Shown in pieces: positions 1 to 64,000 of a stretch of DNA of 64,000 nt; position 1 is the stretch's first letter; the number at the start of each line of letters is the position of its first letter. Origin of the DNA: Burkholderiaceae bacterium (GTDB lineage Bacteria > Pseudomonadota > Gammaproteobacteria > Burkholderiales > Burkholderiaceae_C). Below the pieces are notes generated by a model that was given only the letters and a program-made list of their open reading frames with translations, was not told the DNA's origin and did not search any database. A program made the position numbers and the translations under genes. Location: contig CP126124.1 of the NCBI GenBank assembly GCA_030123545.1, positions 1,451,784 through 1,515,783 on the forward strand, read 5' to 3'.

Positions 1-637
1 TGATCCGGTGATGCACGAAGCGGCTCAGCAGCGCGCCGATCGCCAGCGCCGGCAGCAACTCGATCGCAGCGCCGAACTGGGTCGGACCGACGCGGCCGGT
101 GAACAACAGGATGACGAGCGAGAACAGCTCGCCGACCAGGAAGCACAGCGCGACCGTCGAGCGCATCACCGGCGCGCTCTGGTGCTGGTACACCAGCGCC
201 AGCGGCGGGCCGCCGATGCCGGTCGCGGTTTCCGTGACGCCGGTGACCAGTCCGGCCGCGACGAACGCATGGCGGTTCGGCGAGAACGCCGGCATCACCA
301 GCGTGGCGACGGCGGCCGCGATGGTGGCCGCGCCGACGAACACCGCCAGACTGGGCGCGCTGAGCGCAGCCAGCACCCACAGCCCGCCAGCGGTGCCGAA
401 CACGCGGCCCGCGGTGATCCAGCTCGCGCCGTGGCGATCGACCGCTCGCCGCTCACGCCACGCGACGTAGAAGTTCAGCGGCAGCATCAGGATCAGCACG
501 CACACCGGCAGCAGGTCGGGCCGGACGATCCCGATCACCGGCGCGCTGATCAGCGCGAAGCCGACGCCGGTCGATCCCTGCACGAACGCGGCGATCAGCA
601 CGACGCTGGAGATGACGAGGAATTGGTCTGGACTCAC
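1..637 (-). CDS. TauE/SafE (DUF81) family membrane transporter; 3' end cut by the window edge
   Basis: Hand translation of the minus strand from GTG (637-635) gives VSPDQFLVISSVVLIAAFVQGSTGVGFALISAPVIGIV... It is hydrophobic with strong GC3 bias. GTGA start/stop overlap with the upstream amidohydrolase stop (636-634). Absent from the ORF track because it has no stop in the window. Confidence 0.55.
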   Translation of the reverse strand, partial: MSPDQFLVISSVVLIAAFVQGSTGVGFALISAPVIGIVRPDLLPVCVLILMLPLNFYVAWRERRAVDRHGASWITAGRVFGTAGGLWVLAALSAPSLAVFVGAATIAAAVATLVMPAFSPNRHAFVAAGLVTGVTETATGIGGPPLALVYQHQSAPVMRSTVALCFLVGELFSLVILLFTGRVGPTQFGAAIELLPALAIGALLSRFVHHRI

Positions 638-2109
638 GGGCGGCCCGCCGTTTGCGAAGTGGAGGTGCCGCGCTGTGCGCGACGATGTTCGGCCGCAGGC
701 AGGTGCAGGCGCTGGATCGGCGCACGCGCCGCCGCGTCGCGCGCCTTGTCGGCGACCTGCCGCTGCAGCGCCTTCGCGTCCCAGTCCAGCGGCCAGCCGT
801 GCCAGAGACGCAGCCGGCCGGCGACGAAGGTGGCGACGATCTGGTCCCGGTTGCCGAGGCGTACCAAGTCCCAAGTCAGGTCGAAGGTCGAGCACATCTC
901 CGGCGTATCGACATCGACGATCAGGAAATCGGCCTCCTTGCCGACCGCGATCTCGCCGATCCGGTGGCCCTGTCCGATCGCGCGCGCGCCCTCGTGCGTT
1001 GCGTGGTCGAACCAGGTCCAGCCGCCGCCACAGGACGCGTCGCCGATGGAGAGGCCGAACGCCAGCTTCTGCGCCGCTTCCGCGCTGTCCATCAGCCGGA
1101 ACGCGTCGCTGCGGGTCGCGTCGGTGCCAAGCCCGAAGCGGATGCCGAGCGCAGCCATCAGGTGCGCCGGCGCGACCGCGTTGCCCTTCCACTGGCTGGC
1201 GACCGGGTTGTAGCTGACCGCGGTGTCGGTGTCACGCAGCAGCGCCAGCTCGGGCGGCGTGACCAGCGTGCCGTGCGCGATCAGCAGCTGCGGGCCGAGC
1301 ACCCCCAACTGCGCGAGCAACTCCAGCGGGCGCATGCCGCGCTGCACGATCGAGCGCTCGACCGATGCCAGGTGTTCGTTCACGTGAGTCTGAAACACCG
1401 CGCCGGCTTCGGCGCACAGCGACGACACGCGCTGCAGCATCGCGTCGGAAGCAGCCTCGGGCACCGAGATCGCGAGCGACGGATGGATCAGCCGGCTGCT
1501 CGACCATTGCTCGAGGAACCGCTCGGCGCGCTGCTCGATTTCTTGCCGCTGGTCCGCGTTGCTGACGTTGCCGCTGTCGTTGCAGATCAGGCCCAGCACG
1601 CAGCGCAGGCCGGCCTCCTGCGTGGCCGCGGCCAGCGCGCCGATATCGCCGGTGGCGCGGGTTCCGGCGTCGCAGACCGTGGTGAAGCCGCCGCGCAGCG
1701 ACTCCAGCGCCGCGAGCTTGCCGCTCTGGTAGACGAACTCCTCGTCCAGGCTGGCTTCGAGCGGCACCCAGATCCGGCGGAAGATCTCGGACGGCTCGCC
1801 GTAGGCCAGCGACTTGCCGAACGATTGCGTCAGGTGGTGGTGCGCGTCGATCATGCCCGGCATCACGATCTTGCCGGGCAGCTCGGTCGGCGTCAGATGC
1901 GGGTGGCGCGCGGCGACGAGCGCGGCCGGACCGAGGTCGGCAAACCTGCTTTCGCGCACCAGCACCGCATGGTTCTCTGCCGGGCCGTCCTGCAGCATCA
2001 CGCTGTCGGGGACCAGCAGCAGCTCGGGTGCGTCGAGTTGCCTGGCTTCGAGATCGGTCGGGACTTCGGTGGGGATTTCAATGGGCATTGTTGGCACCTT
2101 CGATGGCAT
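634..2109 (-). CDS. amidohydrolase-superfamily deaminase/chlorohydrolase (guanine or aminonucleobase deaminase-like)
   Basis: 491-aa ORF with the metal-ligand motifs MPGMIDAHHHLTQS, THVNEH and GLGTDATRSD. Alternative start MPIEIP at 2088. Overlaps the stop of the upstream permease, consistent with an operon. Confidence 0.75.
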   Translation of the reverse strand: MPSKVPTMPIEIPTEVPTDLEARQLDAPELLLVPDSVMLQDGPAENHAVLVRESRFADLGPAALVAARHPHLTPTELPGKIVMPGMIDAHHHLTQSFGKSLAYGEPSEIFRRIWVPLEASLDEEFVYQSGKLAALESLRGGFTTVCDAGTRATGDIGALAAATQEAGLRCVLGLICNDSGNVSNADQRQEIEQRAERFLEQWSSSRLIHPSLAISVPEAASDAMLQRVSSLCAEAGAVFQTHVNEHLASVERSIVQRGMRPLELLAQLGVLGPQLLIAHGTLVTPPELALLRDTDTAVSYNPVASQWKGNAVAPAHLMAALGIRFGLGTDATRSDAFRLMDSAEAAQKLAFGLSIGDASCGGGWTWFDHATHEGARAIGQGHRIGEIAVGKEADFLIVDVDTPEMCSTFDLTWDLVRLGNRDQIVATFVAGRLRLWHGWPLDWDAKALQRQVADKARDAAARAPIQRLHLPAAEHRRAQRGTSTSQTAGRP

Positions 2110-3436
2110 CCGGGTTCGCCGCGGCGACCACCGGTTTGCCGGGAAAATGGTTGAACACGATGTTCAGGATGACGGCGGTTATTGAACCCATCGCCAGCCC
2201 GTTGCCGACGATCAGTTGCATCGTCATTGGGAACTTGTTGTACAGACCGGGCACCAGGATCGGCAGCAGACCCATGGTCAAGGCAGCCGCCAGCACGAAC
2301 ATGTTGCCGCGATCATGCAGGTCGACCCGACGGAGGATGTTGATGCCTATGGTGCCGATCACCGCGAACACCACCATCGCGGTGCCGCCGACGACCGCGG
2401 CCGGGATCGCATCTGCGAGCCGACCGAGCGGCGCGAGCAGCGCGATCAGGACCAGAATCACGCCGGCTGCTGCCGTCACGTAGCGCGAGCGCACGTTGGT
2501 GGCGCGGACGATGCCGATGTTCTCACCGCTGGTGATGATCATCGAGGTGCCGAAGAATCCGCCGAGCAGCGATATGAGTGCGTCACCGCGGATGGTGCGC
2601 GGCACCACGTCGCGCGGCTCGACTTTGCGGCCGACGATTTCGGCGACGGCGAGCGTCTGGCCGGTGGCCTCGACCATCGAAATCACGCTGAAGATCAAGA
2701 GCGGCGTCGCCGCAATCAGGCTGAAATGCGGCATTCCGAACGGCAGCAGCGTCGGAGCGGCCCAGATCGGGCCGGTGCCGACGCCGGCCAGAGTCATGTG
2801 CCCGGTCAGACCCGCCAGCACCGCGCCGGCGACCAGCCCCAGCAGCACCGACAACTGTCCGAGCGTGCCCTTGAACAGGCGGGCGAACAGCACGGTGAAG
2901 CCCACCGTCGCGAGTGCGAGCCCGATGCTCGCCGGGTCGCCGAACGCGGGCGTGCCGGGCCGGCCGGCGATGATGCCGCCGTAGATCTTCAACAGGTTGA
3001 TCGACACCAGCAGCAGCAGCGTCCCGATGACGATATTCGGGAAGTACTTAAGGCAGCGCGAGAACACCGGCAGCACCAGGAAATAGAACACGGCGGTCAG
3101 GATCACCGCGCCGGACGCGGTCTGCAGATTCGTCTGCTGCGCGATCTGCAGGAACATCACGATCGGCGCGCCGCCCGGCACCATCACGAACGGCAGCTTG
3201 GCGCCGAATTTCCAGATCCCGATCGATTGCAGCAGCGAGCCCACGCCGCAAAGCAGGAACGTTGCGCTGATCAGGTTGATCGTCAGCCCCGTTGGAAGTC
3301 CGAGCGCCTTTGCAATCAGGAACACCGAGGTGATCGGCACCGCGGCCATCACCATCACGTGCTGCAGGCCGAACAGCAGCAGTTTCGGAATCGGCAATAC
3401 GGTGTCTACAGGATGCGTGCCCGTGGGCTGGGTCAT
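2078..3436 (-). CDS. NCS2-family nucleobase:cation symporter (xanthine/uracil/purine permease)
   Basis: Polytopic membrane protein (LLFGLQHVMVMAAVPITSVFLIAKALG..., about 12 hydrophobic segments). Start chosen at MTQPTG (ATG 3436-3434) behind a GGAGAC Shine-Dalgarno. The ORF track extends it to 3478. Confidence 0.8.
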   Translation of the reverse strand: MTQPTGTHPVDTVLPIPKLLLFGLQHVMVMAAVPITSVFLIAKALGLPTGLTINLISATFLLCGVGSLLQSIGIWKFGAKLPFVMVPGGAPIVMFLQIAQQTNLQTASGAVILTAVFYFLVLPVFSRCLKYFPNIVIGTLLLLVSINLLKIYGGIIAGRPGTPAFGDPASIGLALATVGFTVLFARLFKGTLGQLSVLLGLVAGAVLAGLTGHMTLAGVGTGPIWAAPTLLPFGMPHFSLIAATPLLIFSVISMVEATGQTLAVAEIVGRKVEPRDVVPRTIRGDALISLLGGFFGTSMIITSGENIGIVRATNVRSRYVTAAAGVILVLIALLAPLGRLADAIPAAVVGGTAMVVFAVIGTIGINILRRVDLHDRGNMFVLAAALTMGLLPILVPGLYNKFPMTMQLIVGNGLAMGSITAVILNIVFNHFPGKPVVAAANPDAIEGANNAH

Positions 3437-3475
3437 GGTCGTCTCCGGTCGAAATGTTATGGATGCATTGGTTAC

Positions 3476-3491
3476 CACAAATCGATTTGGG
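3476..3491. promoter_or_regulatory. LacI-type palindromic operator, copy 1 (CACAAATCGATTTGGG)
   Basis: Perfect 10-bp palindrome AAATCGATTT with a central CG, 14/16 symmetric. Lies in the divergent region between the permease operon and the LacI gene. Confidence 0.55.
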
Positions 3492-3545
3492 CGGCCTATC
3501 GAAAAACGCCCTCACGTGGGCGTTCAAAGTGACTTCAATCAGCTT

Positions 3546-3561
3546 CCTAAATCGATTTGGG
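3546..3561. promoter_or_regulatory. LacI-type palindromic operator, copy 2 (CCTAAATCGATTTGGG)
   Basis: Same AAATCGATTTGGGCG core repeated 70 bp from copy 1 in the same intergenic region. Confidence 0.55.
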
Positions 3562-3681
3562 CGATTCAATCACGATTATTTTTGGCTGTCAACCGGGTTT
3601 TCTAGCGATTTCGACATCGATGGAACCGGCTTGCGGCGACGGAGTTGGTGCGGTCGGGCACCGAGGCGCTAGCATTCGCCC

Positions 3682-4713
3682 ATGAGCAGCGATGCGGGCG
3701 GAACGAAGCGGCGGGTCAACATCTCGGACGTGGCGCGCGAGGCGGGCGTGTCGCCGACCACCGTCTCGCATGCGCTGAACGGGCGGGGCCAGGTCGATCT
3801 GCGCACGCGCAAGCGGGTCGAGACCGCCGCCGCCAAGCTCGGGTACCGGCCGAACCGCCATGCGCAGCGCTTGCGCACCGGCGAGGCGCACATGATTGCG
3901 CTGCTGTCTTCGATGCCGTTTGCGATTGCCGGCGGGCCGTCACGGCTTGGTTTCCTGATGGAGATCGCCGCGGTCGCGGCGACCGCGGCGCTGACCCGCG
4001 GCCTGGCACTGGTGCTGGCGCCGCCGATGGAAAACGGCGCGGTCCCGCTGGATCTGCTGGACGTCGATGGGGCGCTGGTGGTCGAGCCGTCGGCGCGGGA
4101 TCCGAACATCGAGGTGCTGCAGCAGCGCGGCCTGCCGGTGGTCGCGATCGGCCGCCAGCCGGGCTCCGGCGACACCGTGCCGTTCGTCGAAATCCATTCG
4201 GCCGAGACGACGCAGCGGCTGCTCGACCACCTGTATATCCAAGGCGCGCGCAAGGTGGCGATGGTACTTGGATCGGCCCAGCGGAACTCCTATCTCGAGG
4301 CCGAGGCGGTTTATCGGGCCGCCGCCCTGCAGCGCGACGCCCCCTGCCTGCTGATGCACGCGGACGAGCAGCAGGGCGAGGCCGGCGGCTACCAGGCGAC
4401 GATGGCGTTGCTCTCAAAGCATCCCGACATCGACGCGTTCTGCGTGACGGTCGATGCGTTCGCGGTCGGCGCGGTGCGGGCGCTGCAGGACGCCGGCCGC
4501 CGCATCCCGCAGGACGTGATGGTCGTCACCCGCTACGACGGGCTGCGCGCGCAGACCTGCGAGCCGCCGCTGACCGCGATCGACATGTGTCTGGATCAGA
4601 CCGCGGACCTGGCGGTCGCCCTGTTGTTCGAGCATCTGCGCGGTGATGGGACGACGCGCAGCGTGCCGGGGCCGCAGACTCGCCTCGTGCCCCGTGCGTC
4701 GTCGCTGCGCTGA
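3682..4713 (+). CDS. LacI-family transcriptional regulator
   Basis: N-terminal HTH NISDVAREAGVSPTTVSHALNG followed by a periplasmic-binding-protein-like sugar-binding fold. Divergent from the permease operon. Confidence 0.85.
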   Translation: MSSDAGGTKRRVNISDVAREAGVSPTTVSHALNGRGQVDLRTRKRVETAAAKLGYRPNRHAQRLRTGEAHMIALLSSMPFAIAGGPSRLGFLMEIAAVAATAALTRGLALVLAPPMENGAVPLDLLDVDGALVVEPSARDPNIEVLQQRGLPVVAIGRQPGSGDTVPFVEIHSAETTQRLLDHLYIQGARKVAMVLGSAQRNSYLEAEAVYRAAALQRDAPCLLMHADEQQGEAGGYQATMALLSKHPDIDAFCVTVDAFAVGAVRALQDAGRRIPQDVMVVTRYDGLRAQTCEPPLTAIDMCLDQTADLAVALLFEHLRGDGTTRSVPGPQTRLVPRASSLR

Positions 4714-4745
4714 AATTCAGGCGAACCGCCGGCGCCGTGGCCGCG

Positions 4746-5024
4746 CTACTTGTCGGTCACCTGCACGAAGATCTCGCCCGGCTTGACCATGCCCAGTTCC
4801 ATGCGCGCCTTTTCCTCGATCATGTCGCGCCCGTTCTTCAGGTCCGCGACCTCGGAGCGCAACTGTTCGTTCGCGATCTGGGTCTGCGTGTTGGCGGTGT
4901 GCAGCGCTGCGAGCTTCTCGCGCATCTGATGCACGTCGGGGATGCTGCCGCGGCCGGTCCACAGCTGCACCTGCAACACCGCCAGCAGCACCAGCAGCAC
5001 CACCATCGCGAAGCGCGCGCCCAT
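4746..5024 (-). CDS. ftsB: cell division protein FtsB
   Basis: 92 aa: MGARFAMVVLLVLLAVLQVQLW (TM segment), then a coiled coil, then EEKARMELGMVKPGEIF. Sits immediately downstream of eno as usual. Only the 3' end of track ORF 4746..6254 is real. Confidence 0.85.
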   Translation of the reverse strand: MGARFAMVVLLVLLAVLQVQLWTGRGSIPDVHQMREKLAALHTANTQTQIANEQLRSEVADLKNGRDMIEEKARMELGMVKPGEIFVQVTDK

Positions 5025-5035
5025 CGTCGCTCCCG

Positions 5036-6394
<1,359 letters not shown>

Positions 6395-6688
6395 CTACGC
6401 CACGCCTTCGACGGCGATCATGTTCATCACCGCCGCGCCGGCCCGCGCCTGCCGCGCCCGGCCGTACTCGGACGAGTGGTAGAACGCCTTCGCCCGCTCG
6501 AAGCTCGCGAACTTCAGCACCACGACGCGGGTCGGGTTCCAGTCACCCTCGAGCGGCTCGGTCCGGCCGCCGCGCACGCAGACCTGGGCGCCGTGCTGCT
6601 CCATCGCGGCGCTGGACAGCTTCTTGTACTCCTCGTACTGCGCGGGGTTCGTGACATCGATATAGGCGATGACGTAGCCTGGATTCAT
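6395..6688 (-). CDS. DUF1330 domain protein
   Basis: 97 aa: [23 protein letters not shown]... ATGA overlap with the kdsA stop. Confidence 0.7.
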
Positions 6689-7539
6689 TCGAAGTCGTCT
6701 TCCAGAAAGCGGCGCTGCTTGGCGACCGCGTCGAGCGCGACCAGCGTCTCGAGCAACGCCTTCATGTGCTTGAGTGGCACCGCGTTCGGTCCGTCCGACA
6801 GCGCATGCGCCGGATCAGGATGCGTTTCCATGAACAGCCCGGCGACGCCGACCGCGACCGCGGCGCGCGCGAGCACCGGAACAAATTCGCGCTGGCCGCC
6901 CGAGCTCGTCCCCTGGCCGCCGGGCAGTTGCACCGAATGAGTCGCATCGAACACCACCGGCGCGCCGGTCTCGCGCATGATCGCAAGGCTCCTCATGTCC
7001 GAGACGAGGTTGTTGTAGCCGAAGCTCGCGCCGCGTTCGCAGGCGAGAAAGCTGTCTTCGGGCAAATTCTTCTCGCGGGCCGCGGCGCGCGCCTTGTCGA
7101 TCACGTTCTTCATGTCATGGGGCGCGAGGAACTGCCCCTTCTTGATGTTCACCGGCCGCCCCGACTGCGCCACCGCGCGGATGAAGTCGGTCTGGCGGCA
7201 CAGAAACGCCGGCGTCTGCAGCACGTCGACCATCTGCGCCGCTGCGCGGATGTCGTCCTCGCTGTGCACGTCGGTCAACACCGGGACGCCGATGTCGCGC
7301 TTCACCTTCGCCAGGATCTCCAGCCCCTTGCCTCGGCCGAGACCGCGAAAGCTGCTGCCCGACGAGCGGTTCGCCTTGTCGAAGCTGCTCTTGAAGATGA
7401 ACGGGACGCCGAGCGCGGAAGTGATTTCCATGAGCTGCCCGGCGACGTCGATTTGCAGCTGCTCGGACTCGACCACGCAGGGGCCCGCAATCAGGAAGAA
7501 GCGATGCGCGAGGCCGGCCTCGAAGCCGCAGAGCCTCAT
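6685..7539 (-). CDS. kdsA: 3-deoxy-8-phosphooctulonate synthase
   Basis: 284 aa with [18 protein letters not shown] and [12 protein letters not shown] motifs. Confidence 0.95.
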
Positions 7540-7540
7540 G

Positions 7541-9262
<1,722 letters not shown>

Positions 9263-9288
9263 TTATAGGGGTCTGCTACATTGCGCCC

Positions 9289-10503
9289 ATGACGGACCTT
9301 GCGGGCAAGCATCTGGTGCTCGGGCTGACCGGCGGCATCGCCTGCTACAAGGCCGCCGAGTTGTGCCGCGGCCTGGTGAAGGCCGGCGCAACGGTGCAGG
9401 TGGTGATGACGCAGGACGCCGAACGGTTCATCACCCCGGTGACGATGCAGGCCTTGAGCGCGGCCCCGGTGTTCGACTCGACCTGGGACGCGCGCGAGGC
9501 GAACAACATGCCGCACATCAATCTGTCGCGCGCGGCCGACGCGATCCTGGTCGCTCCCTGCAGCGCCGACTTCATTGCGAAACTCGCACTGGGCCGTGCG
9601 GACGACCTGCTGTCGCTGCTGTGCCTGGCGCGGCCGATCGAGCGGGTGCCGCTCTTGATCGCGCCGGCGATGAATCGCGAGATGTGGGCGCATCCGGCGA
9701 CCCAGCGCAACATGGCGCAGCTCGCGGCCGATGGCGGGGTGCTGCTTGGCGTCGGCAGCGGTTGGCAGGCCTGTGGCGAAACCGGCGACGGCCGCATGCT
9801 CGAGCCGCCCGAACTGCTGGAAGACGTGATTGCGTTCTTCGCGCCCAAGCTGCTTGCCGGCCGGCGCGTGCTGATCACCGCCGGGCCGACCTACGAGGCG
9901 ATCGATCCGGTGCGCGGCATCACGAACCGCTCCAGCGGCAAGATGGGCTTCGCGCTCGCGCGCGCCGCGCGCGAGGCCGGCGCCGAGGTCACGCTCATTG
10001 CCGGTCCGGTTGCGCTGCCGACACCGCGCGGCGCAACGAGGCTCGATGTGCGCTCCGCGCGCGAGATGCTCGCCGCGGTGCAGCAGCACGCGGACGCCGC
10101 TGACGTGTTCATCGCGACCGCGGCCGTGGCCGACTGGCGGCCCGAGAGCGCCGCACCGCAGAAGATCAAGAAGGACGGCTCGGACCGCGTGCCGGCGCTC
10201 GGCCTCGTCGAGAACCCCGACATCCTGGCCACGCTCGCGCGCTCGCCGCGCGCGCAGGCCGGCGCGCTGTTCTGCGTCGGTTTCGCGGCCGAGAGTGAGA
10301 ACCTCGCGGCCAACGCCGCGGCGAAGCGCGCGAAGAAGGGCGTGCCGCTCATGGTCGGCAACATCGGCCCGGCGACCTTCGGCCACGACGACAACGCGCT
10401 GCTGCTCATCGACGCGCACGGCGCGCATGAACTGGCGCGTGCGCCCAAGCTAGAGCTTGCTCGCCAATTGATAGCAGATATCGCTCGAAGGATAAGGGCC
10501 TGA
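9289..10503 (+). CDS. coaBC: bifunctional phosphopantothenoylcysteine decarboxylase / phosphopantothenate-cysteine ligase
   Basis: 404 aa: [35 protein letters not shown]. Confidence 0.93.
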
Positions 10504-10526
10504 GCGGTATTTACCTTAAGAATCGC

Positions 10527-10973
10527 ATGATCATCGACGTCAAAATCCTCGATGCGCGGCTGCAGGACCGGCTGCCCGGCTACGCAACACCGGGCAGCGC
10601 TGGCCTCGACCTGCGGGCCTGTCTCGATGCGCCGCTGACCCTCGGGCCGAACGCCTGGCAGCTGGTGCCGACCGGCCTCGCGATCCATCTGGCCGACCCC
10701 GGCTATGCGGCGCTGATCCTGCCGCGCTCGGGATTGGGGCACAAGCACGGCATCGTGCTCGGAAACCTGGTCGGGCTGATCGACAGCGACTACCAGGGCC
10801 AGCTGATGGTCAGCGCCTGGAACCGCAGCGCCACCGCGTTCACGATAGCCCCGATGGAGCGTGTCGCGCAGCTCGTCGTCGTGCCGGTGCTGCAGGCCCG
10901 GTTCAATGTGGTCACCGAATTCCCGCCGAGCGAACGCGGCGCTGGCGGCTACGGCTCGACCGGCAAGCAGTAG
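10527..10973 (+). CDS. dut: dUTP diphosphatase
   Basis: 148 aa: [43 protein letters not shown]. Confidence 0.95.
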
Positions 10974-11015
10974 CCGGCCGCGGCACCACGTTAGCGAGCC
11001 GGCCCGGCCGCCGCG

Positions 11016-11531
11016 TCAATCCGGCTTCGCAGCGCCCGGCGCAACGCGGAAGAACGCCGCGCCGCAGGAGCCGTGCGCCAGTTCTTCGTCGGTGGCCGCG
11101 CGTACCGAGACGATCTTCAGATGCAGCCGCAGTGCGATGCCCGCGAGCGGATGGTTGCCGTCGAGCACCACGTGGTCCGGATAGATGTCGGTCACGGTGT
11201 AGATCGCATCCTGGGGCGCGCCGGTCGGCGTCCCCGAGGGGAGGGCCGCGCCGGCAAAGCTCATTCCTTCTTCCAGTTCTGCGGGGAACGCCTCTCGCGG
11301 CTCGAGCAGGATCAGCTGGTCGTCGTAGTCGCCGAATGCCTGTTCCGGCTCCAGATGCAGGTCCAGCCGGTCGCCGGCGGCATGACCCTGCAGCGCGTCG
11401 TCGATCGCATCGAGCAGATCGCTGCCGCCGACCAGGAACTCGACCGGCTCGGCCAGAACGTCGAGCGTCTCGCCCAATGTGTCCTCGAGCTTCCAGGTCA
11501 GACCGACCACGCACTGCCTGTTGATTTCCAT
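11016..11531 (-). CDS. FKBP-type peptidyl-prolyl cis-trans isomerase (SlyD-like)
   Basis: 171 aa starting MEINRQCVVGLTWKLEDTLGE; ...VVLDGNHPLAGIALRLHLKIVSVRAATDEEL. Only the 3' part of track ORF 11016..13082 is real. Confidence 0.8.
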   Translation of the reverse strand: MEINRQCVVGLTWKLEDTLGETLDVLAEPVEFLVGGSDLLDAIDDALQGHAAGDRLDLHLEPEQAFGDYDDQLILLEPREAFPAELEEGMSFAGAALPSGTPTGAPQDAIYTVTDIYPDHVVLDGNHPLAGIALRLHLKIVSVRAATDEELAHGSCGAAFFRVAPGAAKPD

Positions 11532-11549
11532 TGCAGAATTGTCGCAGCT

Positions 11550-12704
11550 ATGAACATCACTCGCGCGTCGGCGCTGCTCGGAGGCCTCAGCCCCGCGCAG
11601 TTCATGAAACGGCATTGGCAAAAAAAGCCGCTGCTGGTGCGTCAGGCCGTGCCGGGCGTCGCGCCGCCGATGGGGCGCGCGGCGCTGTTCGAGCTCGCGG
11701 GGCAGGGCGGAGTCGAGTCGCGCCTCGTCGAACGCGATGCCGAGGGCTGGCGACTGCGCAGCGGCCCGTTCGCTCGCCGGTCGTTGCCGCCGCTCGCGCG
11801 TCCCGGATGGACACTGCTGGTGCAAGGCGTCGACCTGCATCTGGACGCGGCGCACGAGTTGCTGCAGCGCTTTCGCTTCATCCCCGACGCACGGCTGGAC
11901 GACCTGATGATCAGCTACGCGACCGACGGCGGCGGCGTCGGTCCGCATTTCGACAGCTACGACGTGTTCCTGCTGCAAGTGCAGGGGCGCCGCCGCTGGC
12001 GCATCGGTCGTCAGCGTGACCTGACGCTGCAAGCCGGGGCGCCGCTCAAGCTGCTGGCGCGGTTCACGCCGGAGCAGACCTTCGACCTCGACCCGGGCGA
12101 CATGCTGTACCTGCCGCCGCGCTGGGCGCACGACGGCGTCGCGCTCGGTGCATGCATGACCTGCTCGATCGGCTTTCGCGCGCCGGCCGCGCACGAGCTC
12201 GCGCGCGAACTGATGCACCGTATCGCCGACGCGCATGGGGACGCGGTCGGCGCCGCTGCCAGACCCTCGCTGTACCGCGACTCGGACCAGCCGGCCGCGG
12301 CCTCGCCCGGCCGGATTCCGTCCGCGCTGCAGGCGTTCGCGCAGCGCGCTCTGCACGCCGCGCAGCGCGATCCGCTGGCGCTGTCGCGCGCACTCGGTGA
12401 AGTGTTGTGCGAACCGAAGGCGACGGTCTGGTTCGAGCGGCGGCCGACGCCGCGCCGGCTGCAGCACCTGGTGCTTGATCGGCGCACGCGCATGCTGTTC
12501 GACGAGCACCATGTGTTTATCAATGGCGAGTCTCATCGCGCGCGCGGACAGGGCGCCGCGCTGCTGCGCCGGCTCGCGGATCGGCGCATGCTGGGCCCAA
12601 GCGATCTGCGCGACGCAGGCCCGGCACTGCGAGCGCTGCTGAGTAGCTGGTGCGAGGCCGGTTGGCTGCATCCGTCCGATCCGGCTGCCGATGACGCGGC
12701 GTAG
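11550..12704 (+). CDS. cupin-4 / JmjC-domain protein (ribosomal oxygenase RoxA/YcfD-like)
   Basis: Starts MNITRASALLGGLSPAQFMKRHWQKKPLL. Fe ligands in GGGVGPHFDSYDVFLLQ...WAHDGVA. The upstream part of track ORF 11073..12704 is antisense to the FKBP gene. Confidence 0.75.
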   Translation: MNITRASALLGGLSPAQFMKRHWQKKPLLVRQAVPGVAPPMGRAALFELAGQGGVESRLVERDAEGWRLRSGPFARRSLPPLARPGWTLLVQGVDLHLDAAHELLQRFRFIPDARLDDLMISYATDGGGVGPHFDSYDVFLLQVQGRRRWRIGRQRDLTLQAGAPLKLLARFTPEQTFDLDPGDMLYLPPRWAHDGVALGACMTCSIGFRAPAAHELARELMHRIADAHGDAVGAAARPSLYRDSDQPAAASPGRIPSALQAFAQRALHAAQRDPLALSRALGEVLCEPKATVWFERRPTPRRLQHLVLDRRTRMLFDEHHVFINGESHRARGQGAALLRRLADRRMLGPSDLRDAGPALRALLSSWCEAGWLHPSDPAADDAA

Positions 12705-12743
12705 GGAACCTGAACGACGGGTCCGCCCATTCGCGGGAAGGAG

Positions 12744-13295
12744 GTGCATGGCATGACTGCAAACCAAACCGGGGCCGCCAGCGGCCCAGCAGACGCGCGT
12801 GGCTCGATGGCGGCGCCGCTGCCGTCGGGCCGGTTTGCCGGCCCGGCCGCGTTCGCGCAGATCGTTCGCGACCTGTTCGCGCGTGCCGCCGACGCAGGCT
12901 GGCGCGAAATCATCATCAGCGACGCAAGCTTCGCCGACTGGCCGCTCGGCGAGCGCGCGTTCGCGCAATCGCTTCAAGACTGGGCGCAAGCCGGACGTCG
13001 GTTCACGATGCTGGCGCGGCAGTACGACGAAGTCAGTCGTCGGCATGCGCGTTTCGTGACCTGGCGGCGCACCTGGGCGCATCTGATCGACTGCCGCCGC
13101 TCCGCGCAGGCTGATGCTTTGGCCCTGCCGAGCGCGATCTGGACTCCGGTCTGGGCGCTGCGCCGGCTCGATCTGGAGCGCAGCACCGGGGTCTGCGGCA
13201 GCGAGCCGGAACGCCGACTGCAGATCCGGGAACTGCTCGACGAATGGCTGCGCCAGAGCGCGCCTGGCTTGCCGGCGTCGACGCTGGGGCTGTAA
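12744..13295 (+). CDS. conserved hypothetical protein
   Basis: 183-aa ORF with good GC3 bias, directly downstream of the cupin gene. No motif recognised. Confidence 0.5.
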   Translation: MHGMTANQTGAASGPADARGSMAAPLPSGRFAGPAAFAQIVRDLFARAADAGWREIIISDASFADWPLGERAFAQSLQDWAQAGRRFTMLARQYDEVSRRHARFVTWRRTWAHLIDCRRSAQADALALPSAIWTPVWALRRLDLERSTGVCGSEPERRLQIRELLDEWLRQSAPGLPASTLGL

Positions 13296-13472
13296 CTATG
13301 TACAGCCCACAAAGTGTTGCTTTTTGGTGTACGGGTTTTCGCTAGTTGCAGACCTCGCCCCCTATAATCAGCTGCTGAGATGGAAGGGCGAGAGTGCTTT
13401 CCCTCGGTCGATACAGCCCCTTGCTGTACTGACAATTTCCGGAAATTTTTCTCCATTGAAGGAACCTTTCAA

Positions 13473-13787
13473 ATGAACAAGTCCCTGATCCTGGCGGTCG
13501 TGATCGCGTCCGCCGCGCTGGTTGCCTGTGGCAAGAAGGAAGAGGCGCCTGCGCCCGCACCCGCTCCGGCGGAAGCTCCTGCGCCCGCGGCGTCTGCGCC
13601 TGCTGCCGAGTCGACTGCGCCTGCCGAAGCAGCTTCGGCAGCAGCCGGTGAAGCCGCCAACGCAGCCAGCACTGCCGCGAGTGCCGCCGCTGGCGCCGCC
13701 GACGCAGCCAAGGATGCGGCCGGCGCGGTGAAGGACGCCGCAGGTGCCGCCGCCGACGCGGCCAAGGGGGCCATGGAGAAGAAGTAA
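13473..13787 (+). CDS. Ala/Pro-rich low-complexity lipoprotein
   Basis: MNKSLILAVVIASAALVAC lipobox, then an APAPAPAPAEAPAPAA... low-complexity region. Start at 13473 (the track starts at 13380). Confidence 0.7.
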   Translation: MNKSLILAVVIASAALVACGKKEEAPAPAPAPAEAPAPAASAPAAESTAPAEAASAAAGEAANAASTAASAAAGAADAAKDAAGAVKDAAGAAADAAKGAMEKK

Positions 13788-13813
13788 TCGGTCGGACCGA
13801 CGGCTTCTGCGAG

Positions 13814-13839
13814 AAAGCCACCGCAAGGTGGCTTTTTTC
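13814..13839 (+). terminator. rho-independent terminator of the lipoprotein gene
   Basis: AAAGCCACC-GCAA-GGTGGCTTT stem-loop followed by a T6 run. The T-run merges into the ICE attL core. Confidence 0.85.
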
Positions 13840-13841
13840 AT
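13834..13841. repeat. attL core TTTTTCAT
   Basis: Exact match to the attR copy; int starts 176 bp inside. Confidence 0.8.
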
Positions 13842-14016
13842 TTCACCATGACTCCAGCACCGAACTTCGCTGGACTACGCCGAAGCCCGATACAGCAGGT
13901 TTATCAATAACTTAGGCGAGTTCAACATATGCCGGTGCTTTCCGAAACCTGACCTGGCTTCCCCTCTGCTGGCCCCTACAAGGCTCCTGGGAATCCGGTC
14001 TTTCCGAGGAGTCATC

Positions 14017-15216
14017 ATGGCGAAAATCAAGCTCACTAAGTCCGCAGTCGATGCGGCACAACCGCAGGCGCAAGCCGTCGAACTCCGGGACACGCTGGTG
14101 CCCGGCTTCTTGTGCAAGATTACACCAGCGGGCCGCAAGGTGTTCATGCTCCAGTACCGCACGAACGCCGGCGAGCGGCGCAAGCCCGCATTGGGCCTGT
14201 ACGGGGAACTGACCGTCGAGCAGGCCCGTTCGCTGGCCCAGGAATGGCTGGCCGAGGTGCGCCGGGGCGGCGACCCCAGCGCGGCCAAGGCCGCCGCCCG
14301 TTCAGCCCCCACGGTCAAGGAGCTGTGCACCAAGTTCATGGAGGACTACTCCAAGCAGCGCAACAAGCCCAGCACCCAGCGCGGGTATCAGGCCGTCATC
14401 GACCGCTGCATCGTTCCGATGCTGGGCCGTTTGAAGGTTCAGGACGTGAAGCGGCCGGACGTGGCCACGGCGATGAAGAAGATGGCCCACAAGCCCGCCG
14501 AGGCCAACCGTGCTTTCAGCGTGATGCGCAAGATGTTCAACCTGGCCGAGGTGTGGGGCCACCGGCCTGACGGCACCAACCCTTGCCGCCACGTCCCGAT
14601 GTATCCCAACGGCAGGGCTACCCACCTCATCAGCGACGAGGACATGGGCAAGCTGTTTCGGCGACTGGAGCACATCGAAGCCGAGGGTCTGGAGAACTAC
14701 GTCATCCCGCTGGCGATCCGTCTGCAATTCGAGTTCGCCGGCCGCCGCTCCGAAATCGTGACGCTCCAATGGGATTGGGTGGACATGGACAACCGCCGCG
14801 TGGTCTGGCCGGACAGCAAGACGGGTGGCATGTCCAAGCCCATGAGCGAGGAAGCCTATCGGCTGCTCTCAACGGCGCCACGGCAGGAAGGCATTCCCTA
14901 CGTGCTGCCGTCTCCAAGCCATCCGGGCAAGCATCTGACCACGGGCGAGTATTACAACGGCTGGAGCCGCGCCCTCAAGGCGGCGGGCGCCACGCACGTC
15001 GGCACGCACGGTATCCGCCACCGTTCTGCGACCGACATTGCCAACTCGGGCATCCCGGTCAAGGTCGGCATGGCGCTGACGGCGCACAAGACCGTGGCGA
15101 TGTTCATGCGCTACGTCCACACCGAGGACGATCCGGTGCGCAAGGCGGCTGAACTGGTGGCGAACCGGCGCAAGACGATCACCGAGGCGCAACGTCCCGC
15201 AGAGGTGGCAGCATGA
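14017..15216 (+). CDS. int: tyrosine recombinase / ICE integrase
   Basis: 399 aa. DUF4102-like N-terminus (FLCKITPAGRKVFMLQYR); catalytic HGIRHRSAT and MFMRYVH near the C-terminus. Confidence 0.92.
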   Translation: MAKIKLTKSAVDAAQPQAQAVELRDTLVPGFLCKITPAGRKVFMLQYRTNAGERRKPALGLYGELTVEQARSLAQEWLAEVRRGGDPSAAKAAARSAPTVKELCTKFMEDYSKQRNKPSTQRGYQAVIDRCIVPMLGRLKVQDVKRPDVATAMKKMAHKPAEANRAFSVMRKMFNLAEVWGHRPDGTNPCRHVPMYPNGRATHLISDEDMGKLFRRLEHIEAEGLENYVIPLAIRLQFEFAGRRSEIVTLQWDWVDMDNRRVVWPDSKTGGMSKPMSEEAYRLLSTAPRQEGIPYVLPSPSHPGKHLTTGEYYNGWSRALKAAGATHVGTHGIRHRSATDIANSGIPVKVGMALTAHKTVAMFMRYVHTEDDPVRKAAELVANRRKTITEAQRPAEVAA

Positions 15217-16382
15217 TCAAGAAGACGCCTGCGGCGGCGGGAGCCGCACCCGCCGCTTTGCCTGCCGGCTACGCCGGCATCCACAGCGGCATCGTGGAGC
15301 TGCTTGGCGCTGCGCGCCAGGCGGCGGCACGCAGCGTCAATGCGCTGATGACGGCGAGCTATTGGGAGATTGGCCGCCGCATAGTGGAGGCCGAGCAACA
15401 GGGCAAACGACGTGCGGGTTACGGTGAGCAGTTGATGGAGCGACTGTCCACTGATTTGACCGCGCAGTTTGGGCGGGGCTTTGGCGTGAACAACCTGGAG
15501 AACATGCGGCGGTTCTTCCTCGCATACCCTGTCTCCGAGATTTCCCAGACACTGTCTGGGAAATTGGACAACGAGCTGCCCGACGAGAAATCCCAGACAG
15601 TGTCTGGGAAATTGAGCCTCGCCGAGCTGGCACAGGTGTTCACGCTGCCGTGGTCGGCCTATGTGCGGCTGCTGGTGGTCAAGGACAACCATGCCCGGCG
15701 CTTCTACGAAGCCGAGGCACTGCGCGGCGGCTGGAGCGTGCGCCAGCTTGACCGGCAGATTGGCAGCCAGTTTTACGAGCGCACCGCCTTGTCCAAGGAT
15801 AAGGCGGCGATGCTGGTCAAGGGAGCGGTGGCGAGGCCCGAGGATGCCGTCACGCCCGACGACGCGATCAAAGATCCGTATGTGCTGGAGTTCCTGAATC
15901 TCAAGGACGAGTATTCGGAATCCGATCTGGAGGCCGCGTTGATCCAGCGGCTGGAGGATTTTCTGCTGGAGCTGGGCGAAGGCTTCACCTTCGTCGGCCG
16001 GCAGCGGCGCTTGCGCATTGACCAGACCTGGTATCGGGTCGATCTGCTGTTCTACCATCGCAAGTTGCGTTGCTTGGTCATCATCGACTTGAAGCTGGGC
16101 AGCCTGACCCATGCGGACGTGGGCCAGATGCACATGTATTGCAACTACGCCAAGGAGCATTGGGCCTATCCCGATGAGAACCCGCCCGTGGGGTTGATTC
16201 TCTGTGCTGACAAGGGCCATGCGCTGGCGCGGTATGCCTTGGAAGGTTTGCCGACGAAGGTGATGGCGGCGAACTACCGTACCGTGTTGCCAGATGCCGA
16301 GCTGTTGCAGAAAGAGCTGGAAACCACGCGGCGCTTGCTGGAGTCGCGTGTGGTGAGGCAGCCCAAGAAGCTCCGGCAATAA
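15213..16382 (+). CDS. YhcG/DUF1016-family PD-(D/E)XK nuclease-domain protein
   Basis: 389 aa: NALMTASYWEIGRRIVE, LPWSAYVRLL, and a C-terminal RIDQTWYRVDLLFYHRKLRCLVIIDLKLG nuclease core. ATGA overlap with the int stop. Confidence 0.75.
   Translation: MIKKTPAAAGAAPAALPAGYAGIHSGIVELLGAARQAAARSVNALMTASYWEIGRRIVEAEQQGKRRAGYGEQLMERLSTDLTAQFGRGFGVNNLENMRRFFLAYPVSEISQTLSGKLDNELPDEKSQTVSGKLSLAELAQVFTLPWSAYVRLLVVKDNHARRFYEAEALRGGWSVRQLDRQIGSQFYERTALSKDKAAMLVKGAVARPEDAVTPDDAIKDPYVLEFLNLKDEYSESDLEAALIQRLEDFLLELGEGFTFVGRQRRLRIDQTWYRVDLLFYHRKLRCLVIIDLKLGSLTHADVGQMHMYCNYAKEHWAYPDENPPVGLILCADKGHALARYALEGLPTKVMAANYRTVLPDAELLQKELETTRRLLESRVVRQPKKLRQ
15541..15609. repeat. two palindromes (TTTCCCAGACAcTGTCTGGGAAA and TCCCAGACAgTGTCTGGGA) inside the DUF1016 CDS
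   Basis: 15541-15563 (11-bp arms) and 15591-15609 (9-bp arms). They encode the tandem peptide SQTLSGKL / SQTVSGKL. Confidence 0.8.
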
Positions 16383-16406
16383 CCGGGCGTCCCGGCGTGC
16401 CGCCGT

Positions 16407-16507
16407 CGGGCTCTCGGGCTGCGCCCCGCGCTTCGTGCCGAATCGCGGCCATCCGGCTTTGATCCCTGGCGCCTCCGGCCCTCTCGGGCCTGCGCGCTGC
16501 GCTTGCC
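16407..16507 (+). repeat. B-type non-coding repeat, copy B1
   Basis: CGGGCT.TCGGGCTGCGCCCC...GGCCAT.CGGCTT..ATCCCT...GCCTGCGCGCTGCGCTTGCC. Homologous to 22846-22946 and 24074-24177. Confidence 0.8.
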
Positions 16508-16539
16508 CAAAGGCGGGTGTGTGCAGTGGGCGGGGTGTA

Positions 16540-16707
16540 GGCGGTCTTGCTGTTCCCTTCACCGTATCACGGCGTTCTCGCCGTCAAGGGCGGCGCGCGC
16601 GGGTGCGCGCTTGCGTCCTGGCGGCCGTCTGCGACCCCTGACTGCTTGCGCTGCGCCGTGCTCCCGACGGTTCCGGGCAATTCCGCCCGAGCAACCGGAG
16701 CACGATC
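16540..16707 (+). repeat. A-type leader repeat, copy A1 (ends at the radC RBS/ATG)
   Basis: 61 nt identical to A2 (GGCGGTCTTGCTGTTCCCTTCACCGTATCACGGCGTTCTCGCCGTCAAGGGCGGCGCGCGC), then a 50-nt identical block, ending GCAACCGGAG-N7-ATG. Confidence 0.9.
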
Positions 16708-17217
16708 ATGTCGCAACTGTCCTTTTCCTCGTTCGATGCCTCGCTGATGGTGCGTGATGCGCAGGGCCGCTACCTGCTGGCGACGACTGACCAGATTCTG
16801 GAGGCCGCGCGCCAGGCCATCGAGCACAAGATGCAGCGCGGTGCCTCGTTCACTTCACCGGCGGCGGTCAAGGAGTACCTGTGCGCCAAGCTGGCCGGCT
16901 ACGAGCACGAAGTCTTTGCGGTGCTGTTCCTCGATTCGCAGCATCGCCTGATCGAATACACAGAGATGTTTCGCGGCACCATCGACAGTGCATCGGTGTA
17001 CCCGCGCGAGTTGGTCAAGGAGGCACTGCGGCTCAATGCGGCGGCGGTCATCGTGTCGCACAACCATCCGAGCGGGAACCCGGAGCCAAGCGCGGCCGAC
17101 CGGGCGCTGACCCAGCGGCTCAAGGAGTCGCTGGCGCTGGTGGACGTTCGCACGTTGGATCACATCGTCGTCACGGGCAGCAGCACCACGTCATTCGCCG
17201 AACGCGGCCTGATCTGA
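16708..17217 (+). CDS. radC: RadC-family JAB/MPN-domain protein
   Basis: 169 aa with the HNHPSGNPEPSAADRALTQRL metalloprotease motif. Confidence 0.9.
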   Translation: MSQLSFSSFDASLMVRDAQGRYLLATTDQILEAARQAIEHKMQRGASFTSPAAVKEYLCAKLAGYEHEVFAVLFLDSQHRLIEYTEMFRGTIDSASVYPRELVKEALRLNAAAVIVSHNHPSGNPEPSAADRALTQRLKESLALVDVRTLDHIVVTGSSTTSFAERGLI

Positions 17218-17220
17218 CCG

Positions 17221-17242
17221 AGGGGGCTTCAGCCCCCTTTTT
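17221..17242 (+). terminator. rho-independent terminator after radC
   Basis: AGGGGGC-TTCA-GCCCCCT followed by TTTTT. Confidence 0.8.
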
Positions 17243-17265
17243 GCTGCGTCCGGCAGCGCAACTCC

Positions 17266-17296
17266 GGCCCGCGCGGGCCTGCGCGCTTCGCTTGCC
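17266..17296 (+). repeat. B-type repeat, short copy B2 (3' core only)
   Basis: CGCGGGCCTGCGCGCTTCGCTTGCC core, followed by a G-rich spacer and A2. Confidence 0.7.
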
Positions 17297-17326
17297 GAAA
17301 GCCGAGGAGCATGGAGGTGTGAGGGA

Positions 17327-17492
17327 GGCGGTCTTGCTGTTCCCTTCACCGTATCACGGCGTTCTCGCCGTCAAGGGCGGCGCGCGCCTTGCGCGCTGGC
17401 GTCCTGGCGGCCGTCTGCGACCCCTGACTGCTTGCGCTGCGCCGTGCTGGCGACGGTTCCGGGCAATTCCGCCCGTGCAACCGGAGATCGTC
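17327..17492 (+). repeat. A-type leader repeat, copy A2
   Basis: See A1. Ends GCAACCGGAG-N6-ATG of the Zn-ribbon orphan. Confidence 0.9.
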
Positions 17493-17885
17493 ATGAACGA
17501 CAAATCACACGTTTCACTCGAACAGCATGTTTGCCTCGTTTGCGGCACGGCGTTCGATACCGGCGCCATCCTGCTGGACAAGCGCCTGCGCGCGAGCATG
17601 GAGCGCCATACGGCGACCGGCTGGGGTCTGTGCCCCGAGCATCGGAAGCTGGCCGACGATGGCTTCGTCGCGCTGGTCGAATGCGATCCGCAGCGCAGCG
17701 GTTCGCAGGCCGGTGGCCGCATGAAGCCCGAGCAGGCGTACCGGACGGGGCGGCTGGCGCACCTGCGGCGCACGGTGTTCGCGCAGATGTTCAACGTGCC
17801 GATCGCGGACGAGCAGGCTTGCGTGTTCGTCGAGCCTGGCGTGATCGACCAGTTGCAGTCGATGACGGCATCGGCGGCGAACTGA
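17493..17885 (+). CDS. hypothetical small protein with a CxxC...CPEH putative zinc ribbon
   Basis: 130 aa: MNDKSHVSLEQHVCLVCGTAFDTG...GWGLCPEHRKL. GGAG 6 nt upstream of the ATG. The upstream part of track ORF 16881..17885 is repeat A2. Confidence 0.6.
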   Translation: MNDKSHVSLEQHVCLVCGTAFDTGAILLDKRLRASMERHTATGWGLCPEHRKLADDGFVALVECDPQRSGSQAGGRMKPEQAYRTGRLAHLRRTVFAQMFNVPIADEQACVFVEPGVIDQLQSMTASAAN

Positions 17886-17904
17886 TCGCGCCGGACAGCC
17901 TTCG

Positions 17905-17939
17905 GTGCGTCGTCCCTGCGGGGGCGGCGCACTTTTTTT
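17905..17939 (+). terminator. rho-independent terminator after the Zn-ribbon gene
   Basis: GTGCGTCGTCCC-TGC-GGGGCGGCGCAC (12 bp including 2 G:U pairs) followed by T7. Confidence 0.8.
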
Positions 17940-17966
17940 CTGCTGCGCCCGGTGCCGGTTCCTCCG

Positions 17967-17996
17967 CGCCTGCGGCGCTGCGCGCTTCGCTTGCCA
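17967..17996 (+). repeat. B-type repeat, short copy B3
   Basis: GCGCCTGCGGCGCTGCGCGCTTCGCTTGCC, identical to the core of B5 (22917-22946). Confidence 0.75.
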
Positions 17997-18019
17997 GTCC
18001 GTGCCTTTGTTGGAGGGTG

Positions 18020-18184
18020 GCGGCTTGCTGTTCCCTTCATCGTGCCACGGCGTTCGCGCCGTCAAGGGCTGCGCGCCGAGGGCGCTTGCGTCCTGGCGGC
18101 CGTCGTTGCCCCCTGACTGCTTGCGCTGCGCCGTGCCCCGGAAGGGTCGGGCAATTCCGCCCGGCAACCTTTCAGGAGTTCACC
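18020..18184 (+). repeat. A-type leader repeat, copy A3 (diverged)
   Basis: GGCGGCTTGCTGTTCCCTTCATCGTGCCACGGCGTTCGCGCCGTCAAGGGC...CCTGACTGCTTGCGCTGCGCCGTGC...GGGCAATTCCGCCCGGCAACC, ending AGGAG-N7-ATG. Confidence 0.85.
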
Positions 18185-18535
18185 ATGAACCACGCACTCA
18201 TCACCGACGAGCAGCGCATCGTGCTGCTGGCCAATGGCCGCGAATCCTTGCAGAACCCGGACTTCGATCCGGCCCCCATGGTCAAGCTGTTCACGCCGGA
18301 TGCTGGCGCGACCTGGCTGCTGACCGAGATTGATCCCGATGACCACGACCACGCCTTCGGCCTTTACGACCTGGGGCTGGGTGAGCCGGAAATTGGCTGG
18401 GTCAGCCTGGGTGAGCTGGCGACGGTGCGCGGCGGGTTGGGCCTGCCGATTGAGCGCGACCTGTCTTTTCGGGCCGAGAAGCGGTTGAGCGCCTATGCGC
18501 ACGATGAGCGGCTGGCCGGGCGGGTCATCGTCTGA
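18185..18535 (+). CDS. DUF2958 domain protein (paralog 1)
   Basis: 116 aa: KLFTPDAGATWLLTEIDPDDHDHAFGLYDLGLGEPEIGWVSLGEL. Confidence 0.8.
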   Translation: MNHALITDEQRIVLLANGRESLQNPDFDPAPMVKLFTPDAGATWLLTEIDPDDHDHAFGLYDLGLGEPEIGWVSLGELATVRGGLGLPIERDLSFRAEKRLSAYAHDERLAGRVIV

Positions 18536-18591
18536 CCCGGCCCTGGGGGCGTCGCGGGACGCCCCTTCGCATCGCGCCCACGAGGCGCGAT

Positions 18592-18696
18592 GCCTGCGCG
18601 CCTTCGACTTGCTCTCCAGGGGAAAGCCCTGCGGGCTATCCCCGCCGCGCAGGCTTGGCGCCCCTGAACACCGCCGACCCGGCTACGCCGGATCGG
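18592..18696 (+). repeat. degenerate B tail plus C-type repeat, copy C1
   Basis: CTCCAGGGGAAAGCCCTGCGGGCTATCCCCGCCGCGCAGGCTTGGCGCCCCTGA...CCGGCTACGCCGGATCGG. Confidence 0.8.
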
Positions 18697-18849
18697 CCAG
18701 ACCACGGCAGTCGCTGTCGAACCTGTTTCCCGATGACTAGCACATGAGCTTGTGCATCAAGCATTGAAGTCCGGGCGTCCCCGGCCCCCTGCGAGATGGC
18801 CGGTCGCGCTGTCGTGCTGCGCATCGACCCCCCTGCGGGGTTTCGCCCC

Positions 18850-18934
18850 TGTCGGGCTTCCATCGTTCCCTCGCTCCGCTCGGCTGACGCCTCCGGCCCG
18901 GCTTCCAGCTTCGGGCCTGCGCGCTTCGCTTGCC
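18850..18934 (+). repeat. B-type repeat, diverged copy B4
   Basis: Ends with CGGGCCTGCGCGCTTCGCTTGCC, followed by a G-rich spacer as in B1-B3. Confidence 0.6.
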
Positions 18935-19274
18935 GTGCGGTCGGCGTGTGGGAAGGCCGTTGCCATGTCCAGCCGTCTTCCCTGACTTCATCACCTTGTC
19001 CGCGACTGTAGCCCGCGGCCTGGTGGCGTCAAGGCGCGCAGGGCCGTGTCCTCGGCTGCGCCTGCGGGCCGCACCAACCCTGCGCTTGTCTCCTTGACGG
19101 CCCCCGTCCACGGGCTCCCTTTCGTCGCGGGCGATGAACTCAGGAAAGACGGTGGCAACAGGGCCAACCGGGTTCCTCGTGCCGACCGCACCGAACAGCC
19201 GAAAGGCTGGGCTCCGAATCTAGGAATCCGGTGTGCGGTTTTCTTCAACAGCCATTTTGTTCAGGAGAAAGAGC

Positions 19275-20105
19275 ATGCAACTCGCATCCCGCTTCGCTTC
19301 CCACTCCCCGGCGCTGCGCAGCGACTACCCGCTGTCCGATGACCAGATTCATCGCGTGGCCCCGTCCATCTTCGCGGATGCCCCGCACGAAAGCCGTTCG
19401 CAGCGGTACGCCTATATCCCCACCGCCGCCGTACTGACCGAGCTTCGCAAAGAAGGCTTTCAGCCTTTCATGGTGACGCAGACCCGCGTGCGCGATGAAG
19501 GCAAGCGCGAGCACACGAAACACATGCTGCGCCTGCGCCATGCCAGCCAGATCAACGGCGCGGAGGCTAACGAAATCGTGCTGCTGAACTCCCATGACGG
19601 CACGAGCAGCTATCAGATGCTGGCCGGAATGTTCCGCTTCGTTTGCAGCAATGGCCTTGTCTGCGGCGACACCGTGGCGGACGTGCGCGTGCCCCACAAG
19701 GGCGACGTGGCCGGTTCCGTCATCGAAGGCGCTTTCGAGGTGTTGAGCGGCTTCGAGCGCGTGAAGGAATCCCGCGATGCCATGCGCGCAATCACGCTGG
19801 ACGAAGGCGAGTCCGAAGTGTTCGCCCGTTCCGCGCTGGCCCTCAAGTACGACCCCGCCGACAACAAGCCCGCGCCCATCACCGAATCGCAAATCCTGAT
19901 GCCGCGCCGGTTCGACGACCGCCGCCCCGACCTGTGGAGCGTGTTCAACCGCACGCAGGAGAACTTGACCAAGGGCGGATTGCATGGCCGCAGCGCCAAC
20001 GGACGCCGCCAGCAGACCCGACCCGTGCAGGGCATTGATTCCGATGTGCGCCTGAACCGCGCCCTCTGGATGCTGGCCGATGGCCTGCGCCAGTTGAAAG
20101 CCTGA
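19275..20105 (+). CDS. DUF932 domain protein
   Basis: 276 aa from MQLASRF (AGGAGA RBS): LLNSHDGTSSYQMLAGMFRFVCSNGLVCG. Confidence 0.8.
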   Translation: MQLASRFASHSPALRSDYPLSDDQIHRVAPSIFADAPHESRSQRYAYIPTAAVLTELRKEGFQPFMVTQTRVRDEGKREHTKHMLRLRHASQINGAEANEIVLLNSHDGTSSYQMLAGMFRFVCSNGLVCGDTVADVRVPHKGDVAGSVIEGAFEVLSGFERVKESRDAMRAITLDEGESEVFARSALALKYDPADNKPAPITESQILMPRRFDDRRPDLWSVFNRTQENLTKGGLHGRSANGRRQQTRPVQGIDSDVRLNRALWMLADGLRQLKA

Positions 20106-20170
20106 ACCGTTCCCCCGCCGGAGGGGCGGTTCCCCTCCATTCCCTTGTTTCACTCGATTGGAGATTCGCT

Positions 20171-22222
20171 ATGAACGCCGTTACCCAAACCGAAGCCCGC
20201 GCCATCCAAGCCCCCGCGCTGGAAGCCGCCGACCCGACCAAGAACCTGATTCTGGTTCCGCTGTCGCGGCTGGTGCTGCGCCCCACGGGCCGCAACGTGC
20301 GCAAGACCCCGCGCATGTCCATCCCCGAACTGGCTGCGAGCATCCAGCGCGTGGGCCTGCTGCAAAACCTGATCGTCATTGCATCCGCCGATGGCGAGCA
20401 TTACGAAGTCGTGGCCGGTGGCCGACGCCTCGCAGCCCTCAAGCTGCTGGCGAAAAAGCACCGCATCAGCAAGGAATGGGAAGTGCCTTGCCTGCTGGTG
20501 GCCGATGGCACCGCCCGCACGGCCAGCCTCACCGAAAACGTGCAGCGCGAAGCCATGCACCCCGCAGACCAGTTCGAGGCTTTCGCCGCGCTGGTGGCCG
20601 AAGGCCGTCCCATCGAGGACATTGCGGCAGATTTCTCCGTTACGCCGCTGGTGGTGCAGCGCCGATTGAAGCTGGCGAACGTCTCGCCCCGCCTCATGGC
20701 TGACTATCGCGCCGATGCCGTGAGCCTTGACCAGTTGATGGCCCTTGCCATCACCGATGACCACGCCGCGCAGGAAAGCGCGTTCTACGATGCGCCAACC
20801 TGGCAGCGCGGCCCGTCCGCGCTGCGCGAACGCCTCACCGAGCGCGAAATCGACGCCTACCGGCATCCGCTGGTGCGCTTCGTCGGGCTGGACACCTACG
20901 AGGCCGCAGGCGGTGGCATCCGCCGTGACCTGTTCGCGGAAGATGACGCGGGCGTGTATCTGACCGATGCCGCGCTGCTGGAACGGCTGGCGCAAGACAA
21001 GCTGGCAGGCATCGCCGCCACTGTCCGCGTCGAGGGTTGGGCGTGGGTGGATGCCACGCCGGGCGTGACCCATGCCGACCTGCACGCTTTCCAACGCGCA
21101 CCGAAGGAGCGCCGCGAACCGAACAAGCGCGAAGCGGCACGCATCGAGAGGCTGCAAGCCAAGATGCACGAACTGGCCGAAGCCGTGGATGCTGCGCTGG
21201 ACGCCGACGACGAGGACAAGGCCGACGCCTTGCAGGAGGAAGGCGAAACCCTGGGCGAGCAGTTGCAGGCGCTGGAAGATGGCTTGCAAGGGTACGGCGC
21301 GAACGTGAAGGCCGCAGCCGGTGCCATTGTCAGCATCGACCGCAACGGTGAGGCCGTCATTCATCGCGGCCTGATGCGCGAGGTCGAGGCCAAGGCGCTG
21401 CGCACACTGGAACGGCTGCGCCAAGGGTTCAGCGGCGAGGATGCCGAGAACAACGACGAAGGCGAGGACGACAAGCAACCCAAGAGCGTCGCCATGTCTG
21501 ACCGGCTGGCGCAACGCTTGAGCGCCCACCGCACCGCCGCGCTGCAAATCGAAGTCGCACGGCATCCGCAAGCCGCACTGGCTGCCGTGGTGCATGGCAT
21601 GGTGCAGACCGTCTTGCAGGAACGCCGCTACGGCCTCAACCGTGATTCTTTGCCGCTGGGCGTGAGCCTGAAAGTGCAAGACCGGCTGGAAGGCATGGCC
21701 CCGGACTGGCCTCACTCCGCCGCCGCCGTGGCACTGCGCGAACTGCAACAGGTGGCGGGCGAAGCCTTGCCGGAGGACAGCGCCGAACTGTTCGCCGCGC
21801 TGCTGGCGAAGCCGCAAGACGAACTGGTGCGGCTGCTGGCCGTGTGCGTGGCATCCACGGTGGACGTGGTGACGCCTCGCGCCACGCCGCGCCAGCCCGG
21901 CGCGGAACTGGCGCAGGCCGTGGGCCTCGACATGGCCGCATGGTGGAAGCCGACCGCCGAAGGCTACTTCAAGCACGTTTCCAAGGCCGTGATTCTGGAT
22001 GCCGTGGGCGCGTTTGCCCCGGAGTCCGTCACCCGGCTGGCGAAGCTCAAGAAGGCCGACATTGCCAGCGAAGCCGAGCGGCTGGCCGATGGCACGGGCT
22101 GGATGCCCGCCATCTTCAAGGCCGAAGGCCCGCAGGAGGCCCAGGAGGCAGGCCCGGAGCAGGACGCCCCGGAGGATGCCGAGGCAATGGCGGATGAACC
22201 CGCCGAGGCGCTGGCCGCTTGA
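20171..22222 (+). CDS. ParB/Srx-nuclease-domain protein with a long acidic C-terminal region
   Basis: 683 aa: LQNLIVIASADGEHYEVVAGGRRLAAL, TENVQREAMHPADQFEAF. Confidence 0.85.
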   Translation: MNAVTQTEARAIQAPALEAADPTKNLILVPLSRLVLRPTGRNVRKTPRMSIPELAASIQRVGLLQNLIVIASADGEHYEVVAGGRRLAALKLLAKKHRISKEWEVPCLLVADGTARTASLTENVQREAMHPADQFEAFAALVAEGRPIEDIAADFSVTPLVVQRRLKLANVSPRLMADYRADAVSLDQLMALAITDDHAAQESAFYDAPTWQRGPSALRERLTEREIDAYRHPLVRFVGLDTYEAAGGGIRRDLFAEDDAGVYLTDAALLERLAQDKLAGIAATVRVEGWAWVDATPGVTHADLHAFQRAPKERREPNKREAARIERLQAKMHELAEAVDAALDADDEDKADALQEEGETLGEQLQALEDGLQGYGANVKAAAGAIVSIDRNGEAVIHRGLMREVEAKALRTLERLRQGFSGEDAENNDEGEDDKQPKSVAMSDRLAQRLSAHRTAALQIEVARHPQAALAAVVHGMVQTVLQERRYGLNRDSLPLGVSLKVQDRLEGMAPDWPHSAAAVALRELQQVAGEALPEDSAELFAALLAKPQDELVRLLAVCVASTVDVVTPRATPRQPGAELAQAVGLDMAAWWKPTAEGYFKHVSKAVILDAVGAFAPESVTRLAKLKKADIASEAERLADGTGWMPAIFKAEGPQEAQEAGPEQDAPEDAEAMADEPAEALAA

Positions 22223-22284
22223 CCCGTGCAGAAGGCGAACGCCCCGGCTTCGACCGGGGCGCTTCGCTGGAAGGAAAAGCTCCC

Positions 22285-22494
22285 ATGATCCGTACCACCA
22301 CCAGCCGCTCGCGCATGGCGGCGATCTACGCCCCCGGCACGGTGCGCGCCCGCCGCTGGCACGGCGATGGCGACGTGCGCGGCTACCGCCAGCCCTCGGG
22401 CTGGTCGGCCCGCGCCGACCTCACCGACATTCACCCCATCACGGGCTGCGCCTTGCCGCGTGCCGTGTGGTGGCTCATCGAGACGAAGGAATAA
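22285..22494 (+). CDS. hypothetical 69-aa protein
   Basis: MIRTTTSRSRMAAIYAPGTVRARRWHGDGD... Purine-rich GGAAGGAAAAG ends 6 nt before the ATG. Last gene of the DUF932-ParB operon. Confidence 0.45.
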   Translation: MIRTTTSRSRMAAIYAPGTVRARRWHGDGDVRGYRQPSGWSARADLTDIHPITGCALPRAVWWLIETKE

Positions 22495-22845
22495 CCGCGT
22501 TCAGCACCGCGCCCAGGTCGTTCCGTCCTGGGCGCGGTGAACTTCAAAATCCGGGCGCGGCGGTGGCCGCGCCCGATGTTCAAGCCCAACAGCCAAATCA
22601 GAACGCCGCCGCCTTCGCGGTGGCTCATGCGGCGGCGTTGAAGTAGGCGGGCCTCCCGCCCGGTAATGGGCAGGCCCACATGGGCCTGCAAGCCGAAGCG
22701 CCCACCCTGCGCGGGAATCATCAGCAGTTTTCGGCTTGCCGCGTGCATACCCCGCAGCGTGGGCCGCTTCCATTTCATCGGCGGCATATCCGCGTTTCCT
22801 GCATGGAAATCTGGAACGGCCTGGGCGTGTCGGCTCGATGCGCCG

Positions 22846-23028
22846 CCGGGCTTTCGGGCTGCGCCCCGTGCCGTCTTTGCCGTCACGGCCATTCGGCTTC
22901 AATCCCTCACGCCTTCGCGCCTGCGGCGCTGCGCGCTTCGCTTGCCTCCGGGGGATCGGCACAAGGCCCATCCCCGCCGCGCAGGCTTGGCGCCCCTCGA
23001 TGCCGCCGAACCGGCTGCGCCGGATCGG
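22846..23028 (+). repeat. B5-C2 composite non-coding repeat
   Basis: Aligns along its length, with indels, to 24074-24259. Confidence 0.85.
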
Positions 23029-23596
23029 CCCGGCCAGTGCCCCGCCGCGATGGACAGTGCATTGGCGAACACGCTGGAGCCTGCTGCGGCAGGTTGTGCA
23101 AATGCGTGCCCTCCCCAACGCTGGCGGTTCCTGCCCATCACGTCACGAAGGACGGTTCACGGACATCCCGCCCGGCATCGCTATGGAGCTTCCACGCCAC
23201 GCCTCAAGACCAGCGCCGCAAGGTGCGGCAGGGGTGTTCTCGCTTGTCGTCGGGTGGTTGACCTGGCCCACGTCAGTGGGCGAGTCGGTGCAGCCTTCGT
23301 GCGGGGATGCCGAGCCGGCCTTGTCTCCTTTCGGTGCGGTTCGGCCCAAGGCGTCCTTGTGTTGTTGTGAATCCTGGCGGGGGCGCGGCTGCGCCTCGGG
23401 CTTCATGGCTGCAACCGTCCAGCGAAAACAATTTCCCCTGCGCTGCGCGCATTCCTCGCGGGACAAATTCTTTTCGCCTCCCGGCTCTCCACTGCGTTGC
23501 GACCACAAGCGGTGCAGCCAGCCCGTCCCCCGCCGGCCGGATCACAACAAGGACGCGATGGGCGCGAACCTTGTTCAACCGAACGGAGAAAACATC

Positions 23597-23911
23597 ATGG
23601 CCAACATCGGCACCTTCACCGCAGACAAAGACGGCTTCGCCGGCACGCTTCGCACCCTGACGCTCAACGTCAAGGTCAAGCTGGTTCCCAACGACAAGGG
23701 GGACAACGAGAAAGCACCGGACTTCCGCTTGCAGGCCGCCAGCCACGACATCGGCGCGGCATGGAAGAAGACCAGCGAGGCCGGGCGGGAGTACATCTCC
23801 GTGACCCTCGACGATCCTTCGTTCCCGGCCACGGTCTACGCCCGCCTGATCGAAGGCGAGAACGGCACGCACGACCTGATCTGGTCGCGCAGCAAGCCCC
23901 AGGCGGCCTGA
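23597..23911 (+). CDS. DUF736 domain protein
   Basis: 104 aa: [31 protein letters not shown]... GGAGAA RBS. The 5' 860 nt of track ORF 22736..23911 is non-coding repeat DNA. Confidence 0.85.
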
Positions 23912-24073
23912 CGGCCGCCAGCGCCCCGCCCACGGCGGCGGGGCGCTGTGCTACTTGGATCGGCAGACAGAGAGGCTTGGCTCTCCCAGCTTCGTGATGG
24001 TGGTGGTCGGGCAGCATCACAATGACCTCGGGTTGCCAGGGCGAATGCAGGGCGATTCGGCGCACTGCGCCGA

Positions 24074-24259
24074 CCGGGCTTTGCGGGCTGCGCCCCATGC
24101 CGACTTCGCCGTCATGGCCATTCGGCTTCAATCCCTATCGCGGCTTCGCGCCGGTGGCGCTGCGCGCTGCGCTTGCCTCCAGGGGAAAGCCCTGCGGCCT
24201 ATCCCCGCCGCGCGATGCTTGGCGCCCCTGAAGTCCCCGAACCGGCTGCGCCGGATCGG
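24074..24259 (+). repeat. B6-C3 composite non-coding repeat
   Basis: See B5-C2. Lies between the DUF736 stop and the 3' end of the XRE gene. Confidence 0.85.
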
Positions 24260-24270
24260 TGGCCCAGCGC

Positions 24271-24564
24271 CTACGGCTGGGCCGCTGCTGCGAGCTGGCT
24301 TTCAGCCTCGCTCATCAGCACTGCCGTGCTGCATTCGAGTGCGCTGGCAATTTTGAAGATGATCGCCAGCGTGGGCATGTGTTCGCCACGCTCGACCTTG
24401 CCCATGTGCGAACGCTCGATGCCGGCGAGGTTCGCCAGCGATTCCTGCGCGATGCCGCGCTCCGTCCGCAGCGCGCGCACCGCCGCGCCGAAGGCTTGAG
24501 CCAATTCGGCATCGTAGGTGGTGGCGCCCGCTGGCCGGCCGCGGTGGATGGATCGCTTCTGCAT
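24271..24564 (-). CDS. XRE-family helix-turn-helix repressor
   Basis: 97 aa from MQKRSIHRG: RTERGIAQESLANLAGIERSHMGKVERGEHMPTLAIIFKIASAL. Confidence 0.85.
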   Translation of the reverse strand: MQKRSIHRGRPAGATTYDAELAQAFGAAVRALRTERGIAQESLANLAGIERSHMGKVERGEHMPTLAIIFKIASALECSTAVLMSEAESQLAAAAQP

Positions 24565-24822
24565 GGACAGAAGCGTCAATTCGCAGCACAATTAAAACCA
24601 CGTTATCTTTAACTCATTCATGCCTTTGGCCCTTATTCGTGCTTTTACGGAAATCCGCTTCTGCGGATTCCGACAGAACCGGAAAACCGCCAACGTGTAT
24701 TTGCAGATTTCTACAATTGAGCTTTTGCGCTTTCGTGTTTCCACGGCTTTCGTGGAATACGCATCCATGCTTTGGCGTGAATGTGCAAAACCGACATTCC
24801 GTGTTGGAACAGGAGCACCACG

Positions 24823-25173
24823 ATGAACGCTCCCCTCGTCACCGATGCGCAGCGCGCCGCGCTGCTGGAGAACGGACGGCGGGCCGCCGCTGGTGAACCG
24901 CACGACCCGTTGCCGGTTGTGCGGCTGTTCACTCCCGACGCGCACGCCACCTGGCTGCTGACCTCGCTCGATCCCGTCGATGGCGACACGGCCTACGGCC
25001 TGATCGACCTGGGAATCAGCTTGCCCGAGCTGGGGACGGTGAAACTTTCCGACCTGGCTTCCATCGTCGGGCCGCGCCAGCAACCCGTGATGCGGGATCG
25101 GTATTTCCAGGCGATGCGCCCGCTGTCGGAATATCTGCGCCTGGCGCAGGAAAACGGTTCCGTCGTCGATTGA
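24823..25173 (+). CDS. DUF2958 domain protein (paralog 2)
   Basis: 116 aa: VRLFTPDAHATWLLTSLDPVDGDTAYGLIDLGISLPELGTVKLSDL. AGGAG RBS. Confidence 0.8.
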   Translation: MNAPLVTDAQRAALLENGRRAAAGEPHDPLPVVRLFTPDAHATWLLTSLDPVDGDTAYGLIDLGISLPELGTVKLSDLASIVGPRQQPVMRDRYFQAMRPLSEYLRLAQENGSVVD

Positions 25174-25503
25174 ACCGCTCGCGCTACGGCCAAGCCGGGC
25201 GCATTGAGGCTATTTTGGTCTTGCTCCAGACCTTTCCAGTCTGAATCAACACTCTTGCACCAAACCTGTGCGTGCGTGGCGGAATCAGCCACGATCTTTC
25301 ATGCGGCTTGCGGCACGGTGTCAGTACCGCATGACGTTTTTGGTGCCATGCTGCCGTCGCATTCGGACGGATTACGCAACATGCCGGAGCCAACCAATCT
25401 TGACACCAGCAGTTACAGCTTAACCGGATTTCTACCTTGATTTGATGCTCCCGCATGTTTGACGCCGTGGCGACGTTCCTGCTGTTCGACGGGAGCTTGG
25501 GTC

Positions 25504-26265
25504 ATGGTCAATCCTCATCATGTCGCGCACTGGTATCCCACTGCGGCTTACCTCTATGTCTTGTGGCTGGATGCGCTTGCGCTGGCCTGGGAGTACCTGC
25601 GCAGGCACCCCGATTACCGGCTCGACTGGCTGCGCCGTGCGCGCCGCCCCGATGCGGCGCATCGCTGGGGCTTGCGCGTGCTGGAAGACCCGGCGCTGGA
25701 TGCGCGCGATGCGCATCCGGCCTGGCAGCCCGGCCAAGCTGATGTAGTGCAGCTCTACCCCGATGCCGATCCGCCCGTGGATGCCGAGCCCTTCGCGTTC
25801 TGGCGTATCCCCGGCCACAAGCAACTTCTCCACGATGGCAAGGCACTGGCGCTGATCGCGCGCAGCCCCGGCCAGTGCCTGCGCTTCGCGCTCGCGCCTG
25901 GCCTGCAAGACGGCATGGCTGTCGCCTATGCCCATCGCGGCGGCGCCTTCGCGCCTACGCGCGGTCATGCGCTCGACGCGGCCCAGGCCGCCACCAAGTC
26001 CAGGCCAGCACCCTCCGCGCTGCTGGAACTGCATACGTTGCAGGCGCTCGACGCGACCCTGGCGGGCTCGTCCTTCCGCGACGTGGCCGAAGGCTTGTTC
26101 GGCGTGGACGCCGCGGCCGGTTGGTACAGCGACGGTGGCCTGCGCTCCAAGGTGCGTCGCCTGGTGCGGCGCGGCGATGCGTTGATGCGCGGCGGCTATC
26201 GCCGCCTAGCACAACTGTCGCCGCTTGAGAAGGGTCGTTTTGAAGGCAACGCAAAACGACCCTGA
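25504..26265 (+). CDS. DUF6499/DUF2285-domain transcriptional regulator (FseA-like activator candidate)
   Basis: 253 aa: WEYLRRHPDYRLDW N-terminal domain, and a C-terminal LQALDATLAGSSFRDVAEGLFG HTH-like region. Confidence 0.7.
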   Translation: MVNPHHVAHWYPTAAYLYVLWLDALALAWEYLRRHPDYRLDWLRRARRPDAAHRWGLRVLEDPALDARDAHPAWQPGQADVVQLYPDADPPVDAEPFAFWRIPGHKQLLHDGKALALIARSPGQCLRFALAPGLQDGMAVAYAHRGGAFAPTRGHALDAAQAATKSRPAPSALLELHTLQALDATLAGSSFRDVAEGLFGVDAAAGWYSDGGLRSKVRRLVRRGDALMRGGYRRLAQLSPLEKGRFEGNAKRP

Positions 26266-26348
26266 GCAGAAGGGCCGCGTTTTCTGAGACTGCCTCCATC
26301 CGGTTGCGCTGTGTGGCCGGAGCTTTGAAAGCTATGGAGGTTCACACC

Positions 26349-26630
26349 ATGCGTCCCGCTCCCTTGCGGCCTGCCGCTACTGTCTCGACCGCTGCCGCGC
26401 AGCCCCAACGCTATCTCACCAACGACGAAGCCGCCGAATACCTGCGCCTGTCGCCGCGCACGCTGGAAAAGCAGCGCGTGCTGGGTGGCGGCCCCAAGTT
26501 CCGCAAGTTCGGCCGCCGCGTCATGTACGCCGTGGCCGATCTCGATGCCTGGGCTTCCGAGCGCAGCTTCGAGAGCACATCCGATCCCGAGTACGCCGAG
26601 CAGCATTCGGCGGACAGCCGTGCGCGCTGA
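26349..26630 (+). CDS. excisionase-family (MerR-like) HTH protein; recombination directionality factor candidate
   Basis: YLTNDEAAEYLRLSPRTLEKQRVLGGGPKFRKFGRRVMYAVADLDAW. GGAGG RBS. Confidence 0.7.
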   Translation: MRPAPLRPAATVSTAAAQPQRYLTNDEAAEYLRLSPRTLEKQRVLGGGPKFRKFGRRVMYAVADLDAWASERSFESTSDPEYAEQHSADSRAR

Positions 26631-26644
26631 TCGCTTGCGCGCGG

Positions 26645-27514
26645 GTGGCCTTCGCCATGTCCAGCTCTGCGCTGCCGTCCCGGCAGCGGCCCGTGCCGGA
26701 GCGCGAACAGCTCGACCTGTTTCGCGCCCTGCCGGGCGACATGGCGCCGCGCGACAGCCAGGACTTGATGGCCTTTCCGTTCTTCTCGCTGGCGAAGTCG
26801 CGGCGCACGGCGCCGATCGACTTCCGCGCCAGCGGCATCACGATCCGCGTGGAGGGCACGCAGGAGCACGGCATCGCCACCATTTGGGATGCGGACGTGC
26901 TCATTTGGGCAGCTTCGCAGATCGTGGAAGCACGCGACGCGGGCTTGCGCCCGTCGCGGCTGATGCAGGCCACGCCCTACGAGATCCTGCGCTTCATCGG
27001 GCGCGGTACGTCGCTGCGCGACTACCAGCGCCTCAAGGCCGCGCTGGATCGCCTGCAATCCACGACGGTGGCCACGTCCATCCGCGAGACGACCGGGCGG
27101 CGCCTGCATCGCTTCTCGTGGATCAACGAGTGGAAAGAACTGGCCGATGCCAAGGGCACGCCCTTGGGGCTGGAACTGATCCTGCCGGACTGGTTTTACG
27201 CGGGCGTTATGGATGCCGCGCTCGTGCTGACCATCGACCCAGCATATTTCCGGCTCACGGGCGGGATAGAGCGATGGCTGTACCGGCTGGTGCGCAAACA
27301 CGGCGGGCGACAGCCGGGCGGCTGGCAATTCGATTTCCGGCACCTGTATCGGAAATCGGGCAGCGCCACGCGCTTCTCGGACTTCGCCTACGACCTGCGC
27401 GCGCTGGTCGCGCGGCAGTCGATGCCCGGCTACGTCCTGGGCATCGAGCGAATGCCGGACAACAGCGCCGAACTGCTGACCTTTCGGCCCGTGCCGTTCA
27501 CGGCACGGGGATAA
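26645..27514 (+). CDS. repA: replication initiator protein A
   Basis: 289 aa: DLMAFPFFSLAKSRRTAPIDF, WLYRLVRKHGG. Confidence 0.85.
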   Translation: MAFAMSSSALPSRQRPVPEREQLDLFRALPGDMAPRDSQDLMAFPFFSLAKSRRTAPIDFRASGITIRVEGTQEHGIATIWDADVLIWAASQIVEARDAGLRPSRLMQATPYEILRFIGRGTSLRDYQRLKAALDRLQSTTVATSIRETTGRRLHRFSWINEWKELADAKGTPLGLELILPDWFYAGVMDAALVLTIDPAYFRLTGGIERWLYRLVRKHGGRQPGGWQFDFRHLYRKSGSATRFSDFAYDLRALVARQSMPGYVLGIERMPDNSAELLTFRPVPFTARG

Positions 27515-27538
27515 ACGGTGCGTTGCCTGTGGACAGAC

Positions 27539-27604
27539 TCGTGCTATCAGGAGTACGAGGTATCGTGCTATCGGGAGTACGGCTCTCGTGCTATCAGGAG
27601 TACG
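27539..27604 (+). repeat. three 19-bp direct repeats TCGTGCTATC(A/G)GGAGTACG (iteron or centromere-like)
   Basis: Copies at 27539-27557, 27563-27581 and 27586-27604 (period 23-24 bp), followed by an AT-richer stretch with three TAACT motifs (27648-27675). Confidence 0.85.
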
Positions 27605-27767
27605 GATCGGCCGCAAAGCCAATAACGGCGCGGGTTTCGGCCTCCCTTAACTTCCCTAACTTAAAACATCTAACTGGTAGTAGAAGCGCCGTGCCACGGT
27701 GGATAACCGCCACGCGGCACGAAGCGCAGCAGCAACAGCCCGGCTTTCCAGCAAGGAGGGCCAGGCC

Positions 27768-28406
27768 ATGATCGTCGCTCTGCTCAACCAGAAAGGCGGC
27801 GTGGGCAAGACCACGCTCGCTACGCACATTGCCGGCGAGCTGGCGATGCGCGGCCAGCACGTCGTTCTGCTGGACGCCGACCCGCAGGGTTCATCGCTCG
27901 ACTGGACACAGCGCAGAAGCCAGCAAGGCTTGCCACGGCTGTTCAGCGCCGTGGGCCTCGCACGCGAAACGCTGCATCAGGAGGCCCCAGAACTCGCCAA
28001 GCGGGCCGATCACGTCGTCATCGACAGCCCGCCCAGGATCGCCGCCTTGGCGCGCTCTGCGCTGCTGGCGGCCGAGCGCGTGCTGATCCCGGTGCAGCCC
28101 AGCCCTTACGACCTGTGGGCCAGCGCCGAGATGGTGGCGCTGATCCGCGAAGCGCAGGTGTTCCGGCCTGCGCTGCGCACGGCCTTCGTCATCAACCGGC
28201 GCGTCAGTACCACCGTGATCGGACGCGAAGCGCGCCAGGCGCTCGCCGACCAGCCGCTTCCTGCGCTGCGCGCGGAAGTGCATCAACGCATCGTGTTCGC
28301 CGACAGCGTGGCCGCTGGCCGGCTCGCCCGCGAGACGGCGCCGGACAGCGCCGCCGCGCGCGAAATCACCGCGCTGGTGGACGAACTGCTGCGGTGGACG
28401 CCATGA
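27768..28406 (+). CDS. parA: ParA-family partition ATPase
   Basis: MIVALLNQKGGVGKTTLATH deviant Walker A. AGGAGG RBS. Confidence 0.92.
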   Translation: MIVALLNQKGGVGKTTLATHIAGELAMRGQHVVLLDADPQGSSLDWTQRRSQQGLPRLFSAVGLARETLHQEAPELAKRADHVVIDSPPRIAALARSALLAAERVLIPVQPSPYDLWASAEMVALIREAQVFRPALRTAFVINRRVSTTVIGREARQALADQPLPALRAEVHQRIVFADSVAAGRLARETAPDSAAAREITALVDELLRWTP

Positions 28407-28675
28407 CGGCGAAGCCGCCACCCCGCGCAAAGCGCGTCGGCATCGGCGCGCGTCCGCCGGCGAATCCGCACGCTGAAGCGTGGATTCGCCAGGGCGACGC
28501 CGATGCGCTGGGCAAGGGCGACCTCTACACGGCCCGCCTCACCCTCGACATCACGCCCGCCATGCGGGCGCGCATCAAGGTGTCGGCCTTTACGCAGGGC
28601 ATGACCGTGGCCGACCTGCTGCGCGGCCTGCTGGAACGGGAGTTTCCAGAACATCGCGGGGAGAACACACCATGA
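28403..28675 (+). CDS. small partition/centromere-binding-like protein (ribbon-helix-helix C-terminus)
   Basis: 90 aa. ATGA overlap with the parA stop. LTLDITPAMRARIKVSAFTQGMTVADLLRGLLE. Confidence 0.6.
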   Translation: MTAKPPPRAKRVGIGARPPANPHAEAWIRQGDADALGKGDLYTARLTLDITPAMRARIKVSAFTQGMTVADLLRGLLEREFPEHRGENTP

Positions 28676-29205
28676 CCGCATCCGCTTCGCCTGCCGCTGG
28701 CGCGGCTACGGCTGCGCTTGCAGCACCTTCCGGCCAGCCCGCCAGCACACCGCTGACGCGCGTTGCACTGGCCTACATTGAACCGCGCTTCAAGCTCTAC
28801 CTGCGCTTCGGCGAACCTGCGCGCACGCTCCAGCTCGACCGCTGGCGGCGCTGCGCGGTGTTCCTGCCGAGCGCGATTTTCTGCCGCATCCGCTGGCAGG
28901 CCAACGACTACGGCACCGTGCGCTGGCAACTCATGGTGATGCAGGCTTGCACGCCGCTGAACGCGGCGCAGCGCATTCCCGGCGTGCAGCCGGGCGCGCG
29001 CCTGCTGTTGCACGCCGAAGGCGAGCAATCGGTGCGCGCCGTTCTGGAACGCATCGACGCCATCGAGGCGCTGGACATCGCGCCTGTCGGCGCCTCGCCC
29101 GCGTACTGGCGCACGCTCGCCAACCGGCTCGCTGCGCGCCTGCCGCTGCCCGAATACACCGCCGAGCGGCACGCCGCCTGGCTGGCAGGGAGGGCACTGC
29201 CATGA
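28672..29205 (+). CDS. DUF2840 domain protein
   Basis: 177 aa: LTRVALAYIEPRFKLYLRFGEP... Start overlaps the upstream stop. Confidence 0.7.
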   Translation: MTASASPAAGAATAALAAPSGQPASTPLTRVALAYIEPRFKLYLRFGEPARTLQLDRWRRCAVFLPSAIFCRIRWQANDYGTVRWQLMVMQACTPLNAAQRIPGVQPGARLLLHAEGEQSVRAVLERIDAIEALDIAPVGASPAYWRTLANRLAARLPLPEYTAERHAAWLAGRALP

Positions 29206-29789
29206 CCGCAGTTTCCACTTCCGGCACCGCGCCGCCCCCTCGCTTGCGCGTGCGCGCTCGCCTCGTGTTGGCGGGCCTGTCCGCCTGCGGCCTCGCTGCG
29301 CTGGCCTGGGCGTCCTTCGTGCATCCACTGCCGCGCCTGACCTACAACCCGTCCGACAGCGTGGCGGTCGGTTGGTATCGCGTCGATCCGCTCGACCGTC
29401 GCACCAGCTCGCCGCCACGTCGGCTGGAAGTGGGTAGCATCGTGCTGGTGCCGCTGCCTGCCGAGGCTGCCGCGCTCGCTGCGCAGCGCAGCTACCTGCC
29501 GACGCGCATCCCACTGCTCAAGCGCGTGGGCGCGGTCGCACCGCAGGAGGTGTGCGTCATTGGGGGCAGCGTCCGCATCGACGGCGTGCCTTCGGCCGCC
29601 GTGCTGTCTGCCGATCGCTGGGGCCGTCCGCTGCCATCCTGGTCGCAGTGCCGCCGCCTTCGGCCTGGCGAGCTGTTCCTGCTCAGCGTCACCAATCCGG
29701 CGTCGTTCGACAGCCGGTATTTCGGGCCGGTCAGCGTAGCCGCCGTGATCGGCGTTGCGCGCCCGGTCTGGCTGGAGCCTCGCCCATGA
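29202..29789 (+). CDS. traF: S26-family signal peptidase TraF (pilin maturation)
   Basis: 195 aa: YNPSDSVAVGWYRV, LLKRVGAV, SFDSRYFGPV. Confidence 0.85.
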   Translation: MTAVSTSGTAPPPRLRVRARLVLAGLSACGLAALAWASFVHPLPRLTYNPSDSVAVGWYRVDPLDRRTSSPPRRLEVGSIVLVPLPAEAAALAAQRSYLPTRIPLLKRVGAVAPQEVCVIGGSVRIDGVPSAAVLSADRWGRPLPSWSQCRRLRPGELFLLSVTNPASFDSRYFGPVSVAAVIGVARPVWLEPRP

Positions 29790-30241
29790 TCGCCACCGAT
29801 TCGCTGCGCATCATCGTGCTATCGGGCGTGTCGTTCTGCTGGCCGTCGCCGTGTCGTCGCGCGTGCAGTGCCGGTGCCAATACTTCGCATTGGGCACCGC
29901 ACTTCGCGCTGTCTCCGGCGCAGCCGTCCAACGTGCAGGCGTCTTGCCTCGAACGCGGCTGGACTTCGGCCATCGCCGTGTTCGCCGGGGCGCTGGCTGC
30001 TCGCGCAGCAGCGTCGCCGGGCCGCCGCGGCCCGGAGCGCCAGCGAGGGGCAAAGGCGGAAGGCAAGACAAAAGGGTGCGGCACCTGTCGGCCCGCAAAG
30101 CCAGTCTGCACGTGGGGGTGGCGCGGCACGGAGCGGCTTCGCCGCCGTGCCGCGTGGGGCGCGAAGCCCGCGCCAATGCAGGCATGTCCGCGTGCTTCGC
30201 ACGACCGGACACGCCAGAGCTTGCAGGGAGCGCAGCCATGA
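29786..30241 (+). CDS. hypothetical ORF between traF and the relaxase (the Msi107 position in ICEMlSymR7A)
   Basis: ATGA overlaps at both ends (traF stop and relaxase start). Good GC3 and a signal-like MIATDSLRIIVLSG start, but the remainder is Cys/Trp/Arg-rich and not protein-like. Confidence 0.3.
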   Translation: MIATDSLRIIVLSGVSFCWPSPCRRACSAGANTSHWAPHFALSPAQPSNVQASCLERGWTSAIAVFAGALAARAAASPGRRGPERQRGAKAEGKTKGCGTCRPAKPVCTWGWRGTERLRRRAAWGAKPAPMQACPRASHDRTRQSLQGAQP

Positions 30242-32232
30242 CCGACCGCCGCGACGATGATTTCCGCATCCGCCCCAGTGCCCCGAAGAACCGGGGCCAG
30301 GGCTTCGTCTCCAAGGTGCTCAGGCAGGCAGGCAAGGCCAGCAGCGGCAAGTCCTCGGTGCGCCGTCCTGGCGCCAGCGGCAGCGGACAGCGCGCCGGCC
30401 AGCGGCCCGGCTCGCGCCTGGGACGCGGCCACACGGCAGCGCGCTTCGCGGGGGCGAAGCTCACGCCCATGTCGCGGCGCGTGGCCATCAAGACGCTGCT
30501 GGTCAATCAGCAGCGGGCCAGCCCGCAGTCGCTCGCCAAGCACCTGCGCTACATCGAGCGCGACGGCGTGGGCCGCGATGGCGAGCCGGGCCAAGCCTAC
30601 GGGCCGCAGACCGATACCGCCGACCTCGACGCCTTCAAGGAACGCTGCGCCGATGACCGGCATCATTTCCGCTTCATCCTCTCGCCCGAGGATGGCGCCG
30701 AGCTGGAAGACCTGCGCACCTACACGCGGCACCTCATGGGCCGGATGGAGGCCGACCTGGGCACGGGCCTCGATTGGGTGGCCGTCAACCACTGGAACAC
30801 CGACAACCCACACATGCACATCGTCGTGCGCGGGCGCGACGACACCGGCAAAGACCTCATCATCGCGGGCGACTACATCGCCGGTGGCTTCCGCCATCGC
30901 GCCGCCGAACTGGCGACCGAATGGCTGGGGCCGCGCACCGAGCTGGAGATCCAGCAGACCTTGCAACGCGAGGTGGAGCAAGAGCGGTGGACGAGCCTCG
31001 ACCGCACGCTGCAACGCGAGGCCGGCGAGGATGGCCGGGTGCAGATCGAACGCTTCAACGAACTGCGGCTGCAACGCCAGCGCCTGCTGCTGATCGGCCG
31101 CCTGCAACGCTTGCAGCGCCTGGGCCTGGCCGACGAGATGCAGCCGGGCACCTGGGCCGTTCATGCCGATGCGGAAAAGACGCTGCGCGCCCTGGGCGAG
31201 CGCGGCGACATCATCCGCACCATGCAGCGGGCCATGCGTGGCGAGCCGCGCGAGCTGGCGGTGTTCGAGCCGGGCCAAGGTGCCGATGGAAGTGGCCGAA
31301 CCATCCTCGGCCGCGTGGCCGCGAAGGGGCTGGCCGACGAACTGCGCGACCGAGGCTATCTGGTCATCGACGGAGTGGACGGCAAGGCCCACTACGTCGC
31401 GCTCAACGCCCGCGACGAACTGGTGAACTATCCGGCCGGCGCCGTGGTGGAAGTGAAGGGTTCGGCCGACGTGCGGGCGGCAGACAAGAACATCGCCGCG
31501 CTGGCGAGCGATGGCCTGTACCGCACCGACCATCACCTAGCAATTGCGCAGGGTCAAGCCGTGCCCGGCCGCGATCCGCAGGAAGTCGTCGCCGCCCACG
31601 TCCGCCGGCTCGAAGCCCTGCGCCGGGCCGGCATCGTGGAGCGCGTGGCCGAGGGGCTATGGAAGGTGCCGGACGATCTGCCCGAGCGTGGCCGCCAGTA
31701 TGACGCGCAGCGCCTGGGCGGCGTGGCTGTGGAACTGAAATCGCACCTGCCCATCGAGCGGCAGGCCCGCGTGATGGGGGCCACTTGGCTCGACCAACAA
31801 CTGATCGGCGGCGGCTCGGGCCTGGGCGACCTGGGCTTTGGCAGCGAGGCCAAACAGGCGATGCAGCAGCGCGCCGACTTCTTGGCTGAACAGGGGCTTG
31901 CAGAGCGTCGCGGGCAGCGCGTGATCCTGGCGCGCAACCTGCTGGGCACGCTGCGCTACCGGGAACTGGCGCAGGCCGCCAAAGACATTGCGGCCGACAC
32001 CGGCCTGGAGCATCGCCCGGTGGCCGACGGGCAGCGCGTGGCCGGTATCTACCGGCGCAGCGTCATGCTCGCCAGCGGTCGGTACGCGATGCTGGACGAC
32101 GGCATGGGCTTCAGCTTGGTGCCGTGGAAGCCAGTGATCGAGCAGCGACTGGGGCAGCAGCTTGCGGCGACGGTGCGTGGCGGAGCGGCCTCATGGGAAA
32201 TCGGGCGTCGGCTTGGAGTTTCTTTGAGCTAG
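30238..32232 (+). CDS. conjugative relaxase (VirD2-like N-terminus plus DUF3363)
   Basis: 664 aa from MTDRRDDDFRIRP. Histidine triad HWNTDNPHMHIVVRG; YIERDG motif. Confidence 0.88.
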   Translation: MTDRRDDDFRIRPSAPKNRGQGFVSKVLRQAGKASSGKSSVRRPGASGSGQRAGQRPGSRLGRGHTAARFAGAKLTPMSRRVAIKTLLVNQQRASPQSLAKHLRYIERDGVGRDGEPGQAYGPQTDTADLDAFKERCADDRHHFRFILSPEDGAELEDLRTYTRHLMGRMEADLGTGLDWVAVNHWNTDNPHMHIVVRGRDDTGKDLIIAGDYIAGGFRHRAAELATEWLGPRTELEIQQTLQREVEQERWTSLDRTLQREAGEDGRVQIERFNELRLQRQRLLLIGRLQRLQRLGLADEMQPGTWAVHADAEKTLRALGERGDIIRTMQRAMRGEPRELAVFEPGQGADGSGRTILGRVAAKGLADELRDRGYLVIDGVDGKAHYVALNARDELVNYPAGAVVEVKGSADVRAADKNIAALASDGLYRTDHHLAIAQGQAVPGRDPQEVVAAHVRRLEALRRAGIVERVAEGLWKVPDDLPERGRQYDAQRLGGVAVELKSHLPIERQARVMGATWLDQQLIGGGSGLGDLGFGSEAKQAMQQRADFLAEQGLAERRGQRVILARNLLGTLRYRELAQAAKDIAADTGLEHRPVADGQRVAGIYRRSVMLASGRYAMLDDGMGFSLVPWKPVIEQRLGQQLAATVRGGAASWEIGRRLGVSLS

Positions 32233-32688
32233 TCACTTGAGGCTATGTGCCCCATGAACATGACCCCTGCGCGTTGCTGGCTCGTGCACCTGGCGCGATG
32301 CTGAGGACAGTTCGGTCAAGATGCCGCACTGGCTGGCCTGCTGGGATTCCCGGCAGCTTTCCCGCAAGGTCTTGAGCTGTCGTTCCAACGCTTTCAATTC
32401 CTTGATGCGGGTAGCCACATGGTCGATGTGCTCGTCGAGCAGGTCATTCACCTGGGCGCAGTTCTCGTGCGGAGCATCCTTGAAGCGCAATAGAACCCGG
32501 ATTTCATCCAGTGTCATGTCCAAACCCCGGCAGTGCCGGATGAAGGACAGTCGGTCAACGTGTTCTTCTGCGTACATGCGGTAGTTGCCATCTGTACGGG
32601 CCGTTTCTGGTAGCAAGCCTTCACGCTCGTAGTACCGGATCGTCTCTACCTGGGTATGTGCGGCCTTAGCCAGTTCGCCGATTTTCAT
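32233..32688 (-). CDS. MerR-family heavy-metal-responsive regulator (CadR/PbrR/ZntR type)
   Basis: 151 aa: MKIGELAKAAHTQVETIRYYEREGLL, metal-binding Cys (HENC, QCG), and a His-rich tail. Confidence 0.85.
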   Translation of the reverse strand: MKIGELAKAAHTQVETIRYYEREGLLPETARTDGNYRMYAEEHVDRLSFIRHCRGLDMTLDEIRVLLRFKDAPHENCAQVNDLLDEHIDHVATRIKELKALERQLKTLRESCRESQQASQCGILTELSSASRQVHEPATRRGHVHGAHSLK

Positions 32689-32739
32689 AGCTTCATCTTG
32701 AGCGGTCGCGAGTTTTTCTCCAAGGCTCATTGTAGGCGC

Positions 32740-32770
32740 TTGACTCTGTAGTGGGTATAGGGTTTCCAAT
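32740..32770 (+). promoter_or_regulatory. candidate MerR-type promoter/operator for the ATPase gene
   Basis: TTGACT at 32740-32745, followed by the imperfect dyad CTCTGTAG-N4-TATAGGG and a weak -10 after a spacer of about 19 bp. Sits divergent to the MerR gene. Confidence 0.4.
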
Positions 32771-32791
32771 TTGCCTGAAAAGGAGAATTTC

Positions 32792-35236
32792 ATGAACCCT
32801 GCCCACCAACGCCAACACGCCGACGCTGCTTGCTGCGGGAGTAGCTGTGCAACAGTGCCTGCGGTGCCCGAGCCAACACCGTCTGATGCAACGACTGTCG
32901 AGCCGCAGCGCTTTCGCATAGCAAACATGGACTGCGCCTCGGAGGAGTCGGAAATCCGCCGGGCGCTGGAAGGCATGGCGGGGATTCGCGGCCTGCGATT
33001 CAACCTAGGGGATCGAGAGCTTGCCATTGCCGCCGATGACCACGCGCTGCCCCAAGCCCTGGAAGCGATCCGCAAAGCGGGTTTCAAGCCAGAACCCCTC
33101 GGCGCGAAGAATGCCCAGCGCTTCCGCATTGCAAACATGGACTGTGCCTCGGAGGAGTCGGAAATCCGCCGGGCGTTGGACGGCATGGCGGGAATTCGTA
33201 GCCTGCAATTCAATCTGGGCGACCGCGAGCTGGCCATTGCCGCCGATGATCCTGTCTTGCAGCAGGCGGTGGACGCGATCCGCAAGGCAGGCTTCAAGCC
33301 GGAACCTCTTGGCGATACCGGGTCGTCGGCTGCTGCCGCTGCGGTTGCCTCGCCAACGGGCTTCTGGACGACCTGGGGCAAGTCGCTGGGCGCCTTGGGG
33401 CTCGCCGTGGCGGCCGAAGGCTTGGCATTCGCCTTCCCAGACAGCGTGCCAGTCAAGGCGCTGGGAATGGCACTGGCTGCGGCGGCCATCGCGCTGTCGG
33501 GTTTCTCGGTTTACGGCAAGGGACTGGCCGCGCTGCGACAGGGCCGCTTGAACATCAATGCCCTGATGACCGTGGCCGTGACCGGCGCTTTTCTGATCGG
33601 CCAGTGGCCCGAAGCGGCGATGGTGATGGCCTTGTATGCCATTGCGGAAGCCATCGAGGCGCGCGCCGTGGATCGGGCGCGCGGTGCCATCAAGAGCTTG
33701 CTGGCGCTCGCGCCGGAGCAGGCCGAAGTGCGTCAAGACGACGGCAGTTGGGCACGCATCGGCGTCAAGGAAGTCACTGTGGGCGCGACGGTGCGTATTC
33801 GCCCCGGCGAGCGCCTTCCTCTGGATGGCATCGTGACCTTGGGCCAGAGCGCCATTGACCAATCCCCCGTGACCGGCGAAAGCCTGCCGGTGGACAAGAG
33901 CCCTGGCGATGAAGTCTTCGCCGGCACCATCAATCAGGCTGCGGCGCTGGAAATCCGTGTTACGGCGCCTGCTTCCGACAGCACGCTGGCGCGCATCATC
34001 CACGCCGTTGAGCAGGCCCAGTCCTCCCGCGCGCCCACCCAGCGTTTCGTGGATCGCTTTGCCGCCATCTACACGCCTGCGGTGTTTGTCCTGGCCGTTG
34101 CCGTTGCGCTGTTGGCTCCGTGGCTCATGGGGCTGACCTGGATGCAGGCCGCCTATAAGGCTCTGGTGCTGCTGGTCATTGCCTGCCCCTGCGCCTTGGT
34201 GATTTCCACGCCCGTCACCGTCGTCAGCGGTTTGGCCGCCGGGGCGCGGCGGGGCATCCTGATCAAAGGCGGTGTGTACCTGGAAGAGGCGCGCAAGATC
34301 AAGGCCGTGGCGCTGGACAAGACCGGCACCATCACCGAAGGCAAGCCCAAGCTGGTGGCCTTCGAGCCCGTGGACGCAGGACTCGGTCAGCAAGTCCTGG
34401 AGGGGCTGGCCAAGAGCCTCGCGGCGCGGTCGGATCACCCGGTGTCCAAAGCCATCGCGGACGGCGTGTCATCCGCCGCGCAAGAGGTGGACGAATTTCA
34501 GGCCGTTGCCGGGCGCGGCGTGCAGGGGGTGATCGACGGCCATACCTATGTGCTGGCCAACCACCGCTGGATCGAAGAGCGCGGGCAATGCTCGGCTGAA
34601 CTCGAAGCCCGCCTCGCAGTGCATGAACAAGCGGGCCGTACCGTCACGCTGCTGGCCAGCAGCGAACGGGTCATGGCCATCTGCGCGGTGGCTGACACGA
34701 TCAAACCCTCGTCGGCGCAGGCCGTGGCCGACCTGAAGGCGCTGGGTGTGACGCCGGTGATGCTGACGGGGGACAACCTAGCGACGGCGCAAACCGTCGG
34801 CGCCCAGGCGGGCATCGCCGAGGTGCGCGGCAACCTGCTGCCCGAAGACAAGCTGCGCGCCATCGGCGAGCTTCAGCAGCGCCTGGGCGTCACGGCGATG
34901 ACCGGCGACGGCATCAACGATGCCCCCGCGCTGGCGAAGGCTGACATCGGCTTCGCTATGGGCGGCGCGGGCACCCACACGGCGATGGAAGCCGCCGACG
35001 TGGTGGTCATGAACGACGACCTGCGCCGCCTGCCCGAAACGATCCGGCTATCCAAGCGCACCCACGCCGTGCTGTGGCAGAACATCGCGCTCGCGCTGGG
35101 CATCAAGTTGGTGTTCTTGCTGCTGGCCATCTTCGACGATGCCTCCATGTGGATGGCCGTGTTCGCCGACATGGGGGCGAGCCTGCTGGTGGTCTTCAAC
35201 GGGCTGAGGCTGCTCAGGCAGCGGGCGGGTCAGTAA
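32792..35236 (+). CDS. P1B-type heavy-metal (Zn/Cd/Pb) translocating ATPase with two tandem HMA domains
   Basis: 814 aa with CCGSSC, two FRIANMDCASEESEIRRAL HMA domains, CPC, DKTGTIT, SDHPVSKAI and GDGINDAP. Confidence 0.92.
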   Translation: MNPAHQRQHADAACCGSSCATVPAVPEPTPSDATTVEPQRFRIANMDCASEESEIRRALEGMAGIRGLRFNLGDRELAIAADDHALPQALEAIRKAGFKPEPLGAKNAQRFRIANMDCASEESEIRRALDGMAGIRSLQFNLGDRELAIAADDPVLQQAVDAIRKAGFKPEPLGDTGSSAAAAAVASPTGFWTTWGKSLGALGLAVAAEGLAFAFPDSVPVKALGMALAAAAIALSGFSVYGKGLAALRQGRLNINALMTVAVTGAFLIGQWPEAAMVMALYAIAEAIEARAVDRARGAIKSLLALAPEQAEVRQDDGSWARIGVKEVTVGATVRIRPGERLPLDGIVTLGQSAIDQSPVTGESLPVDKSPGDEVFAGTINQAAALEIRVTAPASDSTLARIIHAVEQAQSSRAPTQRFVDRFAAIYTPAVFVLAVAVALLAPWLMGLTWMQAAYKALVLLVIACPCALVISTPVTVVSGLAAGARRGILIKGGVYLEEARKIKAVALDKTGTITEGKPKLVAFEPVDAGLGQQVLEGLAKSLAARSDHPVSKAIADGVSSAAQEVDEFQAVAGRGVQGVIDGHTYVLANHRWIEERGQCSAELEARLAVHEQAGRTVTLLASSERVMAICAVADTIKPSSAQAVADLKALGVTPVMLTGDNLATAQTVGAQAGIAEVRGNLLPEDKLRAIGELQQRLGVTAMTGDGINDAPALAKADIGFAMGGAGTHTAMEAADVVVMNDDLRRLPETIRLSKRTHAVLWQNIALALGIKLVFLLLAIFDDASMWMAVFADMGASLLVVFNGLRLLRQRAGQ
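32906..33314 (+). repeat. 210-bp in-frame tandem duplication encoding the two HMA domains
   Basis: 32906-33104 aligns to 33116-33314 with scattered, partly synonymous differences. Confidence 0.85.
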
Positions 35237-35258
35237 AACTGAATATGGAGTGTTGAAA

Positions 35259-35549
35259 ATGGGAATTCTGGATCGAATTTTTGGCGGGCATGGCGGGGGG
35301 CATGGCAGTTCCCACGGGCATGGCAATAGCCGCGGCCACGGTAGCCCCAGCAGCCACGACTGGGGGCACAATCCAGCGCCTTCGGTCAGTGGCATCACCT
35401 GCCCGCAATGCAAAGCGATCAATCCGAACGGCGCTCGCTTTTGCGGCCAGTGCGGGACATCGCTGGTGCCAGCGTCGTGCACGAAGTGCAGTAGCGTCAT
35501 TCCGATCGGCGCGAAATTCTGTGCTCAGTGCGGCAACGCGGTAACTTAA
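35259..35549 (+). CDS. His/Gly-rich double zinc-ribbon protein
   Basis: 96 aa: GGHGGGHGSSHGHGNSRGHGSPSSHDWGH, then CPQC...CGQC and CTKC...CAQC. Confidence 0.7.
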   Translation: MGILDRIFGGHGGGHGSSHGHGNSRGHGSPSSHDWGHNPAPSVSGITCPQCKAINPNGARFCGQCGTSLVPASCTKCSSVIPIGAKFCAQCGNAVT

Positions 35550-35552
35550 GTC

Positions 35553-36245
35553 ATGGTGATCTCGGCCTGGATCTACACCTTGATCCCGGCAGCGGCCGCC
35601 ATCATCGGAGCTGCGGTCGCGGTGAACGTGCGGCCGGGGCCAACACTGGTCAGCGCGATTCAGCATTTCGCCGCTGGCGTCGTGTTCGCGGCGGCGGCCG
35701 GCGAAATCTTGCCCGACATCATGCACCGGGCCTCGCCTTGGGCGACGATGATCGGCGGCGGAATCGGCGTCGCCACCATGCTGCTGGTGAAGCATCTGGA
35801 AGCGTTGGCGAAGGGGCCGGCCGGTCTCCTGACCGTGATCGGCATCGACATCCTGATTGATGGCTTGGTGCTTGGTATCGGGTTTGCGGCTGGCCCAAAG
35901 GTCGGCTTGCTTCTGACCATCGCCCTGACCATCGAGGTTCTGTTCCTGGGATTGACAGTGGCCACGGAACTCGGCGAGAGCGTTCGCTCCCGTGCCAGGG
36001 TCGTCTGGATCACGGCCGCGCTCGTGCTCTTGCTGCCGATCGGGGCCTTGCTTGGAGCGCCGGTGGCGCTGTTGCCCAACCCTCTTCTGACTGGCTTCTT
36101 CGCGTTTGGTCTGATTGCGTTGCTCTACCTCGTGACCGAAGAACTGCTGATCGAAGCACACGAAACGCCAGATCGCCCCTGGGTGACGGCGATGTTCTTT
36201 GTCGGCTTTCTGGCGCTTCTCCTGCTGGAAGAAGTAATTGGCTAG
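35553..36245 (+). CDS. ZIP-family divalent metal transporter
   Basis: 230 aa, multi-pass: HFAAGVVFAAAAGEILPD, LVTEELLIEAHE. Starts 4 nt after the zinc-ribbon stop. Confidence 0.7.
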   Translation: MVISAWIYTLIPAAAAIIGAAVAVNVRPGPTLVSAIQHFAAGVVFAAAAGEILPDIMHRASPWATMIGGGIGVATMLLVKHLEALAKGPAGLLTVIGIDILIDGLVLGIGFAAGPKVGLLLTIALTIEVLFLGLTVATELGESVRSRARVVWITAALVLLLPIGALLGAPVALLPNPLLTGFFAFGLIALLYLVTEELLIEAHETPDRPWVTAMFFVGFLALLLLEEVIG

Positions 36246-36280
36246 TGGAGCCAGTCTGTTGGTGGTGCCCGATCCGTTGA

Positions 36281-37603
36281 CTATTGCGCGCGCGGGGTGG
36301 GCACCATGAGCCCGATAGACGTGATGCCGTTGCTCGAATCGACCATCGTCCGCCCTCCGTGCATGCGGGCGATGGCAGCCACGATGGCCAAGCCCAGTCC
36401 ATGATTGCGGGCGGCATCCGACCGCGCTGCATCTGCCCGGTAGAAGCGGTTGAACAGATTGGGCAAATGCTCGGCTGAAATCGTCTGCCCCTCGTTCACC
36501 ACCCGCAGGGCGATCTCGCCGTCCAGCCGGTCGATTTGCACGACAACGGTGCTGTGCGGATGCGCGTGCCGGGTTGCGTTGCCGATCAGGTTGGACAATG
36601 CGCGCTGCAATAGGCGCACGTCGGCCAAGCCAGTGGCATCACCATTGATACGAACTTTCAGCCCGGCTTCCTCAATGGCTGCCTCGTGCAATTCCACCAC
36701 CGTGCGCGCAACGCCTGCCATGCTGGCGACGTGCTCGCGGCGGGCCTCAGCCCCACGGTCGGCTTGCGACAGAAAGAGCATGTCCTGCACGATCATCGAC
36801 ATGCGCTGGAGATCTTCGAGGTGCGAGCCCAACACGTCTCGCAACGTGTCGGCATCGCGTGCTTTGCGCAAAGCAACTTCAGTGCCCCCCATCAACGTCG
36901 CCAACGGCGTGAACAGTTCATGCGCAACGTCAGCATTGAAGGCTTCCAGTTGTTCGTAGGCTTTGTGCAGACGCTTCAGCAACTCGTTGACGTGAGCCAC
37001 CAGCGGAGCCAGTTCGTCGGGTTGAGCGGAGCCATCCAGAAGCCGGTGCAGAGTATCGGCCTCCAGTGCCTGGATCTGAGCCGAGAGGTCGCGCACGGGA
37101 CGCAGCCCGATTTGCACCAGCGTAAATCCGCCAGCAGCAATCACCACTGCGCCAGCGAGTGCGGCGGCGACGAGCGTGCGGGCTAGGCGTTCTAGCACAC
37201 GATCGTCCTCGCTGACATCAAGACTCAGCACCGCCTGGATGGGGGGGATGCCGGTCGTAGCCTCGAATCGCATGTCGATCACGCGGTGATGCACTGGAAT
37301 GCCGGCGCTGGCATAGATGACGCTGCCGTCGGCACGGGTCAGGATCAATTTCATGTCCTGTCGGCCGACCATGCCATCGTCGAGCTTGTGTGCGAGCGTG
37401 CCGCTGTCTAACTCTGCTGCCTCGGCAATAAGATGGTTCACCTGGGTCTGCTGTTGCCGCAGCGTGTCCATCTGCCGCTCCTTGAGGCTCAGCGCGGTGA
37501 CGGTGTAAATGCCCAGGCAGGTTAAGGCCAGCCCGACCAGTGTGAGAAGTGCGAGCCAACGGGCAAGCCGCCGTCCCAGCGATCCGGCACGCCTGGGTCT
37601 CAC
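36281..37603 (-). CDS. czcS: heavy-metal sensor histidine kinase
   Basis: GTG start at 37603 in a GTGA overlap with the regulator stop. Two TM segments, HAMP, FNADVAHELFTPLATL, GLGLAIV. Confidence 0.8.
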   Translation of the reverse strand: MRPRRAGSLGRRLARWLALLTLVGLALTCLGIYTVTALSLKERQMDTLRQQQTQVNHLIAEAAELDSGTLAHKLDDGMVGRQDMKLILTRADGSVIYASAGIPVHHRVIDMRFEATTGIPPIQAVLSLDVSEDDRVLERLARTLVAAALAGAVVIAAGGFTLVQIGLRPVRDLSAQIQALEADTLHRLLDGSAQPDELAPLVAHVNELLKRLHKAYEQLEAFNADVAHELFTPLATLMGGTEVALRKARDADTLRDVLGSHLEDLQRMSMIVQDMLFLSQADRGAEARREHVASMAGVARTVVELHEAAIEEAGLKVRINGDATGLADVRLLQRALSNLIGNATRHAHPHSTVVVQIDRLDGEIALRVVNEGQTISAEHLPNLFNRFYRADAARSDAARNHGLGLAIVAAIARMHGGRTMVDSSNGITSIGLMVPTPRAQ

Positions 37604-38286
37604 GACTGCCGATCTTCGAGTACGTAGCCCATGCCACGGACGGTGTGCAGCAGTGGGCGCTCGAAGGGCAGGTCGAGCTTGCTCCGAAGGCGACGCACAG
37701 CGACGTCGATCACGTTGGTACCGTGATCGAAGTTCACGTCCCATACTTGCTCCGCGATTTCGGTACGTGACAGAACCTCGCCCTTGCGGCGCAAGAGCAG
37801 CGTCAGCAGTTGGAACTCCTTTGCGGACAGGTCGATGCGCTGGCCGGCCCGAGTAGCGCGCCGCCTCGCCAGGTCCACTTGCAAATCCCCAAGGCACAGC
37901 ACCAGCGCATCAGGCGCGGGTGCAGTACCAGCAGCGCGGCGCAGCAGCACCTCGATGCGTGCCACCAGTTCGGAAAAGGCGAACGGCTTAACGAGGTAGT
38001 CGTCCGCTCCCGTCTTCAGTCCGCGCACGCGATCCTCGATACGATGACGGGCCGTCAACATGATCACCGGCGTCTGCTTGTTCTGTCGCAGCGCGGCCAG
38101 CAAGCCAAAGCCGTCGATGCCCGGCAGCATGGTGTCGAGAACGATCAGGTCGTAGTGGCCGTCAGAGGCCATGTGGAGGCCATCGATGCCGTTGACAGCC
38201 ACATCGATCACATAGCCTTCTTCAGAGAGTCCCTTGCGAAGATAGTCCGCGAGCTTGGCTTCGTCTTCCACGATCAGCAGCTTCAT
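37600..38286 (-). CDS. czcR: OmpR-family heavy-metal response regulator
   Basis: MKLLIVEDEAKLADYL, LIVLDTMLPGIDG, winged helix ...RGMGYVL. Confidence 0.85.
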   Translation of the reverse strand: MKLLIVEDEAKLADYLRKGLSEEGYVIDVAVNGIDGLHMASDGHYDLIVLDTMLPGIDGFGLLAALRQNKQTPVIMLTARHRIEDRVRGLKTGADDYLVKPFAFSELVARIEVLLRRAAGTAPAPDALVLCLGDLQVDLARRRATRAGQRIDLSAKEFQLLTLLLRRKGEVLSRTEIAEQVWDVNFDHGTNVIDVAVRRLRSKLDLPFERPLLHTVRGMGYVLEDRQS

Positions 38287-38430
38287 GCGCAGCGTTCCTG
38301 CCGCGGTCTCTCGCAACCTGTCCAAATTGTCATCTGCACGTTTTACTCCCGTTCGGTGCCGGTTCTTACATTGTCCTCATGCCTTCGGGCATATCGATTA
38401 TCTGTACTTAGCAATGGAAAGGACCATGAA

Positions 38431-38766
38431 ATGAAACTGCCCCATATTGCTGCCTTGAAGGCCATCGTCCTGGCTACGGCACTCCCCCTGACGGCCCAGG
38501 CCAGTTCGATGTGGCATCCGGCCCCCACCGAGGAGGGCTTCACGTACCACCCGGATCACTTCCAGAGTACCAAGACACGCGCCCAGGTGATGGCCGAAGT
38601 CGAGGCAGCCCTCAAGGACGGTACGCTGGCAATCCTGCAACGTGGAGCACCGTTGCCCATCAAGAGTTCCGAAGCGCCGAAGACGCGCCAGCAGGTTGTC
38701 GATGAGATGCGCAGCGAATCACCAGAAGCGCGGCGTGCGCGGCTCGAAATGTATTTCGGCGGTTGA
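38431..38766 (+). CDS. DUF4148 domain periplasmic protein
   Basis: 111 aa: signal peptide MKLPHIAALKAIVLATALPLTAQA, then KTRAQVMAEVEAALKDG. Confidence 0.65.
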   Translation: MKLPHIAALKAIVLATALPLTAQASSMWHPAPTEEGFTYHPDHFQSTKTRAQVMAEVEAALKDGTLAILQRGAPLPIKSSEAPKTRQQVVDEMRSESPEARRARLEMYFGG

Positions 38767-38970
38767 CACTGCTGCCAATACCCTGCGCTGCCGTGCCCCT
38801 CGTGTCGCTTCGTTGCGTCAAGCGACCACAGCTATTCGAATATAGAAGCGGTCCTTATTTCATTCTGGATGAACCCGCGAGGAGGCACGCTACGCGCAGA
38901 GGACTCTGAAACAAACCCAAGCAGCGAGGAGTGGCGGATTGAAGCCTGTAGCTGCTACACTGTTACCCCT

Positions 38971-39324
38971 ATGCGCAAATGGCTGGCTATCGTCTTGCTG
39001 GTGTTCTTGCCGCTCCAATTCAGTTGGGCGGCTGTGGCCAGTTATTGCCAGCATGAAACCGGGGCCGCGGCCAAGCACTTCGGCCACCATGCGCACCAGC
39101 ACAAGGCGGCCGACGGCAAGGACGCCAGCCCTGATCCGGCCAAGACCCTGGGCGGCGATCCTGATTGCGCGTCCTGTCATGCCGGGTGCTTCTCGGTCTT
39201 GTCCGGGGAGATCAAGCTGGCGTCGTTGATCAGCCCGTCCCTGGATACAGCGTACCACCCGGAGCGCCTTGCCGCGCCTCCACCCGAACGTCTAGAGCGC
39301 CCTCAGTGGCGTGCCCTCGCCTGA
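38971..39324 (+). CDS. CzcI-like small periplasmic Cys/His protein
   Basis: 117 aa: MRKWLAIVLLVFLPLQFSWAAVASYCQHE, HHAHQH, CASCHAGC. Directly upstream of czcC. Confidence 0.6.
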   Translation: MRKWLAIVLLVFLPLQFSWAAVASYCQHETGAAAKHFGHHAHQHKAADGKDASPDPAKTLGGDPDCASCHAGCFSVLSGEIKLASLISPSLDTAYHPERLAAPPPERLERPQWRALA

Positions 39325-39490
39325 TCGGCGGGGAGCGCGTTCCTTTCCCTTCGTCCTCACCACTACCGTCGCGCATGGCGCGCTACGGTATCCAGCCGGC
39401 TTCGTGCGGCTGATGTGACGACGTTGCTGGCGATCATCTGGATCGCCCCCCGCCGATTCCCTCGTGTATTTCAAGTCACTGGAGAATCGG

Positions 39491-40816
39491 ATGTTGAAGG
39501 GTATTCACAATCGCAGGGCGAGCGCGGTCGCGGCAGGCTTGGTCTTTGCGCTCACGGCGGGGACGGCTTCCGCCCAGGCACTGCCGACGGTGCCTGGCCA
39601 TGCGCGGAGCGCCAACGGCGGGGAGCAGATTGAAGCGGCGACGCCTCTGAGCCTGCAAGAGGCCATCGCGCTGGCTTTGGAGGGGAATCTTGACCTGACC
39701 GTCGCCCAACGGGAAATCGAGGCCGTGGAAGGCCAGGTAATTCAGGGACGAGTACGTCCCAATCCCGAACTGACGTACTCGCTCGAAGACCAACGCACGC
39801 CAACCCGCACGCAAAGCGTCCAGATCAATCTACCCATCGAACTGGGGGGCAAGCGCGCTGCCCGCATTGCCGCGGCAGAGCGGGGGCGTGACGTCGCAGT
39901 TGAAGAACTGAACACGCGGCGTGTCGAAATTCGCGCCGCAGTGGTCTCCGCCTTTTTCGAGGCGTTGGCTGCCCAGGATCGCACGATGCTGGCTCAGGAC
40001 AGCGTCGATCTGGCCAAGAAAGCGACGGATGCAGTCGCAAAGCGCGTGACGGCGGGCAAGGTGTCCCCAGTCGAGGAGACCAAGGCTCGGGTGGCCGAAG
40101 CTGGCGTGCGAGTTGAACTGGCGCAGGCTCAGAGCGAGCAACGCAGCACCCGCGCACGGCTGGCGGGTTTGCTGGGAGCCAATCCACCGCGATTCACCCA
40201 AGTGGCAGGCAGTGTGGACGATCTTCCGGCCGTCCCTTCACTGGATGACATCCAGCAGCGCCTGTCGGCCTCATCGGCACTGCGCCGGGCGCAGTTGGAG
40301 GTCGAACGCCGTCGGTCGCTGGCCGACGTGGAGCGCAGCAAGCAGACGCCCGACGTCACGGTCAGCCTGGGTGTGAAGCGTCCGAACGAGTTAGCGCGCA
40401 ATCAGTTAGTGCTCGGCATTTCCGTGCCGCTGCCTTTGTTCGATCGCAATCAGGGCAATCTGCTGGAAGCGCTGAAGCGTGAAGACAAGGCGCGGGATGA
40501 ACTCCAGGCGTTGAATCTACGCCTCAGCACAGAAGTGTCGCAAGCCCGCGAGCGGCTGGCGTCGGTTCGCGGCGAGATCGACGTATTGCAGCGAGAGGTG
40601 CTGCCAGGGGCCAAGAGCGCCTATGACGCGGCCACCGTGGGTTTTGGGTACGGCAAGTTCAACTTTCTGGAAATGCTGGACGCGCAACGCACTTACTTTG
40701 CCGCCAAGTCCCAGTACCTCAAGGCGCTCGCCGATGCGCATCGCGCGGCGGCGGACATGGATCGCGTGATCGGCGCATCCGAACCCACGATCACCCCGCC
40801 TGCAAATAAGGAATGA
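39491..40816 (+). CDS. czcC: outer-membrane factor of the heavy-metal RND efflux system
   Basis: 441 aa from MLKGIHNRR. TolC-family repeats; LSLQEAIALALEGNLDL. Confidence 0.85.
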   Translation: MLKGIHNRRASAVAAGLVFALTAGTASAQALPTVPGHARSANGGEQIEAATPLSLQEAIALALEGNLDLTVAQREIEAVEGQVIQGRVRPNPELTYSLEDQRTPTRTQSVQINLPIELGGKRAARIAAAERGRDVAVEELNTRRVEIRAAVVSAFFEALAAQDRTMLAQDSVDLAKKATDAVAKRVTAGKVSPVEETKARVAEAGVRVELAQAQSEQRSTRARLAGLLGANPPRFTQVAGSVDDLPAVPSLDDIQQRLSASSALRRAQLEVERRRSLADVERSKQTPDVTVSLGVKRPNELARNQLVLGISVPLPLFDRNQGNLLEALKREDKARDELQALNLRLSTEVSQARERLASVRGEIDVLQREVLPGAKSAYDAATVGFGYGKFNFLEMLDAQRTYFAAKSQYLKALADAHRAAADMDRVIGASEPTITPPANKE

Positions 40817-42411
40817 ACATGAAACCCGAAACGAACAAACTGAACGTCGGCAAGAAGCAGTGGATTGCCATCGTCGTGATCGCCGCAGTGGGCATAGGAC
40901 TGGGCAGCGCCATTCTCGGCGGCAAGACGGGCAAGAGCGCCGAGGGCGAGGGCCACGGCAGCCACGTTGAAGCCAAGGCCCACAGTGATGGTGAGCATCA
41001 TGGCAAGACAGGCGCAGACTCCCACGAGGATGACAAAGGCCATGCGGACGGCGAGCACCACGAGGGATCAAGCAAGGGCCCGCATGGCGGCAAGCTGTTC
41101 AAAGAAGGGGACTTTGGATTGGAAGCCTTACTCGCTGAGGACGGCGGCGAACCACGTCTGCGAATCTGGCTTTACGAAAAGGAAAAGGCGCTAGCCAGCA
41201 GCGCCGCCAAGGTCAGCGCTACCGTTACACGCTTGACTGGGGAGAAGCAGGCGCTCAACTTCACGCCCGACAAGGACAGCCTGTTGAGTCGAGAGATTGT
41301 GCCGGAACCCCATGCGTTCGAGATCAACATCGTGGCTCAGACGGCCAACGCGCCTTTCACGTTCAGCTTCAGCCAGGAGGAAGGAAAAGTCGAACTCAGC
41401 GATCCGCAAATCAAGGCTGCATCCATCGGCATTGACACCGCAGGGGCTGCAAGCATCAAGTCCGCCCTGCAATTGCCGGGTGAGATTAGACTGAATGAAG
41501 ACCGCACCTCGCACGTTGTTCCGCGCATTGCGGGTGTTGTCGAAAGTGTGCAGGCCAGTTTGGGGCAAACGGTCAAGAAGGGACAGGTGCTCGCCGTTAT
41601 CGCCAGCCCTGCCGCATCCGAGCAGCGCAGCGAGTTGCAGACGGCGCAAAAGCGGCTGGCCTTGGCCCAGACAACTTTTGAACGCGAGAAGCGGCTGTGG
41701 GAACAGAAGATTTCCGCCGAGCAGGACTACCTGCAAGCCGGCCAGGCACTGAACGAGGCGCAGGTCGCCGTGGCCAACGCGCAGCAGAAGCTGTCGGCCG
41801 TGGGCTTGGCCCCAGGTTCCTCGGGCGGGCTGAACCGCTTCGAGCTGCGTGCGCCTTTCGATGGCGTGGTGATTGAAAAGCACCTCAGCCTGGGCGAGGC
41901 CGTCAAGGAAGACGCCGCCGTGTTCACGGTGTCCGACCTGGGCCAGGTCTGGGCAGAGATCAACGTGCCCGCCAAGGATTTGCCGCTGGTCAGAGTGGGT
42001 GAAAAGGTCAGCATCAAAGCCACAGCATTCGATGCCAGCGCGCAAGGGACCATCACTTTCGTGGGTGCGCTGATCGGCGAACAAACCCGCATGGCCAAGG
42101 CTCGTGTGGTCTTGGCCAATCCCCAGGGCGCGTGGCGTCCCGGCCTGTTCGTCAATGTGGAAGTGATCGCGTCCGAAACCGCCGTGCCAGTCAGCGTGGC
42201 TAGCGACGCTATTCAGAGCGTGGGGGACAAGCCGGTCGTTTTCGTCAAGGTGAAGGACGGCTTTGTGGCCCAGCCTGTGCAGTTGGGTCGCAGCGATGGC
42301 AAGCGGGTCGAGGTACTGCAAGGTCTTCAAGCAGGGGCGGCATATGCGGCCGCAGGCAGTTTCGTCGTGAAGTCTGAACTCGGCAAAGCCTCTGCCGAGC
42401 ACACCCATTGA
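40813..42411 (+). CDS. czcB: membrane fusion protein of the heavy-metal RND efflux system (His-rich N-terminus)
   Basis: 532 aa: GHGSHVEAKAHSDGEHHGKTGADSHEDDKGHADGEHHEG, then an HlyD-like fold. Alternative ATG at 40819. Confidence 0.88.
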   Translation: MNMKPETNKLNVGKKQWIAIVVIAAVGIGLGSAILGGKTGKSAEGEGHGSHVEAKAHSDGEHHGKTGADSHEDDKGHADGEHHEGSSKGPHGGKLFKEGDFGLEALLAEDGGEPRLRIWLYEKEKALASSAAKVSATVTRLTGEKQALNFTPDKDSLLSREIVPEPHAFEINIVAQTANAPFTFSFSQEEGKVELSDPQIKAASIGIDTAGAASIKSALQLPGEIRLNEDRTSHVVPRIAGVVESVQASLGQTVKKGQVLAVIASPAASEQRSELQTAQKRLALAQTTFEREKRLWEQKISAEQDYLQAGQALNEAQVAVANAQQKLSAVGLAPGSSGGLNRFELRAPFDGVVIEKHLSLGEAVKEDAAVFTVSDLGQVWAEINVPAKDLPLVRVGEKVSIKATAFDASAQGTITFVGALIGEQTRMAKARVVLANPQGAWRPGLFVNVEVIASETAVPVSVASDAIQSVGDKPVVFVKVKDGFVAQPVQLGRSDGKRVEVLQGLQAGAAYAAAGSFVVKSELGKASAEHTH

Positions 42412-42427
42412 TGCCGGAGCTACGCCC

Positions 42428-45400
42428 ATGTTTGAAAAACTTATTCGCGCGGCCATCGAGCACCGATGGCTAGTGTTGTTAGCTGCCATTGGCATGGCCG
42501 CCGTCGGCGTGTTCAGCTACCAGAAGTTGCCCATCGACGCCGTGCCGGACATCACCAACGTCCAAGTGCAGATCAATACCCAGGCGCCGGGCTATTCACC
42601 GTTGGAGACCGAGCAACGGGTGACCTACCCCATTGAAACCGTGATGGCGGGCCTGCCCAACCTGGAGCAAACCCGCTCTCTTTCGCGCTATGGCCTCTCG
42701 CAAGTGACCGTGATCTTCAAGGACGGCACCGACATTTACTTTGCGCGCCAGTTGGTCAATGAGCGCATCCAGGAAGCACGGGATAAATTGCCGGTCGGCA
42801 TCACACCTGCGCTGGGGCCGATCTCCACCGGCCTGGGGGAGATTTACCTGTGGACGGTCGAGGCGAAGGACGGTGCGAAGAAACCCGACGGCATGCCCTA
42901 CACGGCAACAGACCTGCGCGAGATTCAGGATTGGATCATCAAGCCGCAGTTGCGCAACGTGCCCGGTGTGACTGAAATCAACTCGATTGGCGGTTATGCC
43001 AAGGAGTATCAGATCGCACCTATACCCGCTCGCTTGGCTTCGCTCGGCGTTACCCTGCAAGACATCGTGACGGCACTGGATCGCAACAACGGCAACGTGG
43101 GTGCGGGCTATATCGAGAAGCGCGGCGAGCAGTACCTGATCCGTGCGCCTGGGCAAGTCAAGACCCTGGAGGACATTGGCAACGTTATCCTCAGCAGTGC
43201 GGGCGGCGTGCCGATACGGGTGCGTGACGTGGCGGACGTGGGGCTGGGGCGTGAACTGCGCACCGGCGCGGCCACGGACAACGGCCGCGAGGTGGTGCTG
43301 GGCACTGTGTTCATGCTCATCGGCCAGAACAGCCGTACGGTTTCGCAGGCCGTGGACAAGAAGATGGTGGAGATCAACCGCAGCTTGCCCGAGGGCGTGC
43401 ATGCGGTGACGGTCTACGACCGCACTGTGCTGGTGGACAAGGCCATCGCCACAGTGAAGAAGAACCTGCTGGAAGGTGCGATCCTGGTGATCGTGATCCT
43501 GTTCCTGTTCCTGGGCAACATCCGCGCGGCCATCATCACGGCGACAGTGATTCCCTTGTCGATGCTGTTCACCTTCACTGGCATGGTGCATTACAAGGTG
43601 AGCGCCAACCTGATGAGCCTCGGGGCGCTGGACTTCGGCATCATCATCGACGGAGCGGTGGTGATCGTCGAGAACTGCGTGCGCCGCCTGGCTCATGCGC
43701 AGGCGCACTATGGCAGGCCCTTGACACGGGCAGAACGCTTTCATGAGGTATTCCTGGCGTCCAAGGAATCGCGCCGCGCGCTGCTGTTCGGACAGCTCAT
43801 CATCATGGTGGTGTACTTACCCATCTTCGCCCTGACGGGCGTGGAAGGGAAGATGTTCCACCCGATGGCGTTCACGGTGGTGGCTGCGCTCGTGGGGGCC
43901 ATGATCCTGTCGGTGACTTTCATTCCGGCAGCGGTCGCCCTGTTCATCGGCCATCGGGTCAGCGAGACGGAAAACTTCCTGGTTGTACAGGCCAAGCGCT
44001 GGTATGGCCCGCTGCTGGATCGCGTGATGGCGGCCAAAGCGGTGGTGCTCGCGGCAGCCGCCGTGGCAGTGGTGCTGTGCGGCCTGATCGCCACCCGCAT
44101 GGGCAGCGAGTTCGTGCCCAGCCTGAACGAAGGCGACTTCGCCATCCAGGCCCTGCGCATTCCCGGTACCAGCCTGTCGCAATCGGTCGCGATGCAGCAG
44201 CGCCTGGAGGCGACGCTGAAGGCTAAGTTCTCCGAGATCGACCGCGTTTTCGCGCGCACCGGCACGGCGGAAATCGCGTCCGACCCCATGCCGCCGAACA
44301 TTTCCGACGGCTACATCATGCTTAAGCCGGTGTCCGAGTGGCCGGAGCCGCGCAAGTCGCGCGACGAATTGCTGGCGGCCATTCAGGAGGTCGTGGGCAA
44401 GGTGCCGGGCAACAACTACGAGTTCTCGCAGCCGATCCAATTGCGCTTCAACGAACTTATCTCAGGGGTTCGCAGCGATGTGGCGGTGAAGATTTTTGGC
44501 GACGACATGGATGTCCTGAATAAGACAGGTGAAGAAATCTCGTCCATGTTGCAGAAGATTCCCGGCGCGTCCGAGGTCAAGGTGGAGCAGACCACCGGCT
44601 TGCCCATGCTGACCGTGAATATCGACCGCCAAAAAGCCTCGCGCTATGGGCTGAACGTGGCCGACATCCAGGACGCCGTGGCCACCGCCATCGGCGGGCG
44701 CGAGGCTGGCACGCTGTTCGAAGGCGACCGCCGCTTCGACATCCTGGTTCGCCTGCCGGAGTCCTTGCGCAACGACCTGGAAAGCATGAAGCGCCTGCCG
44801 ATTCCGCTGCCGCGCGGAACGGGTGGCACCGGCAGTGCCGAAGGACGGACGAACTTCATCCAACTGGCCGAGGTGGCGAGCTTTGAACTGGCACCCGGCC
44901 CCAACCAGGTCAGCCGCGAAAACGGCAAGCGCCGCATCGTGGTGAGCGCCAACGTGCGCGGCCGTGACGTGGGCTCATTCGTGGCTGACGCCGAGGCGGC
45001 GCTGGCACAGGTCAAGATTCCCACGGGCTACTGGACGAGTTGGGGCGGCACTTTCGAGAACCTGCAATCAGCCACGCAGCGTTTGCAGATCGTCGTGCCG
45101 GTGTCGCTGCTGCTGGTCTTCCTGCTGTTGTTCGCCATGTTCGGCAACGTCAAAGACGGCTTGCTGGTCTTCACTGGCATTCCGTTCGCGCTGACCGGCG
45201 GCATCTTGGCGCTGTGGCTGCGCGACATTCCTCTGTCCATTTCCGCTGCCGTGGGCTTCATCGCGCTGTCAGGTGTGGCCGTGCTCAATGGCCTAGTGAT
45301 GATTTCCTACATCCGCAGCTTGCGCGAGGACGGAACACCACTGGATGAAGCCATCCGCGCGGGCGCGCTGACGCGCTTGCGGCCGGTGCTGATGACAGCC

Positions 45401-45616
45401 CTGGTGGCGTCGCTGGGTTTTATCCCGATGGCAATTGCCACGGGAACAGGCGCGGAAGTGCAGCGCCCCCTGGCTACCGTAGTGATCGGAGGCATCTTGT
45501 CTTCCACGGTGCTGACGCTGCTGGTGTTACCGATTCTGTATCGGCTGGCCCATCGCCCGGACGAGCAGGAAGAGGATGTCACGGCAGAGCCTGCACATGA
45601 GGGCGTAGCCGCTTGA
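42428..45616 (+). CDS. czcA: heavy-metal efflux RND permease
   Basis: 1062 aa: ALDFGIIIDGAVVIVEN, 12 TM segments. Confidence 0.93.
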   Translation: MFEKLIRAAIEHRWLVLLAAIGMAAVGVFSYQKLPIDAVPDITNVQVQINTQAPGYSPLETEQRVTYPIETVMAGLPNLEQTRSLSRYGLSQVTVIFKDGTDIYFARQLVNERIQEARDKLPVGITPALGPISTGLGEIYLWTVEAKDGAKKPDGMPYTATDLREIQDWIIKPQLRNVPGVTEINSIGGYAKEYQIAPIPARLASLGVTLQDIVTALDRNNGNVGAGYIEKRGEQYLIRAPGQVKTLEDIGNVILSSAGGVPIRVRDVADVGLGRELRTGAATDNGREVVLGTVFMLIGQNSRTVSQAVDKKMVEINRSLPEGVHAVTVYDRTVLVDKAIATVKKNLLEGAILVIVILFLFLGNIRAAIITATVIPLSMLFTFTGMVHYKVSANLMSLGALDFGIIIDGAVVIVENCVRRLAHAQAHYGRPLTRAERFHEVFLASKESRRALLFGQLIIMVVYLPIFALTGVEGKMFHPMAFTVVAALVGAMILSVTFIPAAVALFIGHRVSETENFLVVQAKRWYGPLLDRVMAAKAVVLAAAAVAVVLCGLIATRMGSEFVPSLNEGDFAIQALRIPGTSLSQSVAMQQRLEATLKAKFSEIDRVFARTGTAEIASDPMPPNISDGYIMLKPVSEWPEPRKSRDELLAAIQEVVGKVPGNNYEFSQPIQLRFNELISGVRSDVAVKIFGDDMDVLNKTGEEISSMLQKIPGASEVKVEQTTGLPMLTVNIDRQKASRYGLNVADIQDAVATAIGGREAGTLFEGDRRFDILVRLPESLRNDLESMKRLPIPLPRGTGGTGSAEGRTNFIQLAEVASFELAPGPNQVSRENGKRRIVVSANVRGRDVGSFVADAEAALAQVKIPTGYWTSWGGTFENLQSATQRLQIVVPVSLLLVFLLLFAMFGNVKDGLLVFTGIPFALTGGILALWLRDIPLSISAAVGFIALSGVAVLNGLVMISYIRSLREDGTPLDEAIRAGALTRLRPVLMTALVASLGFIPMAIATGTGAEVQRPLATVVIGGILSSTVLTLLVLPILYRLAHRPDEQEEDVTAEPAHEGVAA

Positions 45617-45685
45617 AAGGAACAACGATGAACGCCGTTACGGCACCACGACAGACTCCTTCAAGCTTTACAGGGACATCGACTC

Positions 45686-46579
45686 ATGGAATTGCGTCAC
45701 CTCCGGTACTTTCTGGCCGTTGCCGAAGAGCTTCACTTCGCCCGCGCTGCGGAGCGGCTGCATATCGAACAGTCACCACTGTCGCGCGCCATCAGGGAAT
45801 TGGAAGAGGAATTGGGCGCGCAACTGTTCGTGCGTACCAGCCGCAGCACGCGCCTGACGCTGGCGGGCAAGCTGCTGATGGAGAACGCGCCTCGCGTGCT
45901 GCTGGCGCTGGACCAGGCGCGTGAGAGCGTGAAGGCGGCAGCCAATGGCTTTCACGGCCGGTTGCGCGTGGCGCTGTCCGACGGCATCACCCCCTCGCGC
46001 CTGCCGGCGCTGCTGGCGCGCTGCCGCGAGGAAGACCCGGAGATCGAGATCCGCCTGTTCGAGGTGCCGCTGGCCCAGCAACTCAGCGGCCTGCGTGACG
46101 ATCTATACGACGCGGGCTTCTCGATGGCCGACGAGGTGGGCGACGGCATCATCATCGAACCCGCCTGGGAGGATGAGCTGATGGTCGCCATGCCCGCGCG
46201 CCATGAACTACTGGCCCACAGGCGGGTACCGCTGGATGAAGTGCTGCAACATCCCCTGGTGCTGGGCGACCCGGCAGTTTGCGAAGGCCATGCCAAGCAG
46301 ATCGACCGCATCCTGCGCAAGCAGGACCGGGAGCCCTTGATCGAACAGTACGTCGCCACGTTCGACGTGATGATGACTTTCGTGTCGGCCGGCTTGGCGC
46401 TGGGGCTCGCAGGCGCCGCGCACATCGCTTCCAGCCGCGAGCCGGGCGTGGTGGGCCGACCGCTCGCGGGAAAGTCGCCCATGCTCACTACCTATCTGCT
46501 GCGCCGCGACGCCGAGCCGTCGCAGGCGCTAGCCCGCTTTATCGAGCGGGTCGAAGCCCTGGGACCGGGAGACGCTTAG
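45686..46579 (+). CDS. LysR-family transcriptional regulator
   Basis: MELRHLRYFLAVAEELHFARAAERLHIEQSPLSRAIRELEEELG. Confidence 0.88.
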   Translation: MELRHLRYFLAVAEELHFARAAERLHIEQSPLSRAIRELEEELGAQLFVRTSRSTRLTLAGKLLMENAPRVLLALDQARESVKAAANGFHGRLRVALSDGITPSRLPALLARCREEDPEIEIRLFEVPLAQQLSGLRDDLYDAGFSMADEVGDGIIIEPAWEDELMVAMPARHELLAHRRVPLDEVLQHPLVLGDPAVCEGHAKQIDRILRKQDREPLIEQYVATFDVMMTFVSAGLALGLAGAAHIASSREPGVVGRPLAGKSPMLTTYLLRRDAEPSQALARFIERVEALGPGDA

Positions 46580-46614
46580 CCATTGGCCCCGTTTCACTTC
46601 GGAGGATTCAAGCC

Positions 46615-46887
46615 ATGAACCTATCCAAGATCATCGCTATGTCGTCGCTAGCAGTTCTGCTGGTCGCCTGCGGCAAGTCTGAGCCGTCCAAGCCCGCCGC
46701 CGTGCCCAGCGTGGAGGAACTGGCTGCTGACCCCGTGCGTTTGCGAGAACTGCGCCAGCAGTGCAAGACGGATCGTCCGACGATGGGCGACGTGCTGTGC
46801 AACCGAGTGGCCGAGGCGACGAACCGGCGTTTCCTGGGTGACGGCAAGGTGCCTTATACGCCGCCGAAGGAACCGCCGAAGTTCTGA
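46615..46887 (+). CDS. EexN-family entry-exclusion lipoprotein
   Basis: 90 aa: MNLSKIIAMSSLAVLLVAC lipobox, ELAADPVRLRELRQQC. GGAGGA RBS. Directly upstream of traG. Confidence 0.7.
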   Translation: MNLSKIIAMSSLAVLLVACGKSEPSKPAAVPSVEELAADPVRLRELRQQCKTDRPTMGDVLCNRVAEATNRRFLGDGKVPYTPPKEPPKF

Positions 46888-47102
46888 TGGTCGGTTTGCC
46901 GCAACGCACCTGCGCGTGCCTGCGCCTTTTTGCGCGCTGCGCAGCAGCGCGCCCGTTGTGGCGGTCTTTCGCCCCAGTTCTTCCCTGCCGGAAACCATGC
47001 TTTTTGCGGCATCAACCTGCCGATAACGGTCTTTGACCGGCACGCCCAGCGGCACTGATCCTCACGAGGGCGGCACATGCCTGTGCCGCGATCGGAGGCT
47101 GG

Positions 47103-49106
47103 ATGATGCAGGGAACGAACGTGCTGTTCGGTCAGATTGCCGTGGTGTTCGGCATCGTGATCGCTGGGGTGTGGAGCGCCACGCAATGGACAGCCGCCGC
47201 CCTGGGCTATCAGCTACGCCTTGGCTCGCCCTGGTTCGATTTCTTCGGTACGCCGGTCTATCACCCGTGGCGGCTGTTCGAGTGGTGGTTCGTCTTCGAT
47301 GCCTATGCGCCGCGCGTGTTCGACACCGGCGGCGCCATCGCAGGCGGCAGCGGATTGCTGGCGGTGGTGGTCGCCATCGGCATGTCGATCTGGCGCTCGC
47401 GGCAATCGCGCCTGGTCACGACCTACGGCTCGGCCCGCTGGGCGAACGCGGATGACATTCGCAAGGCCGGCCTCACGCAGCCGACCGGCGTGTTCCTCGG
47501 CCAGCACGACCACCAGTACCTGCGCCATGAAGGCCCGGAACACATCCTGACCTTCGCGCCCACGCGCTCGGGCAAGGGCGTGGGCCTCGTGGTGCCGACG
47601 CTGCTTTCCTGGCCAGCTTCGGCCGTCATCCACGACATCAAAGGCGAGAACTGGCAGATCACCGCCGGTTGGCGCTCGCGCTTTTCGCATTGCTTGCTGT
47701 TCAACCCGACGGATAGCCAGTCAGCGGCCTACAACCCGCTGCTGGAAGTGCGGCGCGGCGTGCATGAAGTCCGCGACGTGCAGAACATCGCCGACATTCT
47801 GGTCGATCCCGAAGGGGCGTTAGAGAAACGCAATCATTGGGAGAAGACCAGCCATGCGCTGCTGGTCGGCGCGATTCTGCACGTGCTCTATGCCGGCGAG
47901 GACAAGACGCTGTGCGGCGTCGCCAACTTCCTGTCTGACCCGGCTTGCCCGTTCGAGCTGACGCTGCACCGGATGATGACGACCCTGCACCTGGGCGATC
48001 GCTCGCACCCGGTGGTGGCGTCGGCCGCGCGCGAAGTGCTCAACAAATCGGACAACGAGCGTTCCGGCGTGTTGAGCACCGCCATGTCGTTCCTCGGCCT
48101 GTACCGTGACCCCACGGTGGCCGAAGTCACATCGCGCTGCGACTGGCGCATCGCCGACCTGATCGCGGCCGAGCATCCGGTGTCGCTGTACCTGGTGGTG
48201 CCGCCTTCGGACATTTCGCGCACGAAGCCGCTCATTCGCCTGATCCTCAACCAGATCGGCCGGCGCCTCACCGAATCGCTCGATGGCTCCGATGGCATCG
48301 AGCGCCGTCACAAGCTGCTGCTGATGCTCGATGAGTTTCCGGCGCTGGGGCGCCTGGACTTCTTCGAGACGGCGCTGGCCTTCATGGCGGGCTACGGCAT
48401 CCGCAGCTTTCTCATCGCGCAGTCGCTCAACCAGATCGACAAGGCGTATGGGCAGAACCATTCCATCCTCGACAACTGCCATGTGCGCGTGACGTTCGCC
48501 ACGAACGACGAGCGCACCGCCAAGCGGATCTCCGAGACGCTGGGTACGGCCACCGAGCTGCGCGCCCAGCGCAACTACGCGGGCCACCGGCTTGCGCCGT
48601 GGCTGGGCCACCTGATGGTGTCGCGCCAGGAAACCGCGCGTCCGCTGCTGACGCCGGGTGAAGTCATGCAGCTTCCGCCCGACGAGGCCGTGGTGATGGT
48701 GTCCAGCGTGGCACCGATCAAGTCGAAGAAGCTGCGCTACTACGCGGACGCCAATTTCAAGCGCCGCGTGCTGCCGCCGCCTGTGCTTGCAGGCGGTCAG
48801 TACGCCGACGCGCCGCCGCTACGCCCGGACGACTGGAGCGGGCTGGCGATCCCCGCCGTGCCCGCCGCACCGGCCACGGCATCCGCCGATGGCCTGGGTT
48901 CCACGGATGAAGGCGGCCCGCGCCGTCAGCCTGAACTCTCCGAAACCGTCGCCTACGACCCCGAGCTGGCCGCGCCCGCAGCCGACCTCGGGTTGCTCGA
49001 TGACGACGACGACTTGCCGCTTCCCCTTCCGCGCCAGCTTGATCCGGCCATGCAGCGCACGGCCCGGCTGGCTTCCCTCGACCCTGACGACGGAATCGAC
49101 CTATGA
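47103..49106 (+). CDS. traG: type IV coupling protein TraG/VirD4
   Basis: 667 aa: FAPTRSGKGVGLVVPT Walker A, LLMLDEFPALG Walker B. Confidence 0.93.
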   Translation: MMQGTNVLFGQIAVVFGIVIAGVWSATQWTAAALGYQLRLGSPWFDFFGTPVYHPWRLFEWWFVFDAYAPRVFDTGGAIAGGSGLLAVVVAIGMSIWRSRQSRLVTTYGSARWANADDIRKAGLTQPTGVFLGQHDHQYLRHEGPEHILTFAPTRSGKGVGLVVPTLLSWPASAVIHDIKGENWQITAGWRSRFSHCLLFNPTDSQSAAYNPLLEVRRGVHEVRDVQNIADILVDPEGALEKRNHWEKTSHALLVGAILHVLYAGEDKTLCGVANFLSDPACPFELTLHRMMTTLHLGDRSHPVVASAAREVLNKSDNERSGVLSTAMSFLGLYRDPTVAEVTSRCDWRIADLIAAEHPVSLYLVVPPSDISRTKPLIRLILNQIGRRLTESLDGSDGIERRHKLLLMLDEFPALGRLDFFETALAFMAGYGIRSFLIAQSLNQIDKAYGQNHSILDNCHVRVTFATNDERTAKRISETLGTATELRAQRNYAGHRLAPWLGHLMVSRQETARPLLTPGEVMQLPPDEAVVMVSSVAPIKSKKLRYYADANFKRRVLPPPVLAGGQYADAPPLRPDDWSGLAIPAVPAAPATASADGLGSTDEGGPRRQPELSETVAYDPELAAPAADLGLLDDDDDLPLPLPRQLDPAMQRTARLASLDPDDGIDL

Positions 49107-49549
49107 CCCAACACCGCCTCAACGTGTTCATCCAGCCTGAGCATGGCAAGCGGCTCGACGAACTGGCCGCCAAGAAAGGCGTATCCAAGTCCAGCATCGT
49201 CGCTGCCGCCTTGGCATCGTGGCTGTCGCCCGATGCCGCCGACCAGCGCGAAGCAGCAATTGCCAAGCGCCTGGATCGCTTGTCACGGCACGCCGAGCGC
49301 ATGGAGCGCGACCTGAACATCCAGATCGAGACGCTGGCACTGTTCATCCGCTACTTCCTCACGGTGAGCACGCCCGTGCCCGAAGCGCATCAGGACGCAG
49401 CGCGCGCCCAGGGCAAGGCGCGCTTCGAGCAGTTCGTCGAACAACTCGGGCGGCATTTGCTGCGCGGTCGCAGTCTGGTGCGGGACGTGGTGGAAGAACT
49501 GCATCCAGACCCGGCACGCATGGACGACGCGCAGGAGCGCGCGTCATGA
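49103..49549 (+). CDS. CopG/ribbon-helix-helix family protein
   Basis: MTQHRLNVFIQPEHGKRLDELAAKKGVSKSSIVAAAL. Overlaps the traG stop and the trbB start. Confidence 0.7.
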   Translation: MTQHRLNVFIQPEHGKRLDELAAKKGVSKSSIVAAALASWLSPDAADQREAAIAKRLDRLSRHAERMERDLNIQIETLALFIRYFLTVSTPVPEAHQDAARAQGKARFEQFVEQLGRHLLRGRSLVRDVVEELHPDPARMDDAQERAS

Positions 49550-50580
49550 GCGCCGTTCCTTCCTTCACCGCCGTTTCCCTGGATCGCCGCATCCAGATGC
49601 TGCGCACGGCAATGGGGCCGCTGATCGCCGCCGCGCTGGAAGACCCCGACGTAGTGGAAGTCATGCTGAACCCGGATCGAACCTTGTGGATCGACCGGCT
49701 TTCGTCGGGTCGCGCACCGATGGGTGTGGAGCTGTCCGAGGCGGACGGTGAACGCATCATCCGCCTCGTCGCGGCCCACGTCGGCGCCGAGGTGCATCGC
49801 GGTCAGCCGCTCCTGACGGCGGAGCTGCCCGAGACGGGCGAGCGCTTCGAGGGCATCTTGCCGCCCGCCGCACCGGGGCCGGCCTTCGCCTTGCGCAAGC
49901 GCGCCTTTGGCGTGATCCCGCTGTCGCGCTACATCGAGGACGGAATGATGACCGCCGCGCAGGCGGGTCTGCTGGTGCGCGCCGTGCGCGAGCGCCAAAA
50001 CATCCTGATCGCAGGTGGGACGAGCACCGGCAAGACCACCTTGGCCAATGCGCTACTGGCGGAGATCGCCGCCACGGGCGACCGCGTGCTGGTGCTCGAA
50101 GACACTGTGGAGCTGCAATGCGCGGCCCGCGACCATGTGCCGCTGCGCACACGCCAGGGCGTCGTGTCCATGACCGAGTTGGTGCGTTCGTCCATGCGCC
50201 TGCGCCCGGATCGCGTGGTCGTCGGCGAGGTACGCGGCGCCGAAGCGCTGGATCTCATCAAGGTGTGGGGTACAGGCCATCCGGGCGGCATTGCCACGAT
50301 CCATGCCGGCTCCGCGCTGGGCGCGCTGCTGCGTTTGGAGCAACTGATCCTCGAAGTGGCGGTGAACCCGCCCCGTGCGTTGATCGCGGAAGCGGTCAAT
50401 GTGGTCATCCACATCGCTGGGCGCGGGCGCAAGCGCCGCATCGAGAGCATCGCCCGCGTCATCGGCTTCGATGGCGTGGGCTACCACCTGGCGGATGCGC
50501 TTGAGGCTCCATTCCCGGAGCTGCTGCCGCAGTCCGACCTTTCCTCCCCGTCCCCTGACCACTCTGGAGAACTTCCATGA
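49546..50580 (+). CDS. trbB: P-type conjugative transfer ATPase TrbB (VirB11 family)
   Basis: 344 aa from MSAVPSFTAV: GGTSTGKTTLANAL, RLRPDRVVVGEVRG. Confidence 0.92.
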   Translation: MSAVPSFTAVSLDRRIQMLRTAMGPLIAAALEDPDVVEVMLNPDRTLWIDRLSSGRAPMGVELSEADGERIIRLVAAHVGAEVHRGQPLLTAELPETGERFEGILPPAAPGPAFALRKRAFGVIPLSRYIEDGMMTAAQAGLLVRAVRERQNILIAGGTSTGKTTLANALLAEIAATGDRVLVLEDTVELQCAARDHVPLRTRQGVVSMTELVRSSMRLRPDRVVVGEVRGAEALDLIKVWGTGHPGGIATIHAGSALGALLRLEQLILEVAVNPPRALIAEAVNVVIHIAGRGRKRRIESIARVIGFDGVGYHLADALEAPFPELLPQSDLSSPSPDHSGELP

Positions 50581-50954
50581 CGCACGTTGATGCTTTCCGT
50601 ATTTCCGCAAATCCGCTTCCTCGGCCCGCACGGCTGCATGGCTTGGCTCGCCCGGCCATTCAGGGCTTGATGCTCGCTGCCTTCATGCTGCTGCTCGCAG
50701 GTACTGCGCAGGCCGCCGGTTCTTCGATGCCCTGGGAAGGACCGCTGCAATCTATCCTCGAATCCATCCAGGGGCCGGTGGCGCGCATCGTCGCAGTCAT
50801 CATCATCATCGCCACGGGCTTGGCGCTGGCCTTCGGCGATACCTCGGGCGGCTTCCGCAAGCTGATCCAGATCGTGTTTGGCCTGTCCATCGCGTTCGCC
50901 GCTTCGAGCTTCTTCCTGTCGTTCTTCAGCTTCTCCGGTGGGGCCGTCGTATGA
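50577..50954 (+). CDS. trbC: pilin TrbC (VirB2 family)
   Basis: 125 aa, signal sequence plus two TM segments. Confidence 0.8.
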   Translation: MTHVDAFRISANPLPRPARLHGLARPAIQGLMLAAFMLLLAGTAQAAGSSMPWEGPLQSILESIQGPVARIVAVIIIIATGLALAFGDTSGGFRKLIQIVFGLSIAFAASSFFLSFFSFSGGAVV

Positions 50955-51223
50955 ACGGCCCGCACGATGGAATGCCCGGCTTCGAGGTGCCGCTACATCG
51001 GTCTCTGACCGAGCCGATCCTGATGGGCGGCGCTCCGCGCACCGTGGCCATCACCAACGGCACGCTGGCCGCCGCCGTGGGCCTGGGCCTGCAACTGTGG
51101 ATTCCCGGCGTGGTGCTGTGGATCGCCGGCCATTCGCTGGCGGTGTGGGGTGCCCGAGTCGATCCGCAGTTCATGGCCGTGTTCGCGCGGCACATCAAGC
51201 ACCGGCCGCTGCTGGACGTGTGA
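50951..51223 (+). CDS. trbD: TrbD (VirB3 family)
   Basis: 90 aa: LHRSLTEPILMGGAPR. Confidence 0.8.
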   Translation: MNGPHDGMPGFEVPLHRSLTEPILMGGAPRTVAITNGTLAAAVGLGLQLWIPGVVLWIAGHSLAVWGARVDPQFMAVFARHIKHRPLLDV

Positions 51224-51232
51224 GGGAATGCC

Positions 51233-53668
51233 ATGCTGAACCTTGCCGAATACCGCCAGCGGCCCGCGCTGCTGGCCGACTGGCTGCCTTGGGCTGGACT
51301 GGTTGCGCCGGGCGTCGTCCTGAACAAGGACGGCAGTTTCCAGCGCACGGCGCGCTTTCGTGGCCCCGACCTCGATAGCGCAACGCAGGGCGAGCTGATC
51401 GCCACGGCTGCGCGGTTGAACAACGCGCTGCGCCGGCTCGGTTCGGGCTGGGCGCTGTTCATCGAGGCCGAGCGCCGCGCCGCCGCCGACTATCCGCACT
51501 CGGAGTTTCCCGAGCCGCTTTCGTGGCTGGTGGACGAGGAACGCCGCGCTACGTTCGAGGACTCGGGCAACCACTTCGAGAGCGGCTACCACCTGACGCT
51601 GGTGTACCTGCCGCCCGAGGAATCGCGCGCCCGCGCGGCGGGGATGCTGTACGAGAACCGGCCCACCGAAGGCGTGGACTGGCGCGAGCGCCTGACGGCC
51701 TTCGTGGCGGAAACCGATCGCGTCTTTGACCTGCTCGATGGCGTGATGCCGGAAATCGCCTGGCTCGATGACGGCCAGACGCTGACCTATCTGCACTCGA
51801 CCATCTCCACGCGGCGCTACCGCGTCAGCGTGCCCGAAGTGCCATTCCACATCGACGCGCTGCTGACGGATTCCGCACTGGTTGGCGGCCTGGCGCCCAT
51901 GCTGGGCGACCAGCACCTGCGCGTGGTGTCGGTGCGGGGCTTCCCGACCTCGACCTGGCCGGGGATTCTGGACGACCTCACCCGCCTCGGCTTTGGCTAT
52001 CGCTGGTCAACCCGGTTCCTCTGCATGGACAAAGCCGATGCGGAAAAGGAACTTTCCCGCCTGCGCCGCCAATGGTTCGCCAAGCGCAAGAACGTCATCG
52101 CGCTGCTGCGCGAAACCATCTTCCAGCAGGAAACCCCGCTGGTTGATACCGACGCCAGCAACAAATCGGCCGATGCAGACGCAGCGTTGCAGGAGCTGGG
52201 CAGCGACCAGGTGGCCTTCGGGTATGTCACCACCACGGTGACGGTGCTCGACGCCGACCCGGCAAAGGCCGACGAGAAGCTGCGCATGGTGGAACGGGTG
52301 ATTCAAGGGCGTGGGTTCGTGACGATCCCCGAGACCTTGAACGCGGTGGAGGCGTGGCTGTCGTCGATTCCCGGCCACGCCTACGCGAACGTCCGCCAGC
52401 CCATCGTCTCGACGCTGAACTTGGCGCACCTGATGCCGGTGTCCGCCGTATGGGCCGGGCCGGAGAAAAACTCCCACCTCGACGGCCCGCCGCTGATCGT
52501 GACCCGCACCGAAGGCGCGACGCCATTCCGGCTGGTCACGCACATCGGCGACGTGGGCCACACACTGGTGGCCGGGCCGACCGGCATGGGCAAGTCCGTC
52601 CTGCTCGCTACGCTGGCGATGCAGTTTCGGCGTTATCGCGGCTCACGCATCTTCGCCTTCGACATGGGGCGCTCGATGCGCGCCACGATCCTGGGCCTGG
52701 CCGGCGAGCACTACGACCTCGGGATGGATGGCGAGATTGCTTTCCAGCCGCTGGCCCGCATCGACCGTGAGGGCTACCGCACCTGGGCGGCCGAATGGAT
52801 CGAAGGGCGCTTGCGGCACGAAGGTGTCGCGGTCGGCCCCGACGAGAAGGTTGCCATCTGGTCGGCGCTCGGCAGTCTCGCTGGTGCGCCCGTGGAGCAG
52901 CGCACGATGACGGGTCTGTCGGTGCTGCTGCAATCGAACTCGCTGCGGCAGGCGCTCGCGCCCTATGTGTTGGGTGGCGCGCACGGCAAGCTGCTGGACG
53001 CCGACCATGATCGGCTGGGCATGGCCGACGTGCAGTGCTTCGAGATGGAGGAGCTGATGCACAGCAAGGCCGCCGTCATGGCCGTGCTGCATTACCTCTT
53101 TGCGCGCTTCGATGAACGCTTTGACGGTGCGCCCACGCTGCTGATCCTCGATGAAGCGTGGCTGTTCCTCGATGACCCGGTGTTTGCGGCGCGCATTCGC
53201 CAGTGGCTCAAGACGCTGCGCAAGAAGAACGTCAGCGTCATCTTCGCCACGCAGAGCCTGGCCGACATCAAGGATTCGAGCATCGCGCCCGCGATCATCG
53301 AAAGCTGCGCGAGCCGCATCTTTCTGCCGAACCCGCAGGCGACCGAGCCGCAAATCCGAGCTATCTACGAAGGCTTCGGCCTCAACAGCCGCCAGATCGA
53401 GATCGTCGCTACCGGGCAGCCCAAGCGCGACTACTACTACCAATCCCGCCTCGGAAACCGCCTGTTCGACCTCGACTTGGGGCCGGCGGCGCTCGCCTTC
53501 GCGGGTGCGTCCACACCGCAAGACCAGCGCGACATCGACGCGGTGCTCGCCGCTTCATCCGCTGTCACCCCGTTTGCAGCCGCGTGGCTGCGCCATCGCG
53601 GCCTGCATTGGGCCGCCGACCTGCTTTCCACGTTCCCGTCCACCCACCTCCAGGAGAACCCATCATGA
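51233..53668 (+). CDS. trbE: conjugal transfer ATPase TrbE (VirB4 family)
   Basis: 811 aa: GPTGMGKSV, LLILDEAW. Confidence 0.95.
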   Translation: MLNLAEYRQRPALLADWLPWAGLVAPGVVLNKDGSFQRTARFRGPDLDSATQGELIATAARLNNALRRLGSGWALFIEAERRAAADYPHSEFPEPLSWLVDEERRATFEDSGNHFESGYHLTLVYLPPEESRARAAGMLYENRPTEGVDWRERLTAFVAETDRVFDLLDGVMPEIAWLDDGQTLTYLHSTISTRRYRVSVPEVPFHIDALLTDSALVGGLAPMLGDQHLRVVSVRGFPTSTWPGILDDLTRLGFGYRWSTRFLCMDKADAEKELSRLRRQWFAKRKNVIALLRETIFQQETPLVDTDASNKSADADAALQELGSDQVAFGYVTTTVTVLDADPAKADEKLRMVERVIQGRGFVTIPETLNAVEAWLSSIPGHAYANVRQPIVSTLNLAHLMPVSAVWAGPEKNSHLDGPPLIVTRTEGATPFRLVTHIGDVGHTLVAGPTGMGKSVLLATLAMQFRRYRGSRIFAFDMGRSMRATILGLAGEHYDLGMDGEIAFQPLARIDREGYRTWAAEWIEGRLRHEGVAVGPDEKVAIWSALGSLAGAPVEQRTMTGLSVLLQSNSLRQALAPYVLGGAHGKLLDADHDRLGMADVQCFEMEELMHSKAAVMAVLHYLFARFDERFDGAPTLLILDEAWLFLDDPVFAARIRQWLKTLRKKNVSVIFATQSLADIKDSSIAPAIIESCASRIFLPNPQATEPQIRAIYEGFGLNSRQIEIVATGQPKRDYYYQSRLGNRLFDLDLGPAALAFAGASTPQDQRDIDAVLAASSAVTPFAAAWLRHRGLHWAADLLSTFPSTHLQENPS

Positions 53669-54390
53669 AAAGGCGTCTACTCGCCGCCGCCGTCGCGGCC
53701 ATGCTTTGCACCGCCACTGCCCATGCGCAATGGGTCGTGATCGACCCTACGAACCTGATCCAGAACACGCTGACGGCCATCCAGACGCTGGAGCAGATCT
53801 ACAACCAGATCAAGCAGCTTGAGAACGAGGCGCAGATGCTGCGTAACCAGGCGCGCAACCTGGCCAGCCTGCCGTCCAGCGTGGTCGGCCAGTTACGCGC
53901 CAACCTGGCGACCACCCAGCGGCTGATCGCCCAGGCCCGAGGCCTGGCTTATGACGTGACGAATCTGGATCGGGAGTTCCAGCGCCTGTATCCAGAGCAA
54001 TACGCCGCCACGGTGAGCGGCAACCAGATGTACCGCGACGCGCAGGAACGCTGGAAGAACACGCTCAATGGCTTGCAGACCACCATGCAGATGCAGGCCC
54101 AGGCATCGCAGAACCTGAGCGATGACGAAAGCGTGCTGGCCGACCTCGTGGGCAAGAGCCAATCGGCCGTGGGTGCTTTGCAGGCCATGCAAGCCACCAA
54201 CCAGCTTCTGGCCTTGCAGGCCAAGCAGTCCATCCAGACACAGCGCCTGAACATCACTCAGGATCGTGCCGCTTCGCTAGAGCTGGCGCGGCAGGCCGCC
54301 GCTGTGGAGCGGGGCCGCGAGGTGAACCGGCGCTTCTTGGGTGGAGGCACGCCGTACACGCCTCAGACCGTCGATTTTTATAGCCGCTGA
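53665..54390 (+). CDS. trbJ: TrbJ (VirB5 family)
   Basis: 241 aa from MKRRLLAAAVAAMLCTATAHAQ, then a coiled coil. Confidence 0.85.
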   Translation: MKRRLLAAAVAAMLCTATAHAQWVVIDPTNLIQNTLTAIQTLEQIYNQIKQLENEAQMLRNQARNLASLPSSVVGQLRANLATTQRLIAQARGLAYDVTNLDREFQRLYPEQYAATVSGNQMYRDAQERWKNTLNGLQTTMQMQAQASQNLSDDESVLADLVGKSQSAVGALQAMQATNQLLALQAKQSIQTQRLNITQDRAASLELARQAAAVERGREVNRRFLGGGTPYTPQTVDFYSR

Positions 54391-54402
54391 CGGGGTCGGG
54401 CC

Positions 54403-55737
54403 ATGAACGACGTTTCGGTCATCGACCGTTTCCTCGATGTTTTCTCGCGCTACATCGACTCGGGGTTTGGGCTGTTGCACGGCGAGGTGGCGTTCCTCAC
54501 GGCCACGCTGATCGTCATCGACATGACGCTCGCCGGGCTGTTCTGGGCAATGGGCCATGCCTCCGGCCAGGGCGAGGACGTGATCTCCAAATTGCTCCGC
54601 AAGGTGCTTTATGTCGGTGCCTTCGCCTACATCATCGGCAACTTCAACATGCTCGCCAGCGCGGTGTTCCGCTCGTTCGCGGGCCTGGGCCTGACGGCCA
54701 GCGGCTCGACCTTGAGCTTGGGCAACTTCTTGCAGCCGGGACGGCTCGCCAAGGTGGGCATCGACGCCGGGGCGCCCATTCTTGAGCAGATCAAGGAGAT
54801 GGCGGGCTTCCCCGAGGTGTTCATCCACATCATGCCCATCGTCGTGCTGTTCTTCGCATGGATGGTGGTCATCGTCAGCTTCTTCGTGCTGGCGGTGCAG
54901 CTCTTCGTCACGCTGATCGAGTTCAAGCTGACCACGCTCGCGGGCTTCGTGCTGGTGCCGTTCGCCCTCTGGAACAAGACAGCGTTCCTGGCCGAGAAGG
55001 TCTTGGGCAACGTGGTGTCGTCGGGCATCAAGGTGCTGGTGCTTGCCGTGATCGTGGGCATCGGCTCAGGGCTGTTCTCCGAGTTCAACATACCGGCCGG
55101 CTCGGAGCCGTCGATCGACCGGGCATTGGTCATCATGCTGGCCTCGCTCGCGATGCTGGCCCTGGGCATCTTTGGGCCGGGCATCGCGACGGGCTTGGTA
55201 TCGGGTGGGCCGCAGCTTGGCGCAGGCGCGATGGCTGGTGCCGCCATCGGCGCAGCCGGAACCGCTGTGGCGGTCGGTGCCGCGGCTGCGGGCGTCGGTA
55301 GTGCCGTGACGGCCGGAGCGCGCATGGCCCCCGCAGCCGCCCGCTCGATGACATCAACCGCCAGCATTGCCAGGTCGGCATATCAGGCGGGCTCCGCTTC
55401 GGCCGGTGGCGGCCTCAAGGGTGCCGCCGCTGGCGTAGGCAATGTCGCCAAGACTGGCGCGCGGGCGGCCGGGCAGAAGGTTGCCGACGGGGCGCGCTCG
55501 ATGAAAGAGCGCATGGCGGCGGCTTTTGGGCCTGACGACGCGCAGGCATCCAGCGCTGCATCCGCCGGGCCTGACGCTGCTGGTTCATCTCCGCCCGTCG
55601 AGCAACCCGCCTGGGCCAAGCGCCTGCATCGCAGGCAGCAACTCACCCACGCCGCGACGACAGCCGCCCACACGCTGCGCGGGGGCGACGGCGGCAGCTC
55701 CAGCCAGGGGCCGAGCCTGCGCGATTCCGATTCCTGA
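54403..55737 (+). CDS. trbL: TrbL (VirB6 family) with an Ala/Gly-rich C-terminal tail
   Basis: 444 aa, polytopic. Confidence 0.88.
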   Translation: MNDVSVIDRFLDVFSRYIDSGFGLLHGEVAFLTATLIVIDMTLAGLFWAMGHASGQGEDVISKLLRKVLYVGAFAYIIGNFNMLASAVFRSFAGLGLTASGSTLSLGNFLQPGRLAKVGIDAGAPILEQIKEMAGFPEVFIHIMPIVVLFFAWMVVIVSFFVLAVQLFVTLIEFKLTTLAGFVLVPFALWNKTAFLAEKVLGNVVSSGIKVLVLAVIVGIGSGLFSEFNIPAGSEPSIDRALVIMLASLAMLALGIFGPGIATGLVSGGPQLGAGAMAGAAIGAAGTAVAVGAAAAGVGSAVTAGARMAPAAARSMTSTASIARSAYQAGSASAGGGLKGAAAGVGNVAKTGARAAGQKVADGARSMKERMAAAFGPDDAQASSAASAGPDAAGSSPPVEQPAWAKRLHRRQQLTHAATTAAHTLRGGDGGSSSQGPSLRDSDS

Positions 55738-55755
55738 TCCTCAAGGAGAACACCC

Positions 55756-56460
55756 ATGCAATTCAAACGACCGCAGGTGCGCTACGCCGACACGCCGCAG
55801 CCTGCCACCCCGTACCAAGCTGCCGGTCAGGTGTGGGACGACCGTATAGGCTCGCCGCGCGTGCAGGCGAGGAACTGGCGGCTGATGGCCTTCGGGTGCC
55901 TCACGCTCGCGCTGCTGATGGCCGGCGGCCTGGTGTGGCGCTCGGCGCAGTCCATCGTGACGCCCTATGTGGTGGAGGTGGACAACGCGGGCCAGGTGCG
56001 CACCGTGGGCGAAGCCGCCACGCCTTACCGGCCGAACGATGCGCAGACGGCGCACCACATCGCGCGTTTCGTGACGCTGGTGCGCTCGCTGTCCATCGAC
56101 CCCATTGTCGTCCGCCAGAACTGGCTCGACGCCTACGACTACACCACCGACAAGGGCGCCGTGGCGCTCAACGACTACGCCCGCGTGAACGATCCGTTCG
56201 CGCGCATCGGCAAGGAGTCGGTGACGGTGCAGATCGCCAGCGTGACCCGTGCCAGCGACACGTCTTTCAACGTGCGCTGGACGGAACGGCGCTACGTCAA
56301 CGGCGCCGCCGCAGGCACTGAACGCTGGAACGCCGTGATTTCCATCGTGCAGCAGACGCCACGCACCGAGGAACGCCTGCGCAAGAACCCTCTCGGCATT
56401 TACGTCAATGGCCTGTCGTGGAGCCGCGAACTGGATTCTTCCGAAGGAGCAAAACCATGA
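55756..56460 (+). CDS. trbF: TrbF (VirB8 family)
   Basis: 234 aa, single TM segment plus an NTF2-like domain. Confidence 0.85.
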   Translation: MQFKRPQVRYADTPQPATPYQAAGQVWDDRIGSPRVQARNWRLMAFGCLTLALLMAGGLVWRSAQSIVTPYVVEVDNAGQVRTVGEAATPYRPNDAQTAHHIARFVTLVRSLSIDPIVVRQNWLDAYDYTTDKGAVALNDYARVNDPFARIGKESVTVQIASVTRASDTSFNVRWTERRYVNGAAAGTERWNAVISIVQQTPRTEERLRKNPLGIYVNGLSWSRELDSSEGAKP

Positions 56461-57437
56461 ACCTGTCTTTCCGTATTTACGCTTCCGTGCTGACGCTTGT
56501 GGCCCTGGCGGCCTGCGCCACGCAGGGCAAGCCGCCGCCGTCCATCTCGCTCGATGAGCCGGTGCAGGCGCAGCCGCTACCGGAGCCGCCTGCGCCGGTG
56601 GAGGTGGTGGCCATGCCGCAAGTGCTGCCGATGCCGGCTCAGATGAAGCCTGTGCCGGATGCCAAGCCCGCCGCAGAACCCGCCGATGAAACCGTGCGCG
56701 TGTCCCGCGCCAATGCCGAAGCGCGCATTGCGCCGACGCGCGAGGGCTACGTCAACGCAATCCAGGTGTGGCCCTTCACGGACGGCGCGCTATATCAGGT
56801 CTATGCGGCCGTGGGCCGCGTGACGGTGATCGCGCTCCAGCCGGGCGAGGAACTGGTGACTGTCGCTGCTGGCGACACGGTGCGCTGGATCGTGGGCGAC
56901 ACGTCCAGCGGCAGCGGCGACGCCTTGCGCGTCAACGTGATGGTCAAGCCGATCCGCTCGGCCCTGAAGACCAATCTCGTCGTCACCACCAGCCGCAGGA
57001 CGTACCTGCTGGAGCTGACCTCGACCGAGAAGACCTGGATGGCATCGGTGTCCTGGGAATATCCCAAGGACAGGATGCTGGCTTTGCAGCGCCAGGCGCA
57101 GGCAGCGAGCGCCGCCGCGCCGGTCGATAGCGGCCTGTCGCTGGAGAGGATCCGTTTCCGCTACGCGGTCAGCGGCAGCAATCCGCCATGGAAGCCGCTG
57201 CGCGCTTTCGATGATGGCGAGAAGGTCTACATCCAGTTTCCGCCGGGCATCGCCCAGGGCGAATTGCCGCCGCTGTTCGTGATTGGCGCGCAGGGCGACG
57301 GACAACTGGTGAACTACCGCTTCCGCTCGCCGTACTACATCGTTGATCGCCTGTTCGGCGCCGCCGAACTGCGCCTAGGCGGGGACAAGGGCGACGTGGT
57401 GCGGATCGAACGCACGGACGGAACGCGGAGGAACTGA
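56457..57437 (+). CDS. trbG: TrbG (VirB9 family)
   Basis: 326 aa from MNLSFRIYASVLTLVALAAC. Confidence 0.88.
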   Translation: MNLSFRIYASVLTLVALAACATQGKPPPSISLDEPVQAQPLPEPPAPVEVVAMPQVLPMPAQMKPVPDAKPAAEPADETVRVSRANAEARIAPTREGYVNAIQVWPFTDGALYQVYAAVGRVTVIALQPGEELVTVAAGDTVRWIVGDTSSGSGDALRVNVMVKPIRSALKTNLVVTTSRRTYLLELTSTEKTWMASVSWEYPKDRMLALQRQAQAASAAAPVDSGLSLERIRFRYAVSGSNPPWKPLRAFDDGEKVYIQFPPGIAQGELPPLFVIGAQGDGQLVNYRFRSPYYIVDRLFGAAELRLGGDKGDVVRIERTDGTRRN

Positions 57438-57439
57438 CC

Positions 57440-58702
57440 ATGAGCCAGGACGATTCCCCTGACCTTGCGCCGCAAGCGGGCAAGGTCGCGCCCGAGGCGG
57501 TGGCGCTGCGCGCCCAGCCGCGCGCGGTCACGCGCCTGAACCGGCGCACGCTGGCCATGCTCACCGGCGGCCTGTCGGTCGCCGTGCTCGGGGCTACGAT
57601 CTGGTCATTGCAGCCGCACCGGCGCGCGGGTGAGCAGACCGAGCTGTACAACGTCGATCGCGTGTCGAAGTCCGAAGGGCTGGATGGCTTGCCTTCGGAT
57701 TACTCCAAGCTGCCAAAGGTGCCGGAGCTGGGGCCGCCGCTGCCGGGCGACCTTGGCCCGGCCATCGTGAAGTCGCAGCAGCCCGTGACGCCCACCTACG
57801 CGCCGCCGGGCCACGACCCGGAGGATGCACGGCGCAAGGAAGCTGAAGCGGCAGCAGCTTCCTCGGTGTTCTTCCGCTCGGGCACGCCTGGCAAGACCGC
57901 CGCGCCAGCGACTGCGCAAGTCGCTGCGGCTGGCCAAGCATCGGCCTTGGCGGGCTTCGACCCGCTCGCCGCCGGGCCGGCCTCGACGGCGGCCCAGCCT
58001 GCCGACCCAACCGCCACGCAGAACCGGCAAGACCAGAAAGAGGCGTTCCTGAAAGGCGGCTCTACGGAAACCCGCAATTCCGGGAATCTGAAAATGCCGT
58101 CCTCGTCGTATCAGGTCATGGCCGGGACGGTGATCGCGGGGGCGCTTGTGACAGGTATCAAGTCGGACTTGCCGGGCGACGTGATCGCCACGGTGACGGA
58201 GCCGGTCTATGACTCGGCCACGGGCAAGTTTCTTTTGATCCCGCAGGGGTCACGCATCCTGGGCAAATACAACAGCCAGGTCAGCTATGGGCAGAGCCGG
58301 GTTCAGGTGGTGTGGAACCGGGTCATCCTGCCTGACACGTCCTCGCTGACGCTCGACAACCTCGTGGGCACCGATCCGGCCGGCTATTCCGGCCTGGAAG
58401 ACGGTGTGGACTACCACTGGAGCCGCATCGTCGCAGGCGCGGCGCTGACGACGCTGCTGGGCGTGGGCGCCGAGCTGGCTGCGCCGGAGAACCGGCAGGA
58501 TGGCAACCGCATCGTGATCGCCGGGCGTGACAGCGCGCAGGACAGCATCAATCAGGTCGGGCAGGAGATGACCCGGCGCAACATGAACGTGCAGCCGACG
58601 CTGACGGCGCGGCCGGGCCTGCCGGTTCGGGTGATCGTGGCGCGCGACCTCGTGTTGCGTCCTTACCAACCCATGTTCTATCAGCTTGGAGGTGCACGAT
58701 GA
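57440..58702 (+). CDS. trbI: TrbI (VirB10 family)
   Basis: 420 aa: Pro-rich linker, then the C-terminal TrbI domain. Confidence 0.9.
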   Translation: MSQDDSPDLAPQAGKVAPEAVALRAQPRAVTRLNRRTLAMLTGGLSVAVLGATIWSLQPHRRAGEQTELYNVDRVSKSEGLDGLPSDYSKLPKVPELGPPLPGDLGPAIVKSQQPVTPTYAPPGHDPEDARRKEAEAAAASSVFFRSGTPGKTAAPATAQVAAAGQASALAGFDPLAAGPASTAAQPADPTATQNRQDQKEAFLKGGSTETRNSGNLKMPSSSYQVMAGTVIAGALVTGIKSDLPGDVIATVTEPVYDSATGKFLLIPQGSRILGKYNSQVSYGQSRVQVVWNRVILPDTSSLTLDNLVGTDPAGYSGLEDGVDYHWSRIVAGAALTTLLGVGAELAAPENRQDGNRIVIAGRDSAQDSINQVGQEMTRRNMNVQPTLTARPGLPVRVIVARDLVLRPYQPMFYQLGGAR

Positions 58703-58944
58703 GTACCGCCCGAAAACTCCGTCTTGGCCCACTACCGTCCAGCGGCAGTACGAAGCTGACTTTCACCTGCCCGGCCAGCCTGAAAGCTGACCTCGATGCC
58801 TACGCCGCGCTGCACGCGCAGGCGTATGGCGAGGCGGTCGATGCGGTGACGCTGATCCCGCACATGCTGGAGGCGTTCATGGCGGGGGATCGGGGATTCA
58901 GGAAGGGAAGTGGGAACAAGGCCGCACCGCCGAAGCCGGGTTGA
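58699..58944 (+). CDS. DUF2274 domain protein
   Basis: 81 aa: LRLGPLPSSGSTKLTFTCPASLKADLDAYAALH. Last gene of the trb operon. Confidence 0.7.
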   Translation: MSTARKLRLGPLPSSGSTKLTFTCPASLKADLDAYAALHAQAYGEAVDAVTLIPHMLEAFMAGDRGFRKGSGNKAAPPKPG

Positions 58945-58977
58945 CGATGCGGGCGCATCCAGCATCCGCTCACGATG

Positions 58978-59010
58978 AAAGCGCAGCCCGAGGGCTGCGC
59001 TTTCGCTTTG
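58978..59010 (+). terminator. stem-loop terminator after the trb operon
   Basis: AAAGCGCAGCC-CGAG-GGCTGCGCTTT followed by a T-rich CGCTTTG. Confidence 0.65.
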
Positions 59011-59216
59011 AGGTGGATTGCGACAAGCAGGGGCATAAGATGGCTACGCGATCTTGCCCGCTGCGGCGCCCCTGCGTTTGCCACCGCAAAGCGCCTATGT
59101 GGCACCTAGCTAGAAATGCAGCAAGAGCGCGCCGCAGCCTGAATCTAGGCTAACCTATTGCCCCATAAGACCTTTTGCGCCGCTGCATGACCTCAAAAGG
59201 GACTTGACAGCGGACA

Positions 59217-59224
59217 TTTTTCAT
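59217..59224. repeat. attR core TTTTTCAT
   Basis: Exact copy of 13834-13841. Chromosomal ABC-transporter sequence follows immediately. Confidence 0.8.
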
Positions 59225-59233
59225 TGGGGGTGA

Positions 59234-59611
59234 CCGGGTTCCGCGGGAAGTCGACACCTGTTCTCGAATCATGGGCCCATCGGGCCGCGCAGACGGCTGT
59301 CGCCGGTCGAATCGTCGGGTCGCCGGTTCGTGGCCACCAGTCCTGCGAGCTTGCCCCGGCTGTTCCTGCTCGACGAGCCTTGCGCGGGGTTGTCTCCGGA
59401 GGAGACACAACATCTCTCCGGTGTGATCGCGCGTACGGTGCGCGCGCTTGGAGCGAGCGCGCTGATCGTCGAGCATGACATGGCGGCGGTGGAGGCGCTC
59501 GCCGACCGTGTCTACGTGCTGCACCAGGGGCGGTTGCTCGCCGCTGGGAGCTACGCCGAGATTCGGGCGGATGCGGACGTGCAGGCGGTTTATGCAGGTG
59601 GACGCAAATGA
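59234..59611 (+). pseudogene. 5'-truncated LivG/UrtD-like ABC transporter ATPase remnant
   Basis: Only the Walker B and downstream region are present (RLFLLDEPCAGLSPEE...IVEHDMAAV...VLHQGRLLAAGSYAEI). There is no Walker A. The frame opens right after a TGA at 59231. Confidence 0.75.
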
Positions 59612-60146
59612 ATCGCGATGCGCAGCGGCCGCTGCTGCGGTTCGAGAATCTCGCGGGCGGCTACGGCGATACCGCGGTGTTGCGCGGGCTGGACGGCGGT
59701 GTGGCCCCGGCGCGCACGCTCGGTGTGCTCGGGCGCAACGGCGTCGGCAAGACAACGCTGCTGCGGCTGCTGATGGGTTACAACCGACCGTTCTCGGGCA
59801 CGGTGCATTGGCGTGATCGCGATCTCGCGCGGTTGCCGCCGTTCGCGCGACGCCGGATCGGCATCAGCTACGCGCCGCAGGAATCCGTCGTGTTCGACGA
59901 ACTCACGGTGTTCGACAATCTGACGTTGCACCGCACCTCGCGCGTGCTCGACGACTACGCGCGGTATTTCGACGCGTTCCCGCGCTTGGCGCAGCGTTTG
60001 CGTCAGCTGGCCGGCAGCCTGAGCGGCGGCGAGAAGAAGCTGGTTTCGTTCGTGCGCGTGCTTGCCGAGAGTTCGCCGCTGACCCTGCTCGACGAGCCGA
60101 CCGAAGGCGTGCAGCAGGAGAATATCGCGATCATGGCTGCGCTCGT

Positions 60147-61576
60147 GGGAGTGTCTGAATTTTTGTGTGCGAGGTGCTCGGAGACTTGTCCACGGCGGCG
60201 TGCGTCGCTTGCGACGAACGCAAAGCCGCGGTGGGCAAGTCGGTCTCCATCTTACGCACCGGCCTTCGTGAACCGATCTTCGTAGAGGATCGCGAATTGG
60301 TTCATTGCCTCCTTCCAGTTGTGCGCCGCGCGGCTCCAGTCGGCCGTGATGTTGCGCAGCGCCAGCCAGATCAGCTTGGTGGCCGCGTCGTCGCTGGGGA
60401 AGTGGCCGCGGGTCTTGATGATCTTCCTCAGCCGCGCGTTGATGCTCTCGATCGCGTTGGTGGTGTAGATCACTCTGCGGATGGACGGCGGGAACGCGAA
60501 GAACGGAATCACGCGATCCCAGGCCCGGCGCCAGGCGCCCGCGACGGTGGGGAACTTCTGGCCCCAGGGACCGCGCTCGAAGGCATCGAGCTCGGCCTGT
60601 GCCGCCTCGGCGCTGGTGGCCGTGTAGATCGGCTTGATGGCCGCGGCCAGCGCCTTCCTGTCCTTCCAACTCGCGTAGTCCAGCGAGTTGCGGATCAAGT
60701 GCACGATGCACGTTTGCAGCGTGGTGGCCGGGAACACCGCGCCCAGGGCCTCGGCCATGCCCTTGAGGCCATCGGTGACGGCGATCAGAATGTCGCCCAC
60801 GCCGCGGGTCTTCAGGTCGTTGAACACCTTCATCCAGAACTTGGCACCCTCGGTGCCTTCGATCCACAGCCCCAGGATGTCGCGCGTACCGTCGGGAAGG
60901 ATCCCCAGGGCCAGGTAGATGGCCTTGTTGCGCACCACCGCGTCTTCCCTGATCTTCACGCGCAGCGCGTCGAAGAACACCACCGGGTACATCGGCTCCA
61001 AGGGCCGCGCTTGCCAAGCCGTCACCTCGGCCATGACCGCGTCGGTGACCGAGCTGATGAACTCGGCGCTGACCTCGACACCGTAGCTCTCTTGCAAGAA
61101 ACCCTGGATCTCGCGCATGGTCATGCCGCGCGCGTACATGGCGATGATCTTGTCATCGAAGCCGGTGAAACGGCGCTCGTGCTTGGGGATCAAGAGCGGC
61201 TCGAAACTGCCTTCGCGATCGCGTGGCACCTCGATGCGCAGCGGGCCATCATCGGTCAGTACGGTCTTGGCGCTCTTGCCGTTGCGCTGGTTGGCCGCCC
61301 CCTCGGGCTTGGCGTCGCCGCTCGGGTAGCCCAGGTGGTGGCCGAGTTCGGCGCCCAGCGCGCGCTCGATCAGCGCCTTCTTGAACGCCATCGACGCGGC
61401 GTTGACCGCCTCGCCGCTCATCGGGCCGGTCACGAACCGGTCAATCAGTTCCCTCGGGATCGACGGCAGCGCCGCCGACCTGGCGGCTATGGCCGCGTTC
61501 TTCATCTTCGTCTTGCTTGGCATACATGCTCCTGGTCGTCATCCTATGCCTCGCACACAAAATTCAGGACAGGCTC
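60147..61576 (-). mobile_element. IS256-family insertion sequence (1430 bp)
   Basis: Imperfect terminal inverted repeats of about 28 bp (GGGAGTGTCTGAATTTTTGTGTGCGAGG versus the reverse complement GAGCCTGTCCTGAATTTTGTGTGCGAGG). 8-bp target duplication GCGCTCGT at 60139-60146 and 61577-61584. Confidence 0.9.
60252..61523 (-). CDS. IS256-family (Mutator-type) DDE transposase
   Basis: 423 aa: VFFDALRVKIRED, ILIAVTDGLKG, TTNAIESIN. Confidence 0.93.
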   Translation of the reverse strand: MPSKTKMKNAAIAARSAALPSIPRELIDRFVTGPMSGEAVNAASMAFKKALIERALGAELGHHLGYPSGDAKPEGAANQRNGKSAKTVLTDDGPLRIEVPRDREGSFEPLLIPKHERRFTGFDDKIIAMYARGMTMREIQGFLQESYGVEVSAEFISSVTDAVMAEVTAWQARPLEPMYPVVFFDALRVKIREDAVVRNKAIYLALGILPDGTRDILGLWIEGTEGAKFWMKVFNDLKTRGVGDILIAVTDGLKGMAEALGAVFPATTLQTCIVHLIRNSLDYASWKDRKALAAAIKPIYTATSAEAAQAELDAFERGPWGQKFPTVAGAWRRAWDRVIPFFAFPPSIRRVIYTTNAIESINARLRKIIKTRGHFPSDDAATKLIWLALRNITADWSRAAHNWKEAMNQFAILYEDRFTKAGA

Positions 61577-61750
61577 GCGCTCGTTCGCGAACGGCAGCGA
61601 ACCGGCGCGGCGTTCATCATCGTCGAGCAGAATCTCGGCTTTCTGCGCGAGGTGATGGACGACGTGATGGTGCTCGACCACGGCCGCTGCGTGTTGCAGG
61701 GCGCTGCCGCGGCGTATTCGCGCGAAGCGCTGGAGCGGCACTTGATGGTC

Positions 61751-61802
61751 TAGGGCCTGTTCACGCTAAAACGCGCTCCCGCTTTAGCGTGAACAGGCCC
61801 TA
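61751..61802. terminator. perfect 20-bp-stem hairpin between convergent genes (bidirectional terminator candidate)
   Basis: TAGGGCCTGTTCACGCTAAA - 12-nt loop - TTTAGCGTGAACAGGCCCTA. Each arm contains the stop codon of one flanking gene. Confidence 0.7.
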
Positions 61803-62576
61803 GACCGTGATCCACCCGGTCCCGCGCACCGGGTCCGCGACGTCGACGTCTTCGGCCGCGCGGCCGAGGGCGTCGGCGAGCGCGGTGCGTGCGAGTTCCG
61901 GCCGGTTATTCTGACGGCTCAGGTGCGCTGCAACGACGCGGTTCAACCCGGGATGCGCAAGCGAGCGCGCGATCTCGGCGGCCTGCGCATTCGCAAGGTG
62001 ACCTCGCGGCCCACCGACCCGCTTCTTCAGATGCGGCGGGTAGTTCGACGCGGCCAGCAGCGCCGGCTCGTGGTTGCATTCGAGCAGCAACGCGTTGCAC
62101 GACTGCAGTTGCTCCAGCACATGCGCGGTACCGTGCCCGAGGTCGGTCAGCACGCCGAGCCGCGACGCGCCGTCGCTGCAGCACAGTTGCAGCGGCTCGC
62201 GCGCGTCGTGCGGTACGGTGAACGGCAGGATCTGTAGCGCACCGAGGTCGATCACCTGGCCGTCGCGCGCGATGCGGCCGGATTCGTCAGGCCGAGGTCC
62301 GCCCAGCGCGGCCCAGGTGCCATGGCTCGTCCACAGCGAAATGCCCTCGCGCCGCGCGAGCTGGGCCGCGCAGCCGATATGGTCGCTGTGCTCATGGGTG
62401 ACGAACACCGCGTCGATCTGCTGCGCCATGAGCCCGGCGCGCTCGAGCCGCGCGTCGAACTGCTTGAGCGCAAAACCGCAATCGATCAGCAGGCGCGTGG
62501 TGAGAGTGCCGCTTTGGGCCTCGACCAGCGTTGCGTTGCCGGAACTGCCGCTGCCCAGGCTGACGAACCTCAGCAT
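61800..62576 (-). CDS. MBL-fold metallo-hydrolase
   Basis: 258 aa from MLRFVSLGSGSSGNATLVE: THEHSDH. Only the 3' part of track ORF 61800..63680 is real. Confidence 0.85.
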   Translation of the reverse strand: MLRFVSLGSGSSGNATLVEAQSGTLTTRLLIDCGFALKQFDARLERAGLMAQQIDAVFVTHEHSDHIGCAAQLARREGISLWTSHGTWAALGGPRPDESGRIARDGQVIDLGALQILPFTVPHDAREPLQLCCSDGASRLGVLTDLGHGTAHVLEQLQSCNALLLECNHEPALLAASNYPPHLKKRVGGPRGHLANAQAAEIARSLAHPGLNRVVAAHLSRQNNRPELARTALADALGRAAEDVDVADPVRGTGWITV

Positions 62577-62593
62577 GGCAGCGGCCTGCGTTC

Positions 62594-63700
62594 TCAGTTC
62601 AGGTCGTCGGCGATGACCTGGACGATGCGCTTCGCGTTGGCCGAGGCGTCGGGCGCGCCGTTCGGATCCTGCACCGACACCGTGGTCGAATTGCCCTGGC
62701 TCTGCAGCGCAATGCGGTATTGCAGCGGCTTGGTGGTCTTTTCCGATGCGCCGAACATTTTCGCGAAGAAGCCCGGCTCCTTGGTCTGCACGGTCGGATC
62801 GACGTAGCGGACGTAATACAGGCCCTTGCTGCGGTCGCGGTCCTCGACGGTGAAGCCGGCGCGGTCCAGCGTGAGGCCGACGCGGCGCCAGGCGCGCTCG
62901 AAGTCCTCGCCCATCTGCAGCACCGGCTGGTTGTTCAGCGTGGTCACGCGCGCGACCGGCTTGACCACGGCGGCCGTTGCCAGCAGTTCTTTCGCCTGCT
63001 GTTCGGTCGCGCCGAGCCGGATCATCAGCCGGCGCAGGAAGATCGCCTCCAGCCCCGGATCGGGCGGCCGCGGCTCCCAGATGGTCTGGGTCTTCTGTGC
63101 ATCGGTGTAGACCTCGACCATGCCCTGATGGGTGATGTAGATGTCGGTCGTGTCCGGGCCCGCGCGCTCGAGCCGGGTGCGGAAGCGGTCGCGCTCGCCG
63201 GTGTCGTACAACGAGCCGAACACCTTGCCGATCGTGCGGCGGATGATGTCCTGCGGCAGCTTCGCGTGGTTCTCGGCCCAGTCGGTTTCCATCACGCCGA
63301 GCTTGCGGTCGTCCTCCGTCAGCAGAAAGCCGTTCTCCTGCCAGAACTCGCGCACCGGCTCCCACAGTTTGTCGGCCGGGCGGTTCACCACCAACCAGCG
63401 GTCGTTGCCGTCGCGCTCGATGTGCATGTCGCCGATCGCGGTCGGCGCCGTGCCCACCTGCTCGCTCGTCGCCTTTGTCTGCGCGGTCTGGTAGCCGCTC
63501 GCCGTCACCGCGGCACCGGGGATCGCGTAGCGATTGTCGGCCGCGAGTTGCGTCAGATCCGGCGGCACATCGAGGCCGGGCCCGGAGCGCGCGCTCTTGT
63601 AGTCGACTTTGTCGCCCTGCAGCGACGAGCAGGCGGAAAGCGCCACCGCGACCAGGACCAGCAGCGCCGGCCGGGCGCATCGATTCAGTTTCAGTTTCAT
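62594..63700 (-). CDS. bamC: outer-membrane protein assembly factor BamC (NlpB)
   Basis: 368 aa from MKLKLNRCARPALLVLVAVALSAC lipobox. Adjacent to dapA. Confidence 0.8.
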   Translation of the reverse strand: MKLKLNRCARPALLVLVAVALSACSSLQGDKVDYKSARSGPGLDVPPDLTQLAADNRYAIPGAAVTASGYQTAQTKATSEQVGTAPTAIGDMHIERDGNDRWLVVNRPADKLWEPVREFWQENGFLLTEDDRKLGVMETDWAENHAKLPQDIIRRTIGKVFGSLYDTGERDRFRTRLERAGPDTTDIYITHQGMVEVYTDAQKTQTIWEPRPPDPGLEAIFLRRLMIRLGATEQQAKELLATAAVVKPVARVTTLNNQPVLQMGEDFERAWRRVGLTLDRAGFTVEDRDRSKGLYYVRYVDPTVQTKEPGFFAKMFGASEKTTKPLQYRIALQSQGNSTTVSVQDPNGAPDASANAKRIVQVIADDLN

Positions 63701-63717
63701 GAATGGAATGGGGTGGG

Positions 63718-64000
63718 TCACAGCAGGCCGGACGCGCGCAGCGCGGCTTCGACCACGGCCCGGCTCGCCGGTGCGATCGGCGTCATCGGCAGGCGCATCG
63801 TTTCGCCGCACAGGCCGAGGCGCGCCATCGCCCACTTGAGCGGCATCGGGTTCGCCTCGACGAACAGGTGCTTGTGCAGCGGCATCAGCCGGCGCTGCAG
63901 TTCCATCGCGCGCCGCGCGTCGCCGGCAATCGCGGCAACGCACAACTCGTGCATCGCGCGCGGTGCGATGTTCGCGGTGACGCTGATGTTGCCCTGGCCG
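63718..64000 (-). CDS. dapA: 4-hydroxy-tetrahydrodipicolinate synthase; C-terminal part, 5' end outside the window
   Basis: ...[37 protein letters not shown]... Confidence 0.85.

Follow-up and report, generated by a model that had tools for sequence, protein, structure and literature searches.

The locus raises the question of what non-coding repeats that keep their base pairing while changing their sequence are doing ahead of gene after gene of a Tn4371-type ICE, and on which form of the DNA they act. Two such families, B and C, were pointed out in a preliminary description of the window (here the whole 64-kb stretch of DNA that was analysed), and both are present, in sequence and in alignments, where that description placed them. 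Both are genuine, conserved, non-coding sequences of the ICE and form arrays of small DNA hairpins. The B core occurs in six copies plus one degenerate copy and C in three, all on the plus strand and all within 16.4-24.3 kb of the ICE; the six matches to the B core CTGCGCGCTKCGCTTGCC, every one of them on the plus strand and within 16490-24177, compare with 0.55 in shuffles, and the C motifs occur exactly three times in the window. The seven B cores stand ahead of radC, orf130, DUF2958, DUF932 and DUF736, and no plus-strand gene follows B6, because it sits between DUF736 (plus) and an XRE gene (minus). The composites B5-C2 and B6-C3 differ by indels that are real in the alignments and are therefore non-coding, as had been proposed.

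The layout of the copies (Table 1) corrects the first reading in several details. The copy B4 had been recognized with a start at 18850, and its full-length form begins at 18803. The statement that B is followed by A holds for B1, B2 and B3, which precede A1, A2 and A3, respectively, while a direct succession of B and C is found twice (B5-C2 and B6-C3) rather than three times: C1 is preceded only by the degenerate core, which was absent from the earlier list and whose counterpart in related ICEs is intact, comprising H3 and core, and what comes after B4 is a long hairpin instead of C or A.

Table 1. Positions, parts and surroundings of the B and C copies and of neighbouring elements in the window; every entry is assigned to the minus strand.
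Feature	Position	Parts	Setting	Evidence
B1, full-length B	16405-16507	Plus-strand description: H1 16416-16426; bipartite H2 16427-16447; single-stranded GGCTTTGATCCC; H3 16477-16490; core 16490-16507	DUF1016 gene on one side, A1 leader of radC on the other	Covariance-model match 99.2 bits, sequence, alignments
Family A leader repeat	16539-16700, 17326-17486, 18017-18175		Between B core and radC, orf130 and DUF2958, respectively	Repeat families D1, D3
B2, short form (H3 + core)	17262-17296	H3 GGCCC-GCGC-GGGCC 17266-17279; core 17279-17296	Past radC terminator, ahead of A2	
B3, short form (H3 + core)	17962-17995	H3 GCGCC-TGC-GGCGC 17966-17978; core 17978-17995	Past intrinsic terminator (17904-17933), ahead of A3	
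Degenerate B core CTGCGCGCCTTCGACTTGCTCTCC	18594-18617		Directly precedes C1	
C1	18614-18697	Hairpin Ca 18619-18643; invariant centre CCGCCGCGC..GCTTGGCGCCCC; hairpin Cc 18673-18697		
B4, full-length, divergent IncN-like B subtype	18803-18934	H1 18814-18824; H2 18825-18845; 18-19-nt insert; H3 18895-18917; core 18917-18934	Abuts long hairpin upstream of DUF932	Covariance-model match 67.7 bits, nhmmer, alignment
Long imperfect hairpin upstream of DUF932	18935-19274		Adjoins B4	DNA fold -99.5 kcal/mol, z = -7.4
B5, full-length B	22845-22946	H1 22856-22866; H2 22867-22887; H3 22917-22929; core 22929-22946		Covariance-model match 103.3 bits
C2	22947-23029	Ca 22951-22975 (type II inner stem); invariant centre; Cc 23005-23029		
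Long imperfect hairpin upstream of DUF736	23300-23596		Adjoins C2	DNA fold -86 kcal/mol, z = -5.8
B6, full-length B	24073-24177	H1 24085-24095; H2 24096-24116; H3 24148-24160; core 24160-24177		Covariance-model match 84.4 bits
C3	24178-24259	Ca 24182-24206; invariant centre; Cc 24237-24259	12 nt from its end to the XRE gene stop codon	

Read on the complementary strand, B consists of three small G+C hairpins, mostly capped by GNA triloops, with a bipartite middle one whose internal mismatch does not vary; beyond the three hairpins come unpaired stretches, also conserved, and the core GGCAA-GCGNAGC-GCGCAG. C is made up of two further hairpins of this kind on either side of an invariant centre similar to the B core. 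The stems quoted earlier for B lie where they were reported (CCGCG/CGCGG at 16426-16448, CCGTG/CACGG at 22866-22888 and CCATG/CATGG at 24095-24117), and those quoted for C also agree with the sequence. The plain 13-nt loop assigned to the B hairpin is itself a stem-loop, as in B1, where H2 reads CCGCG-C-TTCG-TGC-CGAA-T-CGCGG, and its internal C/T mismatch is kept in 123 of 124 variants. Two more hairpins are added to that picture, namely H1 (GGGC-TGC-GCCC), with a TNC loop (GNA on the minus strand) in 105/124 B copies, and H3, a stem of variable G+C sequence just ahead of the core. The core itself is conserved by sequence rather than by pairing, its sole variable position being the N of GNA.

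The claim that pairing has been kept under changing sequence was evaluated on 124 distinct B and 124 distinct C copies from ICEs and plasmids, those of B being aligned with a covariance model; a column-based MAFFT alignment of all 157 B variants was set aside because variable inner-stem lengths misalign in it. In B, paired cells amount to 95.4%, compared with 77.5% in shuffles, cells with double changes number 303 against 97 (a count reached by 0 of 500 shuffles), and the covariation score is 0.41, with at most 0.06 in slid controls. In C, 91% of cells are paired, 12 pairs carry double changes versus 5.4, and the covarying cells number 99 versus 24 in shuffles (0/500), although common descent raises the covarying-cell counts, many of the cells coming from a few subfamilies. 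A plain MAFFT seed alignment of B, used as a check, gave the same outcome. Compensatory change thus lies well above the shuffled and slid controls, and the covariation check on a larger alignment, which had been named beforehand as decisive for a selected nucleic-acid structure, is passed by both families. Single-sequence RNA folding of B and C was uninformative, with energies close to those of shuffles in a background of 66-70% G+C, and a long-range CCAGGGG-CCCCTG pairing considered for C was dropped after alignment inspection revealed no covariation.

The elements are strictly polar. The B and C copies of a locus always lie on the same strand (134 of 134 loci), and in 129 of 129 loci this is the strand of the RadC, DUF2958, DUF932, ParB and DUF736 genes. 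In the 3,226 nt of non-coding DNA of the window, GCGNAGC, a DNA-specific stable motif termed 'mini-hairpin DNA' that is extraordinarily stable and pauses polymerases (PMC13037366), occurs 27 times on the minus strand and never on the plus strand, with 4.9 +/- 2.2 expected from a Markov model; in the IncN plasmid, its strand counts are 17 vs 1 in the leading region and 10 vs 11 in the rest. Folding with DNA parameters makes the minus strand the stabler one in 122/124 B and 110/124 C variants. Wobble counts give a mixed indication of strand, one H1 pair being a plus-strand G-T in 40 variants, with A-C exceeding G-T elsewhere (54 vs 20 in B and 53 vs 20 in C). The polarity relative to leading-region genes, the fold stability of the complementary strand and the 27:0 bias together support the setting suggested at the outset, single-stranded DNA after transfer. 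In B-bearing plasmids, the B-adjacent genes face oriT, whose leading side is marked by stbABC (PMC3098194); therefore, the transferred strand there is the complement of B. For the ICE, the strand complementary to the genes, i.e., the template strand, would be the transferred one by homology with IncN plasmids. An RP4-type nick sequence sought in the ICE gave only chance-level matches, none of them intergenic near the relaxase gene.

Relatives of B extend well beyond this ICE. Sequence comparison shows that B shares homology with the CUP (conserved upstream) repeat of IncN plasmids (R46/pKM101), namely with its distal part, a kinship that the preliminary description had not recognized. Matches in the IncN plasmid were obtained with blastn and nhmmer, and R46 matches the B covariance model R1 at 22048-22146, at 23760-23862 (between ardA and ccgAI) and at 26265-26367 (upstream of ccgD), the places matched including one that adjoins stbC. 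Copies of B are also present in MOBF plasmids of Pseudomonas, Burkholderia and Alicycliphilus, and 1,761 PLSDB plasmids, 87% of them conjugative, carry B-like sequences. In E. coli, B is rare (285/5,426 genomes) and plasmid-borne in 688 of 692 places, the other 4 being chromosomal. For C, 117 of 120 tiles bearing it also hold ICE module genes, with 1-3 C copies per 8-kb tile; the homology searches made gave no C match in IncN, and the phage genomes searched contained nothing similar to B or C. B and C therefore do not match the class of generic chromosomal REP/BIME elements against which they were to be checked.

Several neighbouring elements are separate from B and C. The hairpin at 18935-19274 bears, in its arm distal to DUF932, a sigma-70-like site found by promoter scan on the minus strand (TTGACG-16-TACAGT, 19032 to 19005), which gives it the predicted geometry of an Frpo-type ssDNA promoter, a likeness established in silico; no promoter hexamers were found by the scan in the hairpin at 23300-23596. 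B and C themselves contain no promoter hexamers, the promoter-like hairpins being distinct, adjacent elements. A sigma-54 or sigma-70 promoter in the B core was considered and fitted neither by eye nor by scan, family A was rejected as a simple long hairpin (DNA fold not significant, z = -0.95), and a tRNA/tmRNA search returned none.

The place where B and C act is probably the single strand that a new host receives in conjugation. Most likely they are ssDNA modules of this transferred strand that would either prime complementary-strand synthesis or obstruct it. We lean towards regarding them as polar, non-coding ssDNA modules of the leading region and preferably as ssi, that is, initiation signals on the transferred strand. 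Once this strand has reached the recipient, the compact hairpin clusters, to which SSB is expected to bind poorly, would mark fixed points along it, and at these points host primase or a primosome would begin discontinuous complementary-strand synthesis. One such signal would be provided per operon, with an extra one at the border with oppositely oriented genes (XRE in the ICE; ardC/sprT-stbCBA in IncN), which would be expressible only once the DNA is double-stranded. Mini-hairpin motifs are known from the primase start sites of G4, St-1 and alpha3, from RSF1010 ssiA and from N4 promoters, and bind SSB poorly (PMC13037366). As in a G4-type ssi, a covariation-supported hairpin cluster lies on the template strand with GCGNAGC in its core. 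CTG, the start triplet of E. coli DnaG primase, which in G4-type ssi is fixed in an unpaired stretch alongside the hairpin, occurs on the minus strand at the B-C junction (plus-strand CCAGGGG) in most but not all C copies, and B-A units have no consistently placed minus-strand CTG alongside. As a counterpoint to priming, Frpo-type transcripts could already supply primers, making extra priming sites redundant.

A related explanation, which we consider rather unlikely although it is the best of the alternatives, is that the clusters prime nothing and act as a replication roadblock or insulator, stalling the incoming DNA polymerase that copies the transferred strand just ahead of each ssDNA-promoter hairpin, so that the promoter would stay single-stranded and active for longer and early expression would be prolonged. 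In the leading region of F, complementary-strand synthesis is primed at ssDNA hairpins and also blocked by them, and an ssDNA-promoter stem-loop of F is a mapped barrier to it that is resolved by UvrD (bioRxiv 10.64898/2026.01.09.698686). B lies immediately 3' of the promoter-like hairpins on the transferred strand, which is the side on which the polymerase arrives, and the extraordinary stability and polymerase pausing of mini-hairpins would suit a barrier (PMC13037366). B6-C3 and the boundary copies of IncN and Pseudomonas, however, have no promoter hairpin to protect, and although stability alone would be enough for a barrier, hardly any variation is seen in the unpaired stretches or the internal mismatch. 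This strong conservation of unpaired stretches, beyond the needs of a pure roadblock, implies a putative binding partner.

The covariation would be equally expected of a structured RNA, either in plus-strand mRNA leaders and 3' ends or in a minus-strand antisense RNA started from the hexamers of the long hairpin when the DNA is double-stranded. As a duplex, the site TTGACG-16-TACAGT would direct transcription leftwards across the complements of B4 and C1, and GNA/GNRA loops and G-A mismatches are also RNA-like. We regard this explanation as improbable: Rfam yields no match at gathering score in the window and only chance-level matches (E up to 10) within 16000-25000; B2 and B3, lying after intrinsic terminators and before the next leader, may lack plus-strand transcription; UGC loops of the plus strand are not a known stable RNA motif, and that strand folds less well; no terminator bounds a minus-strand RNA; and the stability of GCGNAGC is specific to DNA (PMC13037366).

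A similarly low probability is given to double-stranded regulatory DNA, in which palindromes bind protein and arrays of operators or upstream elements serve a repressor, as proposed for CUP with ArdK/ArdR in IncN. CUP repeats contain ArdK-binding sites and promoters, binding of ArdK to them has been demonstrated by EMSA (PMC6289460, PMC5371602), and the conservation of the B core by sequence rather than by pairing would suit a duplex operator. Against this, no homologue of ArdK, ArdR, TrfB or SprT was found in the 64-kb window, ArdK sites have been described in the promoter-proximal part of CUP, whereas B corresponds to the distal part, and the 27:0 strand bias and strict polarity are beyond what duplex binding can account for. 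Additionally, the coexistence of stems with GCG (B1), GTG (B5) and ATG (B6) within one element fits a structure, not the half-sites of one protein. Selfish or neutral repeats without function, whether miniature mobile or recombination-spread sequences or remnants of duplication, are very improbable, for although short, long and degenerate B forms coexist and IncN2 plasmids recombine and undergo inversions through their CUP repeats (PMC5371602), the copies hold syntenic positions in a single orientation in 134 loci, the B family is kept with compensatory changes from enterobacterial IncN plasmids to Burkholderiales ICEs, and chromosomal copies are virtually lacking (4/692 E. coli places).

More broadly, and only tentatively, B and the ICE-specific C may represent a widespread new class of cis-signals of the transferred strand. 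Each operon of the leading region, in Tn4371-family ICEs as in IncN-like and other MOBF plasmids, would carry one array of mini-hairpins with GNA caps, and a conserved host factor (primase, primosome or polymerase) would read these arrays to start or pace discontinuous complementary-strand synthesis. Current work on the priming, copying and expression of the incoming strand in its first minutes deals chiefly with IncF and IncI plasmids, with their Frpo/ssi promoters and the UvrD-resolved roadblock, and in the literature surveyed such cis-elements are undefined for broad-host-range IncN-like and other MOBF plasmids and Tn4371-type ICEs, which spread carbapenemase and metal-resistance genes. The candidate module measures about 100 nt, has covariation in its favour, keeps a strict polarity and is found in over 1,700 sequenced plasmids as well as in a large family of ICEs. 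If the proposal is true, the classical CUP, viewed as duplex regulatory DNA since 1997, would become an ssDNA signal joined to a promoter rather than simply a duplex operator region; should establishment require the modules, they would offer a shared target across unrelated backbones.

Comparison with known systems places B and C at different distances from each. REP/BIME elements are likewise short, G+C-rich, hairpin-forming intergenic repeats, but B and C are confined to conjugative elements, occur in 1-3 copies per 8 kb in a single orientation and are nearly absent from chromosomes. The Frpo/ssi promoters of F, ColIb-P9 and pESBL resemble the proposed elements in lying in the leading region, in depending on structure, in working from the transferred strand only and in standing upstream of early genes templated by that strand. 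The Frpo type is a single long imperfect hairpin that rebuilds -35 and -10 hexamers (Masai and Arai 1997; PMC12672017; PMC11541004), a combination found in neither B nor C, which are clusters of 4-10-bp hairpins without hexamers. CUP is described as a repeat exceeding 400 bp that regulates as duplex DNA and contains a promoter and an ArdK site (PMC6294495, PMC5371602, PMC6289460, citing Delver and Belogurov 1997), and the papers surveyed mention neither a hairpin and covariation anatomy nor a strand-biased mini-hairpin motif. Both CUP and the ICE repeat are non-coding units repeated ahead of each leading-region operon and co-oriented with oriT-facing genes; the ICE differs in having no ArdK homologue and no plus-strand sigma-70-like promoter, the promoter scan having found no such site upstream of the genes, and its unit joins B with one of family A, a long hairpin or C. 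From the G4, St-1 and alpha3 origins and RSF1010 ssiA/ssiB (GCGNAGC/GCGNNAGC, PMC13037366), B and C differ in occurring once per operon rather than once per genome, in a CTG that is not fixed and in a priming role that is predicted; what they share with them is a template strand with two to three hairpins side by side, a conserved unpaired stretch bordered by a mini-hairpin motif and the poor SSB binding to be expected of such clusters.

The Tn4371-family integrative conjugative element (ICE) in the window carries the hairpin repeat families B and C in its leading region, and a syntenic module with B and C at matching relative positions is found in the ICE of Acidovorax ebreus TPSY (CP001392). 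The B and C coordinates and the stems quoted in the preliminary description are exact against the sequence; the observation is real and the reasoning drawn from it is sound. The 18-nt core of B, CTGCGCGCTKCGCTTGCC, occurs only in the interval listed in the table, against 0.55 copies in shuffled sequences, and a seventh, degenerate core lies upstream of C1, one of the three copies of C in the window. The claim that the B-C composites are non-coding was confirmed by alignment of B5-C2 with B6-C3, since the indels between them exclude coding. Within the DUF1016/YhcG nuclease reading frame, two direct repeats are each nearly palindromic (TTTCCCAGACACTGTCTGGGAAA).

Positions and composition of the features discussed (window coordinates unless another record is named)
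Feature	Position	Strand	Description
Leading-region genes	14017 rightwards	plus	integrase, DUF1016 nuclease, RadC, 130-aa ORF, DUF2958, DUF932, 683-aa ParB-like protein, 69-aa ORF, DUF736
Direct repeats	15536-15566, 15584-15614		31 nt each, 48 nt apart, in DUF1016/YhcG ORF
B core	16490-24177	plus only	six copies
Family A	16539-16700, 17326-17486, 18017-18175		leader repeats of ~160 nt, from B core to radC, orf130 and DUF2958
B4	18803-18934		complete B, IncN-like subtype
B, H1			4-bp hairpin, GGGC-TGC-GCCC; IncN-like subtype GTGC-TGC-GCAT
B, H2			outer stem, internal C/T mismatch, inner stem of 3-6 bp, triloop
B, after H2			conserved unpaired GGCTTC(A/C)ATC
B, H3			variable G+C stem, loop of 3-14 nt; the core then ends the module
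C, Ca hairpin			GGGGA..TCCCC, inner stem changeable
C, centre	18640-18665, 22972-22997, 24203-24229		invariant CCGCCGCGC-N2-4-GCTTGGCGCCCC
C, Cc hairpin			CCGA-A-CCGGC-TGC-GCCGG-A-TCGG
Hairpin upstream of DUF932	18935-19274	minus	imperfect, ~300 nt, z = -7.4
Hairpin upstream of DUF736	23300-23596	minus	imperfect, ~300 nt, z = -5.8
XRE regulator	after DUF736	minus
A+T-rich segment	24592-24780		between XRE gene and second DUF2958; differs from the remainder of the region
Second DUF2958 paralogue	24781-25173		just past XRE gene
Genes right of XRE			second DUF2958, RovC-like regulator, RepA, ParA, DUF2840, TraF-type peptidase, relaxase
Relaxase	~30.2-32.2 kb		domains Relaxase and DUF3363
Boundary B, IncN plasmid NZ_CP027258.1	4613-4749		without core
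Boundary B, record L136	12120-12252
Boundary B, R46	22048-22146		directly after stbC
CUP, NZ_CP027258.1	1104-1375		long hairpin on transferred strand in promoter-proximal part, z = -5.4

The anatomy of B was corrected by comparison with divergent copies. Hairpin H2 had been described as a 5-bp stem with a 13-nt loop; the stem stands, but the loop contains an inner stem, as in CCGCG-C-TTCG-TGC-CGAA-T-CGCGG (B1) and TCGAG-C-CGCC-TGC-GGCG-T-CTCG (many plasmids). One subtype of B has an optional insert of 18-19 nt, and B2 and B3 consist of H3 and the core, with nothing else of B. The centre of C in the window, GCCGCGC-N-GCTTGGCGCC, is similar to the B core, CTGCGCGC-N-GCTTGCC, the general form of the likeness being GCGCGC...GCTTGSC; C can thus be read as a derived 'short B' with one extra hairpin, which suggests that it may have arisen by duplication of a short B unit.

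Selection on pairing was assessed in both families. For C, one genome per species was scanned with the invariant centre alone, leaving both hairpins free to vary, which yielded at least 120 stretches of 8 kb from Beta- and Gammaproteobacteria. In a MAFFT alignment of 124 distinct copies, 91.3% of cells are paired, 12 of 21 pairs have changed on both sides (5.4 in shuffles), and 99 cells show double changes against 24 in shuffles, with none of 500 shuffles reaching 99 and slid controls giving 4-25. For B, a covariance model built from 15 diverse seeds aligned 150 matches (124 distinct), with 95.4% of cells paired (77.5% shuffled), double changes in 11 of 17 pairs and in 303 cells (97 shuffled), and a covariation score of 0.41 (0.135 shuffled, at most 0.06 slid). 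As this alignment is fitted to the structure, the count was redone on the plain MAFFT alignment of the seeds, giving 94.9% paired cells, 47 double-change cells against 18, and a score of 0.50 against 0.18. Several pairs occur as three to five pair types, one position of H2 being GC, UA, GU, AU or CG. Compensatory changes in both families therefore exceed the shuffled and slid controls, in counts that ignore the kinship of related copies and in which a few subfamilies supply many of the cells, and this bears out the selected structure proposed in the preliminary description. Additionally, the internal C/T mismatch of H2 is kept in 123 of 124 B variants and the A/A mismatch of Cc in 109 of 124 C variants, which points to specific recognition, beyond stability alone.

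The distribution of the repeats is that of conjugative elements. Each C-bearing stretch holds one to three copies, and in 117 of 120 C is accompanied by genes for homologues of the ICE module proteins. In 5,426 complete Escherichia coli genomes, a B query matched 692 places, of which plasmids account for 688. The possibility of host REP or BIME elements, raised earlier as a check, is answered by this association with ICE genes and plasmids. A blastn search of PLSDB with B5-C2 matched 376 plasmids, the B part being found in IncN, Pseudomonas, Burkholderia and other plasmids, and a B query from an Alicycliphilus plasmid matched 5,012 places in 1,761 plasmids, 1,535 of which are typed as conjugative. 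In the Pseudomonas aeruginosa record pF021 (NZ_CP115268.1, 48 kb), the gene set appears a second time at an offset of ~24.7 kb, which suggests either a dimer joined head to tail or an error of assembly. All B and C copies within a locus lie on one strand (134 of 134 loci), and this is the strand of the adjoining module genes (129 of 129). B and C are thus conserved modules that form hairpins, do not code, keep one polarity and are confined to conjugative elements.

Conjugative transfer starts at nic and runs 5' to 3'. The genes adjoining B point to oriT in R46, the IncN plasmid, the Pseudomonas plasmids and a B. glumae plasmid; the first three share the order stbABC, oriT, coupling protein, MobF relaxase, while the B. 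glumae locus has a coupling protein and a MobF relaxase and no annotated stb operon. In MOBF11 plasmids, the side of oriT on which stbABC lies is the leading one (PMC3098194), so that in those plasmids the transferred strand is the complement of B, the template of the adjoining genes. Several features of the sequence agree with this assignment. Of 124 copies, 105 have TGC, TAC or TTC as the H1 loop, and TGC is commonest in the loops of the other hairpins; on the complement, TNC loops become GNA triloops closed by C-G, and the core reads GGCAA-GCGNAGC-GCGCAG, with N as its sole variable position. This heptamer, GCGNAGC, is known as 'mini-hairpin DNA': it is exceptionally stable, SSB binds it poorly, and it is found at the primase starts of phages G4, St-1 and alpha3, in RSF1010 ssiA and in the N4 hairpin promoters (PMC13037366). 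The non-coding DNA at 16383-24270 (3,226 nt) has 27 copies of the motif on the minus strand and none on the plus strand, against 4.9 +/- 2.2 and 2.5 predicted by a first-order Markov model. In the IncN plasmid, the leading region has 17 copies on one strand and 1 on the other, compared with 10 and 11 for the remaining sequence, and three other plasmids show a bias of the same kind. Folding with DNA parameters also makes the minus strand the stabler in nearly all B variants (122 of 124) and in most C variants (110 of 124). Wobble pairs give a mixed picture: A-C outnumbers G-T overall, favouring the minus strand, but in a whole subfamily one H1 pair reads G-T on the plus strand. We infer that B and C act as single-stranded DNA on the transferred strand.

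The hairpins upstream of DUF932 and DUF736 are candidate single-stranded DNA promoters of an ICE. The gene-distal arm of the former carries TTGACG-16-TACAGT, whose hexamers share the geometry of Frpo-type promoters; a scan of 16300-24700 gave no other good sigma-70-like site upstream of plus-strand genes. TTGACG-15-TACGGT and copies of GCGNAGC are present on the minus strand of family A, whose fold as a single hairpin is not significant (z = -0.95). The arrangement defines a repeat unit in which a terminator after the preceding operon is followed by B, alone or joined by C, and then by a promoter-like structure and the next operon. At the boundary copies of B in the table, the last oriT-pointing operon meets an opposed sprT/ardC-stbCBA block, and no gene follows on B's own strand.

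The preferred mechanism is that B and C would be an initiation signal for complementary-strand synthesis. Because the incoming strand enters 5' first, its complement has to be made discontinuously and primers are needed repeatedly as DNA enters; B recurs once per operon. A further B lies at the boundary with opposed genes (XRE in the ICE, ardC/sprT-stbCBA in the IncN and Pseudomonas plasmids), which cannot use a single-stranded promoter and have to be made double-stranded first. A closely related alternative would be a roadblock just before each single-stranded promoter, for which a stem-loop of the F plasmid that blocks complementary-strand synthesis provides a precedent (bioRxiv 10.64898/2026.01.09.698686); it accounts for the position of B beside promoters, but leaves both the boundary copies and the invariant unpaired sequences unexplained. 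Function as RNA, as duplex operators or as selfish repeats is less well supported.

B is also homologous to part of a known repeat. CUP ('conserved upstream') denotes the conserved regions of >400 bp that precede the leading-region transcription units of pKM101 (PMC6294495), the promoter-proximal part containing ArdK sites and promoters (PMC5371602, PMC6289460). In R46, the B model matches the intergenic regions between ardA and ccgAI and before ccgD, both of them CUP repeats, so that B corresponds to the distal part of the repeat; a third match adjoins stbC. No ArdK, ArdR or TrfB-type protein was found in the ICE, so ArdK-type repression does not account for the conservation of B. Three other CUP-like regions of NZ_CP027258.1 have a strong plus-strand promoter, TTGACT-17-TATACT. 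In the accessible literature, the original CUP description (Delver and Belogurov 1997) excluded, no description was found of C, of the hairpin and covariation anatomy or of the strand-specific mini-hairpin signature. B in the IncN plasmid lies between a terminator and a long hairpin that precedes the next gene, and the apex of the CUP hairpin bears two GCGAAGC mini-hairpin motifs. B is a member of the known CUP repeat in a new host element.

Follow-up and report, generated by a model that had tools for sequence, protein, structure and literature searches.

A repeated folded element ahead of radC and other small genes of a Burkholderiaceae ICE as a candidate single-stranded DNA promoter

In conjugative plasmids, early expression from the incoming strand provides anti-defence and SOS-suppressing proteins before the host reacts. 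To our knowledge, only one sequence family of single-stranded DNA (ssDNA) promoters, Frpo/ssi, was described until 2025; two further classes are recent, and all classes that we know of reside on enterobacterial IncF and IncI plasmids. The Frpo1 and Frpo2 copies are 90-92% identical (PMC9849209). For the class 2 (ardA/klcA) and class 3 (M.EcoGIX) ssDNA promoters of pESBL and F, transcription starts have been confirmed by 5'-RACE (PMC12672017). Large surveys still find ssDNA promoters by BLAST to a few known sequences (PMC11541004, PMC12826799), in the published surveys of Frpo/ssi class 1 at E <= 1e-6. Another element described from mobile DNA of Proteobacteria is the radC RNA motif RF01754, a candidate cis-regulatory RNA of unknown function (Weinberg et al. 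2010, PMC2864571).

The window analyzed here, a stretch of 64,000 nt from a Burkholderiaceae bacterium, contains a repeat of about 170 nt, designated element A, in three copies (Table 1). A preliminary description of this DNA had located all three, which was confirmed by a repeat comparison of the window, and had reported identical blocks in A1 and A2 and a diverged A3. Accordingly, a 62-nt block is 100% identical between A1 and A2 and 81% identical in A3, and the respective values for a 97-nt block are 96% and 72%. A 26-nt core block occurs three times with 0.00 occurrences expected, and a 16-nt core block three times with 0.31 expected. As had also been described, each copy ends in a GGAG Shine-Dalgarno (SD) sequence and the ATG of a different small gene, and each gene is followed by its own hairpin, the last of which (18546-18565, after the DUF2958 gene) lacks a T-run. 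The orphan protein has no match in Pfam. The integrase encoded next to the cassettes has Phage_integrase and Arm-DNA-bind_3 domains and is an ordinary arm-binding tyrosine integrase.

Table 1. Coordinates of the features of the cassette region, counted from the first nucleotide of the window
Feature	Position	Strand	Remarks
Element A1	16537-16710	minus (proposed functional, transferred strand)	complete folded unit 5' of radC; gene on plus strand
Element A2	17324-17495	minus	5' of Zn-ribbon orphan gene
Element A3	18015-18187	minus	diverged copy, 5' of DUF2958 gene
-35 hexamer TTGACG (A1)	16582-16587	minus	inside P3; equivalents in A2 17369-17374, A3 18060-18065
Extended -10 TGaTACGGT (A1)	16561-16569	minus	equivalents in A2 17348-17356, A3 18039-18047
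Template-side loop, 14-15 nt	16661-16675	minus	faces the -10 loop
Helix P1	16540-16550 / 16677-16687		GGCGG.CTTGC with GCAAT.CCGCC; would form the duplex downstream in the promoter mimic
Helix P2	16568-16574 / 16654-16660		CACGGCG with CGCCGTG; 95% paired, double changes in 4/7 pairs
Helix P3	16583-16590 / 16635-16642		5' strand GTCAAGGG
Apical hairpin Pa	16595-16610		closes three-way junction with Pb
Apical hairpin Pb	16614-16627		closes three-way junction with Pa
Hairpin P5	16674-16689	plus	CGGGC-AAUUCC-GCCCG; equivalents in A2 17460-17475, A3 18148-18163
SD GGAG and radC ATG	16697-16710	plus	SD region complementary to 16667-16672
RadC gene	16708-17217	plus	behind A1
radC terminator	17221-17247	plus	GGGGGC-TTCA-GCCCCC and T5, read directly
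Orphan gene, Zn-ribbon	17493-17885	plus	behind A2
Orphan-gene terminator	17904-17940	plus	hairpin 17904-17933 and T-run
DUF2958 gene	18185-18535	plus	behind A3
Element B	19000-19130	minus	long imperfect hairpin 5' of DUF932, unrelated to element A

The element A family comprises 112 copies at 84 genome loci and is additionally present in about 300 plasmid records, of which 260/298 were typed as conjugative. The next gene downstream always encodes RadC, DUF2958, the orphan or DUF932, with a RadC-family gene directly downstream in most copies, and every one of about 100 copies reaches up to the SD sequence and ATG of a gene in the same orientation. Many loci carry two to four copies per mobile element. 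Its carriers among Beta- and Gammaproteobacteria are ICEs and broad-host-range plasmids; they include Tn4371-type islands that now reside in clinical megaplasmids of the IncHI2 and IncP-2 groups and in the Salmonella Infantis megaplasmid. In contrast, none of 50,697 phage records contains element A, even though 45 of them encode RadC homologues. A scan of IMG/VR with the 5' motif returned 92 loci, but an association with phages could not be upheld: 77 of the windows, falling into 33 clusters, are unrelated coding DNA that matched by chance, and the 15 true copies adjoin int, YhcG, DUF932, and ParB genes of the ICE found in the window itself. The invariance of the blocks TGCGCTGCG and GGCAAT.CCGCC is partly built into the pattern used for the genome scan; both are kept in 13 of 15 independently selected copies. 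No Rfam family, including RF01754, matched the window and six related loci at the gathering score, and RF01754 also remained unmatched at E <= 1 over 10 kb and at E <= 10 over a 221-nt query. Stray Rfam matches were discarded, namely spurious miRNA hits to a palindrome at 15536-15616 that is unrelated to the element, and h2cR/narK at E 2.8-6.6.

A common fold is conserved in this family. RNAalifold was only partly successful on the full alignment and failed on element B, and the helices were therefore defined from covariation scans and single-sequence folds. The resulting 34 pairs are paired in 91.4% of cells, compared to 29-46% when partners are slid. Eighteen pairs are changed on both sides (8.5 +/- 1.4 in controls), 147 compensatory cells were observed as opposed to 39 in controls, and none of 500 shuffles attained any observed covariation value. 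These compensatory changes, which affect four helices, show that selection acts on a single-stranded fold of element A. In helix P3, pair G65-C110 is of Watson-Crick type in 81/81 copies with four different pair types. The GCGCGC..GCGCGC hairpin of the preliminary description is real and covaries; it corresponds to Pa, in which 5/6 pairs show double changes. The local ACGGCG-TTCT-CGCCGT hairpin, which had been considered conserved as well, is uncompensated at the pair 47-56 (GC 40, CC 22, TC 10) and was abandoned. The covarying partner of its 5' strand is instead a CGCCGTG located some 85 nt further downstream (pair 47-131: GC 41, CG 15, TA 7), so that the long-range helix P2 is the conserved pairing. 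In P1, TTGC/GCAA is invariant and GGCGG/CCGCC is paired in 83%; covariation is not possible there.

The strand on which this fold acts is less certain. When both strands were folded as ssDNA with DNA parameters, a check proposed in the preliminary description, the minus strand formed P2 and P3 better, with pair probabilities of 0.67 versus 0.46 on the plus strand for P2 and 0.56 versus 0.35 for P3; P1 reaches 0.54-0.70 in minus-strand DNA. Wobble pairs in P2, P2b, and P3 favour the minus strand in 59 cases and the plus strand in 12. These counts are dominated by single sites, above all the P3 position A62.C113 (AC 47, AU 32), which corresponds to T.G and T-A on the minus strand, and without this site the wobbles no longer discriminate between the strands. 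The strand assignment of element A from G.U and A.C counts is no more than suggestive.

Further indications come from sequence boxes on the minus strand. The motif TTGACG-N15-TGaTACGGT had been reported for A1 and A2; in the form TTGACG...TGnTACGGT it is present in all three copies, with A3 reading TGGCACGAT. The 15 nt proved to be the distance between the hexamers, with the TG only 12 nt away from TTGACG. Four occurrences were found in the window compared to 0.34 expected. Conservation of the boxes, whose positions lie outside the search pattern, was counted over 81 non-redundant copies. In the -35 hexamer, the consensus bases are kept in 81 (T), 80 (T), 76 (G), 81 (A), 74 (C), and 67 (G) copies, and in the TG of the extended -10 in 76 (T) and 81 (G). 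A(-11) and T(-7) are each found in 80/81 copies; positions -10 to -8 are variable with only 0.99, 0.85, and 0.24 bits. The spacer between TTGACG and TG is 12 nt long in 80/81 copies. As to the observed loop sizes, the -10 loop has 16 nt in 56/81 copies and the facing loop 14-15 nt in 70/81.

In the fold, TTGACG is located in a stem, TG at the stem end, A(-11) and T(-7) in a loop, and a second duplex follows beyond. In A1, TG forms the last two pairs of P2 and TACGGT lies in the 16-nt loop, A(-11) having a predicted unpaired probability of 0.78. Judged from sequence and predicted folding, the minus-strand structure thereby resembles an open promoter complex, and its boxes occupy the arm that would direct RNA polymerase into the gene. 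The hexamer spacing of 15 nt is poor for sigma-70 on duplex DNA and would have to be compensated, either by the TG motif or by the bulged stem. In addition, near-invariance extends to the spacer GCGAGAACGCCG and to TGCGCTGCG opposite it; a promoter does not need this, and a further constraint may be hinted at, for instance an RNA or a protein site.

On the plus strand, the preliminary description had seen no canonical -35/-10 sequences, and no sigma-70 promoter was detected on this strand at the copies. None of 86 family copies has a sigma-70-like plus-strand site within 150 nt upstream, the conserved signal from -150 to -20 upstream of the element is at most 0.3 bit, and the whole 13-30 kb region contains only one sigma-70-like site on the plus strand. 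A fainter similarity reaches about 60 nt further upstream of the repeats and contains a box, CTGCGCGCTTCGCTTGCC, with six plus-strand copies in the window. Only 37/86 family copies have this box, at variable distance, so that the family cannot be defined by it. It was rejected as a promoter, with no -10-like sequence at 16-18 nt, absence from 49/86 copies, and a variable distance, and reading the sequence did not reveal the GG-N10-GC register of a sigma-54 site.

From the promoter geometry, a start site at about 16674-16675 in A1 is inferred. It is a purine in 79/81 copies and lies at the base of hairpin P5, which is proposed here to be the 5'-terminal stem-loop of the mRNA and lies just ahead of the SD sequence. 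P5 covaries (pair G150-C163: GC 65, AU 8), and its wobbles favour the plus strand in 12 cases and the minus strand in 4. P1 and P5 have nucleotides in common and cannot coexist in one molecule. This conflict disappears if P1 is a DNA and P5 an RNA structure, which fits the wobble bias.

The genes for the relaxase, T4CP, and TrbE/T4SS are located on the plus strand downstream of the cassettes and are co-directional with them. The same orientation logic is found in the F leading region and in pSN0517-01, a PromA-like plasmid carrying the element, in which radC-ardC-ssb-mobC-relaxase lie on one strand. No relaxase entry was found in the annotation of a Nitrosomonas plasmid. The oriT of the ICE family present in the window is unmapped (PMC2789088). 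The nic motif ATCCTGY occurred at chance level in our search, with none near the relaxase, and inverted repeats at 28.9-29.9 kb were uninformative for oriT. Since neither a nic site nor oriT was identified, it can only be inferred that the minus strand is the one transferred.

Element B has a design shared with element A. Its minus strand carries TTGACG (19032-19027), a 16-nt spacer, and TACAGT (19010-19005). Among 34 copies, the bases of TTGACG are conserved in 34/34/34/34/31/34, and T, A, and T of the -10 sequence TAC(A/G)GT in 34/34 each; the spacer has 16 nt of variable sequence. The hairpin comprises 47 pairs, and its wobbles favour the minus strand in 60 cases and the plus strand in 15, a strand signal that is clearer than in element A.

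The preliminary description had raised the hypothesis of Frpo-like single-strand promoters. Selection on the fold, conservation of the boxes, the arm geometry, and the co-directional genes support it without proving it, as do the lack of a plus-strand promoter, the absence from phages, and the matching design of element B. We therefore assign a probability of roughly 0.55 to the reading that each repeat belongs to a new, Frpo-like class of ssDNA promoters that is not homologous to Frpo and whose activity is untested. According to this model, the island would be excised and transferred, and the minus strand would enter the recipient first at the cassette end, as inferred above. P2, P2b, and P3, capped by Pa and Pb, would then rebuild the duplex with the -35 sequence TTGACG and TG. 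The -10 bases (T/C-A-n-n-n-T) would stay unpaired in the 16-nt loop, the 14-15-nt loop opposite on the same strand would be the template, and P1 would rebuild a short duplex past the loops, so that the fold would resemble a promoter complex that is already opened. Host sigma-70 RNA polymerase, whose binding is inferred, would start at about 16674 (A1), 17460 (A2), and 18148 (A3) and produce a short mRNA consisting of P5 followed by the SD sequence and the gene and ending at the terminator of the cassette. Upon synthesis of the complementary strand, the fold would be lost, and with the boxes now facing away from the gene, the genes would be silent; activity restricted to ssDNA is also an inference. 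As a possible additional layer, likewise inferred, the template-loop segment of read-through RNA from double-stranded DNA might pair with the SD region and switch translation off. A more far-reaching version can only be put forward tentatively: elements A and B would be the first ssDNA promoters of ICEs, and element A would represent a structurally new, compact three-way junction with a pre-melted bubble (a duplex -35 and TG, an unpaired -10, a template loop that is not complementary to it, and a duplex downstream), nucleotides coding both for a DNA duplex and for the protective 5' hairpin of the mRNA, and an anti-SD lock on read-through RNA. RadC, DUF2958, DUF932, and the orphan protein would then be produced only in the minutes in which the island is single-stranded in its new host.

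The complementarity between the template-loop segment and the SD region bears on a different explanation. It exceeds chance (mean z -1.46), is more stable on the plus strand in 55 copies compared to 20, and points to an RNA that includes sequence upstream of the predicted start. For this reason, a structured 5' UTR, an alternative already named in the preliminary description, is not excluded. Element A could accordingly be a plus-strand leader RNA, a new cis-regulatory motif with a role comparable to that of the radC RNA motif; this is the main rival, which we consider less likely but worth keeping in mind. Its transcript would begin upstream of the element, and P2/P2b/P3/Pa/Pb would fold into a domain built around a three-way junction. 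The ribosome-binding site would be hidden by P5, lengthened through base pairs between 16667-16672 and the SD sequence, and would be opened by P1 (5' GGCGG.CUUGC with GCAAU.CCGCC) in response to a protein, a ligand, or temperature. All helices are equally able to form in RNA, P5 covaries with G.U on the plus strand, and the invariable end in an SD sequence and ATG on the same strand would be expected. Mutually exclusive helices such as P1 and P5 are typical of riboswitch-like switches, the near-invariant internal loops CGUUCUCG and UGCGCUGCG resemble binding sites, and there is a precedent, since a structured motif preceding radC and further DNA-related genes has been described (Weinberg 2010, PMC2864571). 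However, no promoter that could make such a transcript is apparent upstream, where conservation is nil and the sigma-70-like sites are missing from all 86 copies, and a terminator insulates each cassette. A leader RNA leaves unexplained the antisense TTGACG-N12-TG-n-YA-nnn-T with its conservation concentrated at -35, TG, -11, and -7, the position of its -35 in a stem and its -10 in a loop, and the identical logic of element B. The 16 x 15 internal loop and the A.C mismatch in P3 (58% of copies) are awkward for an RNA, and Rfam, including RF01754, offers no match.

Two further explanations were considered. One of them, regarded as improbable, is a single-strand initiation site (ssi/sso) at which RNA polymerase or primase would make a primer for the complementary strand, with gene expression being secondary or absent. 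PMC9849209 and PMC12672017 cite Masai and Arai 1997 for Frpo as both a promoter and a primer-RNA site, and the fold and the sigma-70 boxes are equally suited to priming; with multiple copies spread over the leading region, the strand would become double-stranded sooner. Priming, however, needs neither the SD sequence and ATG attached to each copy nor the restriction to four gene families, and a covarying hairpin at the predicted RNA 5' end together with own terminators fits the production of mRNA. Priming and promoter roles are not mutually exclusive. Hardly any weight is given to the repeats being scars of module shuffling or an antisense promoter on double-stranded DNA without a function of the folded strand, or, as a related idea, an attC-like site. 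One repeat followed by different genes, next to an integrase, is indeed a cassette-like layout, on duplex DNA the minus-strand boxes could drive leftward transcription, and integron attC sites are likewise imperfect hairpins that work as folded single strands, located between promoterless cassettes adjacent to an integrase. Yet the compensatory changes in four helices reveal selection on a single-stranded fold, and those helices would be missing from a transcript that the minus-strand promoter sends leftward. An identity with attC was rejected as well, since direct reading of A1-A3 revealed neither R' (GTTRRRY) nor R'' (RYYYAAC) cores, the integrase is not of the IntI type, and the element is located 5' and not 3' of each ORF, includes the SD sequence, and is associated with only four gene families.

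If the ssDNA promoter reading is true, early expression from the incoming strand would be extended to ICEs and GC-rich broad-host-range plasmids, and a searchable sequence-and-structure model for ssDNA promoters would become available. RadC, DUF2958, DUF932, and the Zn-ribbon orphan would be marked as proteins required within minutes of entry, opening their unknown functions to direct tests, and a small defined mimic of an open complex would be at hand for studying sigma-70 polymerase on folded ssDNA. If the leader RNA is correct, a widespread structured leader RNA is missing from Rfam.

Compared with described systems, element A is, like the radC RNA motif, conserved and structured and precedes radC as well as further genes of mobile DNA. 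It meets the location of RF01754 in the presumed 5' UTR of radC and DNA-related genes, but this concerns location only and not membership; since the Rfam model is unmatched, element A is a different family by sequence and structure. With Frpo/ssi class 1 (Frpo1 and Frpo2 of F, ssi1-3 of ColIb-P9/pESBL), it has in common that the elements are repeated and non-coding and that each copy precedes genes of the leading region pointing toward oriT, which for element A is an inference. In both cases the T-strand, inferred for element A, folds into a stem-loop with rebuilt -35 and -10 boxes, and a transient burst of expression until conversion to double-stranded DNA is proposed. Two features of Frpo-like promoters are shared by element A, a single strand folding into a stem-loop with rebuilt boxes and several related copies, three plus element B, each ahead of a leading-gene unit. 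The genes are also similar: Frpo1 drives a ygeA-DUF932 unit, and the F leading region additionally contains a ParB-like gene, as does the island in the window. Membership in the class 1 homology family, in contrast, is not met, and a comparison with the 16-kb F leading region including both Frpo copies yielded only random 9-13-nt matches. Frpo is a near-continuous hairpin of about 300 nt, whereas element A has about 170 nt, a three-way junction, a large symmetric loop, and a fully unpaired -10. It further differs from Frpo in its extended -10 (TG) with 15-nt hexamer spacing, its GC-rich sequence, its beta- and gammaproteobacterial carriers, which are ICEs and broad-host-range plasmids, and in reaching right to the SD sequence and ATG. 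As a control, the T strand of Frpo folded into a hairpin of -87 kcal/mol, and simple scans detected no contiguous boxes on either strand; the control therefore neither confirms nor refutes the arm geometry of element A. The class 2 and class 3 promoters are non-homologous hairpins with the same role ahead of anti-defence and leading genes, and elements A and B would be further classes, present in other hosts and replicons. Element B resembles class 2 and class 3 more than element A does because these have been described as large stem-loops.

Element A, a repeat of about 170 nt, is present in three copies (A1, A2 and A3), as had been noted in the preliminary description. A repeat search showed a 62-nt block to be shared by A1 and A2 at 100% identity, with 81% in A3. 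A second shared block of 97 nt has 96% (A2) and 72% (A3) identity with A1. The shared cores occur three times each in the 64 kb, versus 0.00 and 0.31 times in shuffles. Each copy leads via GGAG and ATG into a different gene, encoding RadC, a Cys-rich orphan and DUF2958, respectively, and a hairpin follows every one of these genes, with a T-run in two of the three; both had been claimed before. For the orphan, Pfam and NCBIfam gave no match. The described one-strand layout also holds, with the XRE repressor as the only minus-strand gene of the set listed in the table. The cassettes face the relaxase and have the same direction, and the gene order is that of the published Tn4371-family scaffold (PMC2789088). 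Within the YhcG/DUF1016 ORF, the segment 15536-15616 holds a pair of 31-nt palindromic units whose 22-nt arms match perfectly. The Pfam N-domain comprises 164 aa there for a 137-position profile, so the segment looks like an in-frame insertion of ~81 nt. Rfam miRNA matches at these palindromes are spurious.

Features of the leading region and helices of element A (helices in A1 numbering; window coordinate = 16525 + position)
Feature	Position	Strand	Remarks
int	14017-15216	plus	
YhcG/DUF1016 nuclease	15213-16382	plus	
A1	16537-16710		
RadC	16708-17217	plus	ATG at end of A1
A2	17324-17495		
Cys-rich (Zn-ribbon) orphan	17493-17885	plus	130 aa; ATG at end of A2
A3	18015-18187		
DUF2958	18185-18535	plus	ATG at end of A3
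Element B	19000-19130		5' of DUF932
DUF932	19233-20105	plus	
ParB-like protein	20171-22222	plus	
DUF736	23597-23911	plus	
XRE repressor	24271-24591	minus	
DUF2840	28480-29205	plus	
VirD2/RlxS-type relaxase	29755-32232	plus	
Metal-efflux cargo	32771-45616		relaxase-to-T4CP interval; heavy-metal P-type ATPase, three-part RND efflux (OEP, HlyD-type, AcrB-type)
T4CP	47103-49106	plus	
TrbE	51233-53668	plus	
Box CTGCGCGCTTCGCTTGCC	16490, 17279, 17978, 18917, 22929, 24160	plus	
Three-hairpin module	~18608-18700, ~22946-23040, ~24178-24270		one orientation throughout
P1	15-19 : 158-162 and 22-25 : 152-155		both sides invariant
P2	43-49 : 129-135		pair 47-131 GC 41, CG 15, UA 7
P2b	54-56 : 123-125		
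P3	58-65 : 110-117		pair 65-110 Watson-Crick 81/81, four pair types
Pa	70-75 : 80-85		
Pb	89-93 : 98-102		
P5	149-153 : 160-164		pair 150-163 GC 65, AU 8

Beyond the window, the repeat and its helices are kept across genomes and plasmids. By blastn, element A was detected at 80-92% identity in 298 plasmid records, usually in 2-4 copies each and mostly 5' of radC; 260 of these records are typed as conjugative. Diverged copies precede radC on the unrelated backbones of a Salmonella Infantis megaplasmid, a PromA-like plasmid, Nitrosomonas p2 and an Acidovorax MOBF plasmid. Species-representative genomes were scanned by pattern, and a profile search on the matches listed identified among these at least 112 copies at at least 84 loci, with hosts from Burkholderiales, Xanthomonadales, Pseudomonas, Rhodocyclales and others. 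All copies share their strand with an ORF, at whose ATG they end; these ORFs encode DUF2958, DUF932, the Zn-ribbon orphan or RadC-family proteins, the last with N-termini of many kinds. In Steroidobacteraceae and related MAGs, four loci (L099, L049, L079 and L017) have a diverged element A without an ATG at the usual distance, which runs on into a conserved ..AGGCCAC.AAGCGGCGCCGGA.. segment and may represent an extended leader or another arrangement downstream. No element A was detected in 50,697 phage genomes, 45 of which encode RadC homologues. The 15 copies in IMG/VR lie beside backbone genes of the same ICE type, and their carriers are therefore regarded as mis-called proviruses. No Rfam family, the radC motif RF01754 included, matches element A at any threshold, and the literature searched contained no paper that connects ssDNA promoters or a leader element with Tn4371 ICEs, radC or DUF2958.

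Selection on the folded single strand of element A is supported by the pairing statistics of 97 distinct copies, of which 81 are retained at <93% identity. In total, 91.4% of the cells are paired, a proportion that drops to 29-46% on sliding the 3' partners by 1-3 columns. Pairs changed on both sides number 18 versus 8.5 +/- 1.4 in shuffles, compensatory cells 147 versus 39, and none of 500 shuffles attained any observed covariation value. A local hairpin assumed in the preliminary description is not kept, its 5' strand being engaged in long-range pairing. P1 cannot be tested by covariation because both of its strands are invariant, and it excludes P5 within one molecule because the two helices use the same nucleotides. 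When both strands are folded as DNA, as had been suggested, P2 and P3 have higher pair probabilities on the minus than on the plus strand (0.67 vs 0.46 and 0.56 vs 0.35, respectively).

The minus strand carries the signature TGnTAnnnT, which on sequence grounds is an extended -10 element, plus a near-consensus -35 element. It was counted over 81 non-redundant copies, and none of its positions was part of the search pattern. The TTGACG noticed earlier is conserved in 81, 80, 76, 81, 74 and 67 of 81 copies at its six positions and is separated by exactly 12 nt (80/81) from the TG (T in 76, G in all 81). Position -12 is T in 55 and C in 23 copies, A(-11) and T(-7) are each found in 80, and -10, -9 and -8 are variable (0.99, 0.85 and 0.24 bit). 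In the fold, TTGAC lies within P3, TG forms the final two pairs of P2, and the -10 hexamer opens a 16-nt loop (56/81; range 15-19). The facing loop on the opposite arm has 14-15 nt in 70/81 copies, and P1 shuts the far side. Within the -10 region, no base is more exposed than A(-11), which has an unpaired probability of 0.78 (DNA parameters, minus strand). Counted from -7 along the template loop, the inferred +1 falls on position 149-150 (window ~16674); it is a purine in 79/81 copies and the first nucleotide of P5, and the ATG follows 16-22 nt after P5. Since the boxes are located in the minus-strand 3' arm, RNA polymerase binding there would copy the 5' arm straight into the gene. The predicted start at P5 would also resolve the conflict between P1 and P5, with P1 as downstream duplex in the DNA and P5 as 5'-terminal hairpin of the RNA. 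Wobble counts agree with this division, though single sites dominate: P2, P2b and P3 together have 59 minus-strand-only versus 12 plus-strand-only wobble cells, and P5 has 4 versus 12. Within P3, A62.C113 is AC in 47 and AU in 32 copies, which reads T.G or T-A on the minus strand.

The reported absence of a sigma-70-like site on the plus strand was borne out in all 86 non-redundant upstream regions aligned on the 5' edge of element A; in these, no position from -150 to -20 exceeds 0.3 bit. The window contains six CTGCGCGCTTCGCTTGCC boxes (0.55 expected), always intergenic and in the leading region. The box does not belong constantly to the family: it accompanies only 37 of the 86 copies, at a variable distance of 23-44 nt. 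Between 13000 and 30000, the sole plus-strand sigma-70-like site, TGGACA-17-CACAAT at 24564, is next to the XRE repressor. On the minus strand of this region, the sites include every hairpin-embedded one; nearly all genes there are on the plus strand. The ~950 nt without genes 5' of DUF736 (22650-23597) hold a CTGCGCGCTTCGCTTGCC box, a three-hairpin module and, near 23420-23470, an A/T-rich imperfect hairpin; no promoter-like site was found there on either strand. The module consists of AGGGGAAAGCCC-TGC-GGGCTATCCCC, GCGC..GGCGCC and CCGGC-TNC-GCCGG, often immediately follows the box, and may be REP-like, act as a terminator or represent some other feature of a single strand.

Element B is a long imperfect hairpin that matches on both strands (nhmmer) and has a folding energy of -45 kcal/mol as minus-strand DNA. 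In 34 copies, its minus strand has TTGACG (34, 34, 34, 34, 31 and 34), a 16-nt spacer of variable sequence and the -10 hexamer TAC(A/G)GT, whose T, A and T are each kept in 34/34. The -35 is embedded in a stem (GTCAAGG / CCTTGAC); the -10 occupies a 3 x 7 internal loop, beyond which a 7-bp duplex follows. Of the 47 pairs in the hairpin, 83% are Watson-Crick; the stem covaries over the 34 copies, and wobbles number 60 with the minus strand folded versus 15 with the plus strand. Only the CCTTGACG motif is common to both elements, and element B is probably a second ssDNA promoter of the same design, unrelated to element A.

It is therefore suggested, with a probability of about 0.55, that element A represents a new non-homologous class of ssDNA promoters which, with a second class adjacent to it, serves the monocistronic cassettes in the leading region of a Tn4371-family ICE; activity is inferred. 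The minus strand would be the transferred strand, a direction deduced only from gene order, as a nic/oriT was sought in the window and not identified. The hexamer spacing of 15 nt is unfavourable for sigma-70 on duplex DNA, and the promoter model gives no reason why the spacer of element A and the opposite TGCGCTGCG are nearly invariant. This invariance results partly from how the copies were fished; 13 of 15 independently selected copies keep the blocks.

According to the main rival explanation, element A is a structured plus-strand leader RNA. Its best evidence is the complementarity between the template-loop segment and the SD region, as predicted for an SD-sequestering helix, which is above chance (mean z -1.46; < -1.64 in 39% of copies) and more stable on the plus strand (55 copies vs 20). 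Under the promoter reading, the same pairing could hold read-through RNAs from the double-stranded state untranslated. A leader RNA is considered less likely than a promoter; it leaves unexplained the antisense promoter signature, the stem/loop placement of the boxes, the missing upstream promoter and element B. A role as pure priming site is possible and compatible with promoter function. An attC-like or scar explanation fails on covariation and on the defining features. Whether promoter or leader RNA, element A is undescribed, widespread and directly testable.

In plasmid F, the ssDNA promoter Frpo is formed when the transferred strand folds into a stem-loop restoring -35 and -10, which allows early expression until conversion to dsDNA turns it off (PMC9849209). 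In 2025, another two non-homologous classes were confirmed with the help of 5'-RACE (PMC12672017), and surveys still detect ssDNA promoters via BLAST to a few sequences (PMC11541004, PMC12826799). For Frpo1 and Frpo2, neither strand gave a contiguous -35/-10 in simple consensus scans. The two Frpo copies in F are 90% identical, and each precedes a gene unit. The F leading genes, including a methylase, an antirestriction gene, ssb and psiB, all face oriT and share their direction with traM, traJ and traY. In the PromA-like pSN0517-01, the order radC-kleA-ardC-kfrA-primase-ssb-korAB-mobC-relaxase is likewise on a single strand throughout. Both the F leading region (NC_002483 52000-68000) and the ICE encode DUF932 and a large ParB-like protein; thus, F and the Tn4371-family ICE have gene content and layout in common.
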